A stretch of DNA of 58,366 nucleotides from a virus (lineage: Duplodnaviria; Caudoviricetes), in IMG/VR virus record IMGVR_UViG_3300045965_000268, positions 1 through 58,366 of that record. One strand, written 5' to 3'. The translations under genes were made by a program, and so were the position numbers. The stretch's first letter is position 1. Each line of letters begins with the position of its first letter. The notes below the pieces were generated by a model, which did no database searches, was not told where the DNA came from, and saw only the letters and a list, made by a program, of their open reading frames with translations. This document shows positions 1 through 58,366 of the stretch, piece by piece.

Positions 1-127
1 GTGACCCCGGCGGGATTCGAACCCGCGATCTCGACCTTGAAAGGGTCGCGGCGACACTTATGATCTCGCGTGCTTGCGCGGCGTGGTTGCCACGCGGGTT
101 GCCGTTTCGACCCTGTGAGCGGCCACG
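1..127. repeat. 127-bp terminal direct repeat (identical to 58240-58366); circular assembly overlap
   Basis: Bases 1-127 recur exactly at 58240-58366. 127 is a common maximal assembler k-mer. Confidence 0.95.
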
Positions 128-1122
128 GATTCGGCCGCAGCCCGCAGCGTCTGGTCCGTGACGGCGGCGTACCGGCGCATCATCCGCTCCGTCTTCCAGC
201 CGCCCAGGGCCTGGACGATGGGCGCGCTGTAGCCGGCGTTCAGCGCCGTCGTGGCGCCATGGTGGCGGAGGTCGTGGAAGTGGAAGTCAACGAGCCCGAT
301 GCCGCGCGACGCTTTGCGGAACTCGCGGGCCACATGCTCGCGGCTGTAGGGTTGGCCGGCCGGGGACGCGAACACCCACGTGCTGCCGGGGCGCGCCTCG
401 AGTTGATCGGTGAGGATGCCCCGGGCCTCCGCGCTCAGTACCACGCTGCGCGGTTTGCCCTTCACCCGCGGTAGCAGCACGATGCCGGCGGACAGGTGGA
501 CCTGGTCGCGGCGGAGCTTGCGGATCTCGGTGAGCCGCATCAGCGTGAGCGCGGCGAAGTCGGCCATGGACCTGAACGGCTCCCGAGTCGCCTTCAGCAC
601 CTCGCGCTCCTGGGCCGGTTCGAGCCAGCGCACCCGCGTCTCGTCCTCATCGAAGAACGCCTTCGGGAAGCGGTACTCTGGCCGGACGAGCCGCAGCGCG
701 GCCCTGAGGATGCGAAGCTGGCGGTTCACCGTGGACGGCTTCGCGCGGACGCTGCGCGCCTTCCTGAACGCGAACACGTCGGCGTCGGTGAGGCGCGAGA
801 CCGGGATACCAAGCAGCGCCGGCATGAGGCGCCGGATCGTGGCGATCAGGTACCCGGTCTGCTTCGTCGTCGCCCGCTCCTTGCCGCGGTCCTCCATGTC
901 CTCGCCGTACAGCACGATCGTGTCCTCGACCGTGATGACCTCGGGCTCCTCTGCCGAGGCGTGCGCACCGTGGCCCGCCTTCAGCGCGGCGAATAGGTTG
1001 CCCTCCGCCGTCTTCGCCGCTTCGCGCGTGGTCCTGATCGCGGAGCGTCGCTGCCCTCCGTGCTGGACGCGCGCCTGGTACACCTGGGCCCCGGACCTCA
1101 ACGTGATCTTGCGCACCGACAT
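58..1122 (-). CDS. int: Tyrosine integrase
   Basis: Catalytic motifs TLMRLTEI (R), HFHDLRH (H-x-x-R) and LGGW...MMRRY (W/Y); lies next to the tRNA-like att core. Confidence 0.95.
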   Translation of the reverse strand: MSVRKITLRSGAQVYQARVQHGGQRRSAIRTTREAAKTAEGNLFAALKAGHGAHASAEEPEVITVEDTIVLYGEDMEDRGKERATTKQTGYLIATIRRLMPALLGIPVSRLTDADVFAFRKARSVRAKPSTVNRQLRILRAALRLVRPEYRFPKAFFDEDETRVRWLEPAQEREVLKATREPFRSMADFAALTLMRLTEIRKLRRDQVHLSAGIVLLPRVKGKPRSVVLSAEARGILTDQLEARPGSTWVFASPAGQPYSREHVAREFRKASRGIGLVDFHFHDLRHHGATTALNAGYSAPIVQALGGWKTERMMRRYAAVTDQTLRAAAESVAAHRVETATRVATTPRKHARS

Positions 1123-1127
1123 GAGCC

Positions 1128-1466
1128 CTACCTCCTCCTCGTGATCGGATGGGGGCTCATCATGAGGGTGTCAGGGGCCCAGCGAGCAGCCTTTCCGATC
1201 ACGTTCCGCGGCCGGATCTGACCCCGGGCCCGCATGCGCTCCACGGTGCGCGTCGACAGCCCGCTCGCGTTCGCCAGCTCCGCCGTCGTCAAAAGCCGTT
1301 CCGGGTTCTCCGTGATCCGGCCCGCGTGGGGGAGGAGCGCGGCGAGGGTGCGCGCCGTCTCGTGATAGTCGGCCCAGCGGTCCTCGCCGTCGTGAATTGC
1401 TGTCGCCAGCTCATCGAGCCGGTGTTGCAGGAGGGCGACGTGGGCGGTGAGGGCCTGGCGCTTCAT
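1128..1466 (-). CDS. Excisionase-like winged-HTH protein
   Basis: C-terminal LLTTAELANASGLSTRTVERMRARGQI is MerR/HTH_17-like. Directly upstream of int; ATG 1466 overlaps the upstream stop. Confidence 0.7.
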   Translation of the reverse strand: MKRQALTAHVALLQHRLDELATAIHDGEDRWADYHETARTLAALLPHAGRITENPERLLTTAELANASGLSTRTVERMRARGQIRPRNVIGKAARWAPDTLMMSPHPITRRR

Positions 1467-2488
1467 CAGGCGGGGAACTCCCGCACCCGCAGATCCTCCG
1501 GCCACTCGGCCATGTCGGCGCCCTTGCGGTCGCGAAGTTGGATCTCGCGCACGCGCGCTTCTGGACGGTGTCCGTCACCGAGGTTGTAGATCGGCCGCGC
1601 CCCGAGCTGCTTGCAGAACACAGGAACCGACGCCGCCCGGCACTGCTGCACCGTGCTCCGCGCCCAGGCGAGATCGAACGGCCGCGCGCCGGGCCCGGAC
1701 TCGCCGCCCACCACGATCCAGCCAATACCATCGCGTCCCCACATAGCCGCCTGGTCCTCGATGGCGAGATCGGCCGGAATGCGTCCACCGAGCCAGCGCC
1801 GGAAGTCCACCAGCCCCAGCGCAGGCTCGTAGCTCACCCACCGCACCGCGGCCGGCGTCTGGAGCAGCAGCGGGATGCGCTCGTCGGCCGTCGCCTGGTC
1901 CTCGGCGGAGACGCCGAGCCACACGTTCTTCAGCGGCCAGTCGACGTGTTGCGAGGGCCACTCGATCAGCGACCACTGCTCTTCGTTGAACCGATCCCCC
2001 GCCCACGACTCGGCGTGCTCGACCTGCCCCCAGACGCCCCACTTCGCGCGGCCGCCCGGCAGGTCACCAGGATCTCCGTTCGACGCGGTGAAGTACCGGT
2101 GCATCTGCTCCGGCCGCTTCGTCAGGATCTGGTATGTGTGCCAGGGCGTGAGTGCCATCACCGCGAAGATCCGGTCGATCGCCTCGTCGGTGACCTTCTC
2201 GTGGAACAGGTCGCTCATGCTGTTCACGAAGATCCGCCGCGGCCTCGTCCACCTCAGCGGCAGCGTGAGCGCTGCCTCAACGACGCGCACCTCGCCGGTC
2301 CAGCGGATCTCGTCGCCGACCTTCTTCGTCAGCCCGATGTACCGCTCGATGCCCATCGCGGCTGCGCGGTATGCCTGGCGCTCGGCATAGCACCGCATGC
2401 AGCCGGCCGACACGCGGGAGCAGCCCACGAGGGGATTCCACGTTTCGTCACACCAAGCGATGCCGCCGTCACGCTGCGACGCCGCCAC
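1466..2488 (-). CDS. Phage Gp37/Gp68 (DUF5131) family protein
   Basis: IAWCDETWNPLVGCSRVSAGCMRCYA, IFVNSMSDLFHE, QILTKRP and WIVVGGESGPGARP motifs. GTG start at 2488 follows AGGAGG. Confidence 0.92.
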   Translation of the reverse strand: MAASQRDGGIAWCDETWNPLVGCSRVSAGCMRCYAERQAYRAAAMGIERYIGLTKKVGDEIRWTGEVRVVEAALTLPLRWTRPRRIFVNSMSDLFHEKVTDEAIDRIFAVMALTPWHTYQILTKRPEQMHRYFTASNGDPGDLPGGRAKWGVWGQVEHAESWAGDRFNEEQWSLIEWPSQHVDWPLKNVWLGVSAEDQATADERIPLLLQTPAAVRWVSYEPALGLVDFRRWLGGRIPADLAIEDQAAMWGRDGIGWIVVGGESGPGARPFDLAWARSTVQQCRAASVPVFCKQLGARPIYNLGDGHRPEARVREIQLRDRKGADMAEWPEDLRVREFPA

Positions 2489-2894
2489 GGCGGGCCTCCT
2501 CCCGATTCCGGTGACACTTCGCGCAGACCGGCTCGACGTAAAGCTGGTTCTCGCCGTCGTAGCCGCGCGCGTGGTCGTACTCGTGGCGATAACGCCTTGA
2601 GAACACCTCGTCAGCGCAGTCAAAGCACGGCAGATCTTCCGCGCGGGGGATAATCCCCTGTTCTACGAGATAGTTCACTCGCCGCCGCGCCTGCAGCTTG
2701 TCGCCGTCTCTCGTGGCCGCTAGCCAGCCCCGACGGCCCGGACGGCCTCTCTTGATGTAGGCCGTGCGCTGACGGGCGTTCTTACACGGCTTGCAGAGCC
2801 GTCGCCCAAGCTCGACCGTATTGACGTTGTTGAGAACCGCGCCACACGGTCTGCACGTGGCGTCGGTCCAGGCGATCGACGACTGGTCGCCCAC
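2469..2894 (-). CDS. HNH-type zinc-binding endonuclease, putative homing endonuclease
   Basis: CFDC...HEYDH..GY....VEPVCAKCH pattern plus N-terminal CxxC pairs. Confidence 0.7.
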   Translation of the reverse strand: MGDQSSIAWTDATCRPCGAVLNNVNTVELGRRLCKPCKNARQRTAYIKRGRPGRRGWLAATRDGDKLQARRRVNYLVEQGIIPRAEDLPCFDCADEVFSRRYRHEYDHARGYDGENQLYVEPVCAKCHRNREEARRGGVAA

Positions 2895-2897
2895 GTC

Positions 2898-4373
2898 CTA
2901 CGCCGCCTTTGCCTTCCGCTTCTTGACGCTCTTCCCCTTCGCGCCGGACCCCGTCTCCGACTCCTTCTCCGCCTCGACCGGCGCGGCCTGGCCGAGGATC
3001 TTCGCGACGTCGACGCCGAACGCCTTGGCGCGCTTGGGGAACTCGGCCGCGGCATTCCAGCCGCCGACCTGGTTGCACAGCACGATGAACGCCGCGTGCC
3101 GGACCAGGTCGTCGGCGCTCTTGCCGCGGGGGACCAGCTCGACAGCCGCCTTCGGGACGCCGCCGTGCCTGCACACGGCGTCGACGATGGTCTGCGCGAG
3201 CAGCCCGGACGCCTTCGTCGAGGCCTTCTTCACCGCGGCCGCCACCGCCTCGAGGATCGCCGGCGTCGCCTTCGTCCACCGCTCGCGCGCCGCCTCAGCC
3301 TTCGCCTGTTCGGCCCGGCGCTTCTCCTCTTCGCGCTTCCAGCGGTCCGCCTTGTTCGAGCGGCCCGACGTCGACGTCGTCCGCTTCGCCTTCTCCCGTT
3401 GCTCCGTGGCCCAGTGGGTCTCGCACTTCTCTCGCGCGATGCAGACCTTGAAGGCCTCACCGCGGCCGGGCCCGACGACGATCACGCCGGTGATCGAGTG
3501 CTCGCACGTCTTCGACTTCTGCTGCCCGTCCGCGCGCTTCCACGAGCGCTCCGAGTAGATCCGCTCCTTCTCGTCCCGCGCGTCGGGGTGGACCACGTAC
3601 TCGTGCGTGATTGAGATGACCTTCTCGGCCTGCTCCTTGGCGGCAGTGACCGTCGCGACCGTGGTCGGGAACAGAACCGGATCCGCGGCCGCGGCAATGA
3701 ACCGCACGTGCTTGTCGATCCACGCCTGCAGCTCCCGCACGCTCCGCGCCTTGACCGCGCCGCGCTTCCCGGGCTCCTGGTGCTGCCACAGGAGGTCCTC
3801 GTGCTCGAACAGCCCGCCCCCGTCCTCCTCGATCGCGCGCTCCTGATCCTTCGCCGTTAGCTGCGCGAGCAGGATCGCGTGGGTCGTAGTGATCATCCCC
3901 TCGCGCAGCAGATCCTTCACCGGGCCGATGAGCTTCAGGAGTCGCAGGCGATCGTGCACGTACTTCTCCGACATGCCGATGCGTTCCGCGATCCGTTCCA
4001 CCGTGTACTGGGCCCGGGTCATTAGCAGCCGGTACCCGTCCGCCTCCTCCAGCGCGGTCAGGTCCTGGCGCTGGTCGTTCTCGACCAGGCCGAGCTCGAT
4101 GAACTCGGCGTCGGTCATCTGACGGACGAGTGCCGGCACGTCAGCGAGCCCCGCGGCCTTCGCGGCACGGCACCGTCGTTGTCCGGCCGCGATCTCGTAC
4201 CCCTTCGCGTTCGGCCGGACGATCAGCGGCACGAGGATGCCGTTGGTCTTGATGCTCGCCGTCAGCTCGGCCAACGCGTCGGCGGGGAACGACTTGCGTG
4301 GGTTCAGCGGCGACTCATGCAGGTCAGCGAGTCGCAGTGTCGACAGCCCGGTCTCGGTGGTCGTCATGGTCAT
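2898..4373 (-). CDS. ParB/RepB/Spo0J family protein
   Basis: NPRKSF...LAELTASIKTNGILVPLIVR, IAAGQRRCRAA and LVENDQRQDLTALEEA, followed by an HTH. Confidence 0.92.
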   Translation of the reverse strand: MTMTTTETGLSTLRLADLHESPLNPRKSFPADALAELTASIKTNGILVPLIVRPNAKGYEIAAGQRRCRAAKAAGLADVPALVRQMTDAEFIELGLVENDQRQDLTALEEADGYRLLMTRAQYTVERIAERIGMSEKYVHDRLRLLKLIGPVKDLLREGMITTTHAILLAQLTAKDQERAIEEDGGGLFEHEDLLWQHQEPGKRGAVKARSVRELQAWIDKHVRFIAAAADPVLFPTTVATVTAAKEQAEKVISITHEYVVHPDARDEKERIYSERSWKRADGQQKSKTCEHSITGVIVVGPGRGEAFKVCIAREKCETHWATEQREKAKRTTSTSGRSNKADRWKREEEKRRAEQAKAEAARERWTKATPAILEAVAAAVKKASTKASGLLAQTIVDAVCRHGGVPKAAVELVPRGKSADDLVRHAAFIVLCNQVGGWNAAAEFPKRAKAFGVDVAKILGQAAPVEAEKESETGSGAKGKSVKKRKAKAA

Positions 4374-4834
4374 GCCTTCGTCACCTCCTCGAGGATCGTC
4401 GCGGCCTTCTCCAGATGGTCCGCCGCGTCCAGCTTGGCCTGGGCCTCAGCACGCAGCGTGGCGATCGCGGCGCGGAGATTCGTGGCGCCGTCCGGCGAGG
4501 CGCCCGACGGCTCCGCCGTCCGGCGAGCGGGCGCGGTGGACTTCTCCGTCTTGTTGGCCTTCTCATGGCGCCCGCAGCTGCTGGCGTTGTGGCCCGTCTT
4601 TCCACAGCGGGTGCAGGGCATGGACGGTTCCTCCTTGGACGCGTCGGGCGGTATGGGTGCAGGTGTCGGCGGCGTCTCTTCGGCAGGCTCGATCGCCGCC
4701 ATGTAGAGCTCGCGCGCGGTGCTCAACGCTTCGTCGGCGGGCCAGGCGTGGTCTTGTTGCAGGTGCGCACCGAGGACGCCGGCGTTCGGCGCCGTGAGGC
4801 CACAGCCGTCCACGGGGCATGTGATCGTCGTCAT
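4370..4834 (-). CDS. Hypothetical protein with C2H2-like finger and CCHC zinc knuckle
   Basis: CPVDGC...HLQQDH and CTRCGKTGHNASSC; start and stop overlap the neighbouring genes. Confidence 0.6.
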   Translation of the reverse strand: MTTITCPVDGCGLTAPNAGVLGAHLQQDHAWPADEALSTARELYMAAIEPAEETPPTPAPIPPDASKEEPSMPCTRCGKTGHNASSCGRHEKANKTEKSTAPARRTAEPSGASPDGATNLRAAIATLRAEAQAKLDAADHLEKAATILEEVTKA

Positions 4835-5565
4835 GGGATCACCATCTCGGAGTACCCATTGGTTTCGCATCGACGGAAGTCGATGCCCTTTGCACCCTCT
4901 CGATAGGCGAGCACTGGAATGGCGCCGACCGACTGGGCGAGGTCGACGAGCGGGATCTTTTCTGAGGCGTTCAGGGTCCGCGCTCCAGACTTGCACTGCA
5001 CCATCAACACTTGACCAACCTTGAGACACACCAGATCAACAGGAGACTTTGACTGTGGCGAGCGGAGCACCCACCATCCTCTAGCGCGGAGATAGTTGCG
5101 CACGGTGTACTCGAAGTTGCGACCCCGCCTGTACCAGAGGTCTCGGCGAGCACTCTTTTGCTCGACGGCCATCTCGTATTCATCCGGGAAGTGACGCCGA
5201 AATGCGAGCGCGAGCCCATCACCGTGGAAGCCAACACGACGACCGAACTTGCGCATGGAGACCTTCGTCCGACGAAATTGCTCGAAGAGCTTCCTCGCCG
5301 TCGGTTCGTCGAGGTCAAGACACTTTCCCTTGCCGCGCCGACGTAGGCCCTCCGCTCGAACAGAGGCGAGCTGGCGCTCGGATCGAGGGCGACGTCGATC
5401 TGTAAGTCCGAGAGCGAACATTCTGAGGCTCACGGCCAACCGTGTCCGTCTAAGCTGCTCAGCGGCCCGAGAGGTACATCCGCTCGGCGCACCAGGCGCA
5501 CAGAGTTCGCGCAAGATTTGATCTTCTCCTGGTGTCCATGTGCGCACGATCCGTTTCGCGGTCAT
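4831..5565 (-). CDS. PD-(D/E)xK nuclease, Hjc/Holliday-junction-resolvase-like C-terminal domain
   Basis: GRNFEYTVRNYLRARGWWVLRSPQSKSPVDLVCLKVGQVLMVQCKS; N-terminal WTPGEDQILRE Myb-like helix. Confidence 0.7.
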   Translation of the reverse strand: MTAKRIVRTWTPGEDQILRELCAPGAPSGCTSRAAEQLRRTRLAVSLRMFALGLTDRRRPRSERQLASVRAEGLRRRGKGKCLDLDEPTARKLFEQFRRTKVSMRKFGRRVGFHGDGLALAFRRHFPDEYEMAVEQKSARRDLWYRRGRNFEYTVRNYLRARGWWVLRSPQSKSPVDLVCLKVGQVLMVQCKSGARTLNASEKIPLVDLAQSVGAIPVLAYREGAKGIDFRRCETNGYSEMVIP

Positions 5566-5728
5566 GGACGAGCCGCCAACCAAGACAGCCTCGCTGCGAT
5601 TACTAGAGCCGAGCGACGCGAATGATCCGTTCGTCGCATCACGGAATAGATGGCAAAGATCAGACACGGCATGCGTAGGAGGCGGGCCCAGAAAGGGCGC
5701 TTCCAGACAAGCCGCGTACTCATGTTCC

Positions 5729-6016
5729 TCACACCCTCCCTGCCGTCACGACCCGCCGGCCACCCATCGCCGGCGCCGCGACCGCCTTCGCCGGGCCCGG
5801 GGGCGTCTCGATCGCCGCGAGGAGCCGCTGCGCGGTGGCGTCCTGCAGCTCCAGGGGCAGCGAGGCGACGTAGCCGTCGAGGGTCCGCGACATGCGCCGC
5901 AGCAGGGCCCGGTCGACCGGCTTCCCTGCCCGTCCGTCGTGCTCGAGCCGGCGTGCCGCGGTGAGCAGCGTCTCGATCGGGACGGGTGTGGTGCCCTTCG
6001 GCCAGGTGTCAGTCAC
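5729..6016 (-). CDS. Hypothetical protein
   Basis: Fits the minus-strand operon; probable GTG start overlaps the upstream gene end. Confidence 0.45.
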   Translation of the reverse strand: MTDTWPKGTTPVPIETLLTAARRLEHDGRAGKPVDRALLRRMSRTLDGYVASLPLELQDATAQRLLAAIETPPGPAKAVAAPAMGGRRVVTAGRV

Positions 6017-6263
6017 GGCCAGCCTCGACTGGTCGGGCCACCGAGATCGCGACCTGGAGCCGGATCTCACGTCCGAGCTGCCGTGCGAGAGTCCGGATGG
6101 ATTCGATCGTCTCGCCGCGCCGGCCGAACAGCGAGCCGACGCTGTCGTTACTCGACGGGATGATTTCGAGGACCAGGGCGGAACGTACGAGGACTTCATT
6201 GACTGTGGCGCCCTCGTCCAGCATCCGCGAGGTGGTCTGGACCCACTCGCTGATTGGGTGCAT
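6009..6263 (-). CDS. Hypothetical protein
   Basis: GGAGGA RBS before the ATG; co-oriented with neighbours. Confidence 0.55.
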   Translation of the reverse strand: MHPISEWVQTTSRMLDEGATVNEVLVRSALVLEIIPSSNDSVGSLFGRRGETIESIRTLARQLGREIRLQVAISVARPVEAGRD

Positions 6264-6274
6264 CGGTCCTCCTC

Positions 6275-8413
6275 TCAGGACAGGGTGACGGTGCCAGCGC
6301 GAACCTCGAGCTGCGCGTCTGCCAGCTCGATGGCCTGCGCCTGGTGGCTGACGTACAGCACGTGACGGAACCCGCCGAGCTGGGCGGAGCGGCGGAGCAT
6401 GCGGACGTACGCCGGGGCCCTGGCGACGTCCAGTGGCGCGGAAACCTCATCGCGGAGCAGGGTGCGGATCTGGCGTCCGGACCGGCTCGCGGTGTAGAGC
6501 GCCAGGGCCAGGGACAGCGCCTCGCTGACAAGCACCGACTCCCCGCCGCTGAGAAGGGCGGCATCAATCGGCTCCCCGCCCCGGCGCACGATGACGTCGA
6601 GCGTTTCGAGCTGGCGGTCCCCGTCGGCCGAGGCTCGCTGCGTTGTGAGCGAGATGGTGAAGACCTGTTCTCCGAAGCATGTCGTGAGGAGGTCCGTGGC
6701 GAGCCGTCCCAGCTCCGGCAGCGCCTGGTCGATGAGGAGTGCGGGGATCCCCGAGGGCCCGAACGCACGGCCCAGCAGGGCCCAATCGGCGACGTCGTCG
6801 GTGTGCACCGCCTCCCGGGCCCGGAGGTCGACGAGCAATCGGTCCGCTTCGTCGACCTTGTCGAGCTGGGCCCGTAGCCCGCCAAGAGTCTCCGCGAAGC
6901 TTTCGATCGAGAAGGCGTACCTGTTCAGCAACCCCTCTTCGATCTCGACGCCCTTCGTCGCGAAGGCTACGTTCTCGTCGAGTTGTGCAAGATCGGCGAG
7001 CCGTTCTTTCAATTCACCGCGCCGAGCGGTCTTCGTGGCGAGGTCGGCGTCGATCCGCTTCCGCTCCTCGGCACTGGCATCGATGCGTGCGTGGGCGGCG
7101 CTGAGGGCCGGCTGCTGCTCCGCCGCGGAGCGGTAGCGCGCCGCTTCCTGTTGCAGCATGGTCCGGCGGGCTACCAGGGGCTTCACCATGTCCGTCGTCG
7201 GCGAGGGGACCGGTGGCAGCGCGTCGAGCGCTTCGATGGCGAGGCGGGACGCTTCCTTCGCCGCCGGAAGCTTCGGCGTCGCCGCCTGGGCGTCCTTCAG
7301 GTACTGACAGGTCGCGTAGTTACCCTCGCCGCGGCACGGCACGGTCCCCAGCACCGAGACCTGCCGGCGGAGCTGCTCGTACTCCTTCGTCGTCTCGCGC
7401 GCCTTCGCGCCGGCGTGGCTCGCGGCGATCTCCGCCTGGGCGCGCAGCTTCGACTGTTCCGTGAACGCCGCTGTCGCCTTATCGATCTCCGCCGTGAGGT
7501 TCTCGACCTCACCCCGGATCACCGCGGTGCGCTCCACGGCGGCCCGGATCTCTCTCCCCATCGCCACGAGCTTCACGTCCGAGGCGCGTTCCTTCTCGAT
7601 GGCTCCGATCCTGCTGACAAATCCGGCCATCTCTACGTCGAGACGGCCCAGCTCGTCAGAAAGAGGCGCGACCGCGGCCCGCGCCTCCCGGGCCTTGATC
7701 AGATCTGTCCGAGCGATCTCCAGCGCTGCCCTGGCCCCGTTGGCGAGGTCGCGGGCCCGCTGGCTCTCCTGCTCCGCCGTGGCTCGCTGCTGCTCGATCA
7801 ACGGCCGGCGCGCTGCGATCGCGGCGAGGTCCGTGATGCGCTGACGCGTCGTGGCGAGGAGCACCTCGGCGCCGGCTCCGTGCGCCTTCGCCGTGGCCTG
7901 GTACTGCGTGAATCGCTGCAGGCCGAGCAACTCGCCGAGCAGGGCCTTGCGCTCGGGCCGCGGCAGCCGGAGGAAGGCGCCCACGCCCGTCTGGACGGAG
8001 TACATCGCCGCGAGCAGGAGCTCGGTCGGCCCGACGATGGCGTGGACCGACCGGCGGTAGTCTCGAATCAACGGACCCGCGATCATGGTGACGTCGTCCC
8101 CGTTGATCGCGTAGAGCGTCCCTTCCGTCCGCCCCGAGTGCGGATCGATGAGGAGCGCGCTGCGATAACACTGGCCGTCGGTCGACCATGTCAGGTCGAT
8201 GCGGCCCTTCGCGACGAAGTTGTGTGTGAGGGCGCCGGGCCGATACGGCATCTCGCCGCAGAACACCGCGACGATGCAGTCCATGATCATCGTCTTCCCG
8301 GCCCCGTTCACCCCGGAGACCGAGATCAACGACGGCGCGGCGTCGAAGTCGATGACGATCGGCGTGTGCGGAAAGGGATAGCTGCCGACGTGCTCGAATA
8401 GATGGAGGATCAT
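6275..8413 (-). CDS. sbcC: SbcC/Rad50-like SMC ATPase
   Basis: Walker A GVNGAGKT, long coiled coil, central Cys pair, LSGGE signature, Walker B LLRDE, YVSH H-loop. ATG 8413 overlaps the sbcD stop. Confidence 0.9.
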   Translation of the reverse strand: MILHLFEHVGSYPFPHTPIVIDFDAAPSLISVSGVNGAGKTMIMDCIVAVFCGEMPYRPGALTHNFVAKGRIDLTWSTDGQCYRSALLIDPHSGRTEGTLYAINGDDVTMIAGPLIRDYRRSVHAIVGPTELLLAAMYSVQTGVGAFLRLPRPERKALLGELLGLQRFTQYQATAKAHGAGAEVLLATTRQRITDLAAIAARRPLIEQQRATAEQESQRARDLANGARAALEIARTDLIKAREARAAVAPLSDELGRLDVEMAGFVSRIGAIEKERASDVKLVAMGREIRAAVERTAVIRGEVENLTAEIDKATAAFTEQSKLRAQAEIAASHAGAKARETTKEYEQLRRQVSVLGTVPCRGEGNYATCQYLKDAQAATPKLPAAKEASRLAIEALDALPPVPSPTTDMVKPLVARRTMLQQEAARYRSAAEQQPALSAAHARIDASAEERKRIDADLATKTARRGELKERLADLAQLDENVAFATKGVEIEEGLLNRYAFSIESFAETLGGLRAQLDKVDEADRLLVDLRAREAVHTDDVADWALLGRAFGPSGIPALLIDQALPELGRLATDLLTTCFGEQVFTISLTTQRASADGDRQLETLDVIVRRGGEPIDAALLSGGESVLVSEALSLALALYTASRSGRQIRTLLRDEVSAPLDVARAPAYVRMLRRSAQLGGFRHVLYVSHQAQAIELADAQLEVRAGTVTLS

Positions 8414-9501
8414 CCTTGCACCTCCGCGACCTTCGCCTGGACCCGCTCCGCGCGCGCCGGCGTCAGGTCCTGCTCCGTCGCCTCCGCCCACGCCGCCAGC
8501 TGGTCCTCGAGCCGCGTGCTCTGCGCGATCGCCGGGGTCCGGGTGCGCTCGGTCGGCACGACGATCTTCTCGAGGACGAAGTGGCTGGCGCGGTCGCGGA
8601 TCCCGTCGAAGACGGACGGCTCGAACGTGGCCACCTGGTCCTCGGGGATCTCGACGGTGACCTTGACCTCGGGCCTGTCGCCGCCCACGCTCTCGACCAG
8701 CGCTTCCAGGTAGGTATCCATCGGGGCCGTGATCGGCCAGGTCAGCTTGCGGACCACCATCTCCCGCGCCGGCAACGGCCGGTGCTCCCACGACGGAGCG
8801 AACCCATCGCCGACCGTGATCAGCACGTACGACTTGCGCTCAGCCGCCTCGGCAAAGGAGCAACGATAGAGGGAGCCGGCGATGACGACGTTGTCGCCGA
8901 TCGCCTGCCGGCGGTGAATGTGCCCGGTGACCACGAGCGAGGCCGGCGCGAGCGCGGCGAGCGGGACGACCATCTCATGGCCGACGTGGACTTCGTAATC
9001 GCTGTCGTTCAGGCGGGCCCCTTCCGGAGTCCAGTGGCCAGCGACGATGACGGGCTCCCTCGTTCCGGAGACCGTCTCCGCGATCGTCTCGGCCAGGAGC
9101 TGCGCGGAGTCCTTGTGCGTCTCGGCGCCGACGTAGGGCGCGTGTCCGCGTCGGGCGTAGGGCGCGAGCAGTAACGTGGCGCCGCGAAGTGGGACGGTGA
9201 CGAACTCGTCCCACGCCACCACGACGCCGAGGAACTCCAGCCAGCGCAGCGCATCCCTGGATTCGTGGTTCCCCGTGACCTCGAAGACGCTCCCGCGCTC
9301 CGCCATCCGCTTGTAGCGCATGCCGAGCGCCATGCGTTCCTCGCCGTTCGGGTCGCCCTCGCAGACGTCGCCGAGGCCGACGAACACCGACGCGCCTTGC
9401 TCGATCGCGTCCGTGATTGCGGCGTCCCAGACCTCCAGGGCGTGCTCGAAGCGAGGGCTGCGCAGGCTCACGTGGCGGTCGCCGAAGCAGGCGATCTTCA
9501 T
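8410..9501 (-). CDS. sbcD: SbcD/Mre11-like metallophosphoesterase nuclease
   Basis: GDRH, GD, GNHE, GH and GHIH calcineurin-like motifs; adjacent to SbcC. Confidence 0.9.
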   Translation of the reverse strand: MKIACFGDRHVSLRSPRFEHALEVWDAAITDAIEQGASVFVGLGDVCEGDPNGEERMALGMRYKRMAERGSVFEVTGNHESRDALRWLEFLGVVVAWDEFVTVPLRGATLLLAPYARRGHAPYVGAETHKDSAQLLAETIAETVSGTREPVIVAGHWTPEGARLNDSDYEVHVGHEMVVPLAALAPASLVVTGHIHRRQAIGDNVVIAGSLYRCSFAEAAERKSYVLITVGDGFAPSWEHRPLPAREMVVRKLTWPITAPMDTYLEALVESVGGDRPEVKVTVEIPEDQVATFEPSVFDGIRDRASHFVLEKIVVPTERTRTPAIAQSTRLEDQLAAWAEATEQDLTPARAERVQAKVAEVQG

Positions 9502-10013
9502 GACGCCCTCTCTGCTCGGGCCGTGCAGCTCTTACAGCGCGCACGGAGACCGCGGAAGGTGCTGGCCTGTCGAGCGAACTCCGTCGGAGGCTTCCGCTCC
9601 CGACATTTCGAGCAGAGCTTCCCGCCGAGCCGGCTGTCGATCAGCCGTCGAGTCCGGGCGTGGAGCAGCTTGTGATAGCCCGCGTCCTCGCAGATCACGA
9701 GATTCGTTGGCCGGTTATCCGACCTGATCTCGTTCACGTGATGGACAACGGCGCTCGCCGGCAGTGGTCGTCCGAGGGCGCGTTCGGCGATGAGGACGTG
9801 CTCGAACACGTATCCGTCTCGACGCCGAGGCGGCACCGCCGGGTCGAGCACCAACACGTGCCCATCGACGATCCTGCGTCCGAGCTTCTTGATGCTTCGC
9901 CCCGCGTGCCCGTGAATGAATCGGACGGGTTGTCCCTTCACCTGATTGCGACCCTTGATCGTCGCTGTCGCGATCGGGGCCGGCTGACCACAGCCGCACT
10001 CGCACTGCTTCAT
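9498..10013 (-). CDS. HNH endonuclease (HNH_3-like)
   Basis: CECGCG...RFIHGH N-terminus and YVFEHVLIAERALGRPL...VVHHVNEIRSDNRPTNLVIC...H. Confidence 0.85.
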   Translation of the reverse strand: MKQCECGCGQPAPIATATIKGRNQVKGQPVRFIHGHAGRSIKKLGRRIVDGHVLVLDPAVPPRRRDGYVFEHVLIAERALGRPLPASAVVHHVNEIRSDNRPTNLVICEDAGYHKLLHARTRRLIDSRLGGKLCSKCRERKPPTEFARQASTFRGLRARCKSCTARAERAS

Positions 10014-10182
10014 CAGGCGATCCGCCGGTGCTCGAGCGCCTCGAGCTCGGCGTCGACGACCGTCCGGAGGGCCTGGGCGAGCCGCTCGGTCTCCTGCGCG
10101 CGCTCGTCCATCGTGAGCCGGTAGCCGGTCAGGATCGTCTTGGCCAGGCCGTGGCACTTCTGGTCGATGTCCAGGGCGGGCA

Positions 10183-11271
10183 TCAGAAGGGCACCCGCTC
10201 CGGCCGGCCGGTGAGCTGCTCGGCCAGCGGCCGACCGTCGTCCACGACACGCCGCGCCTCGCCGTCGATCACCGGCCCGCCGCCGCTGCTGGTCTCGTCG
10301 TCGACCTGGAGGCCGCGCTTCGCCATCTGGGCCTCGAACAGCTCACGGATCTTCCGGGCCCGCACCATCTCGGCGTAGGTGAGCTTCCGGCCGATCTTCA
10401 GCGTCAGGGCCTTGTAGCTGATGCCGGCGTTGCTCCGCTCGTCGGTGAGCCCGAAGACGGTGGTCACGGCGAGCAGCGCCGAGTTGGCCTTCCGGAGCTG
10501 CACGGCGTAGTCGGAGAACGTCTTGAGGGCTGACGGCGGCAGGCTGACGAGCGTGGGGATCTCCTCGTCGCCCATCAGCACGAACGTCTGCAGGCGTGCC
10601 TTGCACGCCTGCCCGTGTCCGTCCCTACCGGTGCCGAAGCGTGCGTGGGGGCAGATCCCGCAGGTCTTCGCCTGCTTCCCCTCGCCCTCCAGCGGCGTGA
10701 TGCCGTCCGGCGACGAGCAGGTCGGCGGGTTCTTCTTGCTCACCTCAGCGTCCAGCGGCCAGTACGCTCGGGTCGGCTGCTTGTAGACGACGATGCCCTC
10801 GAGCGTCTTCCTCGCCTCGGGCTCGCCGCTCGCCGTCGGCACCTCCCAGAACGACGAGCCGGAGGTCGGGTACGGCACCCGCGGGAACGTGATGTCGAGG
10901 CCGTCCGTCGTCTCGCGCTGCTCCTCGCGGAAGAAGGCCACGGCCGCGGCGCGCTCCTCGGGCGGCATCAGGGCCCACTCCTCGGCGCTGAACATCTCCT
11001 CCAGGCCGCGGGGGACGGTGGCCAGCGCCTGATCCTGGCTGGTAGTGGCGATCACGGATGGTCGGTCTGCGGTCGGCATGGGTGGCTCCTCCTGGTCGTG
11101 GGTGATGGGCTCCTCCAGCACGGGCGCCGTCACCGTCTCCACGGCGGCCGCGGGCGGCGCCTCGAACATCGGCCCGCCGGTGCCGGCGAGCCGGCGGCCG
11201 TCGGGCCCGTACACGTAGCCGAGATCGGGACGAGGGCTGAAACGAGTGCCGCGGGACGAACGCCGCGCCAT
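10183..11271 (-). CDS. Putative zinc-binding ssDNA-binding/annealing protein (alternative start 11079)
   Basis: PTCSSPDG...CGICP...GQACK...VSLPPSA pattern and a C-terminal PF tail; located upstream of SbcCD. Function inferred from context. Confidence 0.5.
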   Translation of the reverse strand: MARRSSRGTRFSPRPDLGYVYGPDGRRLAGTGGPMFEAPPAAAVETVTAPVLEEPITHDQEEPPMPTADRPSVIATTSQDQALATVPRGLEEMFSAEEWALMPPEERAAAVAFFREEQRETTDGLDITFPRVPYPTSGSSFWEVPTASGEPEARKTLEGIVVYKQPTRAYWPLDAEVSKKNPPTCSSPDGITPLEGEGKQAKTCGICPHARFGTGRDGHGQACKARLQTFVLMGDEEIPTLVSLPPSALKTFSDYAVQLRKANSALLAVTTVFGLTDERSNAGISYKALTLKIGRKLTYAEMVRARKIRELFEAQMAKRGLQVDDETSSGGGPVIDGEARRVVDDGRPLAEQLTGRPERVPF

Positions 11272-11276
11272 CGCGG

Positions 11277-11693
11277 TTACCGCCCCGCGACGAGGAGATT
11301 GATCTCCGCGACGGCGAGGTCGACGACGGCGCGCCAGGACCGCTGCTCGTCCTCCAGGCGCTGCACGTCCAGCCCGCGCATCGTCAGGTCGTTCTCGGCG
11401 AAGCTCAGCTCGTGCATCACCTTGCCGTAGTCGTCCGAGGCGGCGAGGCGGCGCTTCGTCTCGGCGCTGCGCAGCTCGGCGTTGCTGAACGCCGGCTTGT
11501 TCGCGGCGTCGCGCTCCCCGGCGACGAGCACGGACGTCTCCGCCTCGATCTCGTCGCGGTGATCCTTCAGCCGCGCCACAATCCCCTGCGCCTCGGCCCT
11601 CGCCACTCGGGCCTTGTAGAGCGCGTCGGGCGTGGCGAGGAGGCGCTGCTTCATCCCGGCGATGTCGTTCAGACGGATCGTGTCAGCGGGCAT
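11277..11693 (-). CDS. Coiled-coil hypothetical protein
   Basis: GGAGG RBS; helical heptad pattern. Confidence 0.65.
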   Translation of the reverse strand: MPADTIRLNDIAGMKQRLLATPDALYKARVARAEAQGIVARLKDHRDEIEAETSVLVAGERDAANKPAFSNAELRSAETKRRLAASDDYGKVMHELSFAENDLTMRGLDVQRLEDEQRSWRAVVDLAVAEINLLVAGR

Positions 11694-12141
11694 GGGTGGC
11701 CTCCATGGGGGAGTGGGATTGTGGAATGGTGGTGACTCGCCATGGCGGCGACCACCGAGACATCAGGCTCGTGACCGGGACGATGTTGTCGCTGGCGCAG
11801 CTCGGGCAAGAACGCCGGCCGAGCGGCCGCGGATCGGGCTGGTACGCCTCGCCGCATTCGACGCACGTGAAGAGGTCGGCGAGCTTCATTCGCCGCGCTC
11901 CTGCCGGCTCTGCTCCCCCGCCGCGTGCAGGCACCAGAAGGTCGCCAGCAGGCTGAAGGCGAGGAACGCGAAGAGGAGAGCGAGCCGAAGCGTCATCGCG
12001 ACACCTCCTCGACGGTCGGCGGGGCAGAGAAAAAGGCCGAATCTGGCGCGAGCGTCGCCAGGAGCAGGCCGCACGCGAAGACCGCGATCACGGCGACGAG
12101 GAAGGCCGCCGCGTCGCAGACGAGCGAACGCCGGCGAGCCC

Positions 12142-12339
12142 TCACCGCGGCTCCCGCGCCGGCAGCGCATACATGCGCTCCAGCAGGTTGTCGTCGAGGA
12201 TCGGGATCAGCTCCTCGGCATGCGCGAGCCGCAACACTTCGCGCATGCACGCACGGCAGATGCCGAGCAGCGCGGCGGGCCCGTCCGTCGCTAGCATCGG
12301 CTGATCGCAGCCGTCGCAGATCAGGGGATCTCGGATCAT
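12142..12339 (-). CDS. Small zinc-ribbon hypothetical protein
   Basis: CDGC...CRAC; GGAGG RBS. Confidence 0.5.
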   Translation of the reverse strand: MIRDPLICDGCDQPMLATDGPAALLGICRACMREVLRLAHAEELIPILDDNLLERMYALPAREPR

Positions 12340-12677
12340 GCAGACCTCCGTGGGTGCCGATCGGCACCCGAGGTGCCGTCTGGCACCCGGGCGGGCGGCT
12401 TGCGCACTGCGTCGGTGTCGGCGGTGCCACCCGGCACCGTCTGGCCGAATAGGGTGCCGAGCAGGCCCTGGATGCCCCGGTAGTCGCCGCGTACCTTCAA
12501 CGCGTCGATGGCGGAATCGAGCATGGCCTTCAACGCGAAGTCGCCCACGGGCATGAACGCCGGCTTCGCCTGCATCACCAGCCGGTGGAGCGAGGCCGGT
12601 GCGCGCAGCGTGTCGCAGAGCCCCTCGACGGCCATCTTCAGACGCGCGTCTCGTGATTCGTCGGTGAACGGGTTCAT
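12336..12677 (-). CDS. Hypothetical early protein
   Basis: ATGA overlap with the Cro-like gene. Confidence 0.55.
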   Translation of the reverse strand: MNPFTDESRDARLKMAVEGLCDTLRAPASLHRLVMQAKPAFMPVGDFALKAMLDSAIDALKVRGDYRGIQGLLGTLFGQTVPGGTADTDAVRKPPARVPDGTSGADRHPRRSA

Positions 12678-12913
12678 GCGGCGGACCCCTGGGCGGCGTG
12701 GCGATGCGCGGCGAGGAGCCGCTTGGCGGCGTTGAGGACGTTGCGCGACTTCCGGCGGCCAGCCAGGACGTTCGACACGGTCGTCGCGTTCACGCTCCGC
12801 CGCCGGGAGGTCCTCGACGCCTCAACCGCGACCGCTTCCTGGCTGATGCCGTGACGCTGGAGCGCGGCCTTGAGCCGTGCTAGCGTCCCGGGGCTTGCTT
12901 TGCTTTGCTTCAC
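12674..12913 (-). CDS. Cro-like XRE HTH regulator (probably leaderless)
   Basis: LKAALQRHGISQEAVA...ATTVSNVLAGRRKS; divergent from the repressor. Confidence 0.8.
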   Translation of the reverse strand: MKQSKASPGTLARLKAALQRHGISQEAVAVEASRTSRRRSVNATTVSNVLAGRRKSRNVLNAAKRLLAAHRHAAQGSAA

Positions 12914-12920
12914 GATGGCG

Positions 12921-12973
12921 ACGCTACTCCGCTTTTGCGGAAGACGTCAAGAACAAAATCCGCATATGCGGAT
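12921..12973 (-). promoter_or_regulatory. Early lytic promoter with two palindromic operators
   Basis: Minus-strand TTGACG (12950-12945), 18 bp, TAGCGT (12926-12921), then GTG 7 nt later. Palindromes TCCGC-N4-GCGGA at 12928-12941 and 12959-12972. Confidence 0.75.
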
Positions 12974-12985
12974 GGCGGCCTGGAA

Positions 12986-13465
12986 GTGCCCGATAAAGCG
13001 GACGACCTTGAGCTACTCGAGCGAGCGATTCAACGCGCCGGGAGCCCGGCGGCGCTTGCGCAGGCGCTCGGCCTTTCCAGTGAAAAGCGTGTCAGCGATC
13101 TCAAGACACGCGGGTTCAAGTCCCCGTTCATCCGGATTGCTCTACGGGTCTACGCTGACTCAAATCTCCTCCTTGCGGCAGGCGCCGGCGACACCTCCGC
13201 GGAGCCAGGTGACCAAGAGGAAGGGGCGGCTCACAGCTCCGCCTTGACGCGGATAGCGGGAGCTCTCCGTCTCAGCGCAGCGTCGCTCGGTGACCTGCGT
13301 TCCAAGGGTGACCGAGAGCTCTACGCCGAGGAGGTTGCGCGGATCCGCGCCCGGTATGAGCAGACGATCGACCGTACGCTCACCGCATTGGCCGAGCAGC
13401 TCGAGCGCGAGCTCGCCGAAGCCAAGCGCCGCATCATTGAGTCTGGAAAGAAACCGCGCCGGTGA
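12986..13465 (+). CDS. Putative CI-like repressor (N-terminal HTH, C-terminal coiled coil)
   Basis: LLERAIQRAGSPAALAQALGLSSEKRVSDLK; divergent from Cro and followed by the ImmA-like gene. Start uncertain. Confidence 0.65.
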   Translation: MPDKADDLELLERAIQRAGSPAALAQALGLSSEKRVSDLKTRGFKSPFIRIALRVYADSNLLLAAGAGDTSAEPGDQEEGAAHSSALTRIAGALRLSAASLGDLRSKGDRELYAEEVARIRARYEQTIDRTLTALAEQLERELAEAKRRIIESGKKPRR

Positions 13466-13974
13466 CCGGGCCGGAGATGGTCGCGCTCCTCGGCGCGAAA
13501 ATCCCAGGCTTCGGACAGCGGCGCCTCGACTACGGCGACTTCCTCGCGGTGTGCCGGCGGGAGCGGATCCGCGTCGAGACGCGCCCGTACCTGTGGGACG
13601 AGTATCTGAACCGATGGGGCTCGCGGCCCACGATCACGCTCAACACGGGCCTGACGCCGACCTACAAGACCTTCGTGGCCTTCCACGCGCTCGGTCACTG
13701 GTTCCTGCACCCAGGCGACATCGAGTATTACCTCGGTTCACCGGGCTGGCTCGATCAGACGGAGATCGAGGCGTCGACGGTGGCGTTGCTCGCGTTGAAC
13801 CCTTGGCCGGCGGGGCCTCCCTATCCGACACTGGAGCGAGCCCATACCGATGGGGACCTAATGCGACTGTGGGTCGCCTTCCCCGAGCGCCGTCCTGGGG
13901 AACGGATGGGATGGCGGCGACGGCGCGTGGCGCTGCAACGATACGTGCAGGGGCAGCTCGAATTCGAGTGGTAA
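13462..13974 (+). CDS. ImmA/IrrE family metallopeptidase-like protein with degenerate HExxH
   Basis: ITLNTGL...FVAFHALGHWFLH...EIEAS..ALLALNP matches the family pattern; coupled to the repressor gene. Confidence 0.8.
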   Translation: MTGPEMVALLGAKIPGFGQRRLDYGDFLAVCRRERIRVETRPYLWDEYLNRWGSRPTITLNTGLTPTYKTFVAFHALGHWFLHPGDIEYYLGSPGWLDQTEIEASTVALLALNPWPAGPPYPTLERAHTDGDLMRLWVAFPERRPGERMGWRRRRVALQRYVQGQLEFEW

Positions 13975-13988
13975 GGAGGGACAGCAGG

Positions 13989-14330
13989 ATGGCGCTCCGG
14001 GGCGTGGTCGTTCTCGTGCTCTCGATATCGATGCTGCTCGCCGTCTCGGCAGGCGGCCAAGTAATGCAGCTCGAACGCGGCGAGATTGCCGGCTTCCTCG
14101 GCTCCTCGCGCGACGCCGTGATCGCTCGGCTCGGGCGCCCAGTCTCCTCGGGCACGAAGGTCGAGCCAGCCGGCTCCGTCGACATCCTCCGCTTCAGAGG
14201 CATGGGCTTCGACCGGGCGACCTCGCTGACCTACGACGTCGAGGTCACGATGCGTAACGGCCAGGTCGCCGAGGTGTTCTTCCTCGACGACACGACGCAG
14301 CGGGGGCAGCCGGGGCGCCCGCGACGGTGA
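13989..14330 (+). CDS. Secreted/periplasmic hypothetical protein
   Basis: AGGAGG RBS, N-terminal signal peptide and a GSSRDAVIARLGRP motif of the SmpA/BLIP-like type. Confidence 0.65.
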   Translation: MALRGVVVLVLSISMLLAVSAGGQVMQLERGEIAGFLGSSRDAVIARLGRPVSSGTKVEPAGSVDILRFRGMGFDRATSLTYDVEVTMRNGQVAEVFFLDDTTQRGQPGRPRR

Positions 14331-14430
14331 TTGCCTCAGTCATCCTAGGGTGGTTGTTCGTCATCGGCGGCACGATCCTGCTGATCCTTGCGAGGATCTG
14401 GCTCTCAACCCGCTTCTCCCACACGCTCTG

Positions 14431-15063
14431 ATGTCTTCCGAGGCGCCCCCTCGAGCGCGCTTCCGTCTGACCTTCCTCTCCTCCACCGCGGCCGGCTATC
14501 AGGATGCCGTGAAGGTGGCGCGCGGCTGCGCGGGCTATCACGAGGAGGCGGTCGGTCGAGCGATCGTCCACACGTGCGAGCTGATGACCTTCACCGAGCC
14601 GGAGATCCGCCGCTTTCTCCAGGCGTGGAACCTCGTCCAGCGCTGGCACGCCTCGCGCCTCGAGGTCGACGGCGTGTACGCGACGGGTATGGAGCGCTTC
14701 ACCCTTCAGCGGGTCCTCGAGTGTATGGCCAAGGCGGCCGCGTTCTCCCCGCCGCAGCGCTACTGTCACTCCACATCGGCCCGGACGCTCTCGTCGGCTG
14801 CGGCATCAGCATCGCCCGGGCGCCCGATCCTGATTCCGTGCCGGCTCTGGGCCTCGTCGTGGGGGACGTGGGGCGACGTCGACTGGGGCGATCCAGGGCG
14901 CCGAGACGATCAGGTCCGCGCCTCGCTCGCGGACCGGGGCGTCACGCGGTGCCCGTTCCTAACCCTGGAGCCACTTCCCCACGCCTCCGGGGCTGCCGAT
15001 GTCAGCGCCGCGGATAACGTCATCCCGCTGCGGCGACGCAATCCTCAAGCGCCGGCGCCGTGA
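14431..15063 (+). CDS. Hypothetical Cys-containing protein
   Basis: Protein-like composition; part of the plus-strand operon. Confidence 0.55.
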   Translation: MSSEAPPRARFRLTFLSSTAAGYQDAVKVARGCAGYHEEAVGRAIVHTCELMTFTEPEIRRFLQAWNLVQRWHASRLEVDGVYATGMERFTLQRVLECMAKAAAFSPPQRYCHSTSARTLSSAAASASPGRPILIPCRLWASSWGTWGDVDWGDPGRRDDQVRASLADRGVTRCPFLTLEPLPHASGAADVSAADNVIPLRRRNPQAPAP

Positions 15064-15404
15064 GTCCGCGCTCCCTCGAGCAGCGCAAGCACGTGATGCT
15101 CACCGCGCTGGCCGCGCTGAACCTCCAGTGGCGCGGGGAGCCGCCGCCGGTCGTCGACGAGCTGCGCGAGGTCCTCGGCTCCTGGAAGGGTGTCGGGATC
15201 CTCATCGATGGGTTGCTCGCCCAGGGCCGCGACGTCGAACTGGCGCATTATCCGTCCGGCTGGCGGGCGACCGTCTATTACGCGGGCTCGGTCCACTCGC
15301 TGGTGAGGGGTACCGGCGAGGCGCGGGCGGCGACGCCGTGGCACGCACTGCAGCAGGCGGCATGGGAGACGGTTTCGGCGAAGGATCCGGCGCCGGGGAC
15401 ATAG
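15060..15404 (+). CDS. Hypothetical protein
   Basis: GTGA overlap with the upstream gene; globular composition. Confidence 0.6.
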   Translation: MSPRSLEQRKHVMLTALAALNLQWRGEPPPVVDELREVLGSWKGVGILIDGLLAQGRDVELAHYPSGWRATVYYAGSVHSLVRGTGEARAATPWHALQQAAWETVSAKDPAPGT

Positions 15405-15456
15405 CCGTACCAAAAAAAGCGGACCGTGACCCGTTGGCGCGAGTCACGGCCCTGAT

Positions 15457-15530
15457 GCCCTCGTAGCTCAGGAGGAAAGAGCGTGGGGCCCGTACCCCTG
15501 AGGTCGCAGGTTCGAGTCCTGCCGAGGGCA
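15457..15530 (+). tRNA. tRNA-Thr(CGT), atypical anticodon arm, CCA not encoded
   Basis: Acceptor GCCCTCG/CGAGGGC+A; D arm GCTC/GAGC; anticodon arm TGGGG-CCCGTAC-CCCTG; T arm GCAGG-TTCGAGT-CCTGC. Confidence 0.85.
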
Positions 15531-15538
15531 CTTACCCT

Positions 15539-15567
15539 AGGGCACCCCTTCGGGGGTGCCCTTCCTT
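15539..15567 (+). terminator. Hairpin / probable intrinsic terminator after the tRNA
   Basis: AGGGCACCCC-TTCG-GGGGTGCCCT followed by a short pyrimidine run. Confidence 0.65.
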
Positions 15568-15894
15568 ACGATCCTCGCCTTGCCGCTCCGTGCGGTCAAG
15601 ATCCACCTCAACACGGATGTCTAGGTAAATACACACTTGACGGCGGCGAGATTACTCCGACCGTTCGTCAAGCTCCAAGTGAAAACTGTTGGCGCCAACA
15701 GACCGGACCGGCACCGTCATGCCGGAAGCGGAATTCTGGGCGCAAGATCTTTCGCGACGATCTGCACGGCCTGGACCTCCGAGCGGATGCCCAGCCACCA
15801 GCCGGACCTCGGCCCGCAACAAGCACACTCGAGGACATGTCGTCACAGGGCGGCGTCCGGGCCGTGAGACGGGTCGGCCGCGCCGGCACTCTAC

Positions 15895-15923
15895 TTGACA
15901 TTAGTTCATTATTGACGTATACT
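15895..15923 (+). promoter_or_regulatory. Near-consensus sigma70 promoter, leaderless transcript
   Basis: TTGACA-17 bp-TATACT, with the GTG start at 15930. Confidence 0.85.
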
Positions 15924-15929
15924 CCGACC

Positions 15930-16262
15930 GTGGCTGAGGTGCTCCCGTTCGACGACCCGAGCAACTACAGCACCGTGCTCCGGTCGATCCGACGGCTGTG
16001 GCACGAGGGCGCGGTCACCTTTCACGTCCACGCGGTGCGCGCGATGCAGCGCCGGCACCTCACGTTCCAGGACGTGGAGCACGTGCTCCTCCACGGCGAC
16101 ATCGTGGAGCACAACAGGCCGCGGACGGCCTGGCGGTGGAAGGTGCTCGGGCGCTGCCTCGACGAGGAGCGCCCCGCGTCCTGCGTGGTTCAGATCGAGC
16201 TGGAGGGGAGGCTGTTGATCATCACCGTGATTGACGAGACCAACGAAAGGGGGACGCCATGA
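15930..16262 (+). CDS. DUF4258-family putative toxin
   Basis: FHVHAVRAMQRRHLTFQDVEHVLLHGDIVE...WKVLG...LLIITV; directly upstream of the antitoxin-like gene. Confidence 0.8.
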   Translation: MAEVLPFDDPSNYSTVLRSIRRLWHEGAVTFHVHAVRAMQRRHLTFQDVEHVLLHGDIVEHNRPRTAWRWKVLGRCLDEERPASCVVQIELEGRLLIITVIDETNERGTP

Positions 16263-16768
16263 AGGTGTGCGACGTATGCGGGGGACCGATGACGGTCCGC
16301 CAGACCACGCCCACGGACCCATACGCGTACGTCCTGGGTGGGCTGCCGCGCGTCGGCCTGGTTGGGATCACTGTGCATCGCTGTACCGCGTGCGACGTCG
16401 ACGTGCCGACGATCCCTAAGATTGGCGAGCTACACCATGTGCTCGCTCGAGGGTTCCTCCGCAAGAACGGGCTGCTCGCCGGCGACGAACTGCGATTCAT
16501 TCGCAAGCAGGCGGGGTTCCGCGCGCAGGACTTCGCCGAGAAGATCGGGCTCGACCCCTCGTATCTCTCCCGCGTCGAGAACGGCAAGCTGGACAGCCTA
16601 GGGGAGACCTCGGACCGGTTGGCGCGCGCCGTCGCGGCCGCGGTGATCGACCCCGATCTTCTCAAGGAGATCGTGCTGCGTGCCGCCCTCGAGGGAACAC
16701 CGATCCGGAAGCCGCTGCAGGCGATCCTCAAGCGCAATCGGTGGAGTGCGGCAGAGCGTGCCGCGTGA
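16259..16768 (+). CDS. MqsA/YgiT-type zinc-finger + XRE HTH antitoxin
   Basis: CDVC...CTAC followed by ELRFIRKQAGFRAQDFAEKIGLDPSYLSRVENGK. Confidence 0.85.
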   Translation: MKVCDVCGGPMTVRQTTPTDPYAYVLGGLPRVGLVGITVHRCTACDVDVPTIPKIGELHHVLARGFLRKNGLLAGDELRFIRKQAGFRAQDFAEKIGLDPSYLSRVENGKLDSLGETSDRLARAVAAAVIDPDLLKEIVLRAALEGTPIRKPLQAILKRNRWSAAERAA

Positions 16769-16933
16769 GAGGCAGCAACGCCGACCCGGTGTCAGCCAGG
16801 TCGGCGCCTTGATGCGGGCGGCCCCGCGGGGACCTCGCCTCGGTGCGGGTGACGCTGTACCGAGTAACCCGTTGGGCCCGTCCGCGTCAAGAACTACGGG
16901 AGAGAGCATCCCCGGGAAAGGAGGACCCGCCGC

Positions 16934-17053
16934 ATGGGCGATGATCGCAAGATCGTGCATCGCGACTCGAAGTCCGGGCAGTTCACCACCAAGAAGTACG
17001 CCGACCGTCATCCGGCCACGACCGAGACGGAGCGCGTCCGCACCGGGAAGTAG
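16934..17053 (+). CDS. 39-aa basic peptide (RDSKSGQFT motif)
   Basis: AAGGAGG RBS; MGDDRKIVHRDSKSGQFTTKKYADRHPATTETERVRTGK; not in the ORF track. Confidence 0.65.
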   Translation: MGDDRKIVHRDSKSGQFTTKKYADRHPATTETERVRTGK

Positions 17054-17113
17054 TCCGGTAGTCTGAATCACCCCGGGCCCGAGCGAGGCGGGCCTATCCT
17101 ACTTCAGGGCAGC

Positions 17114-17350
17114 TTGACTTTGAGTGGTGACCTGAAGCTGCCGTACACGCTGACGCTGCGGCGTGATGAAGACGGCGACTGGATCGCCAGGGTGCAGGAG
17201 CTGCCGGGATGCACGGCAGACGGGCCGACGCGAGACGCAGCGCTCGCGGACCTGGACGTCGCGATGCGAGAGTGGCTGGAGGCGGCGGTCGAGCACGGGA
17301 TCACGGTGCCGACGCCGCAGGACGCTGGGCAACGGAGACCAGAGGACTGA
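17114..17350 (+). CDS. HicB-like antitoxin domain protein (no HicA partner)
   Basis: YTLTLRRDEDGDWIARVQELPGCTADGPTRDAALADLDVAMREWLEAAVEHGITVPTP. Confidence 0.85.
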   Translation: MTLSGDLKLPYTLTLRRDEDGDWIARVQELPGCTADGPTRDAALADLDVAMREWLEAAVEHGITVPTPQDAGQRRPED

Positions 17351-17560
17351 GCGTGAGGACAGCCGTGAACAACGCACAACTGCCGATCATCGCCTGCGAT
17401 CCCAGGGCCAGGGTGCTGGAGCATCCGATCTTCCAGGTCCTCGGACGGTACAGCGCCACGACGGTCGACCGGGTGCAGGACCGGCTCGGGAACGAGCGCT
17501 GCCTGACCGGCCTGCCGGCGGTGGCGTGCGCCTGCGGACGGTACCTGCTGGAGCGCCGAC

Positions 17561-17827
17561 ATGGCTGATAAGCCTAAGCCAACGGTACTGAACGTCGTGC
17601 GGTCCAACAGCGTGATGGTGGTCGTCGGCAACCACTTGCTGGATCGCGACGTGACGTGGCCGGACAAAGAAGGTCTGGTTGGAGGCGCGGGCCGGGTGCG
17701 AGGCTTGTTCACTTGGTATCGCGACGATTACGCTGAGTTCTATGCGTTGGTGGAGCAGGCCGACGGGAAGCTGGCGTCGGTTCAGCTTCACGAGTTGGTG
17801 TTCGCGCCGCTGCGGGATCCTGAGTGA
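17561..17827 (+). CDS. Hypothetical protein
   Basis: Protein-like ORF in the plus-strand island. Confidence 0.55.
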   Translation: MADKPKPTVLNVVRSNSVMVVVGNHLLDRDVTWPDKEGLVGGAGRVRGLFTWYRDDYAEFYALVEQADGKLASVQLHELVFAPLRDPE

Positions 17828-18160
17828 TGACGGTGAGCGATCCTGAGCCGACGAAGACGCAGGCGGCGGCCATGGAGCGCGGCATGCGTGAGATCGACGA
17901 GCTGGCGAGGCGGCCGCCTCGCGGCAAGGCTCCGAATCCCGAGGAGAAACTGGACCCGCTGGATGACGCTGCGAGCGGGTCTGCGACTGATGACTCACTC
18001 AAGTCCGGCCATGCCGCGCGGCTCAAGCTCATCGAGGTCGGGCCGAAGTACTTCGGGGGCAGGTAACGCGCACGTTCGACGTGCGTCCCGGGTGGGCACG
18101 GCTGCGCCGCCCGGGACACGTGCTGCCGTGCCGGCGCGGGAGCACCGGCGACGTAGGTAC

Positions 18161-18355
18161 CTAGGCACTCGGCGGGAGCTTCGCCGGCTCCAACGCCTGG
18201 ACCTGGGCGTCGATGTCGGCGAGGTTTGCCTTCATGTCGGCGAGCTGCTGCTCCGTGAGCGCCTCGCTCGTCTTGATCGCGGCGATCAACGACGGCAGGG
18301 CCCGGAGCATCTCGGTCGCCAGAGGCACGAGCACCGGGATCAGAGCGGCGGCCAT
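18161..18355 (-). CDS. Small helical protein at the end of the lysis cassette
   Basis: AGGAGG RBS; amphipathic helices. Confidence 0.6.
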   Translation of the reverse strand: MAAALIPVLVPLATEMLRALPSLIAAIKTSEALTEQQLADMKANLADIDAQVQALEPAKLPPSA

Positions 18356-18364
18356 GGGCGCCTC

Positions 18365-18736
18365 CTACTTCGCCGCCGGCACGACGCCGGCTGCGTACGC
18401 GTACGTGAGCGACTCACCGACCAGCGCCGCGGTCGCGGCTGACAGGGACGCCAGGTCGCCTGTCGGCGCGGCTGCGGTCCACGTCTTCACGAGCTGACCG
18501 TACGAGAACTTGAAGTGCGGCAGGAAGGCGTTCCATGCCTTGCAGGTATCGACGGAGATCTTCCCGGTCGGGCAGTGCTGGTTCATCGCGGCCGAGGTCG
18601 CGATCGCCGTCTTCCCCGCGAGCTGGAGCGCCTGATAGGTCCCCTGCTGCGCTTGCGCCTTCTTCCCGGCGTCGGTGCTCGCGCAGCCCGTCATCACGAG
18701 CAGCGCCACGATTGCGAGCGCGAGTACACGTCTCAT
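18365..18736 (-). CDS. Lipoprotein (possible spanin component)
   Basis: MRRVLALAIVALLVMTG-C lipobox; lysis-region context. Confidence 0.65.
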   Translation of the reverse strand: MRRVLALAIVALLVMTGCASTDAGKKAQAQQGTYQALQLAGKTAIATSAAMNQHCPTGKISVDTCKAWNAFLPHFKFSYGQLVKTWTAAAPTGDLASLSAATAALVGESLTYAYAAGVVPAAK

Positions 18737-18990
18737 GGATCTCTCCTCTCTTCCACCTGTCGGATCACTGTCGGTTCAGCGCGCGACGGATTGCCGTCGC
18801 CGCGTTTGCCCGTCACGGCGTGCGTGACGGCAATGGTGAGGATCGAGGTCGTCGCCGCGACAAACTGTTCTCCGGTGATCGCTCCACGCGTCAACGCGAT
18901 CACCACGCCGGTCTCGGCGAGATAGAACAGCCCGTAGCGAATGAGATGGTGCAGGACGTCATAAAACTGGACCACGAGCGATATCCTCAT
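18733..18990 (-). CDS. Small membrane protein, holin candidate
   Basis: Two hydrophobic segments and a charged C-terminus; downstream of the endolysin. Confidence 0.5.
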   Translation of the reverse strand: MRISLVVQFYDVLHHLIRYGLFYLAETGVVIALTRGAITGEQFVAATTSILTIAVTHAVTGKRGDGNPSRAEPTVIRQVEERRDP

Positions 18991-19192
18991 CCGGCCGCGT
19001 CCTCGGGTTGCACAACACAGGGTTGCTCCTCACGTTCCTCTGGCGTGAGCCGCCGCGGCTGCGTCCCGCGGTGCAACAGCCCGCAGAGGATCCGATTCGT
19101 ATCAGAGAAGCCGTCGTCGCTGGGAGAGGCGTGATGCTGGCAGAGCGACGAGTCGCTCGTGATCATCAGCCCGCACGACGCGCAGAGGCTAC

Positions 19193-19480
19193 TCACTTCG
19201 CGATCTCCTGCTCGAACACCTCGATGCGGCCGCGGTCGTCCGGCGCGTAGCACAAGAGCGACCGGAGCCCGTTCCCGTCGGCCCGGATGTAGAGACTCGG
19301 CGTGCACACCAGGGCCGGGATCCGCTTCGAGACGGGGACGGGAGGCGGCGTAGCGGCGCAGCCTCCCAGGGCGAGAAGGGCCACCACGAACCGTCCGATC
19401 GGCGGACGCGACGCCACGCAGCGAATACAGCGGCCGTGTACCTTCCATCCTCGATGCAGCAGCCAGCACAAGATGTTCAT
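19193..19480 (-). CDS. Putative lipoprotein (possible spanin component)
   Basis: FVVALLALGG-C lipobox followed by a Pro-rich segment; start overlaps the endolysin stop. Confidence 0.5.
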   Translation of the reverse strand: MNILCWLLHRGWKVHGRCIRCVASRPPIGRFVVALLALGGCAATPPPVPVSKRIPALVCTPSLYIRADGNGLRSLLCYAPDDRGRIEVFEQEIAK

Positions 19481-19893
19481 GGTCTCTGCTCCTCTGTGAT
19501 CTCGATCTCGATCCGCTGACCCGACTCCCAGGCCCAGCGGAGATGTGTGTAGAGCGCGTCGAACGCTGACCGGCTTTGCTGCACCGCATCGAACGAGCGG
19601 CTGCGCCCCGGGAGCAGACACCCATCGGTGTCGCGGTCCGTGTTGCCTGGATGAATCCGGATCCCCGTGAACCCGGGGACGTCGAGGAGCAGGGGAAGGT
19701 CGCGTTGGAACCTGCTGGAGCGGTCGATGATGACCCGGTAGGTACCGGTCGGGATCGCCGTCCGGCCCGGGATCTTTATCCCATTGGGCCGGACGACGTC
19801 CTCCAGGATGTAGCACTCGGGCACCCCGTCGACGGAGAGGTCACCGATGGTCGAGAGTGGAGTGAACCAGCGTCGAACGAGGCGGAGGGTCAA
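19477..19893 (-). CDS. DUF5675-family endolysin (peptidoglycan peptidase)
   Basis: STIGDLSVDG..CYILED, TAIPTGTY, VPGFTGIRIHPGNT..DTDGCLLPG. Confidence 0.88.
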   Translation of the reverse strand: MTLRLVRRWFTPLSTIGDLSVDGVPECYILEDVVRPNGIKIPGRTAIPTGTYRVIIDRSSRFQRDLPLLLDVPGFTGIRIHPGNTDRDTDGCLLPGRSRSFDAVQQSRSAFDALYTHLRWAWESGQRIEIEITEEQRP

Positions 19894-19896
19894 CGC

Positions 19897-20097
19897 TTAC
19901 CAGAGCCTCGGGTTGCCTAAGAGGCGGACGAGCCAGAAGCACACGATGATGGCGGCGATCGTCCAGATGCCCCAGATCGCCCAGGATCTCGGGGGCTCGG
20001 GCATCGGCGAGACCTTGATCCGCCAGACGACGATCCCGGCAACAGCGAACGCCACGAGCCCCCAGATCACGAGCCAGAGCAACGCCTCGATCGTCAT
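19897..20097 (-). CDS. Two-TM membrane protein, holin candidate
   Basis: Two hydrophobic helices separated by PMPEP; GGAGGG RBS; directly upstream of the endolysin. Confidence 0.6.
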   Translation of the reverse strand: MTIEALLWLVIWGLVAFAVAGIVVWRIKVSPMPEPPRSWAIWGIWTIAAIIVCFWLVRLLGNPRLW

Positions 20098-20111
20098 GGT
20101 TGGCCCTCCAT

Positions 20112-20963
20112 TCAGAAGACGCCTTGCGTCTTTATCAATGCGACCACGGCGCCGATCAGCAACACGGACAGCATGGCCGCGATGAGCCGGAGGCTCTGGT
20201 CCCGGAACCCGAGCCTGATACGGTGCGCCAGCGCCGTGAATTGCTCGACCCGGATCGTCTCCATCCGGGCCATCTCGGTCCGGAGCAGATCCTCGATCCG
20301 CTGGAACCCGCGTGCATCCTCGCCGCGGTGATCGCGCAGCTCCCCGCGCACCTCTCGCACGTCTTCCTTGATCGCCGAGACCTGGACGACGACCTCGGCC
20401 AGCGTCGTGGCCGGCGACGGATCCCCAGCCGCGCCGGCTTTCGTCAGGTAATACTCGACAGGCTCGACGAAGCCCTTCAGCTCCGTGACGCGCCTCGCAA
20501 GGCGAGCCAGGATCTCCGGGCGCCTCGCCAGCTCGGGGTAGAACCGCTCTGACACCGCTACGCCTTCCGGCAGGCAGACCGAGAGCAGGCGAGCGGTCAG
20601 ATCGACGATGGTTCCGTCGACCGTCGCATCCTCGGTGAACGGCTCGCCGTCCCAGGACACCACACCCAGCCCGAGCGCGATCCGGGCCGGGAGCGGGTCG
20701 GGGATCGCCTGCACGCGCAACGCATGCAGGAACACCTCGATGGCGAGGTCCGCCGGCGCCACGAAGAGCCAGCCGTCGCCCTGCCGGAGCCCGATCCGAC
20801 GCACCTGCGACGACAGACCGGCGAACTCATGTTCGAGACGACGCATCCGCTCTCGACGCTCCGCGATGCCGGCCAGCTCGCCTTCCTGGGCCGCTCTGGC
20901 CGTGGAGCCCGAGAGGTCCATGAAAAGGATGACCACCATCCCGGCCGTCTGGGCTGGTGTCAC
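20112..20963 (-). CDS. Class III nucleotide (adenylate/guanylate-type) cyclase domain + coiled coil + C-terminal TM helix
   Basis: ILFMDLSGST, QGDGWLFV, RIALGLG, VDGTIVDLTARL and ELKGF..PVEYY; C-terminal LIAAMLSVLLIGAVVALI. GTG 20963 overlaps the upstream stop. Confidence 0.88.
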   Translation of the reverse strand: MTPAQTAGMVVILFMDLSGSTARAAQEGELAGIAERRERMRRLEHEFAGLSSQVRRIGLRQGDGWLFVAPADLAIEVFLHALRVQAIPDPLPARIALGLGVVSWDGEPFTEDATVDGTIVDLTARLLSVCLPEGVAVSERFYPELARRPEILARLARRVTELKGFVEPVEYYLTKAGAAGDPSPATTLAEVVVQVSAIKEDVREVRGELRDHRGEDARGFQRIEDLLRTEMARMETIRVEQFTALAHRIRLGFRDQSLRLIAAMLSVLLIGAVVALIKTQGVF

Positions 20964-21340
20964 GGCACGAAGTCCACGTCGTACACGGGAAAGCTGACTG
21001 TCCATGACCCCTGCTTTGTCGAGTCGTACGTCGCCTTGATCAGCATGACGTGATACTCGACGGCGCGGCCGTCCACGACGATCGGGTTGTCGTCAGGAGT
21101 GAGCTGGATCTTCACGAGCCCGGCCGAGTCGATCGTGCCGCGGCCCGTGTTGAGGATCGACACGCCGTCCACGGAGTTGATCACCGCGACCGGCGCGTCC
21201 CGCGTGTAGAGCTTCAACGTGAGCGCCGAGATCCGGGCCACGTCGATCGCGACGCCGTCCTCGTCTCGCAGCGTGCCCTTGTAGAGGGCGCTCGTCTTCT
21301 GGTTGACACGGGTGCTGAACGCTCGATTGATCACGCCCAT
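20960..21340 (-). CDS. Virion structural protein, BppU N-terminal-like beta-sandwich
   Basis: TLRDEDGVAID...GTIDSAGLVKIQLTPDD pattern; late tail region. Confidence 0.55.
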   Translation of the reverse strand: MGVINRAFSTRVNQKTSALYKGTLRDEDGVAIDVARISALTLKLYTRDAPVAVINSVDGVSILNTGRGTIDSAGLVKIQLTPDDNPIVVDGRAVEYHVMLIKATYDSTKQGSWTVSFPVYDVDFVP

Positions 21341-21495
21341 CAGAGGCTCCCGAGGAACGTCTCGTCGTCAGCCGACGCGACGGTCAGCGACTCGTTCTGC
21401 ATGCGAATGAGGCCCGGGGTGACGACGGGGGGAGCGCCGCCGACCTCCGACGCTCCCCTGAGGAACCTGAAGAAGACGAGGTGCGTGAGAATCAT

Positions 21496-23940
21496 TTAGA
21501 CCTTCGACTTGAACCCGATGATCGTGACCTTGATCGACGTCAGCGAGGCGTCGGGATCCGCCGCGATCGCGGTGTTCGCGCTGAAGGGCAACGGCACGGG
21601 CGGGTTGAAGATCACGCCGGACTTCGACGGAGGCACCGGGAGCGTCAGCTTCACCGAGCCAGCGGTGCCGTCCCGGATGTCCACCTCGGCCGGCGTCGCC
21701 GAGGAGTTCGAGACCACGACCGAGGTGACGTAGATCTTCACGCCGGAGCCGGCCGCGGAGATCACCGAGGTCGACGAGCCGTCCGTGATCGTCGCCGTCC
21801 CGGTCACGATGTCTTCCAGGTTGCAGTGCGGCCGGACGATCTGCACCCCGTCGACGCCGTGATACCCATCCGTGACGTCGTTGTTGGCGACCAGGGTGAC
21901 GCCGGAGAGGGCCGTCGTCGCCTTGCCGCCCGTCTTCACCGGCGCGTCGGCGTCGGCGCTGTCGTGTGCCACGGTGCCCTTGACGCCAGGCATCGAGGCG
22001 ATGTCGACGTCACCGATGTTGTTATTCCCGGCCGGCAACGCCGGCAAGGTCAGCACGTCGACGTCGCCGATGTTGTTGGTACCCGCCGGCAGGGCCGGCA
22101 GGGTCAGGACGTCGACGTCACCGATGTTGTTGGTGCCTGCCGGCAGGGCCCCGGTCTGCGCCGTCAGCAGCGCGTTCGAGGCGTTGACGTTGGCACCGCG
22201 CTCGTTGCCGGCCGCGTCCCGGAGCGTCGTGTAGAGGTTCCGGTTCGCCGACATGCGCACGGCCCCGGCATCGCCCTCGTCGACGCTGTCCGTGGCGGCG
22301 TCGTCGAACTCGGCCCCGAACATCTGGAGCTTGGTCGTGCCGGGCGAGAACGCCGCGTCGTCGGTGATGATCGAGTCGTCGATCAGCTCCGTCGACGTCT
22401 TGATCGCGTTGAGCGTGGTCTCCGTCGCCGCACCAGTCGGCAGCGGGAGCGACGAGGCGGAAATCGGCTGGGTGACGCCGGAGCCGTTGACGTGTAGCCG
22501 GCCGCTGGCGTCGACCTGGAGCTGCGTACGATCCCCGTCCGTGTCGACCAGGGTCGCCGCCGTGTCCTTCCGGACGACGCCGGCCATGGTGATCTTGTCG
22601 GCCGCCGTGGAGACGGTGTCCTCGTCGTACTGCGTTCCGCCGCCGACCGAGACCTCGGTGCCGGAGGCGTCGCGGAGGTTGACGTGGAAGGCCCGGTTCG
22701 TGGTCATCCGGGCAATGCCCATCTCGCCCTCGGCGAGCGTGTCGGACGCCGCGTCGTCCCGGGCGCCCATGATCGGCGTTCCGGCCGTGGAGGCGGCCGT
22801 GAAGGCGGCGCTGTCCGTCGCCGAGGTGCCGCCTGAGCCGCCTCCGGCCACGATGTTGACCCGGAGGGCATCGTTGGTATCGTCCATCGCGGAGTCGCCG
22901 TTCGGCGTCTCCAGCGCCGCCAGCATGGCCCGGCTCGCCGTCATGGCGAAGGCGCCGCCGTCGTTGTCGTTGACCGTGTCCCGGGCGGACTTGAAGGTGC
23001 CGCCGACCGGCGTGAACGACGTCGAGCCCACGGTGAAGGCGGCGTCGTCCGTCATCGCCGTGCCGCCTGAGCCAGCTCCGGCCACGATGTTGACCCTGAC
23101 GGCGTTGTTGCCGCCGTCCATGACCGAGTCGCCCGCGTCGTCCCGGAGGTTGACGTGCAGGGCCCGGGCGAGGGTCATCCGGAGCGCGCCGGCATCGCCC
23201 TCGTCGACGCTGTCCGGCGCCGCCTCGTCGGCGAAGGCGCCCACGACGAGCACCCGGTCCGAGGCTGGCGTGAACGCGGCGTCGTCGACCTTCGAGGCGT
23301 TGTCCTGCACCCCGAGGGTGCCGGTACCGGCGTTGGCCGTCACGGTGCCTGAGACCGTGAAGGTGCCGCTGCCAGCGTTCGCCGTCACCGTACCGGAGAC
23401 TGGCTGGGTCGTCGTCCCGGTCGGGTCGACCCGGAGCGGATCCGTCGAGGTGCCGCCAGCGACCGCGCCACCGGACTTCGGCAGCGCGACGCCCATCATC
23501 ACGACGGTGTCGGTGCCGCCGCCGGTGTCGTAGTCGGCCGTCTTCGCCGTCGCCGCCGCGACCGAGCCCGTCGGCAGCGTGGCGACGTCGACGTCACCGA
23601 TGTTGTTGTTGCCAGCGGGGAGCGCCGGCAAGGACGCGACGTCAACGTCGCCGATGTTGTTGTTCCCGGCGGGGAGCGCCGGCAGCGAGAGCACATCCAC
23701 GTCGCCGATGTTGTTCGTGCCGGCCGGGATCGCGGCGCCGAGCGTGACCGACCCGTCGACCGTGATCGAGTTCCCGCCGTCCTGGATCGGGAGCGCCGCC
23801 GCGCCGGCCGCGACGTCCGTGGCGACGCCGTCGGCGCCCCATACCTGCTTGGTCCGAGGGTAGTGCGTGCCGCTGATGTCATCAGTAGCGAACACTGCTC
23901 CCGGCGTCGTGACCGATTCAGCCGCTACATTGTCAGCCAT
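21496..23940 (-). CDS. Tail fibre / long repetitive virion protein
   Basis: A/G/T/D-rich 814 aa; six (L/I)PAG(N/T)NNIGDVD repeats; recurring DDAAFT and DSVDEGDAGA modules. Confidence 0.75.
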   Translation of the reverse strand: MADNVAAESVTTPGAVFATDDISGTHYPRTKQVWGADGVATDVAAGAAALPIQDGGNSITVDGSVTLGAAIPAGTNNIGDVDVLSLPALPAGNNNIGDVDVASLPALPAGNNNIGDVDVATLPTGSVAAATAKTADYDTGGGTDTVVMMGVALPKSGGAVAGGTSTDPLRVDPTGTTTQPVSGTVTANAGSGTFTVSGTVTANAGTGTLGVQDNASKVDDAAFTPASDRVLVVGAFADEAAPDSVDEGDAGALRMTLARALHVNLRDDAGDSVMDGGNNAVRVNIVAGAGSGGTAMTDDAAFTVGSTSFTPVGGTFKSARDTVNDNDGGAFAMTASRAMLAALETPNGDSAMDDTNDALRVNIVAGGGSGGTSATDSAAFTAASTAGTPIMGARDDAASDTLAEGEMGIARMTTNRAFHVNLRDASGTEVSVGGGTQYDEDTVSTAADKITMAGVVRKDTAATLVDTDGDRTQLQVDASGRLHVNGSGVTQPISASSLPLPTGAATETTLNAIKTSTELIDDSIITDDAAFSPGTTKLQMFGAEFDDAATDSVDEGDAGAVRMSANRNLYTTLRDAAGNERGANVNASNALLTAQTGALPAGTNNIGDVDVLTLPALPAGTNNIGDVDVLTLPALPAGNNNIGDVDIASMPGVKGTVAHDSADADAPVKTGGKATTALSGVTLVANNDVTDGYHGVDGVQIVRPHCNLEDIVTGTATITDGSSTSVISAAGSGVKIYVTSVVVSNSSATPAEVDIRDGTAGSVKLTLPVPPSKSGVIFNPPVPLPFSANTAIAADPDASLTSIKVTIIGFKSKV

Positions 23941-23967
23941 TGCGTGTCACTCCCCCCGACAGGTTGT

Positions 23968-24669
23968 TCACGAACCCACGACTCCGACGATGGTGGTCCC
24001 GCCGCCAGCAGCAGGCGCCAACACCTCGACCGAGATCACCGCCCAGTTGCGTACCGTCGTTGTGAATGTCCATCCGATGCCAGCCGTGTCTGCCCCGCGT
24101 GTCGGCGCGAGCGTGGCGAGGGCGCCGATCACGTTGTTGCCAGCCGTGGCGGATGTCGTCTGATCGATCCGTTGTTCGGTGATGCCGCCGTCTTCGGTGA
24201 TCGCCTCGGTCGAGTTGAGCTTGCACACGAAGAGGAGCCCGAGAGCATCGGCCCGGCACACCGCGGCGATCCTTGGAACCAAGTTGTTCCCGTTCGAGAA
24301 GCGGACGTCGTACGCGTTACTCCCGCTCCCAGCCCCGGTCGGTGGCGCCACGGAGCCAGTGACCGAAGCACACGAGCCGACCATGCGGGCGCTCGCCGAG
24401 GGCGTGAACACTGCCGGGTTGCTTCCCGTGGCCGGGCTGTTCAGCGCCCAGACTTCCATGTTGACCGCGGTCTGGGTCGCCTCCCGGCCGATCATCGTGG
24501 AGTCAACGTCGTTGTACTTGACCGTCGAACCGACTTCGCCTGCCGGCGTGCGCAGATGCAGACCGAAGAAGGCGACGGTCCCGGCACTATTGACGAACGT
24601 CACCGACAGGTTCGCCGCCGCGTTGTTTCCGGTGTCGTCGATCGCTGTGGAGTCGAGCGCCACGGCCAT
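23968..24669 (-). CDS. Putative virion structural protein
   Basis: Ala/Thr/Gly-rich, beta-strand pattern; GGAGGG RBS. Confidence 0.65.
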   Translation of the reverse strand: MAVALDSTAIDDTGNNAAANLSVTFVNSAGTVAFFGLHLRTPAGEVGSTVKYNDVDSTMIGREATQTAVNMEVWALNSPATGSNPAVFTPSASARMVGSCASVTGSVAPPTGAGSGSNAYDVRFSNGNNLVPRIAAVCRADALGLLFVCKLNSTEAITEDGGITEQRIDQTTSATAGNNVIGALATLAPTRGADTAGIGWTFTTTVRNWAVISVEVLAPAAGGGTTIVGVVGS

Positions 24670-25128
24670 CTAGGCAACCCTCCTGACCACCACGCGCCAG
24701 GGGAGTTCTCGCTGTGCCTCGATCCCGTAGGGCGCCAGGCCGATCGCGGCATGATGCAACGCCGCTCCTTCAGCGAAGGTGAGCGGGACCGCACCGGGGC
24801 GCACGGACACCGCCCCCGTCACCTTGTTCACCGACAGCGCGTTCGGCGCCCAGAGGATGTCGCCGCGGACCGGATGATGGTGGAGCCAGTGCCCTTCGAG
24901 GCCCCGCTGATGCGCGTCGCTCACGTCTTCCGGCATGAGGTCGCGCGTCGGGTGCTCGGTGTCGTACTGCTCGAACTCGCCCGCGACCCACTCGCCGCGA
25001 AGCATCTGTTCCAGCGGAAGCATGTACATCCACCATCCACTCCGGTACTGCGTCCGGGTCAGCGGAACGATCCGGCCGTACTTGTGCCGGGCCCAGAAGG
25101 CGCGCGGGAGTCGCTTGACGTAGCGCAT
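24670..25128 (-). CDS. Hypothetical protein
   Basis: ATG overlaps the upstream stop; its stop abuts the next start. Confidence 0.55.
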   Translation of the reverse strand: MRYVKRLPRAFWARHKYGRIVPLTRTQYRSGWWMYMLPLEQMLRGEWVAGEFEQYDTEHPTRDLMPEDVSDAHQRGLEGHWLHHHPVRGDILWAPNALSVNKVTGAVSVRPGAVPLTFAEGAALHHAAIGLAPYGIEAQRELPWRVVVRRVA

Positions 25129-27353
25129 CAGTACCTCGCGTTCCACCGGATGACATAGGCGACGTTGGCCGCTTCCTCGACCGAGAGCCCGCCCTTCTGC
25201 ATGAGCCACGTCGCGAGGTCCGCGTCATTCATCAGGTTCAACGACGGCCACTGGGGACAGGTCGCGTCGCCGAGCTGGCCCCACCCGTGCGTGCCGCACA
25301 ACAGCGCCAGCGGCGGCGTCGCGCCATGAGGCGAGCGCCACGAGGTCACGCCGGCCGCGTGCTTCACCGCGTCCGGCGCGAGCTGCTCGGGAAGTCGGCC
25401 GCAGATCAGGCGCGCATCGAATTGCGCCGTGCTCGCGTTGAACATGCAGGGGAGCGCCGCGGTCCCCGGCGCGAAGACCCAGGGATACGTGTTGACCCAC
25501 TCGCACTTATCGAGGGGGCCCGTGTTGCACTCGACCGGCTTCATCGCCGGCTTCACCACGCGGCCGTTGTTCTCGGGCGCGACGATCCACGTCTTGACTC
25601 CGGTACGGCGCAGCCGGTGATCGGTGTCCTGTCCCCAGCAGCCGACCAGGATGTCGTCTTTCGGGCCGACGACGCCCTCGCGGTCGATGTGCAGCACGCA
25701 CTCGCGGCCGTTGGCGAAGCGGGTCAGGTTCGCCACCGTCGTCACCGTCTTCTCCACGCGGTCGAACGCGCGCACGACGAAGGTCCCGCTGCCGTTGACG
25801 CCGGAGCCCTCGACGAAGATCAACAGACCATCGCTGCTCCAGTCGGCGCCCTCGGGGAGCGTGAGCGTCGCGGTGCCCTGTCCGCCATCTCGGAGCACCG
25901 CCGCTCTCGTCGCGGCGACGTCCTTCCCGAACGACGCCTTCAGTACACCCTCGTCGGAGAAGGGAAGCGCGGACAGGATGTCGACGGTCATCGCCTGCGT
26001 CGAGATCCGGTACGAGCCGATCGCCCCTCGCTTGCTCGTGTGACTCCCGCGCGCCACTAGCCAGAGGAGATCAGGATCCTGAGGATCGACCTGCACGCTC
26101 CAAACGTGATCGAGCAGCGGCGACGTCGGCGTGCCGAACGTTCCGGTGAGCACGGCGTCGGTCGTCGCTAGTCCGGGCCCGGCGCACTCGGGATGATTCG
26201 GCCCGTGCGCGAACCAATGGTTGACGATCCGGATCACATGGTTGTAGGTGTCCGCGACCGCGAACTTGTGAAAGCCCTTGTCGCACGGAGCTGGCATCGG
26301 GATAGCGGTCATCCCCCACGGCCGGAACCAGGTCCGATCGCCGCCCGGATCAATGCCGGTCCCGACGTACGCGAGCTTCGAGTCGAACCACTCGTTCGAG
26401 ACCTGCACGTCGGCCGTCGCGCTGCCCTGGAACTCGAAGTAATCCGGGAGCAGGTTCCCGGGAGGCGGCGAGCAGAAAGAACGGAAGTGTTCGACGTGGC
26501 CGTCGCGGGAGATCTTCCCGAGCGCTCCGTTGATCGACAGGAAATAGAACCCGTCGCCCTGGGGATGCGCGATCGCCTGCACGATGTGCCCGAGCAACGA
26601 GACGCCACGCGGGCCCGGCAGGATCGGCTCACCGCAACCAGCGATGCGGCTCCAAAAATAGAGCTGCATGTCGCCCGCGGCCGGGTAGCACTCCTCGGTC
26701 ATCGAGCCCTGATGGCAGAGCACCCGGGGGAGATATCGGCCGCGGACGCCGATCGGATAGACCCAGAGGTCGGCCATCGACTTCGGCGTGTTCCACGGTT
26801 GCAGGCCCGCTGGAAGCTGGAGCGGCACCGAGGTGATCGGGGCCACGATACCCGGCCACGTGGCCCAGGCGGAGGGATACACGGGCCCGTTGACGTCCTT
26901 CCAGTCTCGCGAGTACCTCGTCGCCGGCACCGGGATTCGCGAGGCACCGAGCGGCGGGCCCTGTTCCGCGACGAGCATCGCGTACTCGTACGGCGGCATG
27001 CCGCCGTCTTCCGCTTCCGCGCGCACGAGGTAGTACCCGTCGGGGAGCGTCGTGGAGAACGTCCAACCGATCTTGTTCCCGACGCCCGTCGCGTCGGTCC
27101 AGTCGCCGAGCTGGACGAGCCCGTCCGGGCCCGTGACGCGAAGGCGCGCTCGCGGAGCCGGCGCTGCCAGGCCCTCGCGGCTGAACGTCAGCGACACGAC
27201 GGCGCTGGAGAACACCGCGGTGTGCGAGAAGCGCGCGTACGTGTTCTTATCCTGAGCGTTCGGGCTCGTGAGCGCCGTCGGTGCTTGCGCCCAGGCGACC
27301 GAGACCTGTAGGACAACCGCGAGCATCGCGGCAGCTATCCAGTGCATCCTCAT
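25128..27353 (-). CDS. Secreted NHL/beta-propeller-like protein
   Basis: Sec signal peptide MRMHWIAAAMLAVVLQVSVAWA-QA; NHL-like WFRPWGM...VADTYNHVIRIV and LTLPEGADW; strong GGAGG RBS. Confidence 0.7.
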   Translation of the reverse strand: MRMHWIAAAMLAVVLQVSVAWAQAPTALTSPNAQDKNTYARFSHTAVFSSAVVSLTFSREGLAAPAPRARLRVTGPDGLVQLGDWTDATGVGNKIGWTFSTTLPDGYYLVRAEAEDGGMPPYEYAMLVAEQGPPLGASRIPVPATRYSRDWKDVNGPVYPSAWATWPGIVAPITSVPLQLPAGLQPWNTPKSMADLWVYPIGVRGRYLPRVLCHQGSMTEECYPAAGDMQLYFWSRIAGCGEPILPGPRGVSLLGHIVQAIAHPQGDGFYFLSINGALGKISRDGHVEHFRSFCSPPPGNLLPDYFEFQGSATADVQVSNEWFDSKLAYVGTGIDPGGDRTWFRPWGMTAIPMPAPCDKGFHKFAVADTYNHVIRIVNHWFAHGPNHPECAGPGLATTDAVLTGTFGTPTSPLLDHVWSVQVDPQDPDLLWLVARGSHTSKRGAIGSYRISTQAMTVDILSALPFSDEGVLKASFGKDVAATRAAVLRDGGQGTATLTLPEGADWSSDGLLIFVEGSGVNGSGTFVVRAFDRVEKTVTTVANLTRFANGRECVLHIDREGVVGPKDDILVGCWGQDTDHRLRRTGVKTWIVAPENNGRVVKPAMKPVECNTGPLDKCEWVNTYPWVFAPGTAALPCMFNASTAQFDARLICGRLPEQLAPDAVKHAAGVTSWRSPHGATPPLALLCGTHGWGQLGDATCPQWPSLNLMNDADLATWLMQKGGLSVEEAANVAYVIRWNARY

Positions 27354-27397
27354 CTCCTCCTCCTCCCGTCCTCGCTCCTGAAGTTCATCTCTCGCCC

Positions 27398-27507
27398 AAA
27401 CAACAAAGGGCCGCCCTCGTCGTGCGCACGAGAACGACCCTTGTGTCATCGGCTTACGCCCCTACCGGCTGATCAGGCCGACAGGTAGGCGAGATGGAAT
27501 GTCGTTA
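27398..27507 (-). promoter_or_regulatory. Structured leader: upstream hairpin plus terminator-like hairpin
   Basis: Minus strand: CGCCTACC..CGGC-CTGATCA-GCCG-GTAGGGGCG, then AAGGGTCGTTCTCGT/ACGAGGGCGGCCCTT followed by TGTTGTTT. Confidence 0.6.
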
Positions 27508-27509
27508 GG

Positions 27510-28928
27510 TCATTGCTCCACCACGTGATGCGTCGCCGCCAGCTTCGACGCGGTGACGATCCCCCCGAGCGTTGTCTGGATGTCGGAACGGTCGTTCACG
27601 AGCGACCCGATCTCCGTGAGCGCCTCATCCTGTACGAGCGCCGCGAGATCCAGCGTGATCGTCCCGTCTGCCTCCCAGCCCTTCAGGAAATGGTGATCAC
27701 TCTTCGTCGTCAGCGCGAGCCCGCCGTTCGGATCAGCCGACGCCGTCGGCCCCTTGAAGAGATGGCCCGGCATGATCGGACGGTACCCCTGGTTGAGGAA
27801 GTCGATCGCCGTCGACTCGATGTACGGCGGGCCCTCACCGAAGTCGTAGATGTCCCGCCCGAGGAGCTTCGTCTGCCCCACCGGAAACGAGGTGAGGAAC
27901 AGGTCGGAGAAGTTCGCGTGTCCGCTCGGGATCGCGAAGAAGTCCGCGTACTCGACGCTCCAAAAGATTTGCTGCGTCGTCGTATACGGCGTGTACATGA
28001 ACACGGCCGGACTGCCCCCGGGCCCATCCTGCGTCCCGAAGATCCCCGTGTGGATCAGCGTCCGGGCCCCGCTGACGAGCTGCGAGTACGCCGTTCCGAT
28101 CCTCGGCCCCTGCGACGAGCCGCCCGATCCGACGCCGAGGAACAGCAGCGTGTCTTCCAGCGACGGGGCCCGAATGACCTTGATGTCGGTCCACTCCGAC
28201 CCGTCCGTCTCACCGGACGGAGGCGTGAGCGTCTCGGACTCCCACTCCACGGCGTCCGTCGCAACGTTGCGGAGCAGCGCAACGGTTCCGGTGTTCTCCG
28301 TGCTGTACAGCACGTGCTCGGCACTGAGGTAGACGTCGATGGTGTCGGCGGCGCGGAACGTCGGACCCGTCTCCGAGAGCAGCTCCACGATGAGCGCCTC
28401 GCCCTCGGGGAGCGCCGCTCCCGGCGTCGGTCGAGCGATGCGGTACACGAAGAAGTGCCGCGTCCCGGAGCCCGACTGGGTACGCTCGACGAAGAACGTG
28501 TCGGGATCTTCGCCCCATCGCGTCCTGAACGTGAACTCCGTCGGTGCGCCCATCACGTTCGCAATGCTGACCACTTCAACCTCACGTTCATAGTTCCGGA
28601 AATAGAGCGCGCGATTGCCTGGGAAAGCGATCGAGTCCGCGATGAACAGCTCCTCGACGATCTCGCCGATCTCGACACGCGGCCGCAACGGCTGGGACCT
28701 TCGCCAGTGGTGCCGGAGGATGTGCCGCGGCCGTCCGTTCGCCCAGGCCACCGGAACGATGTCGCCAGCACGGAGCTTCGCGTCCCCGGTCGCCGCCAGG
28801 ACGCCGCCCCGCACCTGATAGCGTCCGTCGGCCCGCACCGCCTCGACCGTCTCCGAGGTGATCTGGGCCGGGTACCTCACTCCCTCGATCACCTTCCGGA
28901 CAGCTCGCGAGAGCCGCTGCGTCGTCAT
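27510..28928 (-). CDS. Putative tail-tip protein
   Basis: N-terminal OB-like LRAGDIVPV segment; follows the hub gene. Confidence 0.55.
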   Translation of the reverse strand: MTTQRLSRAVRKVIEGVRYPAQITSETVEAVRADGRYQVRGGVLAATGDAKLRAGDIVPVAWANGRPRHILRHHWRRSQPLRPRVEIGEIVEELFIADSIAFPGNRALYFRNYEREVEVVSIANVMGAPTEFTFRTRWGEDPDTFFVERTQSGSGTRHFFVYRIARPTPGAALPEGEALIVELLSETGPTFRAADTIDVYLSAEHVLYSTENTGTVALLRNVATDAVEWESETLTPPSGETDGSEWTDIKVIRAPSLEDTLLFLGVGSGGSSQGPRIGTAYSQLVSGARTLIHTGIFGTQDGPGGSPAVFMYTPYTTTQQIFWSVEYADFFAIPSGHANFSDLFLTSFPVGQTKLLGRDIYDFGEGPPYIESTAIDFLNQGYRPIMPGHLFKGPTASADPNGGLALTTKSDHHFLKGWEADGTITLDLAALVQDEALTEIGSLVNDRSDIQTTLGGIVTASKLAATHHVVEQ

Positions 28929-29182
28929 CGCGACTTCCCGTGCACGACGGGTCGATCCGTATCCGTCTGGCTCTGGAGCACGACGTCGCCGGCTCGGTGC
29001 GGCTCGTCCGTGGTCGGCGCCGACGTGGCCCGGCGACCCTGGTCGTCGACCGTGATCAGGTAGCCCGCCGCGGTGACCGCCTCGACCTTGACGGTCTGGA
29101 TCGGTGCCGGCGCAGAACGCTTCGCCACACCCTGAATCGCCCGGAAGAGTCGCCCACGGTCGATCACACCGTAGCCGCCCAA
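28925..29182 (-). CDS. Small tail protein (OB-fold-like)
   Basis: EPHRAGDVVL motif; coupled to neighbours. Start uncertain. Confidence 0.5.
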   Translation of the reverse strand: MGGYGVIDRGRLFRAIQGVAKRSAPAPIQTVKVEAVTAAGYLITVDDQGRRATSAPTTDEPHRAGDVVLQSQTDTDRPVVHGKSR

Positions 29183-30828
29183 TACTTCGCGGTGATCGTC
29201 GTCACGAGCCGAGCCGCCTCGCGCGACTCGTCATAGCGCACGCTGGCCCCGGTCACGAGCATCGGCTGGAACGTAATGCTCGCCCCAGCCGCGTTCTTCA
29301 CTCCAGTCAGCGCGATGACCTGGCCCTTGTGAATCTGCGGCAGCGAGGTGATGAACGTCACCTCGTGCTCGGTGAGATCGTTCGCCGCCTGGATCCGATC
29401 GCGAACCGCCTGGAGCTGGGTCAGCGTGAAGTGCCTCAGGTCCAGCTCGACCGTCAGGGCCCGCGGGTCGGCGGACATGTCGTCCTCGATCAGCGTAACC
29501 GGCGTCAGCTCCGCCTTCGTACCCGAGAGCGGCGGCCGCACCCCGCCGACGCGGAACCCCGATCCGCGTCCCGTGAACGACCGCTTGACGAACCATCGGT
29601 CTTCGTCGTCCTTCCCCTCGACGGTGATGGTCTGCACCGTCGACAGCGGACTCTCGTCGGAGTTCTTCTCCGTCTCACGCTCGTACTCCTGGGGGACGCC
29701 GTCCGAGTCGGGACGGAAACGACGCGTCAGCTTCGCCGACAGGAACCTGTCGCTGTCATAGCTGTAGGCGCATTCCTCACGGTGGCTGAACACGAGTTCC
29801 CCGTCGCTGGTCGCCGTCGAGGAGATCGTCTCCTTGATCGTGTTCTGGAGCTGCGGCTGGTTCACTGGCACACCGCGGTCGTAGATCGAGTCTTCCCACT
29901 CCTGAAACAGCGTCTCTTCGGAAGTGACCCTGGTCGTCCCGGTCGCCGCGTCGATCTGCCAGCGCCGGACGAATTGCTCCAGAAGGAGATCGTCCGGCAT
30001 GCGACGCTGCTCAACGGTGACTACCCGAGAGCCGTTCTGCCCCCCGGCCGGCGCGACGAACTCGTCGGTCACGAACTCCTTCGTGAACCCGCCAACGAAG
30101 ACACCGCCCTCTCCGCCCTGAGGAAGTCGCTGCCCTCGCAGCACGAGCCGCTTGACCCGTGGGAGGATCCTCTTCTCGACCTCGACGCTGCGGATCTTGT
30201 CGTTGTCGACCGTGTACGTCGCCTCGGCGACCAGCGTCGCCGGGCGCTGCCGGATGAAGATCACCTCGCCGTCCGACCAGATGTCGACCCGGCCCGGCTC
30301 CGTCTGCGACCAGGGCGCCGCGAGCTGACGGAGGATATCGATCGCGGTCCCGATCGCCTCGAAGTCCTCCTGGAGCGTGTAATCCTCCACTTGCCACTGC
30401 ATCGAGAACCCGAGGTCGTCCGCGATCGTCGTGGCGATGTGGCTCGCCAGGAATTGCCCCTCGGACTCCTCGATCTCCTCCTGGTCGGCCACGTCGATCT
30501 GCTCCAGCACCGCCGGCCGCGGGGCCCGGAGGAAGCGACGGCGGATCTGGCGATCCAGGAGATGCGCCGCCGCATCGCGGCCGCGGATCGTCGACCGCAG
30601 CTCGTTCGGCAGCACCCGGAGCCCCCAGACGTCGACCACTCCGTCGCGGAGCTGCGCGATCACCTGCTCCGCGCTCAGCGCATCGAGATAGCCCGCGGTG
30701 AGCGTCCAGCGCTCCGCCTCGGTCGCCGCCGCAAAGACGCCGTTGTCCGGGAACTCCGCGTCGAACGTGTCCGGCACGGACTCCAGAACGGAGTTGACCG
30801 AGAAACGGCTCGGCTTCATGACCGTCAT
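29164..30828 (-). CDS. Tail hub/baseplate-like protein
   Basis: LRSTIRGRDAAAHLLD N-terminal and LPQIHKGQVIAL C-terminal hub-like patterns; position in tail module. Confidence 0.6.
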   Translation of the reverse strand: MTVMKPSRFSVNSVLESVPDTFDAEFPDNGVFAAATEAERWTLTAGYLDALSAEQVIAQLRDGVVDVWGLRVLPNELRSTIRGRDAAAHLLDRQIRRRFLRAPRPAVLEQIDVADQEEIEESEGQFLASHIATTIADDLGFSMQWQVEDYTLQEDFEAIGTAIDILRQLAAPWSQTEPGRVDIWSDGEVIFIRQRPATLVAEATYTVDNDKIRSVEVEKRILPRVKRLVLRGQRLPQGGEGGVFVGGFTKEFVTDEFVAPAGGQNGSRVVTVEQRRMPDDLLLEQFVRRWQIDAATGTTRVTSEETLFQEWEDSIYDRGVPVNQPQLQNTIKETISSTATSDGELVFSHREECAYSYDSDRFLSAKLTRRFRPDSDGVPQEYERETEKNSDESPLSTVQTITVEGKDDEDRWFVKRSFTGRGSGFRVGGVRPPLSGTKAELTPVTLIEDDMSADPRALTVELDLRHFTLTQLQAVRDRIQAANDLTEHEVTFITSLPQIHKGQVIALTGVKNAAGASITFQPMLVTGASVRYDESREAARLVTTITAKYWAATV

Positions 30829-31838
30829 GGCGTACGGGTCACCGTCGCCACGGGACGCTGCACCTTGACGCGCTCCAGCTTCAGCAGATCCGGGACCTCA
30901 CGCCACGCCAGCGGCAGCGATGGCAGGGTCGCCTCCTCGTTCCACTGGAGCGGCAGATCCGCGAGCAGCTCGTCGACTTCCTCGATCCAGGTCAGCGGCA
31001 GGCTGATATCGAGCGGCACACGCTCGTCCCACGTAAGCGGGAGCGAGAGATCTGGGAGCAGCGTCTCGATCGGGAACGAGGCGCGCCGGATCATCCCGCT
31101 GAGCGTCTCCAGCGGCAGGCTGCGCCGCGTGGCGACGCCAGACAGCACCTCGACCGGCAGCGACGCCCGGCGCACTGTCGCCGGCTGACCCGCCTCGAAG
31201 TAGGCCACGATGCCCGTCACGAACGGGGAGCTGGGATTCGAAGCTGTCGTCCATTCGAAGAAGTTCGACCCGGCCGACGAGATGATCTTGTGCGCGGAAA
31301 GGATGCCCTGCACCGACGCCGTGGTCTGCTGGTTCACGACCTCGGTCCAGCCCCCCGCGGCCGTGAACGCGCCGGCCGCCGAGGCTTCCGAGGTCGCGAG
31401 CCCCATCAGGATCGCCTTCGGCTTGATCGTGGAGATCGACGGCGAGACGTGTGGCGTCCCGCCGGTCTGCGACTGCGCCGCTGACTGGTTGAAGCCCGGC
31501 ACGAACGCGCCGGCCGTATCCTGACCCGAGATCTCCGTCACGCCGAGCGACGGGTACTGAGCCGCGGTCAGCGTGAGCGTAAAGTTCTGATTCACCGTCC
31601 CTGGAATGTTGGTGTTGTACCGGGCCCGGATCCTGGTGTCGCCCGAGCCCGGCGTCTCAGCCAAAACCTCGGTCCAGGTCAGCGAGCCAGAGTCGGTGAA
31701 CGAGGAGAAGATCGCACCGCCAAAGTAGATCAACGCTGCGTGCAGCATGTTGCCCGCGGTCGTCGTCATGTTCGGCGTCGTAATGTTGGTGACCGCGTTC
31801 CCCTCAGCGTGGACTGAGCCGACGACGGCTAGGGCCAT
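30825..31838 (-). CDS. Virion structural protein with C-terminal short repeats
   Basis: Thr/Gly-rich N-domain; RRASLPVE and LPL(T/Q/A)W.E repeats. Confidence 0.6.
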   Translation of the reverse strand: MALAVVGSVHAEGNAVTNITTPNMTTTAGNMLHAALIYFGGAIFSSFTDSGSLTWTEVLAETPGSGDTRIRARYNTNIPGTVNQNFTLTLTAAQYPSLGVTEISGQDTAGAFVPGFNQSAAQSQTGGTPHVSPSISTIKPKAILMGLATSEASAAGAFTAAGGWTEVVNQQTTASVQGILSAHKIISSAGSNFFEWTTASNPSSPFVTGIVAYFEAGQPATVRRASLPVEVLSGVATRRSLPLETLSGMIRRASFPIETLLPDLSLPLTWDERVPLDISLPLTWIEEVDELLADLPLQWNEEATLPSLPLAWREVPDLLKLERVKVQRPVATVTRTP

Positions 31839-32272
31839 ACCGACTCCACGGGCCCCACGTCCTGGAGCTGGCCCGGCCCCACCAGATGACCGCTCCGGAT
31901 CCGCACCGCGGTCCTGATCGGCCCCGTAGCGACCAGGATGGCGCGCGCCTCGGTGCCCGGCGCGAAGCCCTGAGGCACCAGAGTGACACCGTCCGGTGAG
32001 GTCATACGTCCAGCGTTGATGCTCGCAACAGGAGGAATCAACGGCCGGCCCACACGATCGAGCGCGAGGCAGCCGATCCGGGTCGCCGACATGAAGAACT
32101 CTGGCATCGCGAGCGGATGTGTGCGGATCTCAATCTGCACACGCATCTCGACGGACGGGTCGCGGTGATCGTCAATGTCCCACTCGCACCAGAGCCGCGT
32201 GCCTTCGATCGGGGCCCAGCGAGAGACTTCTGCGCCGAAGAGCGTCTCCGTGTACCCGGTCTCGATGCTCAC
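31829..32272 (-). CDS. Hypothetical tail-region protein
   Basis: GTG start overlaps the upstream stop. Confidence 0.5.
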   Translation of the reverse strand: MSIETGYTETLFGAEVSRWAPIEGTRLWCEWDIDDHRDPSVEMRVQIEIRTHPLAMPEFFMSATRIGCLALDRVGRPLIPPVASINAGRMTSPDGVTLVPQGFAPGTEARAILVATGPIRTAVRIRSGHLVGPGQLQDVGPVESVWP

Positions 32273-33249
32273 GCCGAGTTTCCGACGAGGTCGGGGAGGT
32301 ACGTCGTCTTCGTCGCCGCCAGCGCGACGGCCAGCGTGAGTTCGAGCCACACGCCTTGAGCTGCGCCGGCCGTCAGGGTCGCGCTGTTCGCCATATTTTT
32401 GTCGGCGCTGTCGAAGGTGATGCCGCCCGGCGCAACCTGGCGATTGTTGCCGCCACCGTTGGTGCCGGTATCGTCCAGCGTCGCCACGACGCCGAAGGCG
32501 ACGATCGTCGACGGGTCGCTGCCTTCCTTGACCTGAGCGGCGAGCAGCGCGAGCGTCGCGTGGCCGTTCTTCGCAAAGAGCTTCTCGTAATACTTCCGCG
32601 TCACGCCTCCCGTCGGATCGGCCGAAGCACCGTAGAACGGACGCCTGATCGTCGTGATCTCGTGCGGCGACTTGTCGAACACGCACCCGGGCGCAATCCG
32701 GAACGTCGAGGTGCCGTTCGGGTTCGTGCCCCAGTCCCGCGACACGTGAGCGACCTTCGTGGAGCCGACGTAGTCGATGATCTGGCGGATCTGCCCGGAG
32801 CCCGTGCCGCCGGTGAGACGGATCACCTGGCCGTTGTAGAAGTCGTCGGTGCCCGAGGCGCTCGCGTCGAGCGTGATGGTGTCAGCCGCGCCGGCTTGCG
32901 CGGTGTTGGAGCGTGTCGCGGTCTGATGCTCCACCGCCACGTCGCCCGTCGTGGTCGCCGACTTGATCAGCTTCATCAGCCGATCCATCGTCGCCGCGTA
33001 CGTGACCGCCGTCGTACCGTTCAGCGTCTTGACCTCGTTGAGGATGGCGCCCGACGCCGCCCGGTAGTGAATCGTCACCGTCTGCGTCGTATCGCCAGCG
33101 GCCGACGAGATCACCTGCACGAGCCCGTTGCAGTCGATGAACTCCGGCTTCGTCGCTGTCGCGATAGCTCCGCCGATCGCGAGCGTCGCCTCGTCCTCGG
33201 GCATGACCGCCGATCCGTACCAGCGCAGATCCTTCTGAAGGACAGGCAT
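32269..33249 (-). CDS. Minor tail protein
   Basis: Contains a TAQAG..TITLDA.AS..DD.YNG...GTGSGQ module shared with the neighbouring gene. Confidence 0.7.
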   Translation of the reverse strand: MPVLQKDLRWYGSAVMPEDEATLAIGGAIATATKPEFIDCNGLVQVISSAAGDTTQTVTIHYRAASGAILNEVKTLNGTTAVTYAATMDRLMKLIKSATTTGDVAVEHQTATRSNTAQAGAADTITLDASASGTDDFYNGQVIRLTGGTGSGQIRQIIDYVGSTKVAHVSRDWGTNPNGTSTFRIAPGCVFDKSPHEITTIRRPFYGASADPTGGVTRKYYEKLFAKNGHATLALLAAQVKEGSDPSTIVAFGVVATLDDTGTNGGGNNRQVAPGGITFDSADKNMANSATLTAGAAQGVWLELTLAVALAATKTTYLPDLVGNSA

Positions 33250-33252
33250 CGG

Positions 33253-34206
33253 TTAACTCTCCACGTGTCGGATCAACGCCGTTCGGGGATTGCCCGACTC
33301 CGCAGCCCCGGCTGGCGGAACGATGTTCAGCCAGAACGCTCGCTGCTGACCGATCGGCAACGTCCCGATCGTGAGGTCGGACGTCGCGAGCGCCGGAGGC
33401 ACGCCATAGGTCGGAGAGGGCCCGCCGGTCGTGTTCGCCGTCGGCAGCGCGCCGGCACCGACCGCACCGCCGGTGTCGATGTACTGCGTCACCTGGCCCA
33501 GCGTGGCGCGCAGCTTCGAACCGGTGTAGTCGCCCTGCACCGTGGTCCGGTACACCTTGATGCCCGTCGACGCCGGAGAGCTGCTGTTCGTCCAATCGAG
33601 CTGCACACGCTGAGTCGCGGTCACGCTCGCCACGACCTCGACGCTGCCCGTCGTCTCCCCGGCGGCGTTCGTCCCCGTGATCCGGTAGTAGATCGTCGTC
33701 GGCGAGCCCCAGGTCCCGGAGCCCGACAGGATCGTGACGGTGACGCCGAACGGAGGCATGACCGTTGCCGTGTCGAGACCGATCCGCACGCGCGTGTGGC
33801 CGTCCGACGCTCCGTCTTGTGCGATCTTCGCCAGGACACTCCCCAGGGACCGGTCCGAGGTGTTCTCCACGAAGATCTTCTGCGCTCCGTGCACGCGGAA
33901 CACCGACGTCCCGTTCGGCGTCGGGCTGAAGGTGCCGCCGACCGTGGCGACCCTCGTCGAGCCGACGTAGTCGGTGATCTGCTGCGCCGCCTGGCCCGAG
34001 CCGGTACCCGACGTGATCGAGATAAAGAGCCCGTTGTAATGGTCGTCCTCGGAGCTGGCCCCGGCATCGAGGGTGATCGTCGTCGACGACCCGGCTTGCG
34101 CCGTCCCGCTGCGGTCCGTCTCCTTCCCCGAGATCTGCTCGGTGATCGTCGGGCTGGAGAGCACCGCGTTGCCCGTCTTATCCCACCAGCGAATCGAGAC
34201 GGCCAT
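33253..34206 (-). CDS. Minor tail protein
   Basis: Same shared module plus an Fn3-like YYRITGTNAAGET...VQLDWT segment. Confidence 0.7.
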   Translation of the reverse strand: MAVSIRWWDKTGNAVLSSPTITEQISGKETDRSGTAQAGSSTTITLDAGASSEDDHYNGLFISITSGTGSGQAAQQITDYVGSTRVATVGGTFSPTPNGTSVFRVHGAQKIFVENTSDRSLGSVLAKIAQDGASDGHTRVRIGLDTATVMPPFGVTVTILSGSGTWGSPTTIYYRITGTNAAGETTGSVEVVASVTATQRVQLDWTNSSSPASTGIKVYRTTVQGDYTGSKLRATLGQVTQYIDTGGAVGAGALPTANTTGGPSPTYGVPPALATSDLTIGTLPIGQQRAFWLNIVPPAGAAESGNPRTALIRHVES

Positions 34207-34622
34207 TACGCCCCCGCGTACGCAACACCCCGGAGGGTGCGCAGCTCTGTTACCTGGAGCGACATCGACCAGCGATAGAGGAGAGAGTCGTCTTCACGAC
34301 GACCGATGAAGGTCTCGACAGCCCGGAACAGCGTGATGTACCCGTCGTAATCCGAGCCTTCCCAGTCCACCACTGCGACCGGCGTCGCACTCACGACGAG
34401 CGCGTCGAGCAGCTTCACCGTCGGGAAGTCGATGTACTGCTCCCCGGAATCGATCTCGACGGTCATGTCCTTCTTGAAGCGCCCGAAGTGTTGAATCACC
34501 ACGTCGCCGCCCAGCACCGGATCCACGCTATAGCGCTTCGGCCAGCTCTTGATGTACGTCGTTGGATCGCACGGCACCGCGACGCCACCGATCGTCAGAT
34601 GCCCGATGTTGGGGATCGTCAT
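34206..34622 (-). CDS. Distal tail (Dit-like) protein
   Basis: Size and position directly after the tape measure gene. Confidence 0.55.
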   Translation of the reverse strand: MTIPNIGHLTIGGVAVPCDPTTYIKSWPKRYSVDPVLGGDVVIQHFGRFKKDMTVEIDSGEQYIDFPTVKLLDALVVSATPVAVVDWEGSDYDGYITLFRAVETFIGRREDDSLLYRWSMSLQVTELRTLRGVAYAGA

Positions 34623-37420
34623 CCGCGGACGACCTCAAGATCCTGAGCGATAAAGTCGGAGACCTGATCCGCGAAGCTCCTGGCGATGCGCGTCTTGCTA
34701 TCGCTGACGAGCCTCTCGATCTGCACGAGACCGCTCTGCACGGCATCGACGGCACGCGAGACATCGTCCGCGCCAATCCCGAGGCTCGACCGCGGACCGA
34801 TGAGTCGCTGCCGAAGTTCCTCACCGGTCGGCACATTGGTAGGACCGGGCAATGAATCGATGTAATCCATGTCCGCTTGACGCTGGCGCGCCTTCCTGGA
34901 CGTCAGATCGATGCCAAGGTTGTAGTACGCCTCGGTCGCGTTGAAGCCGCGATCAGGCGCGATGTTCGGGTCAGCGTAGTAGAGCCCGAGCCGAGTGCTC
35001 GGGTCGATCCGAGTTCCTCGGATCGCATCGCCGACGTTGTCGACGAACATGCCGGTCAGCGACCCGAACGCGTTATTCGTCGCGGCGCCGGGCCCGCCGG
35101 CAAGATCGAGGCGCTCGAAGAACGACTGCCGCCCGACCGCCTGGATCAGCGCGGCACGGTTCACGCGCCCACCGATGTTGTACTTGTTGAGAACGTTCTG
35201 ATCCCGCTGCCGGGTCCGGGAGACATCCTTGTCGACGTCGGAACGGCTGACCGTGTCGGAGCTAGACATACCGAGAAGTTCGCCGAGAAATCCGCGCGCC
35301 TCGTCGCGCTGCTGGCGCGTCAGCTCTGCGACTCTCCTCAGCGCGTCGATCTGAAGCTGCGAGCCTCGCGCCACGATCGCCACACGCTGACGCTGCACCG
35401 CGATCTCGTCCTGAATGCTCGCCTGGCCGAGCGCTTTCCTGAACTCCAGGTTGTCCTCAATGAGCTGCCGCTCCAGCCGATCCGCTTCCTTCAACGCCTC
35501 GAACCGCTCCTCGTACGAGCGGGAGCGATCCTCTTCAGAGACCGCCAGGGCCCGAGTGATCTGCTCCTCTACCGTCTTCCGCCCGAGGGCCACATCGGTC
35601 GCGAACAATCGATCCCTGAACTCGTTCGTCTTCTTGATCTCTTCGAGGATCGCGGCCGTGACGTCCTTCTGGATCTGGAGCACCTCCTTCGCCGTCTGCT
35701 CCGAGATCCGCTTTCGCTCCGCCGCCGCGTCTCGATGCACGTCGGTAATCTGGCGCTCGGCCGCCTCGACCTGGCCCTTCAGCTCCTCGACTCGGATCTG
35801 GCGCGACTCCTTCGTGCCCTCTGTCGACTTCTCCGTGATCGCGATCTCGGCGTTCAGCCCCTTGATCTGCTCGCGGATGCCGGCGATCGTCTGCTCGGCC
35901 GAGATGTCGACCTGGCCGAGCCGCCGCGCCTCGCGCGCCGCCAGCTCGAAGCGGCCCACACGACCCGCCAGGGCCCGCGCCCGCCGCGCCGCGAGGACGG
36001 ACGGCGGGGTGATCTCCCGCTTCGGTCCGGCGACCGACGGAGGCGTTTCCCGGAACGGCTGCCCCTCGGCCCGATCCAGCTCGTCCCGGTTCGCTGGCCC
36101 TGGCGTCTCGCCGAACACCCTCTTCGACACCGCGTTCCCGAAAATGATCCGGGTCAACAGACGCGCTATCCCGGTCGCCCCACCTTGCGCCAGATCACGC
36201 TCAGCGTTGTCGATGCCCTGGCGAATGAACTCCGCGAGGTCGGCCCCGAACTTCACGCTCGCGGTCGCAGGGATCTCGAAGAGCGACCCGATCCGGAGCT
36301 TGATCTTCTCCAACTCCGCCCCGAGGCGCTTGAACTCCTCGCCCGTGGTCTGCGTGATCTGCTTGAAGCCTCGATCGACCGCGCCAGGCGCCTCGGCCCC
36401 GAACTTCTTGGCATTCTCCGTGAGCGTCTTCAGCTCGTCGTTGAGGAGCTTCATCACCGCGATACGGTTCCGGCCCGTGACGCCGAACTCGGACAGACGC
36501 TCCGGCGACAGCTCGCCGTTGACGTCCGTCGCCGCCTGCTTGATCGCCTGGAGGATGCCAACCAGGGGCCCGTACTGCCTCTTCAGCGCGTCGACGTCGA
36601 CGCCGCGATCGACGAACTTCTGCTGCGCCACGGCGAGGTTCTGAAAGAGCGTCAGGAGCGCCTGAACGTTCTTCTTGGGATCGCTGCCGGCGATCTGACC
36701 CAGCGTCACCAGCGTGGCGCCCAGCTCGTTCAACGTGACACCGGACTCTGACGCCGCGTCGGCGAGTCGCGGAAACGTCGTCACCAGCTCCTCGACGCTC
36801 CCGCCTCCGTTCTTCATGATCGTGAAGAGCGCGTCGGTGATCGTCGCCGCCCGATCCGCCTTCACTCCGAAGCTGTCCATGAGCGACCCGAGCGCCTCGA
36901 CAGCCTGCTCCGGCGTCGCCCCGGAGACCTTCGCGAAGGCGGCCGCGATCCGGGTCATCTCCAGCGCGACCTTCGGGTCGGCCGAGTCGAGCAGCGCCTT
37001 GCGGAACGTCGGCAGCAGCTCCGTCGTACTCCCCAGGCGTGCGTCGAGGCCCTTCAGTCCCTTCTCAACCGCCTGGATCTGGCTCGGGTACTCGGACAGG
37101 AACACCCGGCTCTTCGCGAACTCGTCCGAGAACCGGATCGCCGCCTTCGTGCTCAGCGCGATGCCGCCGGCCGCCGCCGTCGCCGCAGCCCCGACCAGGG
37201 TGAAGCCCCGGGCCACGCCGCCGAGTTGAGCCCCGAGCAGGTTCGCCGCCTGCCCCGCCTCGCCGAACGTCCGCTTCAGGCCGGCGCCAAAGCTTCCCTC
37301 CAGGCTCTTCGCCGCGTCGACAGCCCGCTTCTCCATCTCGCGGAAGTCGGCGACGACCTGAGCCTTCCCCTCGGTCCGGATCTTCGCGAGCAGCTCGAAG
37401 AGCGTGACAGCCGCAGCCAT
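34619..37420 (-). CDS. Tape measure protein
   Basis: 933 aa, Ala-rich and helical, with a TP901-like core; follows the tail chaperones. Confidence 0.9.
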   Translation of the reverse strand: MAAAVTLFELLAKIRTEGKAQVVADFREMEKRAVDAAKSLEGSFGAGLKRTFGEAGQAANLLGAQLGGVARGFTLVGAAATAAAGGIALSTKAAIRFSDEFAKSRVFLSEYPSQIQAVEKGLKGLDARLGSTTELLPTFRKALLDSADPKVALEMTRIAAAFAKVSGATPEQAVEALGSLMDSFGVKADRAATITDALFTIMKNGGGSVEELVTTFPRLADAASESGVTLNELGATLVTLGQIAGSDPKKNVQALLTLFQNLAVAQQKFVDRGVDVDALKRQYGPLVGILQAIKQAATDVNGELSPERLSEFGVTGRNRIAVMKLLNDELKTLTENAKKFGAEAPGAVDRGFKQITQTTGEEFKRLGAELEKIKLRIGSLFEIPATASVKFGADLAEFIRQGIDNAERDLAQGGATGIARLLTRIIFGNAVSKRVFGETPGPANRDELDRAEGQPFRETPPSVAGPKREITPPSVLAARRARALAGRVGRFELAAREARRLGQVDISAEQTIAGIREQIKGLNAEIAITEKSTEGTKESRQIRVEELKGQVEAAERQITDVHRDAAAERKRISEQTAKEVLQIQKDVTAAILEEIKKTNEFRDRLFATDVALGRKTVEEQITRALAVSEEDRSRSYEERFEALKEADRLERQLIEDNLEFRKALGQASIQDEIAVQRQRVAIVARGSQLQIDALRRVAELTRQQRDEARGFLGELLGMSSSDTVSRSDVDKDVSRTRQRDQNVLNKYNIGGRVNRAALIQAVGRQSFFERLDLAGGPGAATNNAFGSLTGMFVDNVGDAIRGTRIDPSTRLGLYYADPNIAPDRGFNATEAYYNLGIDLTSRKARQRQADMDYIDSLPGPTNVPTGEELRQRLIGPRSSLGIGADDVSRAVDAVQSGLVQIERLVSDSKTRIARSFADQVSDFIAQDLEVVRG

Positions 37421-37650
37421 CAGCCGATCCGGCTCCGCATCAGCATCTCGTCACGGGACAGCGCTCGCTTCGGCACCGGCTCGATCCCGGCCGCCCTCTG
37501 CCAACCCTCGATGATCCGGCGACGCTGCCGCTGGCCCGACGCGGTCATCCCGATCTGCGACAGGCTCATGATGGTCGCCAGGCGCAGCGACTCCTCGGCT
37601 TGCATGGCCGGGATCTGAGCCGCGTAGCGCGCCGTGAGGCGAACGCTCAT
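37420..37650 (-). CDS. Tail assembly chaperone, T portion (probably made as a G-T frameshift fusion)
   Basis: The frame stays open upstream of the ATG and encodes FFGWQPSELGRM back to the slippery site. Confidence 0.7.
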   Translation of the reverse strand: MSVRLTARYAAQIPAMQAEESLRLATIMSLSQIGMTASGQRQRRRIIEGWQRAAGIEPVPKRALSRDEMLMRSRIG

Positions 37651-38066
37651 CCGGCCAAGCTCGGAGGGTTGCCAGCCGAAGAATCGCCCGACGATGGCTC
37701 GCTGGCGGATGATCCCGCGCCGCCGCCGGGCGCCGGAGGGCCCTGAGCTGGCACGTTCGCGAGCTGGAGGAGCCGGCCCCGGATCCGCTCCCGCTTGTGC
37801 ATCGTGAGCCCGAGGAGGACGTCCTCGGGGATCGGGCAGAGGAGCCGGATCTGCTCGACCTGGAGCTTCTTCAGCTCATCGAGCGTCGCCGCGGCCGCGA
37901 TCTGGAGGTCGAGACGGATGAAGTGATCAGAGTCGTCGTTCGACAGGTCCGCGAAGTGCCCCGCGTCGTAGACCGTGCCCTCGACCTTGATCCGCCCGGC
38001 GCGAATCGGCACCAGGGCATCGATGTCCTCGTACCACTCTTCTCGATCGTCCCCTGCCATCGCCAC
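37647..38066 (-). CDS. Tail assembly chaperone G
   Basis: Lies between tail tube and tape measure genes; low-complexity tail after the slippery site. Confidence 0.75.
   Translation of the reverse strand: MAMAGDDREEWYEDIDALVPIRAGRIKVEGTVYDAGHFADLSNDDSDHFIRLDLQIAAAATLDELKKLQVEQIRLLCPIPEDVLLGLTMHKRERIRGRLLQLANVPAQGPPAPGGGAGSSASEPSSGDSSAGNPPSLAG
37737..37743 (-). other. Programmed -1 frameshift site G GGC CCT
   Basis: X XXY YYZ heptamer in the correct phase; the -1 frame is stop-free into ORF 37420-37650. Confidence 0.65.
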
Positions 38067-38165
38067 TCACCTCGTTCGCACGCATCGGGTGATCCGCGGG
38101 ACTCGCTGCCGCTCGCACGAACGGCGCTGCGCGAGCCCGCGGGGCCCGGCCACGGGGCGGCCGGA

Positions 38166-39062
38166 TTACAACGTCGGTTGACCGAGGAAATAGAGCCGGT
38201 TCGACACCGAGTCCGGGAAGATCTGGTACGTGGTCGGGATGCCCTGCTGCACCTCGGACGAGAACGTGAAGGGGAACTCGCCCGCGGCCGGCGCCGCGAG
38301 AGGGATGATGATCGTCCGCTCCAAGTCCGGCGTCTCCGCCTGACCGACGAGCGGCACGATTTTCAATTGCAGCGCCAGTGACCGCATCGACGAGCCGACC
38401 TGAGGGCCGACGTCGAGGCGCCGGACCGTCGAGGATTGCTCGAAGAGCAGCGCGTTCGCCGTCGCCCGCTTGAAGTTCTCGAACGTGATCTCCGCCATCG
38501 TGAAGCTGAGCTGCGCCGAGCCGCCGCGGACGAACGTGTTCCGCGGGATCGAGCCGGTCTGCGCCGCGAAGACGTCGATCGTGTCCGTCACGGTACGCAG
38601 CGTGACCTCGCCCAGCAGACCTCCGAGGAAGGTCTCGACCGGCGTGTCCGATCCGCCAGTCAGCGGCGCTGCCGCGAGAGCGATCACGACACCCGACCCG
38701 TCGTCGCCCGTCTTCCTGGTCGCCGTCACCAGTGCGGCCGCCGCCGGGCTGGTATTGATCGCCGCGATGATCTGATCCGCCGTGCTGGTGATCACCGACG
38801 CCGTCCGAGCCGCCGTGACGTTGATCACCGCTGTCGTCGCCGGAGTCCCGCTCACGGCCACGCTGAGCGTCGCCGTGCCTGTGCCGCCGAGGATGGCGAG
38901 CTGGATGTTGTTGCCCTGGGCACCCCGATAAATGTCCGTGGCCCGGACCGTGAGGTCGTTGTTCGTGCCGGTCAGCGTCGTCGACAGCGACGCTCTCGGC
39001 TTCTCGAAGATGTAAAGGTTGGCCGGAGCTACCAGCAGCTTGTCATCCTGAATCGTAGGCAT
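38166..39062 (-). CDS. Major tail tube protein with inserted domain
   Basis: N-terminal LVAPANLYI, core FLGGLLGEVTL...LSFTMAEITFENF; position before the chaperones. Confidence 0.8.
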   Translation of the reverse strand: MPTIQDDKLLVAPANLYIFEKPRASLSTTLTGTNNDLTVRATDIYRGAQGNNIQLAILGGTGTATLSVAVSGTPATTAVINVTAARTASVITSTADQIIAAINTSPAAAALVTATRKTGDDGSGVVIALAAAPLTGGSDTPVETFLGGLLGEVTLRTVTDTIDVFAAQTGSIPRNTFVRGGSAQLSFTMAEITFENFKRATANALLFEQSSTVRRLDVGPQVGSSMRSLALQLKIVPLVGQAETPDLERTIIIPLAAPAAGEFPFTFSSEVQQGIPTTYQIFPDSVSNRLYFLGQPTL

Positions 39063-39073
39063 CCGTCCCCCCT

Positions 39074-39529
39074 TTAGGTCAGCTCGAAGGCGAGCAGGCG
39101 AAACTCCAGCGTCTTACGAGACACGTCGCCCTCTTCGGCAACGTCGTCGCGGTCCGCGATCAACGACAGGTAGTCAATCCGCGCCTGCCCCGAGGGCAGG
39201 GGGAGCGGTTGCTCGTGCAGCACCGCTTGAACGCGCACGGCGAGGCGCTCCGCCTCATCCACATCCCGGGCCCAGACATCGATCTGATAGATCCGGTCCA
39301 GGAGCGGGATCCGCGGCGTCGTCCTCGCCCCGAAGTCGGAGAGCGTCACGACCGGCAGCACGGCGAGATTGATCCGCACCGGCCGCAAATAGATGCGGTT
39401 GCCGGCGAGCGCCGCGAGCCCGACGTCGTTCAACAGCCGAGTCACGATCGCCTCACGGAGCGCCGTGAGCGTCGGGACGCGCTCGATGACCTCGATCGGG
39501 AACGACGCGCTCCGGATGACGTCCGACAC
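39074..39529 (-). CDS. Tail terminator/completion protein (DUF3168-like)
   Basis: LREAIVTRLLND..LAALAGNRIY...YQIDVWAR. Confidence 0.8.
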   Translation of the reverse strand: MSDVIRSASFPIEVIERVPTLTALREAIVTRLLNDVGLAALAGNRIYLRPVRINLAVLPVVTLSDFGARTTPRIPLLDRIYQIDVWARDVDEAERLAVRVQAVLHEQPLPLPSGQARIDYLSLIADRDDVAEEGDVSRKTLEFRLLAFELT

Positions 39530-39531
39530 GG

Positions 39532-39930
39532 CTACCCGACTCCGAGCTTCATCTGCCGCAGCCTCGGGAGCGCCCTCAGGAGCGAGGGCCGGAAGTGCGG
39601 CCGCGGCGCCATCCTCGACGTCCCGAACTCCAGCCAACGGCCGACCTTCATCGGCGTGCCGACGATCCCTTCCCAGCCCGTCGCACCGCGCTGCACCAGA
39701 TAGGTGATCGAGGCTCGATACACACCGGTGTCGACGGCCGGAAACTGACCCGGCGCCGAGGCGCGGTGAAACCGCTTACCGCGCCGGTAGAACCGACCCG
39801 TCGGCCGTGCGTCCGAGATGCCGCGCACGATCTCGGACTGGAGGAGAATCGAGCCCTGGGTCACGGCTCGCTTCTCGCTCTCGTCGAGCCGGCGCAGTAC
39901 GTTCTTGATGTGCGAGATCAGGGTCGCCAC
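39532..39930 (-). CDS. HK97 gp10-like tail completion protein
   Basis: ASAPGQFPAVDTGVYRASI and LEFGTSRMAPRPHFRP. Confidence 0.88.
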   Translation of the reverse strand: MATLISHIKNVLRRLDESEKRAVTQGSILLQSEIVRGISDARPTGRFYRRGKRFHRASAPGQFPAVDTGVYRASITYLVQRGATGWEGIVGTPMKVGRWLEFGTSRMAPRPHFRPSLLRALPRLRQMKLGVG

Positions 39931-39932
39931 GC

Positions 39933-40283
39933 CTACCCGACTCCAGGCGTCGACACCGCCAGGGACAGCTCCAGATGCGGCAGCAGGTTCGTGACCCGAT
40001 GCACGAGCAGGACGTCGTACGTCACGCCGTCGACGACGAGGCGATCGCCCGTGACGACGTCCGTGTCGAACGGCACCAGCGCCTTGAACGTGGCGTCGAC
40101 GAGCAGACCCGCGTCGGTCTGGACCTGGCGACCACTGGCCCGCTGCACCGAGCAGGCCACGCCGGTAACGACCGTGAGGCTGAAGGTCTGCCGCGTCGCG
40201 CCACTCGAGGTCGGCGCCGCCGCCAGGGCCCGATTCACCGTCCCGCGCTGGTCGAGGAGGTCGAGGACCGCGGTCGTGTCCAC
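39933..40283 (-). CDS. Head closure (stopper) protein
   Basis: TDVVTGDRLVVDGVTYDV...HLEL; neck position. Confidence 0.75.
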   Translation of the reverse strand: MDTTAVLDLLDQRGTVNRALAAAPTSSGATRQTFSLTVVTGVACSVQRASGRQVQTDAGLLVDATFKALVPFDTDVVTGDRLVVDGVTYDVLLVHRVTNLLPHLELSLAVSTPGVG

Positions 40284-40877
40284 TTACGCCGCTCTCGACA
40301 CGTAGGGCCACACCAGGCCCTGGACATCGGCCGGCAGCCCGGATCGGTCCCCGCTCTCCGGATCCCGATACGATACGGACAGCTCGCCCGCCGTCTTCGA
40401 GGCGACGCCCGGCGTGACGTGGATCAGACGATGGCTGACCAAAAGAACGCAGGCGAGCTTCAGGTCATCCGTGACATCGACCAGGGTCGCGAACCGGCCC
40501 GCCGTGTAGACGACGGTCCACTCCGCCATGAGCCCGGCCGTGTTCTGCGGCACCGGCCAGTAACCCAAGTGCCGCAGCGAACCCGTGCGCGCGATGATGA
40601 GGTAGTCGGCCGCCGGCACCGTGTTCAGCGCCGGGTCCGTGATCGACGTCACCGCCACGATCGGGTACTTCCGCAGCCGCATGTACTCGCCCGTCGGTCG
40701 CGCGTAGACCTCGGTGAAGGTCCGCTGCATCAAGGCGTTCTGACAGAAGCCCTCGATGGCGAACGACGCGCCGGTGATCATGTTCTCCAGCCGTCGCTGA
40801 TCCTCGACGGACAGGTTCGACTGGCCGAGGTGCACCTGGGCGTAGTCGAGGTCGATCAGGTCAACCGGCGACGGCAT
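40284..40877 (-). CDS. Head-tail adaptor (gp6/gp15-like)
   Basis: LIDLDYAQVHLG...IEGFC, VVYTAG...DDLKLAC and LPADVQGLVWPY. Confidence 0.82.
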   Translation of the reverse strand: MPSPVDLIDLDYAQVHLGQSNLSVEDQRRLENMITGASFAIEGFCQNALMQRTFTEVYARPTGEYMRLRKYPIVAVTSITDPALNTVPAADYLIIARTGSLRHLGYWPVPQNTAGLMAEWTVVYTAGRFATLVDVTDDLKLACVLLVSHRLIHVTPGVASKTAGELSVSYRDPESGDRSGLPADVQGLVWPYVSRAA

Positions 40878-41088
40878 GCTCGGCTCGGATGTGCTGATCG
40901 AGGTTCGACGGCACCAGGAAACGCACTCCGCAGCGCGAACACCGCTTCGCGTGCGCGAGCAGACTCTCGCCCGGGCCCGCCGCCGGTGCTTCCGACGGCG
41001 CAACCGCAGGCGAGAGCTGAGGAGCCGGCACCGCGGAGACGGACGGCACGACAACCGCCGTCTCCCGGTACCGATGGTGACGAGACAT
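40861..41088 (-). CDS. Small protein with C2H2-like finger
   Basis: CSRCGVRFLVPSNLDQHIRAEH; ATG overlaps the upstream stop. Confidence 0.5.
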   Translation of the reverse strand: MSRHHRYRETAVVVPSVSAVPAPQLSPAVAPSEAPAAGPGESLLAHAKRCSRCGVRFLVPSNLDQHIRAEHAVAG

Positions 41089-41513
41089 CAGGCCGCCGGG
41101 AGCGTCCTGGCGTTGCCCAGGATGGCGAACATCCCGAACGCCGCCGCGGCGCTGTTGGCCGACGGCGTCCACGTCATCCGGACGTACCGCTTCGATCCCT
41201 TGTAGCCGATCGCCCGCAGCTTGTTGTCGTCCGAGAAGAGGTGATTCATGTCGGCCGCGAGCGTCCCGATCAGGTCGTTCGCGCCCGGCGCCGCCGTGTC
41301 GGAGAGCGCCGGATCGTCGCCGTGCTCCAGGGTGACGGCGAACGTCGCGTCGGCGTCGTCGAGCTGGCCCGTGTGCAGCACGAGCAGCACCGCCTCGTAG
41401 CCGGCGCGGTCGAGAATCGCCGACGCGACCGCCGTGGTACCGGTCGTCGAGGCGTTCGGGCCCCGCAGATTGACCAGCTTCAGCCTGTTCTTGAGGTCCG
41501 GCACTGCACTCAT
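41088..41513 (-). CDS. Capsid decoration/cement-like protein
   Basis: Directly after the capsid gene; LDRAGYEAV...IGYKGSKRYVR pattern. Confidence 0.7.
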   Translation of the reverse strand: MSAVPDLKNRLKLVNLRGPNASTTGTTAVASAILDRAGYEAVLLVLHTGQLDDADATFAVTLEHGDDPALSDTAAPGANDLIGTLAADMNHLFSDDNKLRAIGYKGSKRYVRMTWTPSANSAAAAFGMFAILGNARTLPAA

Positions 41514-41576
41514 GTCATCTCTCCCTTCGCGCCTACCCGCGCGCCGTGAAGTCCTCGCTCGTTCCCGTCGTGCGGC

Positions 41577-42866
41577 TCAGACCTCGCACTTCTGGACGCG
41601 GAACGCCGCCTTGCGGAGCGGCTGTCCGCCCAGTCGCGCGTGCGGCAGAAGCCCGATGTTCGGCGCGAAGCGCTCGTTGAGCCGCTGCACGCGGAGATCC
41701 TGGCGATCGGCGATGCCGTAGTACCGCCAGTCGCCGAAGATGATCGGCAGCGTGGCCGAACCCGGATCGGCGACGAACTCGCTGTAGCGAACCGGCCGGC
41801 CCCAGAGCGTGTCGGGGGTGCTATTCGGCGGGATGATCGGGTAGCTCTGGTTGTCCTTCAGCTTCAGGATCCCGGCGTACCCGAGGCTCGACATCACGTA
41901 CGTCGCGCGCTGGCGGTACTGCGCCGGCAGGCTGTACGTCAGGTCGACGAGACCGTCGTACGTCAGCGCGGTCGCGCTGCCCGTCTTCACCGTCGTGATG
42001 CCGGCGCTGGCGTGCAGCACGCCGAGCGGCTGGCCCACACCGGAGCCGAGCAGGAACGCCGCGTCTTCGTCGAGCCCGCGAGTCTCCGCGATGATCTCGG
42101 CGAGGATCGAGTCCAGCGGTGCCGCCGAGTCGTTCAGCAGCTCTTGAGTCAGCTCGATCGCGTCGGGCTGCCACGAGTGCACCGGGATGCGCTCCTGGCC
42201 GAACTTCGGCTGGTTCTGCACCGTTGGCGCGGTACCACCAGTGACGTACCCTTCCGGCTTCCACGAACCGACGAAGCCGGTGCCGTAGATGTCGGCGTTG
42301 TTCGTCGCCGACTGGATCGACGGAAAGACCAGCACGCTCGACCCGGTCGGGATCACGCGCGCCAGGTTGCGCACGACGGTGAAGCCCGCGAGATCGCGGA
42401 TCACCTCGGACCGGAAGTCCTCGGGTACGAGGAACCCACCGAGGTCGCCCTGGGTACCGAGAAGCGCGTGCTGCTCTTGCGGGCCGAGGCTCGCCAGCAG
42501 CTCGCGCATCGCCTCTTGCGCGGCACCGAGACCGTGCTTGACGTAGGCGATGAACCCGAGCTTGTGCGCCGCCTTGTACTGCTCCCGAGTGTCCGGCTTC
42601 GGCGCCGCCGCAGTCCTCGCCTGCACACCGCTGACCGGCTCCGTCAGCTCGCGGCCGAACGACTCCAGCTTCAGCTCGCGCTCCAGGCGATCGAGGTCGC
42701 CGCGCAGCTTCTCAGCGTCGGCGTACTGCTTGTCGAACTTCGCCGACAGCTCCCGGACGTCCTCGCCCTTCTCCTGCTTCTCGGCGATCTGCTTGCCCGT
42801 CTCCCGGGCATCGAAGATCGCTTTCCCGTAGGCGTCGCGCTTCTCACGAATCTTGCTGTCGAGCAT
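41577..42866 (-). CDS. Major capsid protein, HK97 fold with delta domain
   Basis: Coiled-coil N-terminus, GGFLVPEDF, FLLGSGVGQPLGV, TLWGRPV and IIFGDW. Confidence 0.95.
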   Translation of the reverse strand: MLDSKIREKRDAYGKAIFDARETGKQIAEKQEKGEDVRELSAKFDKQYADAEKLRGDLDRLERELKLESFGRELTEPVSGVQARTAAAPKPDTREQYKAAHKLGFIAYVKHGLGAAQEAMRELLASLGPQEQHALLGTQGDLGGFLVPEDFRSEVIRDLAGFTVVRNLARVIPTGSSVLVFPSIQSATNNADIYGTGFVGSWKPEGYVTGGTAPTVQNQPKFGQERIPVHSWQPDAIELTQELLNDSAAPLDSILAEIIAETRGLDEDAAFLLGSGVGQPLGVLHASAGITTVKTGSATALTYDGLVDLTYSLPAQYRQRATYVMSSLGYAGILKLKDNQSYPIIPPNSTPDTLWGRPVRYSEFVADPGSATLPIIFGDWRYYGIADRQDLRVQRLNERFAPNIGLLPHARLGGQPLRKAAFRVQKCEV

Positions 42867-42888
42867 CGCTGTCGTCTCCCTTCCCGGG

Positions 42889-43746
42889 TTACGGCGTGAG
42901 GGCGTACGCCCCGAGCTGGTCGAGGGCCAAAGTGCGCAGCTTGGAAGCGACGCTCGCGGCGATGAGCCGCTGCTCGTGAGCGTCGACGTCGGCGCGCGTC
43001 TGCACGTCTTCCGAGTCCGGTTTCGACTTCGGCTCCGCGGCGTCGAGCAACGCCTGGAGCGCGGTGATCGCGTCGCTCACCAGCCCGCGATTCCGGCCGC
43101 TGAGCACCTTCCCCTCGTGCGCCTCACGGAGCAGCGCGGCGCACGCCGAGAAGGCGAGCGACGTCGTGTCCGGATCGGTGGCGTCGAGGACAGAGCGGAG
43201 GAAGGTGTCGAGCTGTCCGCTCTCGATCGCACGGCGAGCGGCGGCGTGAACCGCCTGGATCTTCGCCATCGGATCCGCGGCGAAGGTGACGAGGCTGAAC
43301 TCCCAGAGCTTCGCCTCGAAGATGTGCCGCGTGACCGGCCGGTTCTCTTCGTTCGTGCGCTCTTCGGTGCGCACGGGATCGAACCCGATCGACAGCTCGT
43401 CGATCACGCCGTCCCGCAACAGCGTGAGCGCGTCCTTGCCGAGCGCCGTCTGGCTGATCTTCGCGGTGACCGCGAGCCCCTCGTACGTCTCGACCATCTC
43501 GGTCGGAACGCCGATCGGCTTCGAGGTCTCGTGCTGCCAGAGCACCTTGACGCGACCGCGATCTTCGAGCAGCGTCTTGGCGAACGCGCCGCGCTCGATG
43601 ATCGTCGGCACCCACGCGTCGACGACCGACCCGAACACCGACGCCATGCCCTTGAACGAGCCGGCTTCGAGGTTCACGTCGGAGGTCGCGAACTTCGCCG
43701 CGAAGGACTCCAGCGGGCCCGCCGTCCGGTTCAGCTTCAGTCGCAT
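42889..43746 (-). CDS. HK97-family prohead protease with C-terminal extension
   Basis: FKGMASVFG..D, LWQHE...PIG, ELSIGF and LWEFSLVTFAA. Confidence 0.93.
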   Translation of the reverse strand: MRLKLNRTAGPLESFAAKFATSDVNLEAGSFKGMASVFGSVVDAWVPTIIERGAFAKTLLEDRGRVKVLWQHETSKPIGVPTEMVETYEGLAVTAKISQTALGKDALTLLRDGVIDELSIGFDPVRTEERTNEENRPVTRHIFEAKLWEFSLVTFAADPMAKIQAVHAAARRAIESGQLDTFLRSVLDATDPDTTSLAFSACAALLREAHEGKVLSGRNRGLVSDAITALQALLDAAEPKSKPDSEDVQTRADVDAHEQRLIAASVASKLRTLALDQLGAYALTP

Positions 43747-43771
43747 CGCCCCTCGGGTGCCGGCGACTGGA

Positions 43772-43815
43772 CAAACAAAAAGCCCCCGGGGCCGTTGCTT
43801 CTGGCCCCGGGGGCT
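43772..43815 (-). terminator. Intrinsic terminator inside the late operon
   Basis: 13-bp perfect stem AGCCCCCGGGGCC/GGCCCCGGGGGCT followed by TTTTGTTTG on the minus strand. Confidence 0.85.
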
Positions 43816-43858
43816 CGGCTTGTGTCCGGTCGCCCGTCAGGTCGTTACTTCAATGGCT

Positions 43859-44074
43859 CTACCCGGTAACACGACCTCGGGAAGAATTGCAAGTATTTTC
43901 CCCAGTCGGTAACACCACGGCTTGTGTCTCGGCCGAGAAATGTGCCTTCAGGTCGTGGCCCATGTATGCGCCGTCTCTGAAGTTAATCGCGATCTGCCCC
44001 GTCCAGCCGCCGTCGATCAGGAGCTTGATGTGCTGGAGCACGTCGAGAGGGATCGGGGTAACGGAAGTCGCCAT
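43859..44074 (-). CDS. Small protein, possibly DUF2292/YezD-like
   Basis: Helix followed by a GWTGQIAINFRDG beta-hairpin; TGATG-coupled to the upstream ORF. Confidence 0.55.
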   Translation of the reverse strand: MATSVTPIPLDVLQHIKLLIDGGWTGQIAINFRDGAYMGHDLKAHFSAETQAVVLPTGENTCNSSRGRVTG

Positions 44075-44202
44075 CAGGCGAGGCTCCGGACAGGGGTCCA
44101 GTGCGCGTCGATGAAGGGACGCATCACTTTCGTCCGCTTCGGATGACAGAGCTTTCGTATCGCTTTCGACTCGATCTGTCGGATCCACGGACGGTCGACC
44201 AT
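44074..44202 (-). CDS. 42-aa peptide resembling the sigma70 (RpoD) C-terminus
   Basis: MVDRPWIRQIESKAIRKLCHPKRTKVMRPFIDAHWTPVRSLA; TGATG overlaps at both ends. Confidence 0.75.
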   Translation of the reverse strand: MVDRPWIRQIESKAIRKLCHPKRTKVMRPFIDAHWTPVRSLA

Positions 44203-46604
44203 CAGCCCTTCAGCACCAGGGTCGTCGTGCACCGACACGCCGGATGTGCCGGCGGCGTCATGACGGCTGTCCCATCGGGCAGCGTGAACGGCTCATCGAG
44301 CCCGACGAGCGCATGCTCCGCCATCGGCAAGCAGATCTCCTCGTCGAGGCGATCGTCATCGGTAACGAGCCACTTCCGCCGCGCCGTCTCGTCGATCGAG
44401 CCTTCCTCACGCGCCTGCACCCACTGTTCCCGCTGCCCCTGATTCGCGGCCGCGATCGACTCCGTGCGCCCGATCAACTCCGCGCGCTTGCGCAGCGTGC
44501 GGCGCGCGTACTTGTCGGTCATGCGTTGGACCTGATCCTCCGGCCGGCCCTCGTCGAGCAGCTCACGCCGATACGCATGCACCGCGTTGACCTGGCGCTG
44601 CGTCAACCCGAGCCCGGCGTCGAGCACCATCTTCGCGGTCTGATTCACCTGGAGCCCTGCCTCGATCGACTGCACGATCGCGGCACGCAGCGCCTCCCGC
44701 TGGCTCGACGACACTTCGACCACCAGCGCGACGCCATGGTTCTGCGCCCAGGCGGCGACCCGCGGATTCGTCACGTTGAACCCGATCCCGATGTTGAGCG
44801 CGGACGCCGTCGCCTGGCCCGCCGCGATCACGGTCTGCTGCAAGATCGGCGGGAGCGAGTCGAGCAGCTCCGCCTCGCCGACCTCCGACCAGCGGATCGC
44901 ACCGATCGCGCGATCGATGTCCCCCACAGACAGCGCCGCCTCCAGCGCAGCGCGGTCCGCCTCGCTGCGCGTCTTCGTCACCGCAGCAATGAACGCGTTC
45001 CGGAGTCGAGGATCCGCGGCATCGGCAACGGCGTGCAGGGCCCGGACGACCGAGTCGTTCGACGCCCAGGTCTCCGACGCCCAGGACTCGACGGCCCGAT
45101 GAAGGTCGCGCTTCGCCGTACGCAGATCACGCGCGAGAAGATCCCCGACGTGATCCGCGATGATCCGAGCTGGCGGAAGAGCCCGCTGCTGCCGCGCCTG
45201 GAACATGTGCGCTCGTCGCTGCTTCAGGTTCGGCGGCACGTTCCCGTTGCCGTTGCCGTTGCCGTTGCCGTTCCCGTTGCCGTTCCCGTTCGCCGGCATC
45301 GCCATCGGATCGAAGGCCGGCGCCAGCTCGCTCTTGAACATGTCGCCCTCGTCCCCGAGCGCCTCCATCCCGACGACCTCGCGCGCCTCGTTCTTCGTGA
45401 GCAGATCCGCTTCGTACCCCTGCACCGCCCACTTCCGCCGCGTGTCCTGGTTCTCCTGGAGCGCCTCGACCATCCCCGTGTCGAACACGATGCGGAGATC
45501 GTCCCCGAACTCCGCGGCGAGATCCACCGTCAGCAGCTCGCCAAGATCCGCGCAGAGCGGCGCGAGCGTCTCCTGCCAGAACGACTTCCGGTATTCCTTC
45601 GCATTGCTGTACGTCGCATGCTCCAGCCCGACCAGGGCCCCGACCACGACGGCCGGCACGCCGATGACGCCGCAGATCCTCGACTCCGTCAGTCCGAAGA
45701 TCGGCGCGATGTCGAGGCGCTCGATCTTCGCGGCGATCTGCTGATAGGTAACATCGCCGTCGAGGATCGAGACGTCGTGCCAGTTGCCGACCGGCCGTCC
45801 CCCGAACCAGCCGCCGACCATCTCGCCGATCCAGCCCAGCGTGCTGCGACGCGCCGGGCCCGCATGCTGTTCCTTCCAGAGCGCCTTCAACCGCTCACGC
45901 TCCTCGGACGGCACCTTGCCCTTGAACGTGAGCACGCCAGCCGGCACGCCAGCGTTGTAGAAGAACGCGCGCACGAACTCGACACCCTGGTTGTCGAGGT
46001 CGCCGAGGCTCGCCAGCACCGAGATCGGCGAGATCCCGTAGTAGTCGTTGAGCGGATCCGGCGCCCACATCTTTTGAATCATGTCCGCCGGCTCGATCGG
46101 GATCTTCCGCTCGTTGCCCTCGACCGCGTACTCGTAGCCCTCGACGCGGCCGTTCTGCCCAGGCTTCACACGCACGCGATCAGGACGCAACGGCCACAGC
46201 TCCACGACGTTGCGCCGCTCCGCGCGCACCTTGTGCAGGTACCCGTTCCCGCCGCAATAGAGATACGTGATGTACCGCTGCAACATCGCCGTGCGGGACT
46301 TGTCGGCCGGGTTCGGCTTGTCGAGCAAGCGCCGGAGCGGATGATTCCGCTCGACGTCGATCAGCGTCCCATCTGCCTGCTCACGTGCGACCCGCAACGG
46401 CGGCTCGCACAACGACGTCGCGATCTCGTTGATGCACGCGCACACGAGCGCGTTCCGTCGGAATCCGCTGTCGGCGAGCAGACGATAGTTGTCCGGATGC
46501 GGCAGCGGCCGCCCCTGCTGCCACGTCGGGACGGAGCGAGCCACGACCGAATCCGCCCTCGGCGTCATCCCCATTGCGCGCGCGAACCGTTCCATCAGCC
46601 CCAT
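44202..46604 (-). CDS. Portal protein fused to a Mu gpF/SPP1 gp7-like minor head protein
   Basis: Portal motifs (HPLRRLLDKPN, GNGYL, ELWPLRPDRV, GISPIS, LLTKNEARE), a (NG)n linker, then RAELIGRTE...KW...PPAHPACRC. Confidence 0.92.
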   Translation of the reverse strand: MGLMERFARAMGMTPRADSVVARSVPTWQQGRPLPHPDNYRLLADSGFRRNALVCACINEIATSLCEPPLRVAREQADGTLIDVERNHPLRRLLDKPNPADKSRTAMLQRYITYLYCGGNGYLHKVRAERRNVVELWPLRPDRVRVKPGQNGRVEGYEYAVEGNERKIPIEPADMIQKMWAPDPLNDYYGISPISVLASLGDLDNQGVEFVRAFFYNAGVPAGVLTFKGKVPSEERERLKALWKEQHAGPARRSTLGWIGEMVGGWFGGRPVGNWHDVSILDGDVTYQQIAAKIERLDIAPIFGLTESRICGVIGVPAVVVGALVGLEHATYSNAKEYRKSFWQETLAPLCADLGELLTVDLAAEFGDDLRIVFDTGMVEALQENQDTRRKWAVQGYEADLLTKNEAREVVGMEALGDEGDMFKSELAPAFDPMAMPANGNGNGNGNGNGNGNGNVPPNLKQRRAHMFQARQQRALPPARIIADHVGDLLARDLRTAKRDLHRAVESWASETWASNDSVVRALHAVADAADPRLRNAFIAAVTKTRSEADRAALEAALSVGDIDRAIGAIRWSEVGEAELLDSLPPILQQTVIAAGQATASALNIGIGFNVTNPRVAAWAQNHGVALVVEVSSSQREALRAAIVQSIEAGLQVNQTAKMVLDAGLGLTQRQVNAVHAYRRELLDEGRPEDQVQRMTDKYARRTLRKRAELIGRTESIAAANQGQREQWVQAREEGSIDETARRKWLVTDDDRLDEEICLPMAEHALVGLDEPFTLPDGTAVMTPPAHPACRCTTTLVLKG

Positions 46605-46837
46605 GGCCTACTCCTTCTCGCCGCCCTCGGCGGAGACGGCCGCCGTCGACGGCGTGCTCGTCCAGTCCAGAGCGAATAGGCCGCAGTCGCACACTAGCGG
46701 CGGTAACTGTCCCCGGAGCGTCACGCACTCCGCCCCGTACATCGCACGATGCACGTAGCCTCGATGATCCAGCGGAATCACCGCGACGTCTCCGCTGAGA
46801 TAGCGCGTCTTCACGTGAGCCCGAGTCCAGGTCAGAG

Positions 46838-47179
46838 TCACGAGAACGTCACCGTGGTAGTCGCGCTCGCCGTCGCCGTCGAGGATGACGACCACGTGTA
46901 CGACATGCTCGGGTGATACCGGACGCTGACGACCCGAGGCTGCGGCCGCCGGATCTCCAGCCGCACCTTCTCCGCCTCGTCCGCGGCCGCGTTGATCAGC
47001 TTCATCCGCTCGGGGTCGCCGCCCTTGTCGGGATGATGCCGCGCCGCCAGCACCCGACGATGGCGCGCCACGGCGCCCTTCCACTGGTCGAGGACACGCT
47101 GCGCGTGCGCCTGAGACGAGCAGAGCGCGAAGTCCGGCGGCGCGATCTCCAGAACGGCGCAGACGTCGGCGAGCGTCAC
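46838..47179 (-). CDS. J-domain (DnaJ-like) protein
   Basis: RRVLAARHHPDKGGDPERMKLINAA (HPD motif). Confidence 0.8.
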   Translation of the reverse strand: MTLADVCAVLEIAPPDFALCSSQAHAQRVLDQWKGAVARHRRVLAARHHPDKGGDPERMKLINAAADEAEKVRLEIRRPQPRVVSVRYHPSMSYTWSSSSTATASATTTVTFS

Positions 47180-47535
47180 CGCTTCCTCCCCGGATGCATC
47201 GGCTGTCGGTACGCCGCCGGCTTCCCCGTCGAGATCGTCGGAGGCTCGGGCGGACGCGGTGCCGAGGGCTGCGCGACTTGCTCCGTCAGCCCGTGCCGCG
47301 AGGCTACGGTGTGCGCCGCCGCGATCAACCAGCCCGCGATCGCCCGCGGCTCGATCGGCCCGAAGCCACCGTTGATGCCCTCGGCGAACACGCTCGCGAC
47401 CCAGAACTTCTCCGGCTGACCCGGCACCTCGGCGATGTACGTCGTCACCGCCAGCACGCCAGAGTCCGGGAGAAGTTGGGGACGATCGAAGCGACGACGA
47501 AGAAAGTCGAGCAAGCGAGCAGCGAGGTGGGTCAT
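47176..47535 (-). CDS. Hypothetical protein
   Basis: Start and stop overlap both neighbours. Confidence 0.5.
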   Translation of the reverse strand: MTHLAARLLDFLRRRFDRPQLLPDSGVLAVTTYIAEVPGQPEKFWVASVFAEGINGGFGPIEPRAIAGWLIAAAHTVASRHGLTEQVAQPSAPRPPEPPTISTGKPAAYRQPMHPGRKR

Positions 47536-47650
47536 ACGGACTCCTGGACGAGCCCGTGCTTACACCAGCACGTCGCATGCTCCGCGTTCACGTGCGCCCG
47601 CACATCCGCCCTCGTCTCGAAGGTCCGAGGACACCACGGACAGGCATGCA

Positions 47651-48664
47651 TCAGATTCCCCTCCGTGCCAGCAACCCCGCGATCACCAACCACGGGATCG
47701 AGGTCTGAGGCAACGCTGCCGGGAAGTGCCCCATCGCACACACGAGCGCCGCAACCATCGCCCCAGTCACCGGATCACCGAACGCCATCCCCGGCGCCAA
47801 CGTCCATCCCCAGAGCCCGAGCGCGAGCATCCCGAGGAGCCCGTACTCGAATAACGTCTCGACGAGGTCGTTGTGCGCGGTCGTGAAGACCTCGACCGTC
47901 GCCCCGGCCGCCCGGTTCCAATACGTGGCATCGCGCCGCCACGCCCCCGGACCCAGACCGAAGAAGATCGCCGGCCAGCCCCCACGCACCACGGCCGCGA
48001 GCCCGAGCTGCCACGCTCGCACACGCGCGCGCCACGAATCCCCGGCGCGACGACGGTACCAGCAGACCACGAAGAGTGCCGGCGCCGAGACAAGAAACGC
48101 CGGCACCATGAGCGTCGGATGCGCCACGAAGAACCCGAACAGCGCAGCCGCGACGCCGACGTAGGACGCGGTCACGACCAGACCGACGACGAAGAGCGGC
48201 AGAATCCAGAGCGGCGCCAGCGGAACGGCCATCGCGATCAACGTCGCCAGGACAACGCGCCCCGTCATCGCCGCACTCGCCGCGTCGCGCGCCTGGTACG
48301 GCGTCTGCCCCGCGCGAAGGGCCAGCACGTACTGAACGATCCCCAACACGGTTTGCACCGCAGCACCGGCGACGATCGCGTGCGGCAGCACCGTCTCCAG
48401 GGCCCGGGGCCCGTAGAGCACGGCCACGTACAGCAGCCCGAGCCCCGCCCACGTCAGCACCGCGCCGGTCTGGTGCGGGCCGATCCAGCGAGCCAGCGCG
48501 CACGCAAAGAAGATCCCCGGGCCCGGGGCAACGACGAAGAGCGCGAGGGCGCCAGCCCAAGCGAACGCGAGCAGCATCCGATCCCGCGCATGGCCCGTCG
48601 TCGGGCCGGCGTTCGCAAAGGGCGCCGCGATCAAGAGCGCCGCGAGCGCGATCGTCAGCGTCAT
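47651..48664 (-). CDS. O-antigen ligase / Wzy_C family polytopic membrane protein
   Basis: Many TM helices and the S..ARVRAW...IFFGLGPGAW...AHNDLVETLFEYGLLG signature. Confidence 0.85.
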   Translation of the reverse strand: MTLTIALAALLIAAPFANAGPTTGHARDRMLLAFAWAGALALFVVAPGPGIFFACALARWIGPHQTGAVLTWAGLGLLYVAVLYGPRALETVLPHAIVAGAAVQTVLGIVQYVLALRAGQTPYQARDAASAAMTGRVVLATLIAMAVPLAPLWILPLFVVGLVVTASYVGVAAALFGFFVAHPTLMVPAFLVSAPALFVVCWYRRRAGDSWRARVRAWQLGLAAVVRGGWPAIFFGLGPGAWRRDATYWNRAAGATVEVFTTAHNDLVETLFEYGLLGMLALGLWGWTLAPGMAFGDPVTGAMVAALVCAMGHFPAALPQTSIPWLVIAGLLARRGI

Positions 48665-49323
48665 GCCCCCCACCTCCGGGCCCGCTCGTACACGGCCGAG
48701 AACGCGAGCAGCACGAGCACCGGCAGGAACAGCAGGATCCCGATCAGGCACACGAGCCCGCTCGGCTCCTCGTGCGGATCCCGCTCTCCCCAGGCCCGCG
48801 CCGCGTGATGCTCCGCGCACTCGCCCTCGCACCACATCATCCCGGAACGGTCCATCACGCGACGCGCACGGCTCGCCGGCTTGCCACACACACCGCAGAT
48901 CATCGTGTCGACCAGCTCAGGATGAAGGTCGAAGAGCTGCGCGCACACGCGCATCGGGCCCGGCATCACTGCGACGGCCCCGGCAGGAAGCGGAGCAACG
49001 CGAAGAGGATCGCGAAGAGGATCACCGTCGTGAGCCCGGCGAACATCGTCGAGAATCGCTGCTCTTCGTGGCAGAGCGCACACTCGCACTCGCGGCCGTG
49101 CAGCATCAGCTCCGCTCTCCGTTCGCCTCGTTGCAGGCGCCGGTATGGGGCTCGCCTCGCCAGAGCTGCGCCAGGCAGAACCCGCACGTCAGCGTGAACA
49201 CCTCGGCGTCGCGATTGCCGCGGTTCATGTCCTCGACGAGGTCGGCGGCGTTCCACGGCGCGATACGCGGCCGCCGACGCCGCAAGATCACCACACGCTC
49301 CAACCGGAGCGTCGGCCGCCGGT

Positions 49324-49908
49324 TCAGGCTGCGATGATCTTCCATCCCGTCGTCCTCGACTCGCGGTACGGGCTCCCGGGCCCGAACCAGGCGAACACGC
49401 GCAGCGCGAACGCGCGCCGCCACGCAACGAGCTGGCCGATCGTGGCGCGCGCATCTTCGAGGGGCCACACCCCGAGCACGTGAAAGCCCGCCTCCATCAG
49501 CTCGCGACGCCAGCCACCCTCGGTCAACCGCATCGCGCCCTCGTGCACGCCGACGCACGGCCAGAGGTAGGGATCCGTGATCAGCAGTCGGCCGCCGGGT
49601 TGAAGCACGCGACGAATCTCGCGCAACGCCGGTTGCAGCTCGCACGGCCGCAGCAGGTACAACACCTCGGCACACCGCACGATCTCCAGCGACTCGTCGG
49701 CGAGCGGGATGTCGAGGACGGAGCCCTTCAGGTAGCACACGCCGCTGCGCCGCTGATCCTCCGCCGGCAGATCCGAGTCGAGCACCGACCACTCGCCGAC
49801 ACCGTTGTACGGTCGATGCCCTCCGCCGACGTCGAGCCCGCACACCGGGAACGATCGCGGTAGCGACTCGCGGAAGAAAGCGTCGATGGCGGCTCGGTGC
49901 GAGGTCAT
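49324..49908 (-). CDS. Class I SAM-dependent methyltransferase (Methyltransf_11-like)
   Basis: LDVGGG, GSVLDIPLADES, EVLY and ALREIRRVLQPGGRLLITDP. Confidence 0.88.
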   Translation of the reverse strand: MTSHRAAIDAFFRESLPRSFPVCGLDVGGGHRPYNGVGEWSVLDSDLPAEDQRRSGVCYLKGSVLDIPLADESLEIVRCAEVLYLLRPCELQPALREIRRVLQPGGRLLITDPYLWPCVGVHEGAMRLTEGGWRRELMEAGFHVLGVWPLEDARATIGQLVAWRRAFALRVFAWFGPGSPYRESRTTGWKIIAA

Positions 49909-50348
49909 GGCGGCGAGAGGAGTGCGAGGAGGAACGCCAGGAGCATCACCGTCAAGAGCAACGCCATCGCCACGCCGCATGCCCAGACGTCCCGCGGGTC
50001 GCTCAAGCAGTGTTGCTCCCCGCCAACGTCGGCAACGCAGCGCGGCCGGTCAGCTCGGCGATGATTCGCTCCAGCGCCTCGACCCGCAGCTCCAGCGCGA
50101 CGACGCGGGTCAGCGCGGTACGCGCGATCTCGCTGTCCGACTTCACGCGCAGCTCGAACGGCGCATCGTTCATGCCGGCCAGCCCGGCGTCGGCCCGAGC
50201 AGCGTGAACATCACGTCGCCGCTCCGTCCAACACAGCTCGCCGTCACGACCGCATCGGGATACTTCTTCGCGAGGTGCTCTCGCACCTGCTCCACGGTTC
50301 GCTGCGCCACGTCGAGGTCGCGCCGGCTGAACGTAAGAGTGCGCACGG

Positions 50349-51878
50349 TCAGATCGTGATGCCGTAATCCCACGAGGGCCGTCCCATGATCTCGCGGGCG
50401 AACGCCTGTACGACGGCGTCACCGTCGTCGGTCGAGCGCCCGATGCGCTGCCGGATCGTGTCCTTGCTCTCGATCTCGATCTTCCCCGACGAGACCACGC
50501 GCCACTTCGGCGCGGTGAGATCGCCGATGAGCTTGTCGTCGGGGGGCAACGCGATCCGCTCCTCGTTCGTCGGATCGAGCAGCTCGCGCAGATGCCACCA
50601 GGCAGCGCTGCGGAGGTTCGCGAACGCCAGCTCGCCGCTGCGATCCTTCACCTCGCACCGCTCCGAGGCGTTGAAGGGGAGCACGTCCTGATTCAGCTCG
50701 CGGAGCCGATCCACGACGCCGGCACCGACGCCGATCACGTCGACGATCGCCGCGCCGCCCTTCCGCAGCGCTGCCACGACCTGACCCGTCGTCGCCATCG
50801 TGTCCTGGTGATGGAAACGTCGCAGCTCCGTGATCGTCGTCCCGGCCCGAGGTGCGAGCACGGTGAGATCGTCGCCGCTGCGTCCCACGTCGACGCCGAC
50901 CGTCGTGAGCGGGAGCAGCTCGACGCCGCTCTCCTTCCACGCCCTCCAGCGCTCGTTCGCTTCCTCGATCCAGGCGAGCGGAATCACGCCATCTTCATCG
51001 GCCGACGCGAACTCGCCGAGAATGCGGTTGCGATAGACCGCGCTCTTCTCGCCCCACTGCCGGCGGCGCAGCTCCGCCCACTCCTCGCCGATCCGCCCCG
51101 CCGCGATCGCTTCCGCGAGCGTGACGTGTCGCGCCCACCAGTCCTCGTAGCCCATCTCGCGCGCATGGATCTCGTAGAAGCGGCCGTTCGGCGGGCCCGG
51201 CGTCGAGATGCACAACGCCAGCGCCTCGGTCGACTTCGAGGCGCCGGATCCGCTGAACGCGCCCTCCGCCGCATCGAACGTCTTCGCCGGGATCGCCTTC
51301 GCCTCGTCGAAGATGTAGAGAATGTGATCGGCGTGCGCGCCCTCGATGAGATCCGGCACGTCGCTCGCCGCCGCGAACGCCTCACCCGTCTTCAGCTTCA
51401 GCGAGAGCGCGAGCATCTCCGACCGCGGGTCGAACGGGGCCCGCTCCAGCACGTCCCACCGCAGCCGGCGCGCCCACTTGTGCACCTCGGGCCAGAGGTA
51501 CTTCGTGAGCTGACGCCAGGCGCTCGCCGTCGTCGGAATCTTCCAGTCGTCGCCGTCGCGCGTGATCGCGAACCAGAGAATCGCCCATGCCGCGATCGCC
51601 GTCTTGCCGACGCCGTGCAACGCTCGCACGGCAACGCGCCTCTTGATCACGAGCTGGCGGAGGATGTCTTCCTGGTACACCGTCGGCTCTTCTCCCGCTC
51701 GCCAGGCCACGCAGTCGTGGAGGAACGCGACGGGATCGACGCGGTACTGCGCCATGGTCATCATGCGCCGCTGGACTCGGCCAGCTTCCGCCGCACGTCG
51801 CTCCGCCCGCCGCTGGCTCTCCGCCTCGAGCTCCTCGAGCGTGGGCAGGACCAGTCCCCTCGGCAACGACGCCCTCAC
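50349..51878 (-). CDS. terL: Terminase large subunit
   Basis: Walker A ALHGVGKT, Walker B YIFDEA, ISTP coupling motif, nuclease GVDVGRSGDD and DDGDA. Confidence 0.95.
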   Translation of the reverse strand: MRASLPRGLVLPTLEELEAESQRRAERRAAEAGRVQRRMMTMAQYRVDPVAFLHDCVAWRAGEEPTVYQEDILRQLVIKRRVAVRALHGVGKTAIAAWAILWFAITRDGDDWKIPTTASAWRQLTKYLWPEVHKWARRLRWDVLERAPFDPRSEMLALSLKLKTGEAFAAASDVPDLIEGAHADHILYIFDEAKAIPAKTFDAAEGAFSGSGASKSTEALALCISTPGPPNGRFYEIHAREMGYEDWWARHVTLAEAIAAGRIGEEWAELRRRQWGEKSAVYRNRILGEFASADEDGVIPLAWIEEANERWRAWKESGVELLPLTTVGVDVGRSGDDLTVLAPRAGTTITELRRFHHQDTMATTGQVVAALRKGGAAIVDVIGVGAGVVDRLRELNQDVLPFNASERCEVKDRSGELAFANLRSAAWWHLRELLDPTNEERIALPPDDKLIGDLTAPKWRVVSSGKIEIESKDTIRQRIGRSTDDGDAVVQAFAREIMGRPSWDYGITI

Positions 51879-52309
51879 CCGGCCGCCTTCCTGAGCTTCA
51901 CGAGGACGTCCTCGAACTCTTCATCGCTGAGCTTGGCGAGGTTGTACTGCACCGAGGTCTGAATCGGTCCGCCGTTCGGCCCCGTCAGCTCCTGGCGCTG
52001 ACGGAAGTTCTCGTGATCTCGGTGCTTCAGGTACGACTCGCCGGCGCGCCAATCACCGTCATCAGCCGCCTTCGCGATCGACTTGTAGGCGCGCTCCCGG
52101 GGCTTCGCCTCGGCGACGACCACTGCCTTGTAAAACTCTCTGAATATTCCTCGGCGCGCTTTCTCGCCCCGCTGGTACCAGCGGAGGAGCGCCTCGTACC
52201 CCACCAGCGCACACGCCGCCGCATCCTTCCGCGAGCAGCCAACCGAGAGCGCCTCACAGATGCGCTCCTGGACCTCGGGCGTGAGCTTCGTCGGACGGCC
52301 ACCGGGCAT
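51875..52309 (-). CDS. terS: Terminase small subunit
   Basis: GRPTKLTPEVQERICEAL HTH, DWRAGESYL and ELTGPNGGPI; directly upstream of terL. Confidence 0.85.
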   Translation of the reverse strand: MPGGRPTKLTPEVQERICEALSVGCSRKDAAACALVGYEALLRWYQRGEKARRGIFREFYKAVVVAEAKPRERAYKSIAKAADDGDWRAGESYLKHRDHENFRQRQELTGPNGGPIQTSVQYNLAKLSDEEFEDVLVKLRKAAG

Positions 52310-52475
52310 CAGCCACCAACGCCTGCAGACGGGTGCACTACGCGCACGAGTCGAGACGGAGGGGTCAGGAGAGAAGGAGAAGGACTGGGGAAAGGGGACG
52401 AGCCGCCACACGCGTCTCGTCGAGTGACACCGTAGCACGGAGCGGGCCCGGCGGGGAAGGACGGCAGGTCGGCGT

Positions 52476-52690
52476 CTGGTGGGACACGTGATAGGACAAC
52501 CCCTAAAGGGGTTGTGTCCGGGTTGTCCTACCACGCCGACTGTCCCTGCGAACCTGGTAGGACACTGGTAGGACACGGAATGCGTGTCCCACCAGCAAGT
52601 GAGCATGAAGACATGCGAATTCAGTCTTCTAACAACTCTGATAGGACACGCATGGTTTGTCCTATCAGATGGGAGATCCTGGTGGGACAC
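52476..52690. repeat. Iteron cluster, putative replication origin
   Basis: At least 9 copies of (C/G)TG(G/A)T(A/G)GGACA(C/A) in both orientations, in a lower-GC gap just downstream of the primase-helicase. Confidence 0.75.
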
Positions 52691-52731
52691 ATCAGACTCA
52701 GCTTTCGCCGACGATGGGAAACTGGCGGACT

Positions 52732-54600
52732 TCATTCGCTTATCTCGTACAGCACGGCATTCTTCGCCGCCTGACCGACCGCCTTGATTCGGCCGTCATC
52801 GATGAGTCGATTGATGCCCCGCTTGATCGTCTTGGCGCTCTTCTTCAGGCGGTCCGAGAGAGCTCCAATGCTGACGCCCGGCTTCCCGACCAGCGGGTCC
52901 TCGCGTGGCAAGGATGCGATCGCCTGAATGATGAGATCCTCCGCGCCGGCCCCCTCCTCGTCGTCCTTGGTGCTCAGCCGGACGAGCGTCGGCGCATACG
53001 CGGGCCCTTCGGACTGGATCACCAGGCGGAAGGCAGGGGTCGCGGGGCCATCCTTCGCCTGGACAGTGACGCGAACGGCCCCCTGCTTGCGGCCGACGGG
53101 TTCGAAGAAGAGGGATTGCTCGGCCCAGGCGCCGAGGACGAAGCTGCCGCCAATCTCCTGCGAGCCACGGCTGACCCGGAAGCCCTGGGCCTTGCGGTAA
53201 TGGTGCAGCACGCGGAAGACGACTCCGTACCGGCGTCGAAGATCGTCGAGGATCGCCAGCAACCCGGAGGCCTCGGCCGCCTTGTTGAGGTCACGGGCGG
53301 TGACCTTGCGCAGGACATCGATGTAGATCACCGCGGGGCGGAAGTCGGCGATCATCGCGTCGAGCTGGGCGACCTTCGCCTTGTCGTCGAAGGTGAAGCC
53401 GGACCAGACCTCGAGGCGAAACCAGGCGTCCAGGTCGCTCTGGAGCGCGGGATCGTCGGGATCCAAGCCGCGGCCGCGGAGCAGCGCGCGCAGACGCATC
53501 TGCGTGCGGCGGGGGGAATCCTCCTCCTCGAGGAGGAACACGCGCCGACGGACCGGGACGGCGAACCGCCCGCACACGGCGGTGCCCGTGCACAGGCCGA
53601 TCGCCTCGTCGAGGGAATAGTAGGTCTTGCCGAGCTTCTCCTCGCCGCCGACCCAGCCACCGCCGTCGGAGGACAGCACGCCTTCGATATAGGTCTCGCT
53701 CGGCGGATACTGCCTCGCGAGGAACTCGCCGGCGCCGACGCCGAGCGGCCGGACCTCGTCGGGCGAGGCGGGGGTCGTCGACGACGACGTCGCGGCTGCG
53801 AACTCCGGCCGATCTGGCTGGCGAGTCGCATGCGTGGCGATCTCCCGAACCTCGCCCTCGGGAAGCGGTGGCCTGCAGCGGGCGCGGTTCTCCTCGAGGA
53901 GGGCCACAGTGACCGCGCCAGCGGTAAGCCCCTTGGCCACGAGCGAACGCGCCAGGCGATAGAGCTGGTCGTTGCGTTGGCCTTCCGGAAAGGGCTCGGC
54001 GGCACCGTTCGTTGACGCGGGCACCGGCGCCGGGGGCGGCGTGAGCAGGAGCTGGAGCACGTGGTCGGGGAGCTCGGCGAGCGTCATCTCGTCGGGGCTG
54101 GTGAGCCAGGTGTACCGATTCCCCGACACGTGCAGGCTCGGAGGCAGCAGCGCGAAGCCGCCGTCTCCGCGAACGTCGAGCCCCGGGAGGATCCCGGCGC
54201 GATTGCCGATCCGCCGGCCGTCCCGCGGGTGGCGGAAGAACTGCTGCCAGCCGCCCTCGGCGCGGCCGGTCTTCTGCAGCCAGGTCGTCGCCGGCGTGCG
54301 CAGGCTCCGCAGCGAGGCGAGGCCCTCGGGCCCGTCAGCGTCGAGCATGACGATGCCGGGGGCGGCGCCGGTGACCGTGGCGATGTTCGCCTCGGGCCAG
54401 CGCGACCACCACTCGTCGACCTGGTCGACATGCGGCGCCTCGTGCTGGAACGGCTCCCAGCTGATCAGCGGGCGCTTGCCGACGTCGCGCCCCTCGTGGC
54501 CGCGCCCGCAGCCGCAGCGCCCGTCGACGGCCCAGCAGGTCGGGATCGGGTGTAGTCCATGGAGCAAGTATTGGCGCGCGTGCTCGAGGAGCGCGGTCAC
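52732..54600 (-). CDS. Bifunctional primase-polymerase + PriCT + AAA/RecA-type helicase
   Basis: GKRPL..W, WPEANIA..TG, VMLDADG, LDVRGDGGFALLPPSLH, EGQRNDQL, GEEKLGKT Walker A, IYIDV Walker B, C-terminal wHTH. Confidence 0.93.
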   Translation of the reverse strand: MTALLEHARQYLLHGLHPIPTCWAVDGRCGCGRGHEGRDVGKRPLISWEPFQHEAPHVDQVDEWWSRWPEANIATVTGAAPGIVMLDADGPEGLASLRSLRTPATTWLQKTGRAEGGWQQFFRHPRDGRRIGNRAGILPGLDVRGDGGFALLPPSLHVSGNRYTWLTSPDEMTLAELPDHVLQLLLTPPPAPVPASTNGAAEPFPEGQRNDQLYRLARSLVAKGLTAGAVTVALLEENRARCRPPLPEGEVREIATHATRQPDRPEFAAATSSSTTPASPDEVRPLGVGAGEFLARQYPPSETYIEGVLSSDGGGWVGGEEKLGKTYYSLDEAIGLCTGTAVCGRFAVPVRRRVFLLEEEDSPRRTQMRLRALLRGRGLDPDDPALQSDLDAWFRLEVWSGFTFDDKAKVAQLDAMIADFRPAVIYIDVLRKVTARDLNKAAEASGLLAILDDLRRRYGVVFRVLHHYRKAQGFRVSRGSQEIGGSFVLGAWAEQSLFFEPVGRKQGAVRVTVQAKDGPATPAFRLVIQSEGPAYAPTLVRLSTKDDEEGAGAEDLIIQAIASLPREDPLVGKPGVSIGALSDRLKKSAKTIKRGINRLIDDGRIKAVGQAAKNAVLYEISE

Positions 54601-55115
54601 GCGGGCTGGTCCACGGCGTCGTTGGCCAGCGGATCTGGTCCTGGATGCGTGGCGCCGCTCTGTCGGATGACGTCGTCGAGCGCCTCGAGCTCGCCCAGGA
54701 CGTCCCGCGTCTCTCGCAGGGCGGCCACGCTCCATTCCTGACAGCGCGCGCAGAACGGGACGAGGGGGCTCTCGTCGGCGCCGCCGAAGACGACGGGCAC
54801 CAGGTGCTGGACGGTGAGCCCGATGCCGAGGCGCTCGCAGAGGGAGCGTGGCTTCCCACAGAAGCCACAGTGGTTGCCGTTCGCCGACCAGACATCGTCC
54901 GGTCGGGGCGTACCGACCCGTCGAAGCTTCCGCTCGGCGGCGCCGTTCTGCTTCAGCCATTGCACGTCGACGAGGGGCGCCTGAGATCCGCACGCGGGGC
55001 AGATCGGGCGAATACCGCCGTTGTTCGGATGTCGGGGGCTGGGCTCAAGCCCGACGTGGCCGCAGGCGCGGCAGGACAGGATGCTACGTGACTCCTCGAA
55101 CTCCTTGAGGGTCAT
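54597..55115 (-). CDS. HNH endonuclease-like protein with zinc ribbon
   Basis: CRAC..CPAC followed by CGFCG...LTVQHLVPVVFGGAD...LVPFCARC. Confidence 0.7.
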   Translation of the reverse strand: MTLKEFEESRSILSCRACGHVGLEPSPRHPNNGGIRPICPACGSQAPLVDVQWLKQNGAAERKLRRVGTPRPDDVWSANGNHCGFCGKPRSLCERLGIGLTVQHLVPVVFGGADESPLVPFCARCQEWSVAALRETRDVLGELEALDDVIRQSGATHPGPDPLANDAVDQPA

Positions 55116-55347
55116 GGAGGACCTCGTGGCGTGGTACTGGTGCCCAGCGAAATCCAGACGAGAAGCGGAGTCCAAGGCGGGAGGGAGGAAATGGGTCGGG
55201 GCTCGGCGTCAGCGTGCCGTCTGGAGGTACCGACCTCCTTTCGGGACTGATCCTGATCGCATGGCCACCCTCGGCGACGATCGCGCCCAGGACGGCGCGC
55301 TCGGCCTCGGGGCTGTGCGGCGGGACGGCCGGCGAGCTGGGGGTCAC
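55084..55347 (-). pseudogene. Short ORF beginning with the DnaB N-terminal motif (fragment)
   Basis: VPPHSPEAERAVLGAI resembles DnaB PPHSxEAEQxVLG; the remainder shows no recognisable similarity. Confidence 0.5.
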
Positions 55348-55952
55348 CCGAGGGTCAAGGACGGGCTCCTGGGCACAGCGAGATCGAGGGATGGGAAGGG
55401 AGATCGAGGGCGAGAACCGTACTCCGGAAGATGGAAGCTATCGGGCCGAGGATGCTCGTCAGCGGGAAATCCGCACTGCGAACACGCCTCGTGGTACCCG
55501 TTGAGTCGGCAGGCGATCTGGTAACAGCCATAGAGCTTCGTGACGCCAGAAGACTGGAAGAGGTGAGCTTGAAGAACTGAGCAGCGGCCGCGGCCGCTGC
55601 AGCCCTTGTTGTAAGCCTTCATGTCCTTCGCCGGACTGAGACGAAAGCAGGACGGTCGAGCGTTTTCGAAGCGCGACCACATCAGAAAGAAGTCGAGTGG
55701 ATCGAACCAGGTCTTGTAGCTGAGGTGTCGCAGCCAGTCTCTTCGCTCACGTACGCTGTCCATGAATCCGCGGCCGCGATTACGGAACAGGACGTAGTAA
55801 TGCTCTGAGTGTGATGTGCATCCCCCGGTGTACCGCCATGTACCAGATCGCGGCTCGTACCATCGTGCCCGATCTGGTGTCCAGGAAAAGCTGTACGCCT
55901 CCTCTCGGACGCAGGCCTCACAGAGGGGGCCTGGCGACGCCACCTTGGCCAT
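55344..55952 (-). CDS. Hypothetical Cys/aromatic-rich protein
   Basis: TAATG-coupled to the upstream gene. Confidence 0.5.
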   Translation of the reverse strand: MAKVASPGPLCEACVREEAYSFSWTPDRARWYEPRSGTWRYTGGCTSHSEHYYVLFRNRGRGFMDSVRERRDWLRHLSYKTWFDPLDFFLMWSRFENARPSCFRLSPAKDMKAYNKGCSGRGRCSVLQAHLFQSSGVTKLYGCYQIACRLNGYHEACSQCGFPADEHPRPDSFHLPEYGSRPRSPFPSLDLAVPRSPSLTLG

Positions 55953-56782
55953 TACTTCAGTGCCTCCATCTCCTCGCCCTTCCTGATGCGCAAGATCTTC
56001 AGGTCCCGACCGTCACGCGCTGCGTTCCAGGCCTTGATGCAGAAGAAAATGAGATCTCGCGTGATGAGCTTCCGGCGGCTCCCCTTGTTCTGGACGAGGA
56101 GCTCGCGCAGAACATAGAACGGGTCTGATGCGGCGAGGTTCTCTCCGGTGATCATCGCTGAGACGAAGCGGTCGGCGAGCGCGGCGTCCTTCTTGGAGAA
56201 GATCACGTGCAAGAAGGTGCCGACGCCACGTCCGAGCAGATTCAGGCCGTGTGTCCGCTCCAGGCTCTGACGGACCGAGGGGTCGGCGTCGAGGATCTTG
56301 CGGGCGACGGCATGTGACACGGTCGTGCCGCTCAGGCGCGTCGTGCTGGTGGTCGGGTCCCACTTACCGAGCAACGTCAACGCGGCGGCGAGGATTCCAG
56401 GATGATTCTCGCCACTGCTGTGCAGCACGTCCTTCAGCGTCCGGCGTTCCCCGCTGTCGAGGTAGACGAAGGCATTGCGAGGGACGCCGACCGCAATCCA
56501 GACGTCCGTGGGCATGCCAGCCTGGACGATCGCACGGAGTCGGTTCTGCCCGTCGACGAGGTCAGCGCCGTGAAGATGCCCGTCGCGCTCCTTCTCGAAT
56601 TTGATGGTTTCGCCTGTGTGGACGTACCAGTCGCCGCGCAGGATGTCGCTGGCAATTCTGGTCACCAGCATGGCTTTGAAGCCACGGTTGACGATCACGC
56701 CCGCCCTGATCGCCTCCTCGTGCTCTTCGATGAGTCGTTTCGCTTCGCCAGGGATGAACCGTTCTATGCGGAAGGTCAACAT
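55952..56782 (-). CDS. ParB-like (DGQxR-motif) phage protein
   Basis: NR...IASDILRGDW...GETIKF...LVDGQNRLRAIV...LDSGERRT; GAGGAGG RBS. Confidence 0.75.
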   Translation of the reverse strand: MLTFRIERFIPGEAKRLIEEHEEAIRAGVIVNRGFKAMLVTRIASDILRGDWYVHTGETIKFEKERDGHLHGADLVDGQNRLRAIVQAGMPTDVWIAVGVPRNAFVYLDSGERRTLKDVLHSSGENHPGILAAALTLLGKWDPTTSTTRLSGTTVSHAVARKILDADPSVRQSLERTHGLNLLGRGVGTFLHVIFSKKDAALADRFVSAMITGENLAASDPFYVLRELLVQNKGSRRKLITRDLIFFCIKAWNAARDGRDLKILRIRKGEEMEALK

Positions 56783-57045
56783 GGTGTCCTCCTCGAGTGG
56801 GGCGGTCGGTGCTTCTCTGGAATAGGGCTCACATAGATGGCATCTTCTCGGATCACGACGCGAGCGCCAGCCAGGAGCCGCCGCCAGGCTTCATTGGCGA
56901 GCTGTCGCGGTGTCATGAGGCGACCGTCGCAGGGCGGGCCTTCGAGGCCCGTGGCCGACAGATCTCCACAGGGGGCGCCCGCCCGGAAGAAGATCGCGCT
57001 ATACCAGCAGCCGCAGCGAGAGCAGAGCAGGTCTTCCTTCGGCAT
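56776..57045 (-). CDS. Small Cys-rich hypothetical protein
   Basis: CSRCG...C..C; part of the minus-strand small-gene run. Confidence 0.45.
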   Translation of the reverse strand: MPKEDLLCSRCGCWYSAIFFRAGAPCGDLSATGLEGPPCDGRLMTPRQLANEAWRRLLAGARVVIREDAIYVSPIPEKHRPPHSRRTPC

Positions 57046-57362
57046 CGCATCACGCCTCGAAGAACACCGCGGCCGCGCGCACCTCGCCGCGGCCCTCGAT
57101 CAGTTCCAACGTCTTGAGCTTTCCGATGCTTCCGTCCCGTCTCTCGGGTCGCCAGATCGCGCGGTCAGCAGCCTCGTGGGCGGCTCCGGACCTCTTCTTC
57201 CTCGGCGTCATACGTCCATGTCCTCCGTGATCCCTGCCCGGACCTTCCACATCGGCAGCGGCGGCACGAGGTGGTAGGGGACGAGGAGGTACCCGGACAA
57301 CCCGCAATACTTCGGGTGCTGGCGCATGCAGTCGCAAGGCTCGCTCACGTCGCAGGACTCGC

Positions 57363-57830
57363 TCATGTCTGCTCTCCTACCATGGCCCGAGCGCCGGTGT
57401 TGGCCGTGCGCAGCCAGGCCCACTCGTTCGATTGCGGCGCCGGCGCGAGGCTGACCCTCTGAACGATGCGTCGCGCCTCGGGCTCCAGGCGCACCGTGTC
57501 GCGGATGCTGGAGGACCGTGGCAGCTTCGAGCGCGTGATCGCGGCCCGGGCCGCGCGCGCGGCTCGCTGGCTGCATCTGAGCCGGCAATACTTCGTGTTG
57601 GATCTCTTTGGCCGGAAGATCCGCCCGCACGTCGGACATCTCCGCGCGTCTCTCGGGGGCCGTGTCTTGTCGGGTCGCGTTGGCTGCGGAGACTCAGGAC
57701 GTGGCTGTCGCAGCGTCGGCGGCGTCGATCCCACACGCACCGCGTGGGCGGCCGCGGCGCACTTGTAGATCACGAAGTCGTCGCCGACGTCCCAGGGGTG
57801 CATCAGGGATCCGCAGCGGGAGCAGGTCAT
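57363..57830 (-). CDS. Zinc-finger hypothetical protein
   Basis: CSRCG N-terminus and CPTCGRIFRPKRSNTKYCRLRC. Confidence 0.6.
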   Translation of the reverse strand: MTCSRCGSLMHPWDVGDDFVIYKCAAAAHAVRVGSTPPTLRQPRPESPQPTRPDKTRPPRDARRCPTCGRIFRPKRSNTKYCRLRCSQRAARAARAAITRSKLPRSSSIRDTVRLEPEARRIVQRVSLAPAPQSNEWAWLRTANTGARAMVGEQT

Positions 57831-58051
57831 TCGTCCGGGTTCCCCGCCAGTAGGGCCCGGAGCGACGCGCCGGAATACAGCGCGTTGAGCCTCGGCACGA
57901 GTTCATCGCCGAGCGTGCGCGCCGTGCCGGGCACCCGCTCCGGCTCGACCATCGTCCCGAATTTCGTCGCGCCGTACCGCGCGAGGATGCGCCGGACCTC
58001 GATCTCGGACTTCTCGACGGAGACGGTTGTCCCCTGGGCGTAGCGGCCCAT
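57827..58051 (-). CDS. Conserved phage hypothetical protein, possibly internally shortened
   Basis: MGRYAQGTTVSVEKSEIEVRRILARYGATKFG; GAGGAGG RBS. Confidence 0.55.
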   Translation of the reverse strand: MGRYAQGTTVSVEKSEIEVRRILARYGATKFGTMVEPERVPGTARTLGDELVPRLNALYSGASLRALLAGNPDE

Positions 58052-58110
58052 CAGATCCTCCTCGGAGAGAGCACCCAGCCAATCCGCGCGCCGAAACCCG
58101 GGCCCGGGAG

Positions 58111-58180
58111 CGATTGCCACTTCGATTGCCACTCCGGGCCGGATTCGGTGTCGGAACGTGTCGTTACGTGTCGTTGGGTG
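58111..58180. repeat. attP arm: integrase arm-type and RDF-like repeats
   Basis: CGATTGCCACT at 58111 and 58123; GTGTCG-initiated 10-mers at 58148, 58158 and 58168; matching GGTTGCC pair at 85 and 97 on the other arm. Confidence 0.65.
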
Positions 58181-58237
58181 GCCGACACGCAAGGGGCGAG
58201 AACGGCGGTGAACACGGCGGAATTATTGAGGGAAGTG

Positions 58238-58289
58238 TGGTGACCCCGGCGGGATTCGAACCCGCGATCTCGACCTTGAAAGGGTCGCG
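58238..58289 (-). other. attP core: 3' half of tRNA-Glu(TTC) (also at 1-50)
   Basis: Minus strand CGACC-CTTTCAA-GGTCG AGATC GCGGG-TTCGAAT-CCCGC CGGGGTC ACCA. No D arm or 5' acceptor strand. Confidence 0.9.
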
Positions 58290-58366
58290 GCGACACTTAT
58301 GATCTCGCGTGCTTGCGCGGCGTGGTTGCCACGCGGGTTGCCGTTTCGACCCTGTGAGCGGCCACG

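Follow-up and report, generated by a model that had tools for sequence, protein, structure and literature searches.

An uncultured soil phage carries a cyclase-type gene on the minus strand (stop codon at 20112-20114) immediately before its candidate lysis genes. This locus raises the question of whether the product is a genuine nucleotide cyclase and, if so, what it would do next to the genes that end an infection. The moment of phage lysis is set by the accumulation of holin, with antiholins taking part in a few phages. To our knowledge, a nucleotide second messenger has no part in the textbook picture of this process. In the literature that we searched, supplementary tables excepted, no cyclase was described in a phage lysis cassette. 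In this work, we analyzed the locus in the context of its window (i.e., the whole stretch of 58,366 nt, IMG/VR record IMGVR_UViG_3300045965_000268), following up a preliminary description that had been made from the nucleotide sequence and its open reading frames.

Gene Structure and Protein Architecture

The longest form of the open reading frame covers 20112..21005 (-), with alternative upstream starts at GTG 20963 and ATG 21005. The true start is probably ATG 20939, located 20 nt past the upstream stop codon, because the Met encoded there (MVVILFMD...) is the first residue in most of the 30 aligned relatives and the gene call P0001 begins at the same codon. This call of 275 aa is one of those in the protein collection, which also holds a call of 297 aa. 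The preliminary description had placed the start at 20963 and coupled the gene to its upstream neighbor. The GTG at that position does overlap the upstream TGA, but the ATG farther downstream is the likelier start.

The predicted protein begins with a class III cyclase homology domain (CHD), continues as a helical stalk, and ends in a C-terminal transmembrane (TM) helix (Table 1). Arg, Glu, Leu, and Val are abundant in the stalk, and the AF2 model places helices at residues 176-203 and 209-274 (pLDDT 71-86). Family searches returned weak matches only of the coiled-coil type; the coiled coil described earlier is kept as a candidate. The membrane anchor described with it is borne out by a single hydrophobic segment at residues 248-275 (Kyte-Doolittle 19-residue window, maximum 2.58). 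Because an Arg-rich stretch precedes this TM helix and about six residues trail it, we infer a tail-anchored protein with the CHD on the cytoplasmic side.

Table 1. Coordinates of the cyclase gene, its protein segments, and the neighboring genes in the window.
Feature	Position	Strand	Basis
Whole gene, 275 aa (CHD, helical stalk, and C-terminal TM helix)	20112..20939	-	ORF list, start candidates, relatives
Class III cyclase homology domain (CHD), residues 1-166	20442..20939	-	Profile vs. PDB, AF2, Foldseek, column counts
Helical stalk, coiled-coil candidate, residues 176-247	20199..20414	-	AF2 helices, composition
C-terminal transmembrane helix, within residues 248-275	20115..20198	-	Kyte-Doolittle
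Small-protein gene, 126 aa, phage-only family	20960..21340	-	ESM Atlas clusters
Fibre-like protein, 814 aa, repeated LPALPAGNNNIGDVDV-type motifs	21496..23940	-	Translation; phrog_9224 E 4.9e-22, function unknown
Holin candidate, 66 aa, two hydrophobic helices (1-32, 38-65)	19897..20097	-	TM scan
DUF5675 endolysin candidate, 138 aa	19477..19893	-	PF18925 E 6.4e-31; phrog_1501 4e-20
Lipoprotein gene, 95 aa, lipobox LALGGC, spanin-like position	19193..19480	-	Script; within longer ORF 19193-19816
Lipoprotein, 123 aa, LMTGC	18365-18736	-	Translation
64-aa protein, hydrophobic N-terminus and helical tail	18161-18355	-	Translation, TM scan

Homology to Class III Nucleotide Cyclases

When used alone as the query, the protein matched 70 proteins at E ≤ 1e-3 among 1.84 billion representatives, and further homologue searches found no relatives beyond these 70 matches. 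The protein itself has no Pfam match to a CHD (PF00211 is absent at both E ≤ 1 and E ≤ 10) and is recognized by none of NCBIfam, PHROGs, and PADLOC. Among its 19 closest relatives, five match PF00211 at E ≤ 1, the best of them at 3.3e-6. At E ≤ 0.01, a profile built from only these 19 relatives (A2) matched 12 distinct sequences in the PDB, each of which is a class III cyclase; the best match was 3mr7 (E 9.8e-11), and Ma1120 was found at E 1.2e-8.

The AF2 model built with 49 sequences has a mean pLDDT of 88.7, with values of 92-98 per 10-residue block over residues 1-160 and approximately 96 across the domain. All results on the fold rest on this model, and a single-sequence model (pLDDT 48.5) was set aside. 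Foldseek aligned the model to its top matches, Ma1120 and Rv1900c among them, with probability 1.00, target TM scores of 0.75-0.81 (0.79-0.81 for Ma1120 and Rv1900c), and rmsd of 2.8-3.2 Å. At E ≤ 0.001, the model had 189 matches in the PDB; among the matches listed, every top one is a class III cyclase, including CyaB, Ma1120, Rv1900c, and CyaC at E values of about 1e-10 to 1e-9. Based on the profile matches and the model, we conclude that the product contains a genuine homology domain of the class III nucleotidyl cyclases, with unusual substrate positions. The fold assigned in the preliminary description therefore stands. A complex prediction with two copies of residues 1-172 scored 0.28 against the tool's mark of 0.42 and makes no call either way. 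As a side observation, the nearest ESM Atlas cluster (1,722 members, 99% viral, PF00211 on 45%) scored 0.87, below the 0.9 mark, and is a lead only.

The closest structural counterparts are Ma1120 of M. avium (4wp9, 5d0h, and 5d15), the CHD of Rv1900c/LipJ (1ybt and 1ybu), and the cyclase/hydrolase 3mr7, which share both fold and sequence homology with the phage protein. The two metal-binding Asp, the Arg, and the triphosphate-binding Lys of these proteins align with those of the phage protein. The differences are a Leu at the adenine-contacting Lys and an insertion of approximately six residues before the DG...R segment. Unlike the minimal bacterial cyclases, the phage protein has a C-terminal stalk and anchor, is phage-borne in a late operon, and falls into its own clade of short proteins.

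Active-Site Residues and a Clade of Short CHD Proteins

Asp8 (FMDLSGST) and Asp55 (LRQGDG) are aligned to the aspartates in FTD and GDG of Ma1120, in agreement with the earlier statement that both metal-binding aspartates are intact. The catalytic, transition-state Arg (Arg117 in VDLTAR) and the triphosphate-binding Lys (Lys155 in ELKGF) are also present. At the substrate positions, Leu51 occupies the column of the Lys in Ma1120 "VKSQGDG," Asp113 is found at the Asn position (four residues before Arg117), and Thr106 is found at the Asp/Thr position. The alignment to Ma1120 and the relatives thus confirms the two replacements noticed previously (i.e., of the Lys and of the Asn by Asp). In the class III scheme, a Lys and Asp/Thr specificity pair together with an Asn-Arg pair denotes an adenylyl cyclase, and a Glu at the Lys position denotes a guanylyl cyclase. 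The phage protein has neither the adenine-contacting Lys nor the Asn before the Arg of canonical adenylyl cyclases, and at position 51 it has Leu, not the Glu of canonical guanylyl cyclases.

A tree of the 70 matches separates 35 short proteins (176-326 aa), including the phage protein, from 35 others with support of 100/99. The others are mostly longer, and 17 of them exceed 500 aa. A hydrophobic 19-residue window follows the domain in 27 of the 35 short-clade members; this is a clade of mostly membrane-anchored short CHD proteins that are known only from metagenomes. Its members are only about 25-38% identical. Asp8 is found in 34/35 members (the lone exception is a gap at the start of P0024, for which the listed match starts at residue 52 of the query), and Asp55 and Arg117 are found in 35/35. 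Position 155 is Lys or Arg in 29/35. The base-contacting position has Lys in 2 clade members vs. 13 of the 35 other matches, and Glu in five clade members. The Asn position has Asn in 17/35 and Asp in 8/35 of the clade vs. 27/35 and 5/35 of the other matches, and the second specificity (Asp/Thr) position is variable within the clade. The Asp at the Asn position is not disqualifying, because Asp is found there in 5/35 canonical multi-domain CHDs of the same search, and the printed alignments have His in Rv1900c (1ybt) and Ala in Ma1120.

Two readings of this pattern have to be weighed. Conservation of Asp8, Asp55, Arg117, and Lys155 would reflect selection on chemistry, as two-metal catalysis acting on a triphosphate should leave such a pattern. 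On the other hand, the relaxed substrate positions of the clade may point to binding in place of cyclization. In that case, the domain would be a sensor that binds NTP or metal on an XhlA-like holin accessory protein and couples lysis to the nucleotide or energy state without a messenger. The variable second position, together with the Lys missing from 33 of the 35 members and the Asn kept in about half of them, is compatible with such a sensor. However, that the two Asp and the Arg are invariant and position 155 is largely basic despite the low identity fits catalysis better than mere binding, and we consider the sensor unlikely.

Loci searches found no clade member in IMG/VR viral contigs with P0001, P0002, P0003, P0082, P0010, and alignment A4 as queries (near-identical records are possibly hidden), no relative in GTDB genome contigs with A4 and the portal protein, and no relative in JGI metagenome contigs with A4 and P0003. 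Among 50,697 GenBank phage records, tblastn found nothing for P0001, P0015, P0033, P0022, and the CHD of record L002 (see below), and megablast of positions 17000-25000 of the window found no match in GenBank phages.

Late-Operon Context

The 126-aa protein encoded directly upstream has no Pfam, PHROG, or NCBIfam match, and in the ESM Atlas its clusters at 0.96-0.97 have 89-95% viral members; it is probably tail-associated. The preliminary description had the cyclase gene follow the last tail gene. This holds for the close spacing to a phage-only gene, and the tail role of that gene is only probable. In a side observation, the clusters near the 126-aa protein include a minority of members with LtfC or BppU_N, and this is no more than a lead.

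Downstream, the 66-aa holin candidate starts 14 nt past the cyclase stop codon, behind GGAGGG, and has no curated-level family match in Pfam, PHROG, PADLOC, or NCBIfam. It is followed by the DUF5675 gene, so the reported position directly before a holin and an endolysin is correct, with both being candidates. The DUF5675 protein has His81 and Cys92 inside an IHPGNTDRDTxGC motif, which is invariant between the window and L002. DUF5675 is described as C82 (YkuD)-like by structure in a preprint (bioRxiv 10.64898/2026.04.11.717860). No lysozyme, Amidase_2, SLT, or Peptidase_M15_4 was found in the whole record, and DUF5675 is the sole recognizable wall-hydrolase candidate in this direct-terminal-repeat (DTR) record. 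The 95-aa lipoprotein gene is ATGA-coupled to the DUF5675 gene, and its product has no family match. The 123-aa and 64-aa envelope proteins farther downstream (18161..18736) have weak signal-peptide/lipoprotein-type matches only, and their genes possibly form the last part of the lysis cassette.

No promoter-like site was found on the minus strand between 17000 and 24200, and the cyclase gene has a GC content of 0.68 and a GC3 of 0.86, like the other late genes. With these features and the short gaps on both sides (20 and 14 nt), the cyclase gene comes first in a plausible lysis cassette within the late gene run; along with the GGAGGG before the next gene, they speak for co-expression.

The same features bear on a further alternative, i.e., an accessory gene unrelated to lysis. 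The cyclase would then serve host cAMP/cGMP-type manipulation, phage exclusion, or counter-defense, and the tail-lysis junction would be a permissive insertion site. Another envelope-modifying accessory gene, which is Wzy_C-like, does exist in the same phage. However, the cyclase gene has no promoter or terminator signal of its own, is tightly spaced, and is not foreign in composition. We regard this alternative as somewhat unlikely.

A terminator-like hairpin at 20946-20931, which overlaps the start codon, was rejected as a chance occurrence (one of four found vs. 2.0 ± 1.3 expected). Metatranscriptome libraries from three studies contain contigs that cover the region with 99-100% identity, and one of 2,627 bases spans 18311-20937; strand, level, and ends are invisible in these contigs, and DNA carry-over is possible. 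The best phage matches of the capsid protein are below 36% identity and spread across many host groups, such that no host can be inferred.

Cyclase Domains Near Lysis Genes in Other Phages

Among 81 DUF5675-bearing viral records, 80 have no PF00211 match, and a CHD HMM scan within 6 kb of the DUF5675 loci found none except in the one remaining record, L002 (IMGVR_UViG_2162886013_000024, 44 kb). The CHD is thus optional for the DUF5675-type lysis cassette. The preliminary description had suggested a survey for cyclase-holin-endolysin synteny; the outcome is that this is not a common module, although one other CHD lineage does sit inside lysis genes. BLASTP found no match for the neighboring proteins of the window in the DUF5675 loci. 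Both the optional occurrence and this lack of shared neighbors are consistent with an accessory gene, and the presence of a second, unrelated CHD inside a lysis cluster argues against it.

The CHD of L002 (6664-7302, 212 aa), a soluble protein, matches PF00211 with 31.4 bits (cut-off 21.9). The gene order is DUF5675, a 68-aa TM and helical protein, the CHD, and two small hydrophobic proteins. As in the window, the CHD is located among lysis-type genes by a DUF5675 homologue, which is 47% identical to that of the window, and the gene immediately before that of the CHD encodes a small TM and helical protein. L002 shares no other genes with the window. Unlike the protein of the window, the L002 CHD passes PF00211, keeps the Lys of KxxGDG, lacks an anchor of its own, and is placed after the DUF5675 gene rather than before it. 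Its similarity to the clade is weak (hhalign E 0.062; A5n HMM E 0.0022). The L002 CHD is of a separate lineage and forms an independent parallel.

Comparison With Known Systems

The Pycsar cyclase PycC has a class III-type fold and non-canonical base selection. The preliminary description had likened the substrate residues of the phage protein to those of PycC, and a Pycsar-type defense cyclase on a temperate phage would account for the non-canonical specificity residues; the phage is indeed temperate (integrase at 58-1122). However, PADLOC had no match at E ≤ 1 for the cyclase protein or three neighbors, and the A1 profile matched the uridylate cyclase 8jsz at E 0.064 vs. 7.8e-20 for adenylyl-cyclase-type domains. 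No cNMP-binding domain (PF00027) that could belong to an effector was found in the phage record at E ≤ 1, and the gene sits in a late operon, not in a defense island. Kinship with PycC is therefore not supported, and we consider this explanation very improbable.

XhlA consists of a helical segment followed by a C-terminal TM helix, and the last 100 residues of the phage protein follow the same order. In PBSX of B. subtilis, the gene order is xhlA-xhlB-xlyA, and XhlA is needed for lysis (PMC6834076). There, as in the window, the gene lies in the late operon, after tail-region genes and directly before those for a holin and a wall hydrolase (candidates in the window). XhlA differs in having no enzyme-type domain. 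The C-terminal 105 aa of the phage protein have no Pfam match at E ≤ 10 (bar a chance-level viral match) and no PHROG match at E ≤ 0.1, and the whole protein has no XhlA-family match (Pfam, E ≤ 1). The resemblance to XhlA and holin accessories that had been proposed thus holds for architecture and position, but not for sequence in Pfam and PHROG. For the sensor, the stalk, the anchor, and the place before a holin-like gene are the points in favor, since they resemble a lysis accessory of this kind. The C-terminal parts of two other clade members weakly match an Rz-like spanin PHROG (P0010, E 0.0018) and a "hemolysin" PHROG (P0015, E 0.051); these matches are not significant and may be due to coiled-coil composition. 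Against the sensor, the C-terminal part of the window's own protein matches no lysis family.

A phage-encoded class III-type cyclase is also found in uncultured pelagiphages, in which a curli (T8SS) cluster encodes an adenylate cyclase (Wittmers et al., 2022; PMC9599517). That paper discusses the cyclase gene as auxiliary and not in connection with lysis, which is in line with an accessory role for the gene studied here. The two are set apart by gene context: the pelagiphage cyclase lies within a curli/FecR/histidine-kinase cluster, and the 275-aa tail-anchored protein has no such partners.

Proposed Role and Implications

The reading that we tentatively favor, and rate slightly short of an even chance, is a membrane-held class III cyclase that is co-made late with the lysis proteins and makes a cyclic nucleotide at the membrane near lysis. 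After late synthesis alongside the lysis proteins, the helical stalk and the C-terminal anchor would hold the CHD on the cytoplasmic side of the inner membrane. Class III cyclases need a dimer for their active site, and the stalk would provide it by pairing two copies. The predicted activity is conversion of an NTP to a cyclic nucleotide and pyrophosphate; the sequence does not reveal the base of the product, since the clade lacks the canonical Lys, bar the two members mentioned above. The protein or its product would act at the membrane during holin accumulation, in the position that XhlA has in PBSX. The effect could be a tuning of burst timing or an altered host physiology at the end of the infection.

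A broader version of this reading is that class III cyclase domains were recruited to lysis cassettes in several unrelated phage lineages, here as a fusion to an XhlA-like membrane stalk, with a late, inner-membrane messenger of non-canonical base setting the holin clock or triggering the neighboring lysis proteins. We consider it unlikely. If true, it would add a signaling layer to phage lysis that is undescribed in the papers searched.

Given the combination of a membrane-tethered, catalytically equipped domain with holin and lysin candidates in one unit, whether a second messenger controls lysis could be tested directly, using one 275-aa protein and two Asp mutants. Pfam misses the clade of short, tail-anchored cyclase-domain proteins that this locus defines. 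Because the substrate positions of this clade differ from those of canonical adenylyl and guanylyl cyclases, its product could be new.

Homology and fold of the cyclase domain

Class III cyclases are well known as an enzyme class. Judged from profile comparison and structure modeling, the membership of the domain in P0001 (the 275-aa product of the cyclase gene) in this class is settled in both fold and homology, in agreement with the preliminary description. As a single sequence, P0001 has no match in Pfam, PHROGs, NCBIfam, or PADLOC, and PF00211 found nothing in the whole record, even at E ≤ 10. When 1.84 billion representatives were searched exhaustively with phmmer, 70 matches were returned at E ≤ 1e-3 (18 at E ≤ 1e-10). 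A profile restricted to the 19 best matches, to avoid circularity, had 12 distinct matches among PDB sequences at E ≤ 0.01, all of which are class III cyclases (3mr7, 9.8e-11; Ma1120, 1.2e-8; Rv1900c, 6.3e-8; Rv1264, 2.5e-7). PF00211 matches five of these 19 relatives at E ≤ 1, with 3.3e-6 as the best value. The AlphaFold2 model, built with a 49-row alignment, has a mean pLDDT of 88.7, with residues 1-160 at 92-98 per 10-residue block, and its top Foldseek matches are class III cyclases only (CyaB, CyaC, Ma1120, and Rv1900c; target TM 0.75-0.81, rmsd ~3 Å). Deviations similar to those of PycC had also been pointed out. A Pycsar-type identity is disfavored by the PADLOC and PDB results and by the lack of a cNMP-binding effector in the record, and we consider it highly improbable.

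Active-site residues and the short-protein clade

Residues were read from HMMER alignments to Ma1120 and Rv1900c, plus column counts, and named according to the residue scheme of canonical adenylyl and guanylyl cyclases. The metal pair is Asp8 (FMDLSGST) and Asp55 (QGDG), the catalytic Arg is Arg117 (VDLTAR), and the triphosphate Lys is Lys155 (ELKGF). Leu51 and Thr106 are aligned with the Lys and Asp of Ma1120, respectively, and Asp113 occupies the Asn column. These readings confirm the initial motif account, namely, both metal aspartates present, Lys replaced, and Asn changed to Asp. The last change is not damning, since the column also varies among canonical matches from the same search (Asp in 5/35) and in the printed alignments of Rv1900c (His) and Ma1120 (Ala). 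The absent Lys is the real departure from canonical cyclases.

A maximum-likelihood tree of 70 domains has a 35/35 split with support of 100/99. On the side of P0001, every protein is short (176-326 aa); 17 of the 35 on the opposite side exceed 500 aa. In the short clade, Asp55 and Arg117 are invariant (35/35 each) and Asp8 is kept in 34/35, the sole gap being the start of P0024, a relative with a listed match from query residue 52. Position 155 is Lys or Arg in 29/35 and position 113 is Asn in 17/35. The specificity position is Lys in only two of the 35 (Pro in 11, Glu in five, Ala in four, Leu in three, and others). These counts argue that the two-metal and triphosphate-binding chemistry is under strict selection and that the base-reading positions are non-canonical. 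A hydrophobic 19-residue window follows the domain in 27/35, either at the very C-terminus (as in P0001) or directly behind the domain. The clade members looked up are all metagenomic (JGI, ENA, and Logan), and the sources of two give them the label "class 3 adenylate cyclase".

Gene model and proposed lysis cassette

The virus record looks complete, with direct terminal repeats, 58,366 bp, and 67.7% G+C. The cyclase ORF has three candidate starts (ATG 21005, GTG 20963, and ATG 20939). We adopted ATG 20939 because most of 30 aligned relatives start at this Met and one public gene call (P0001) also begins there; the ORF described initially stands, but probably not its GTG start. With ATG 20939, 20 nt separate the cyclase gene from the stop codon of the 126-aa gene before it. 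A small hairpin lies at the start codon, exactly where two assembled contigs of one metatranscriptome library (18311-20937 and 20934-21939) meet (window 20934-20937); contigs cannot show RNA ends, and the coincidence does not count as evidence.

Features of the phage record and their positions
Feature	Position	Strand	Remarks
Integrase	left end		
SMC_N/AAA_23 protein (838 aa) adjoining calcineurin-like phosphoesterase (363 aa)	6275-9501	minus	early region; SbcCD-like pair
DUF4258-domain protein	15483-16262	plus	opposite late run
HicB/UPF0150-like small protein	17114-17350	plus	opposite late run
Small envelope genes	beyond 95-aa lipoprotein gene		
95-aa lipoprotein	19193-19480	minus	lipobox LALGGC; hidden within longer listed ORF
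DUF5675 protein	3 nt after 66-aa gene		endolysin candidate; E 6.4e-31
66-aa protein	14 nt downstream of cyclase gene		two hydrophobic helices; holin candidate; behind GGAGGG
Cyclase gene	20112-20939	minus	
126-aa protein	upstream of cyclase gene		phage-only family
814-aa fibre-like protein	21496-23940	minus	several LPALPAGNNNIGDVDV-type repeats, nearly identical, divided between two blocks
Late run		minus	portal, HK97-type capsid, tape-measure genes, then tail-region genes, 814-aa fibre-like protein
Wzy_C-like membrane protein (412 aa)	47651-48889	minus	O-antigen ligase match just under Pfam cut-off (30.9 vs 31.7 bits, E 2.7e-7)
Small SAM methyltransferase	49324-49980		near Wzy_C-like gene

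In the Atlas clusters at 0.96-0.97 for the 126-aa protein, ~90% of members are viral, and in nearby clusters LtfC or BppU_N is present in a minority; the gene of this protein is plausibly a tail-region gene. The only family match of the fibre-like protein is phrog_9224 (function unknown).

The placement of the cyclase gene at the head of the lysis cassette held up, with the holin and endolysin candidates following it, and is a fair description that rests on these candidate assignments. Phage_lysozyme, Amidase_2, SLT, and Peptidase_M15_4 have no match in the record at E ≤ 0.1, and the single GH19 match is below cut-off and interrupted by a stop. Given these results, and because the DUF5675 copy retains the His and Cys of IHPGNTDRDTxGC, it is the best endolysin candidate. 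By structure, DUF5675 is C82 (YkuD)-like, with unknown function, according to a 2026 preprint (10.64898/2026.04.11.717860). The ATG of the lipoprotein gene overlaps the DUF5675 stop (ATGA), with GAGGAG upstream; its product has no family match, and its position is spanin-like, which hints at an outer-membrane host. The GC and GC3 of the cyclase gene are those of late genes and no promoter-like sites were found on its strand in 17000-24200, such that late co-expression is the simplest reading.

Elsewhere in the record, the Wzy_C-like and methyltransferase genes are possibly accessory genes for surface modification. Where the lysis region ends, the DUF4258 and HicB/UPF0150-like proteins may form a pair of toxin-antitoxin type.

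Stalk, anchor, and comparison with XhlA

AlphaFold2 predicts helices at residues 176-203 and 209-274 of P0001. The sole strongly hydrophobic segment is in the last 28 residues, with an Arg-rich stretch before it and approximately six residues after. These features would fit a tail-anchored protein with its cyclase homology domain (CHD) in the cytoplasm. The proposed resemblance to XhlA holds for architecture, given the topology of XhlA, and for gene position, but not for sequence: neither whole P0001 nor its last 105 residues match XhlA or another lysis family. According to PMC6834076, lysis by PBSX requires XhlA, whose gene occupies the corresponding place in the operon. That P0001 carries a non-catalytic nucleotide-sensing domain on an XhlA-like accessory is, in our judgment, unlikely. 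The stalk and anchor regions of two relatives have weak PHROG matches that may reflect coiled-coil composition only (P0010 residues 190-268, Rz-like spanin, E 0.0018; P0015 residues 189-250, "hemolysin", E 0.051).

Linkage in other phages

Pattern-based locus searches of IMG/VR, GTDB genomes, and JGI metagenome contigs found no clade members, and tblastn against GenBank phages with three short CHDs (P0001, P0015, and that of L002, record IMGVR_UViG_2162886013_000024) and two canonical CHDs found nothing. On the lysin side, we fetched 81 DUF5675-bearing viral loci, and PF00211 occurs in one of these records (1/50 and 0/31). Clade HMMs found nothing within 6 kb of DUF5675 besides L002. A CHD linked to lysis-type genes is seen in one further phage, in a different gene order; 80 of the 81 records lack PF00211. 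An optional accessory gene with no relation to lysis seems to us rather unlikely, if still a reading of some weight.

The L002 record (44 kb, with a completeness rating of 100%) shares none of 10 other tested window proteins. It encodes, in order, a C1q-type fibre protein, a 103-aa product, DUF5675, a 68-aa protein (hydrophobic helix at the N-terminus, then a helical tail), a CHD of 212 aa, and two small hydrophobic proteins. The CHD and the small proteins around it are within the lysis-cluster region 5690-7868. This CHD, which is soluble, matches PF00211 at 31.4 bits, and retains KxxGDG, belongs to another lineage and is embedded among lysis-type genes. Comparable membrane/helical and CHD parts are on separate genes in L002, whereas they form one fused chain in the window. 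The two independent cases are suggestive, not statistical.

Proposed role

A phage-borne adenylate cyclase beside curli genes has been described in pelagiphages (PMC9599517). Full-text searches of the literature gave no report of a tail-anchored CHD, nor of a phage lysis cassette that contains a cyclase domain. We tentatively favor, at slightly less than an even chance, an active cyclase at the membrane. The stalk and anchor would dimerize the CHD, and at the membrane, while lysis proteins accumulate, the dimer would make a cyclic nucleotide whose base is unpredictable. As infection ends, the enzyme may thereby affect lysis timing or host physiology.
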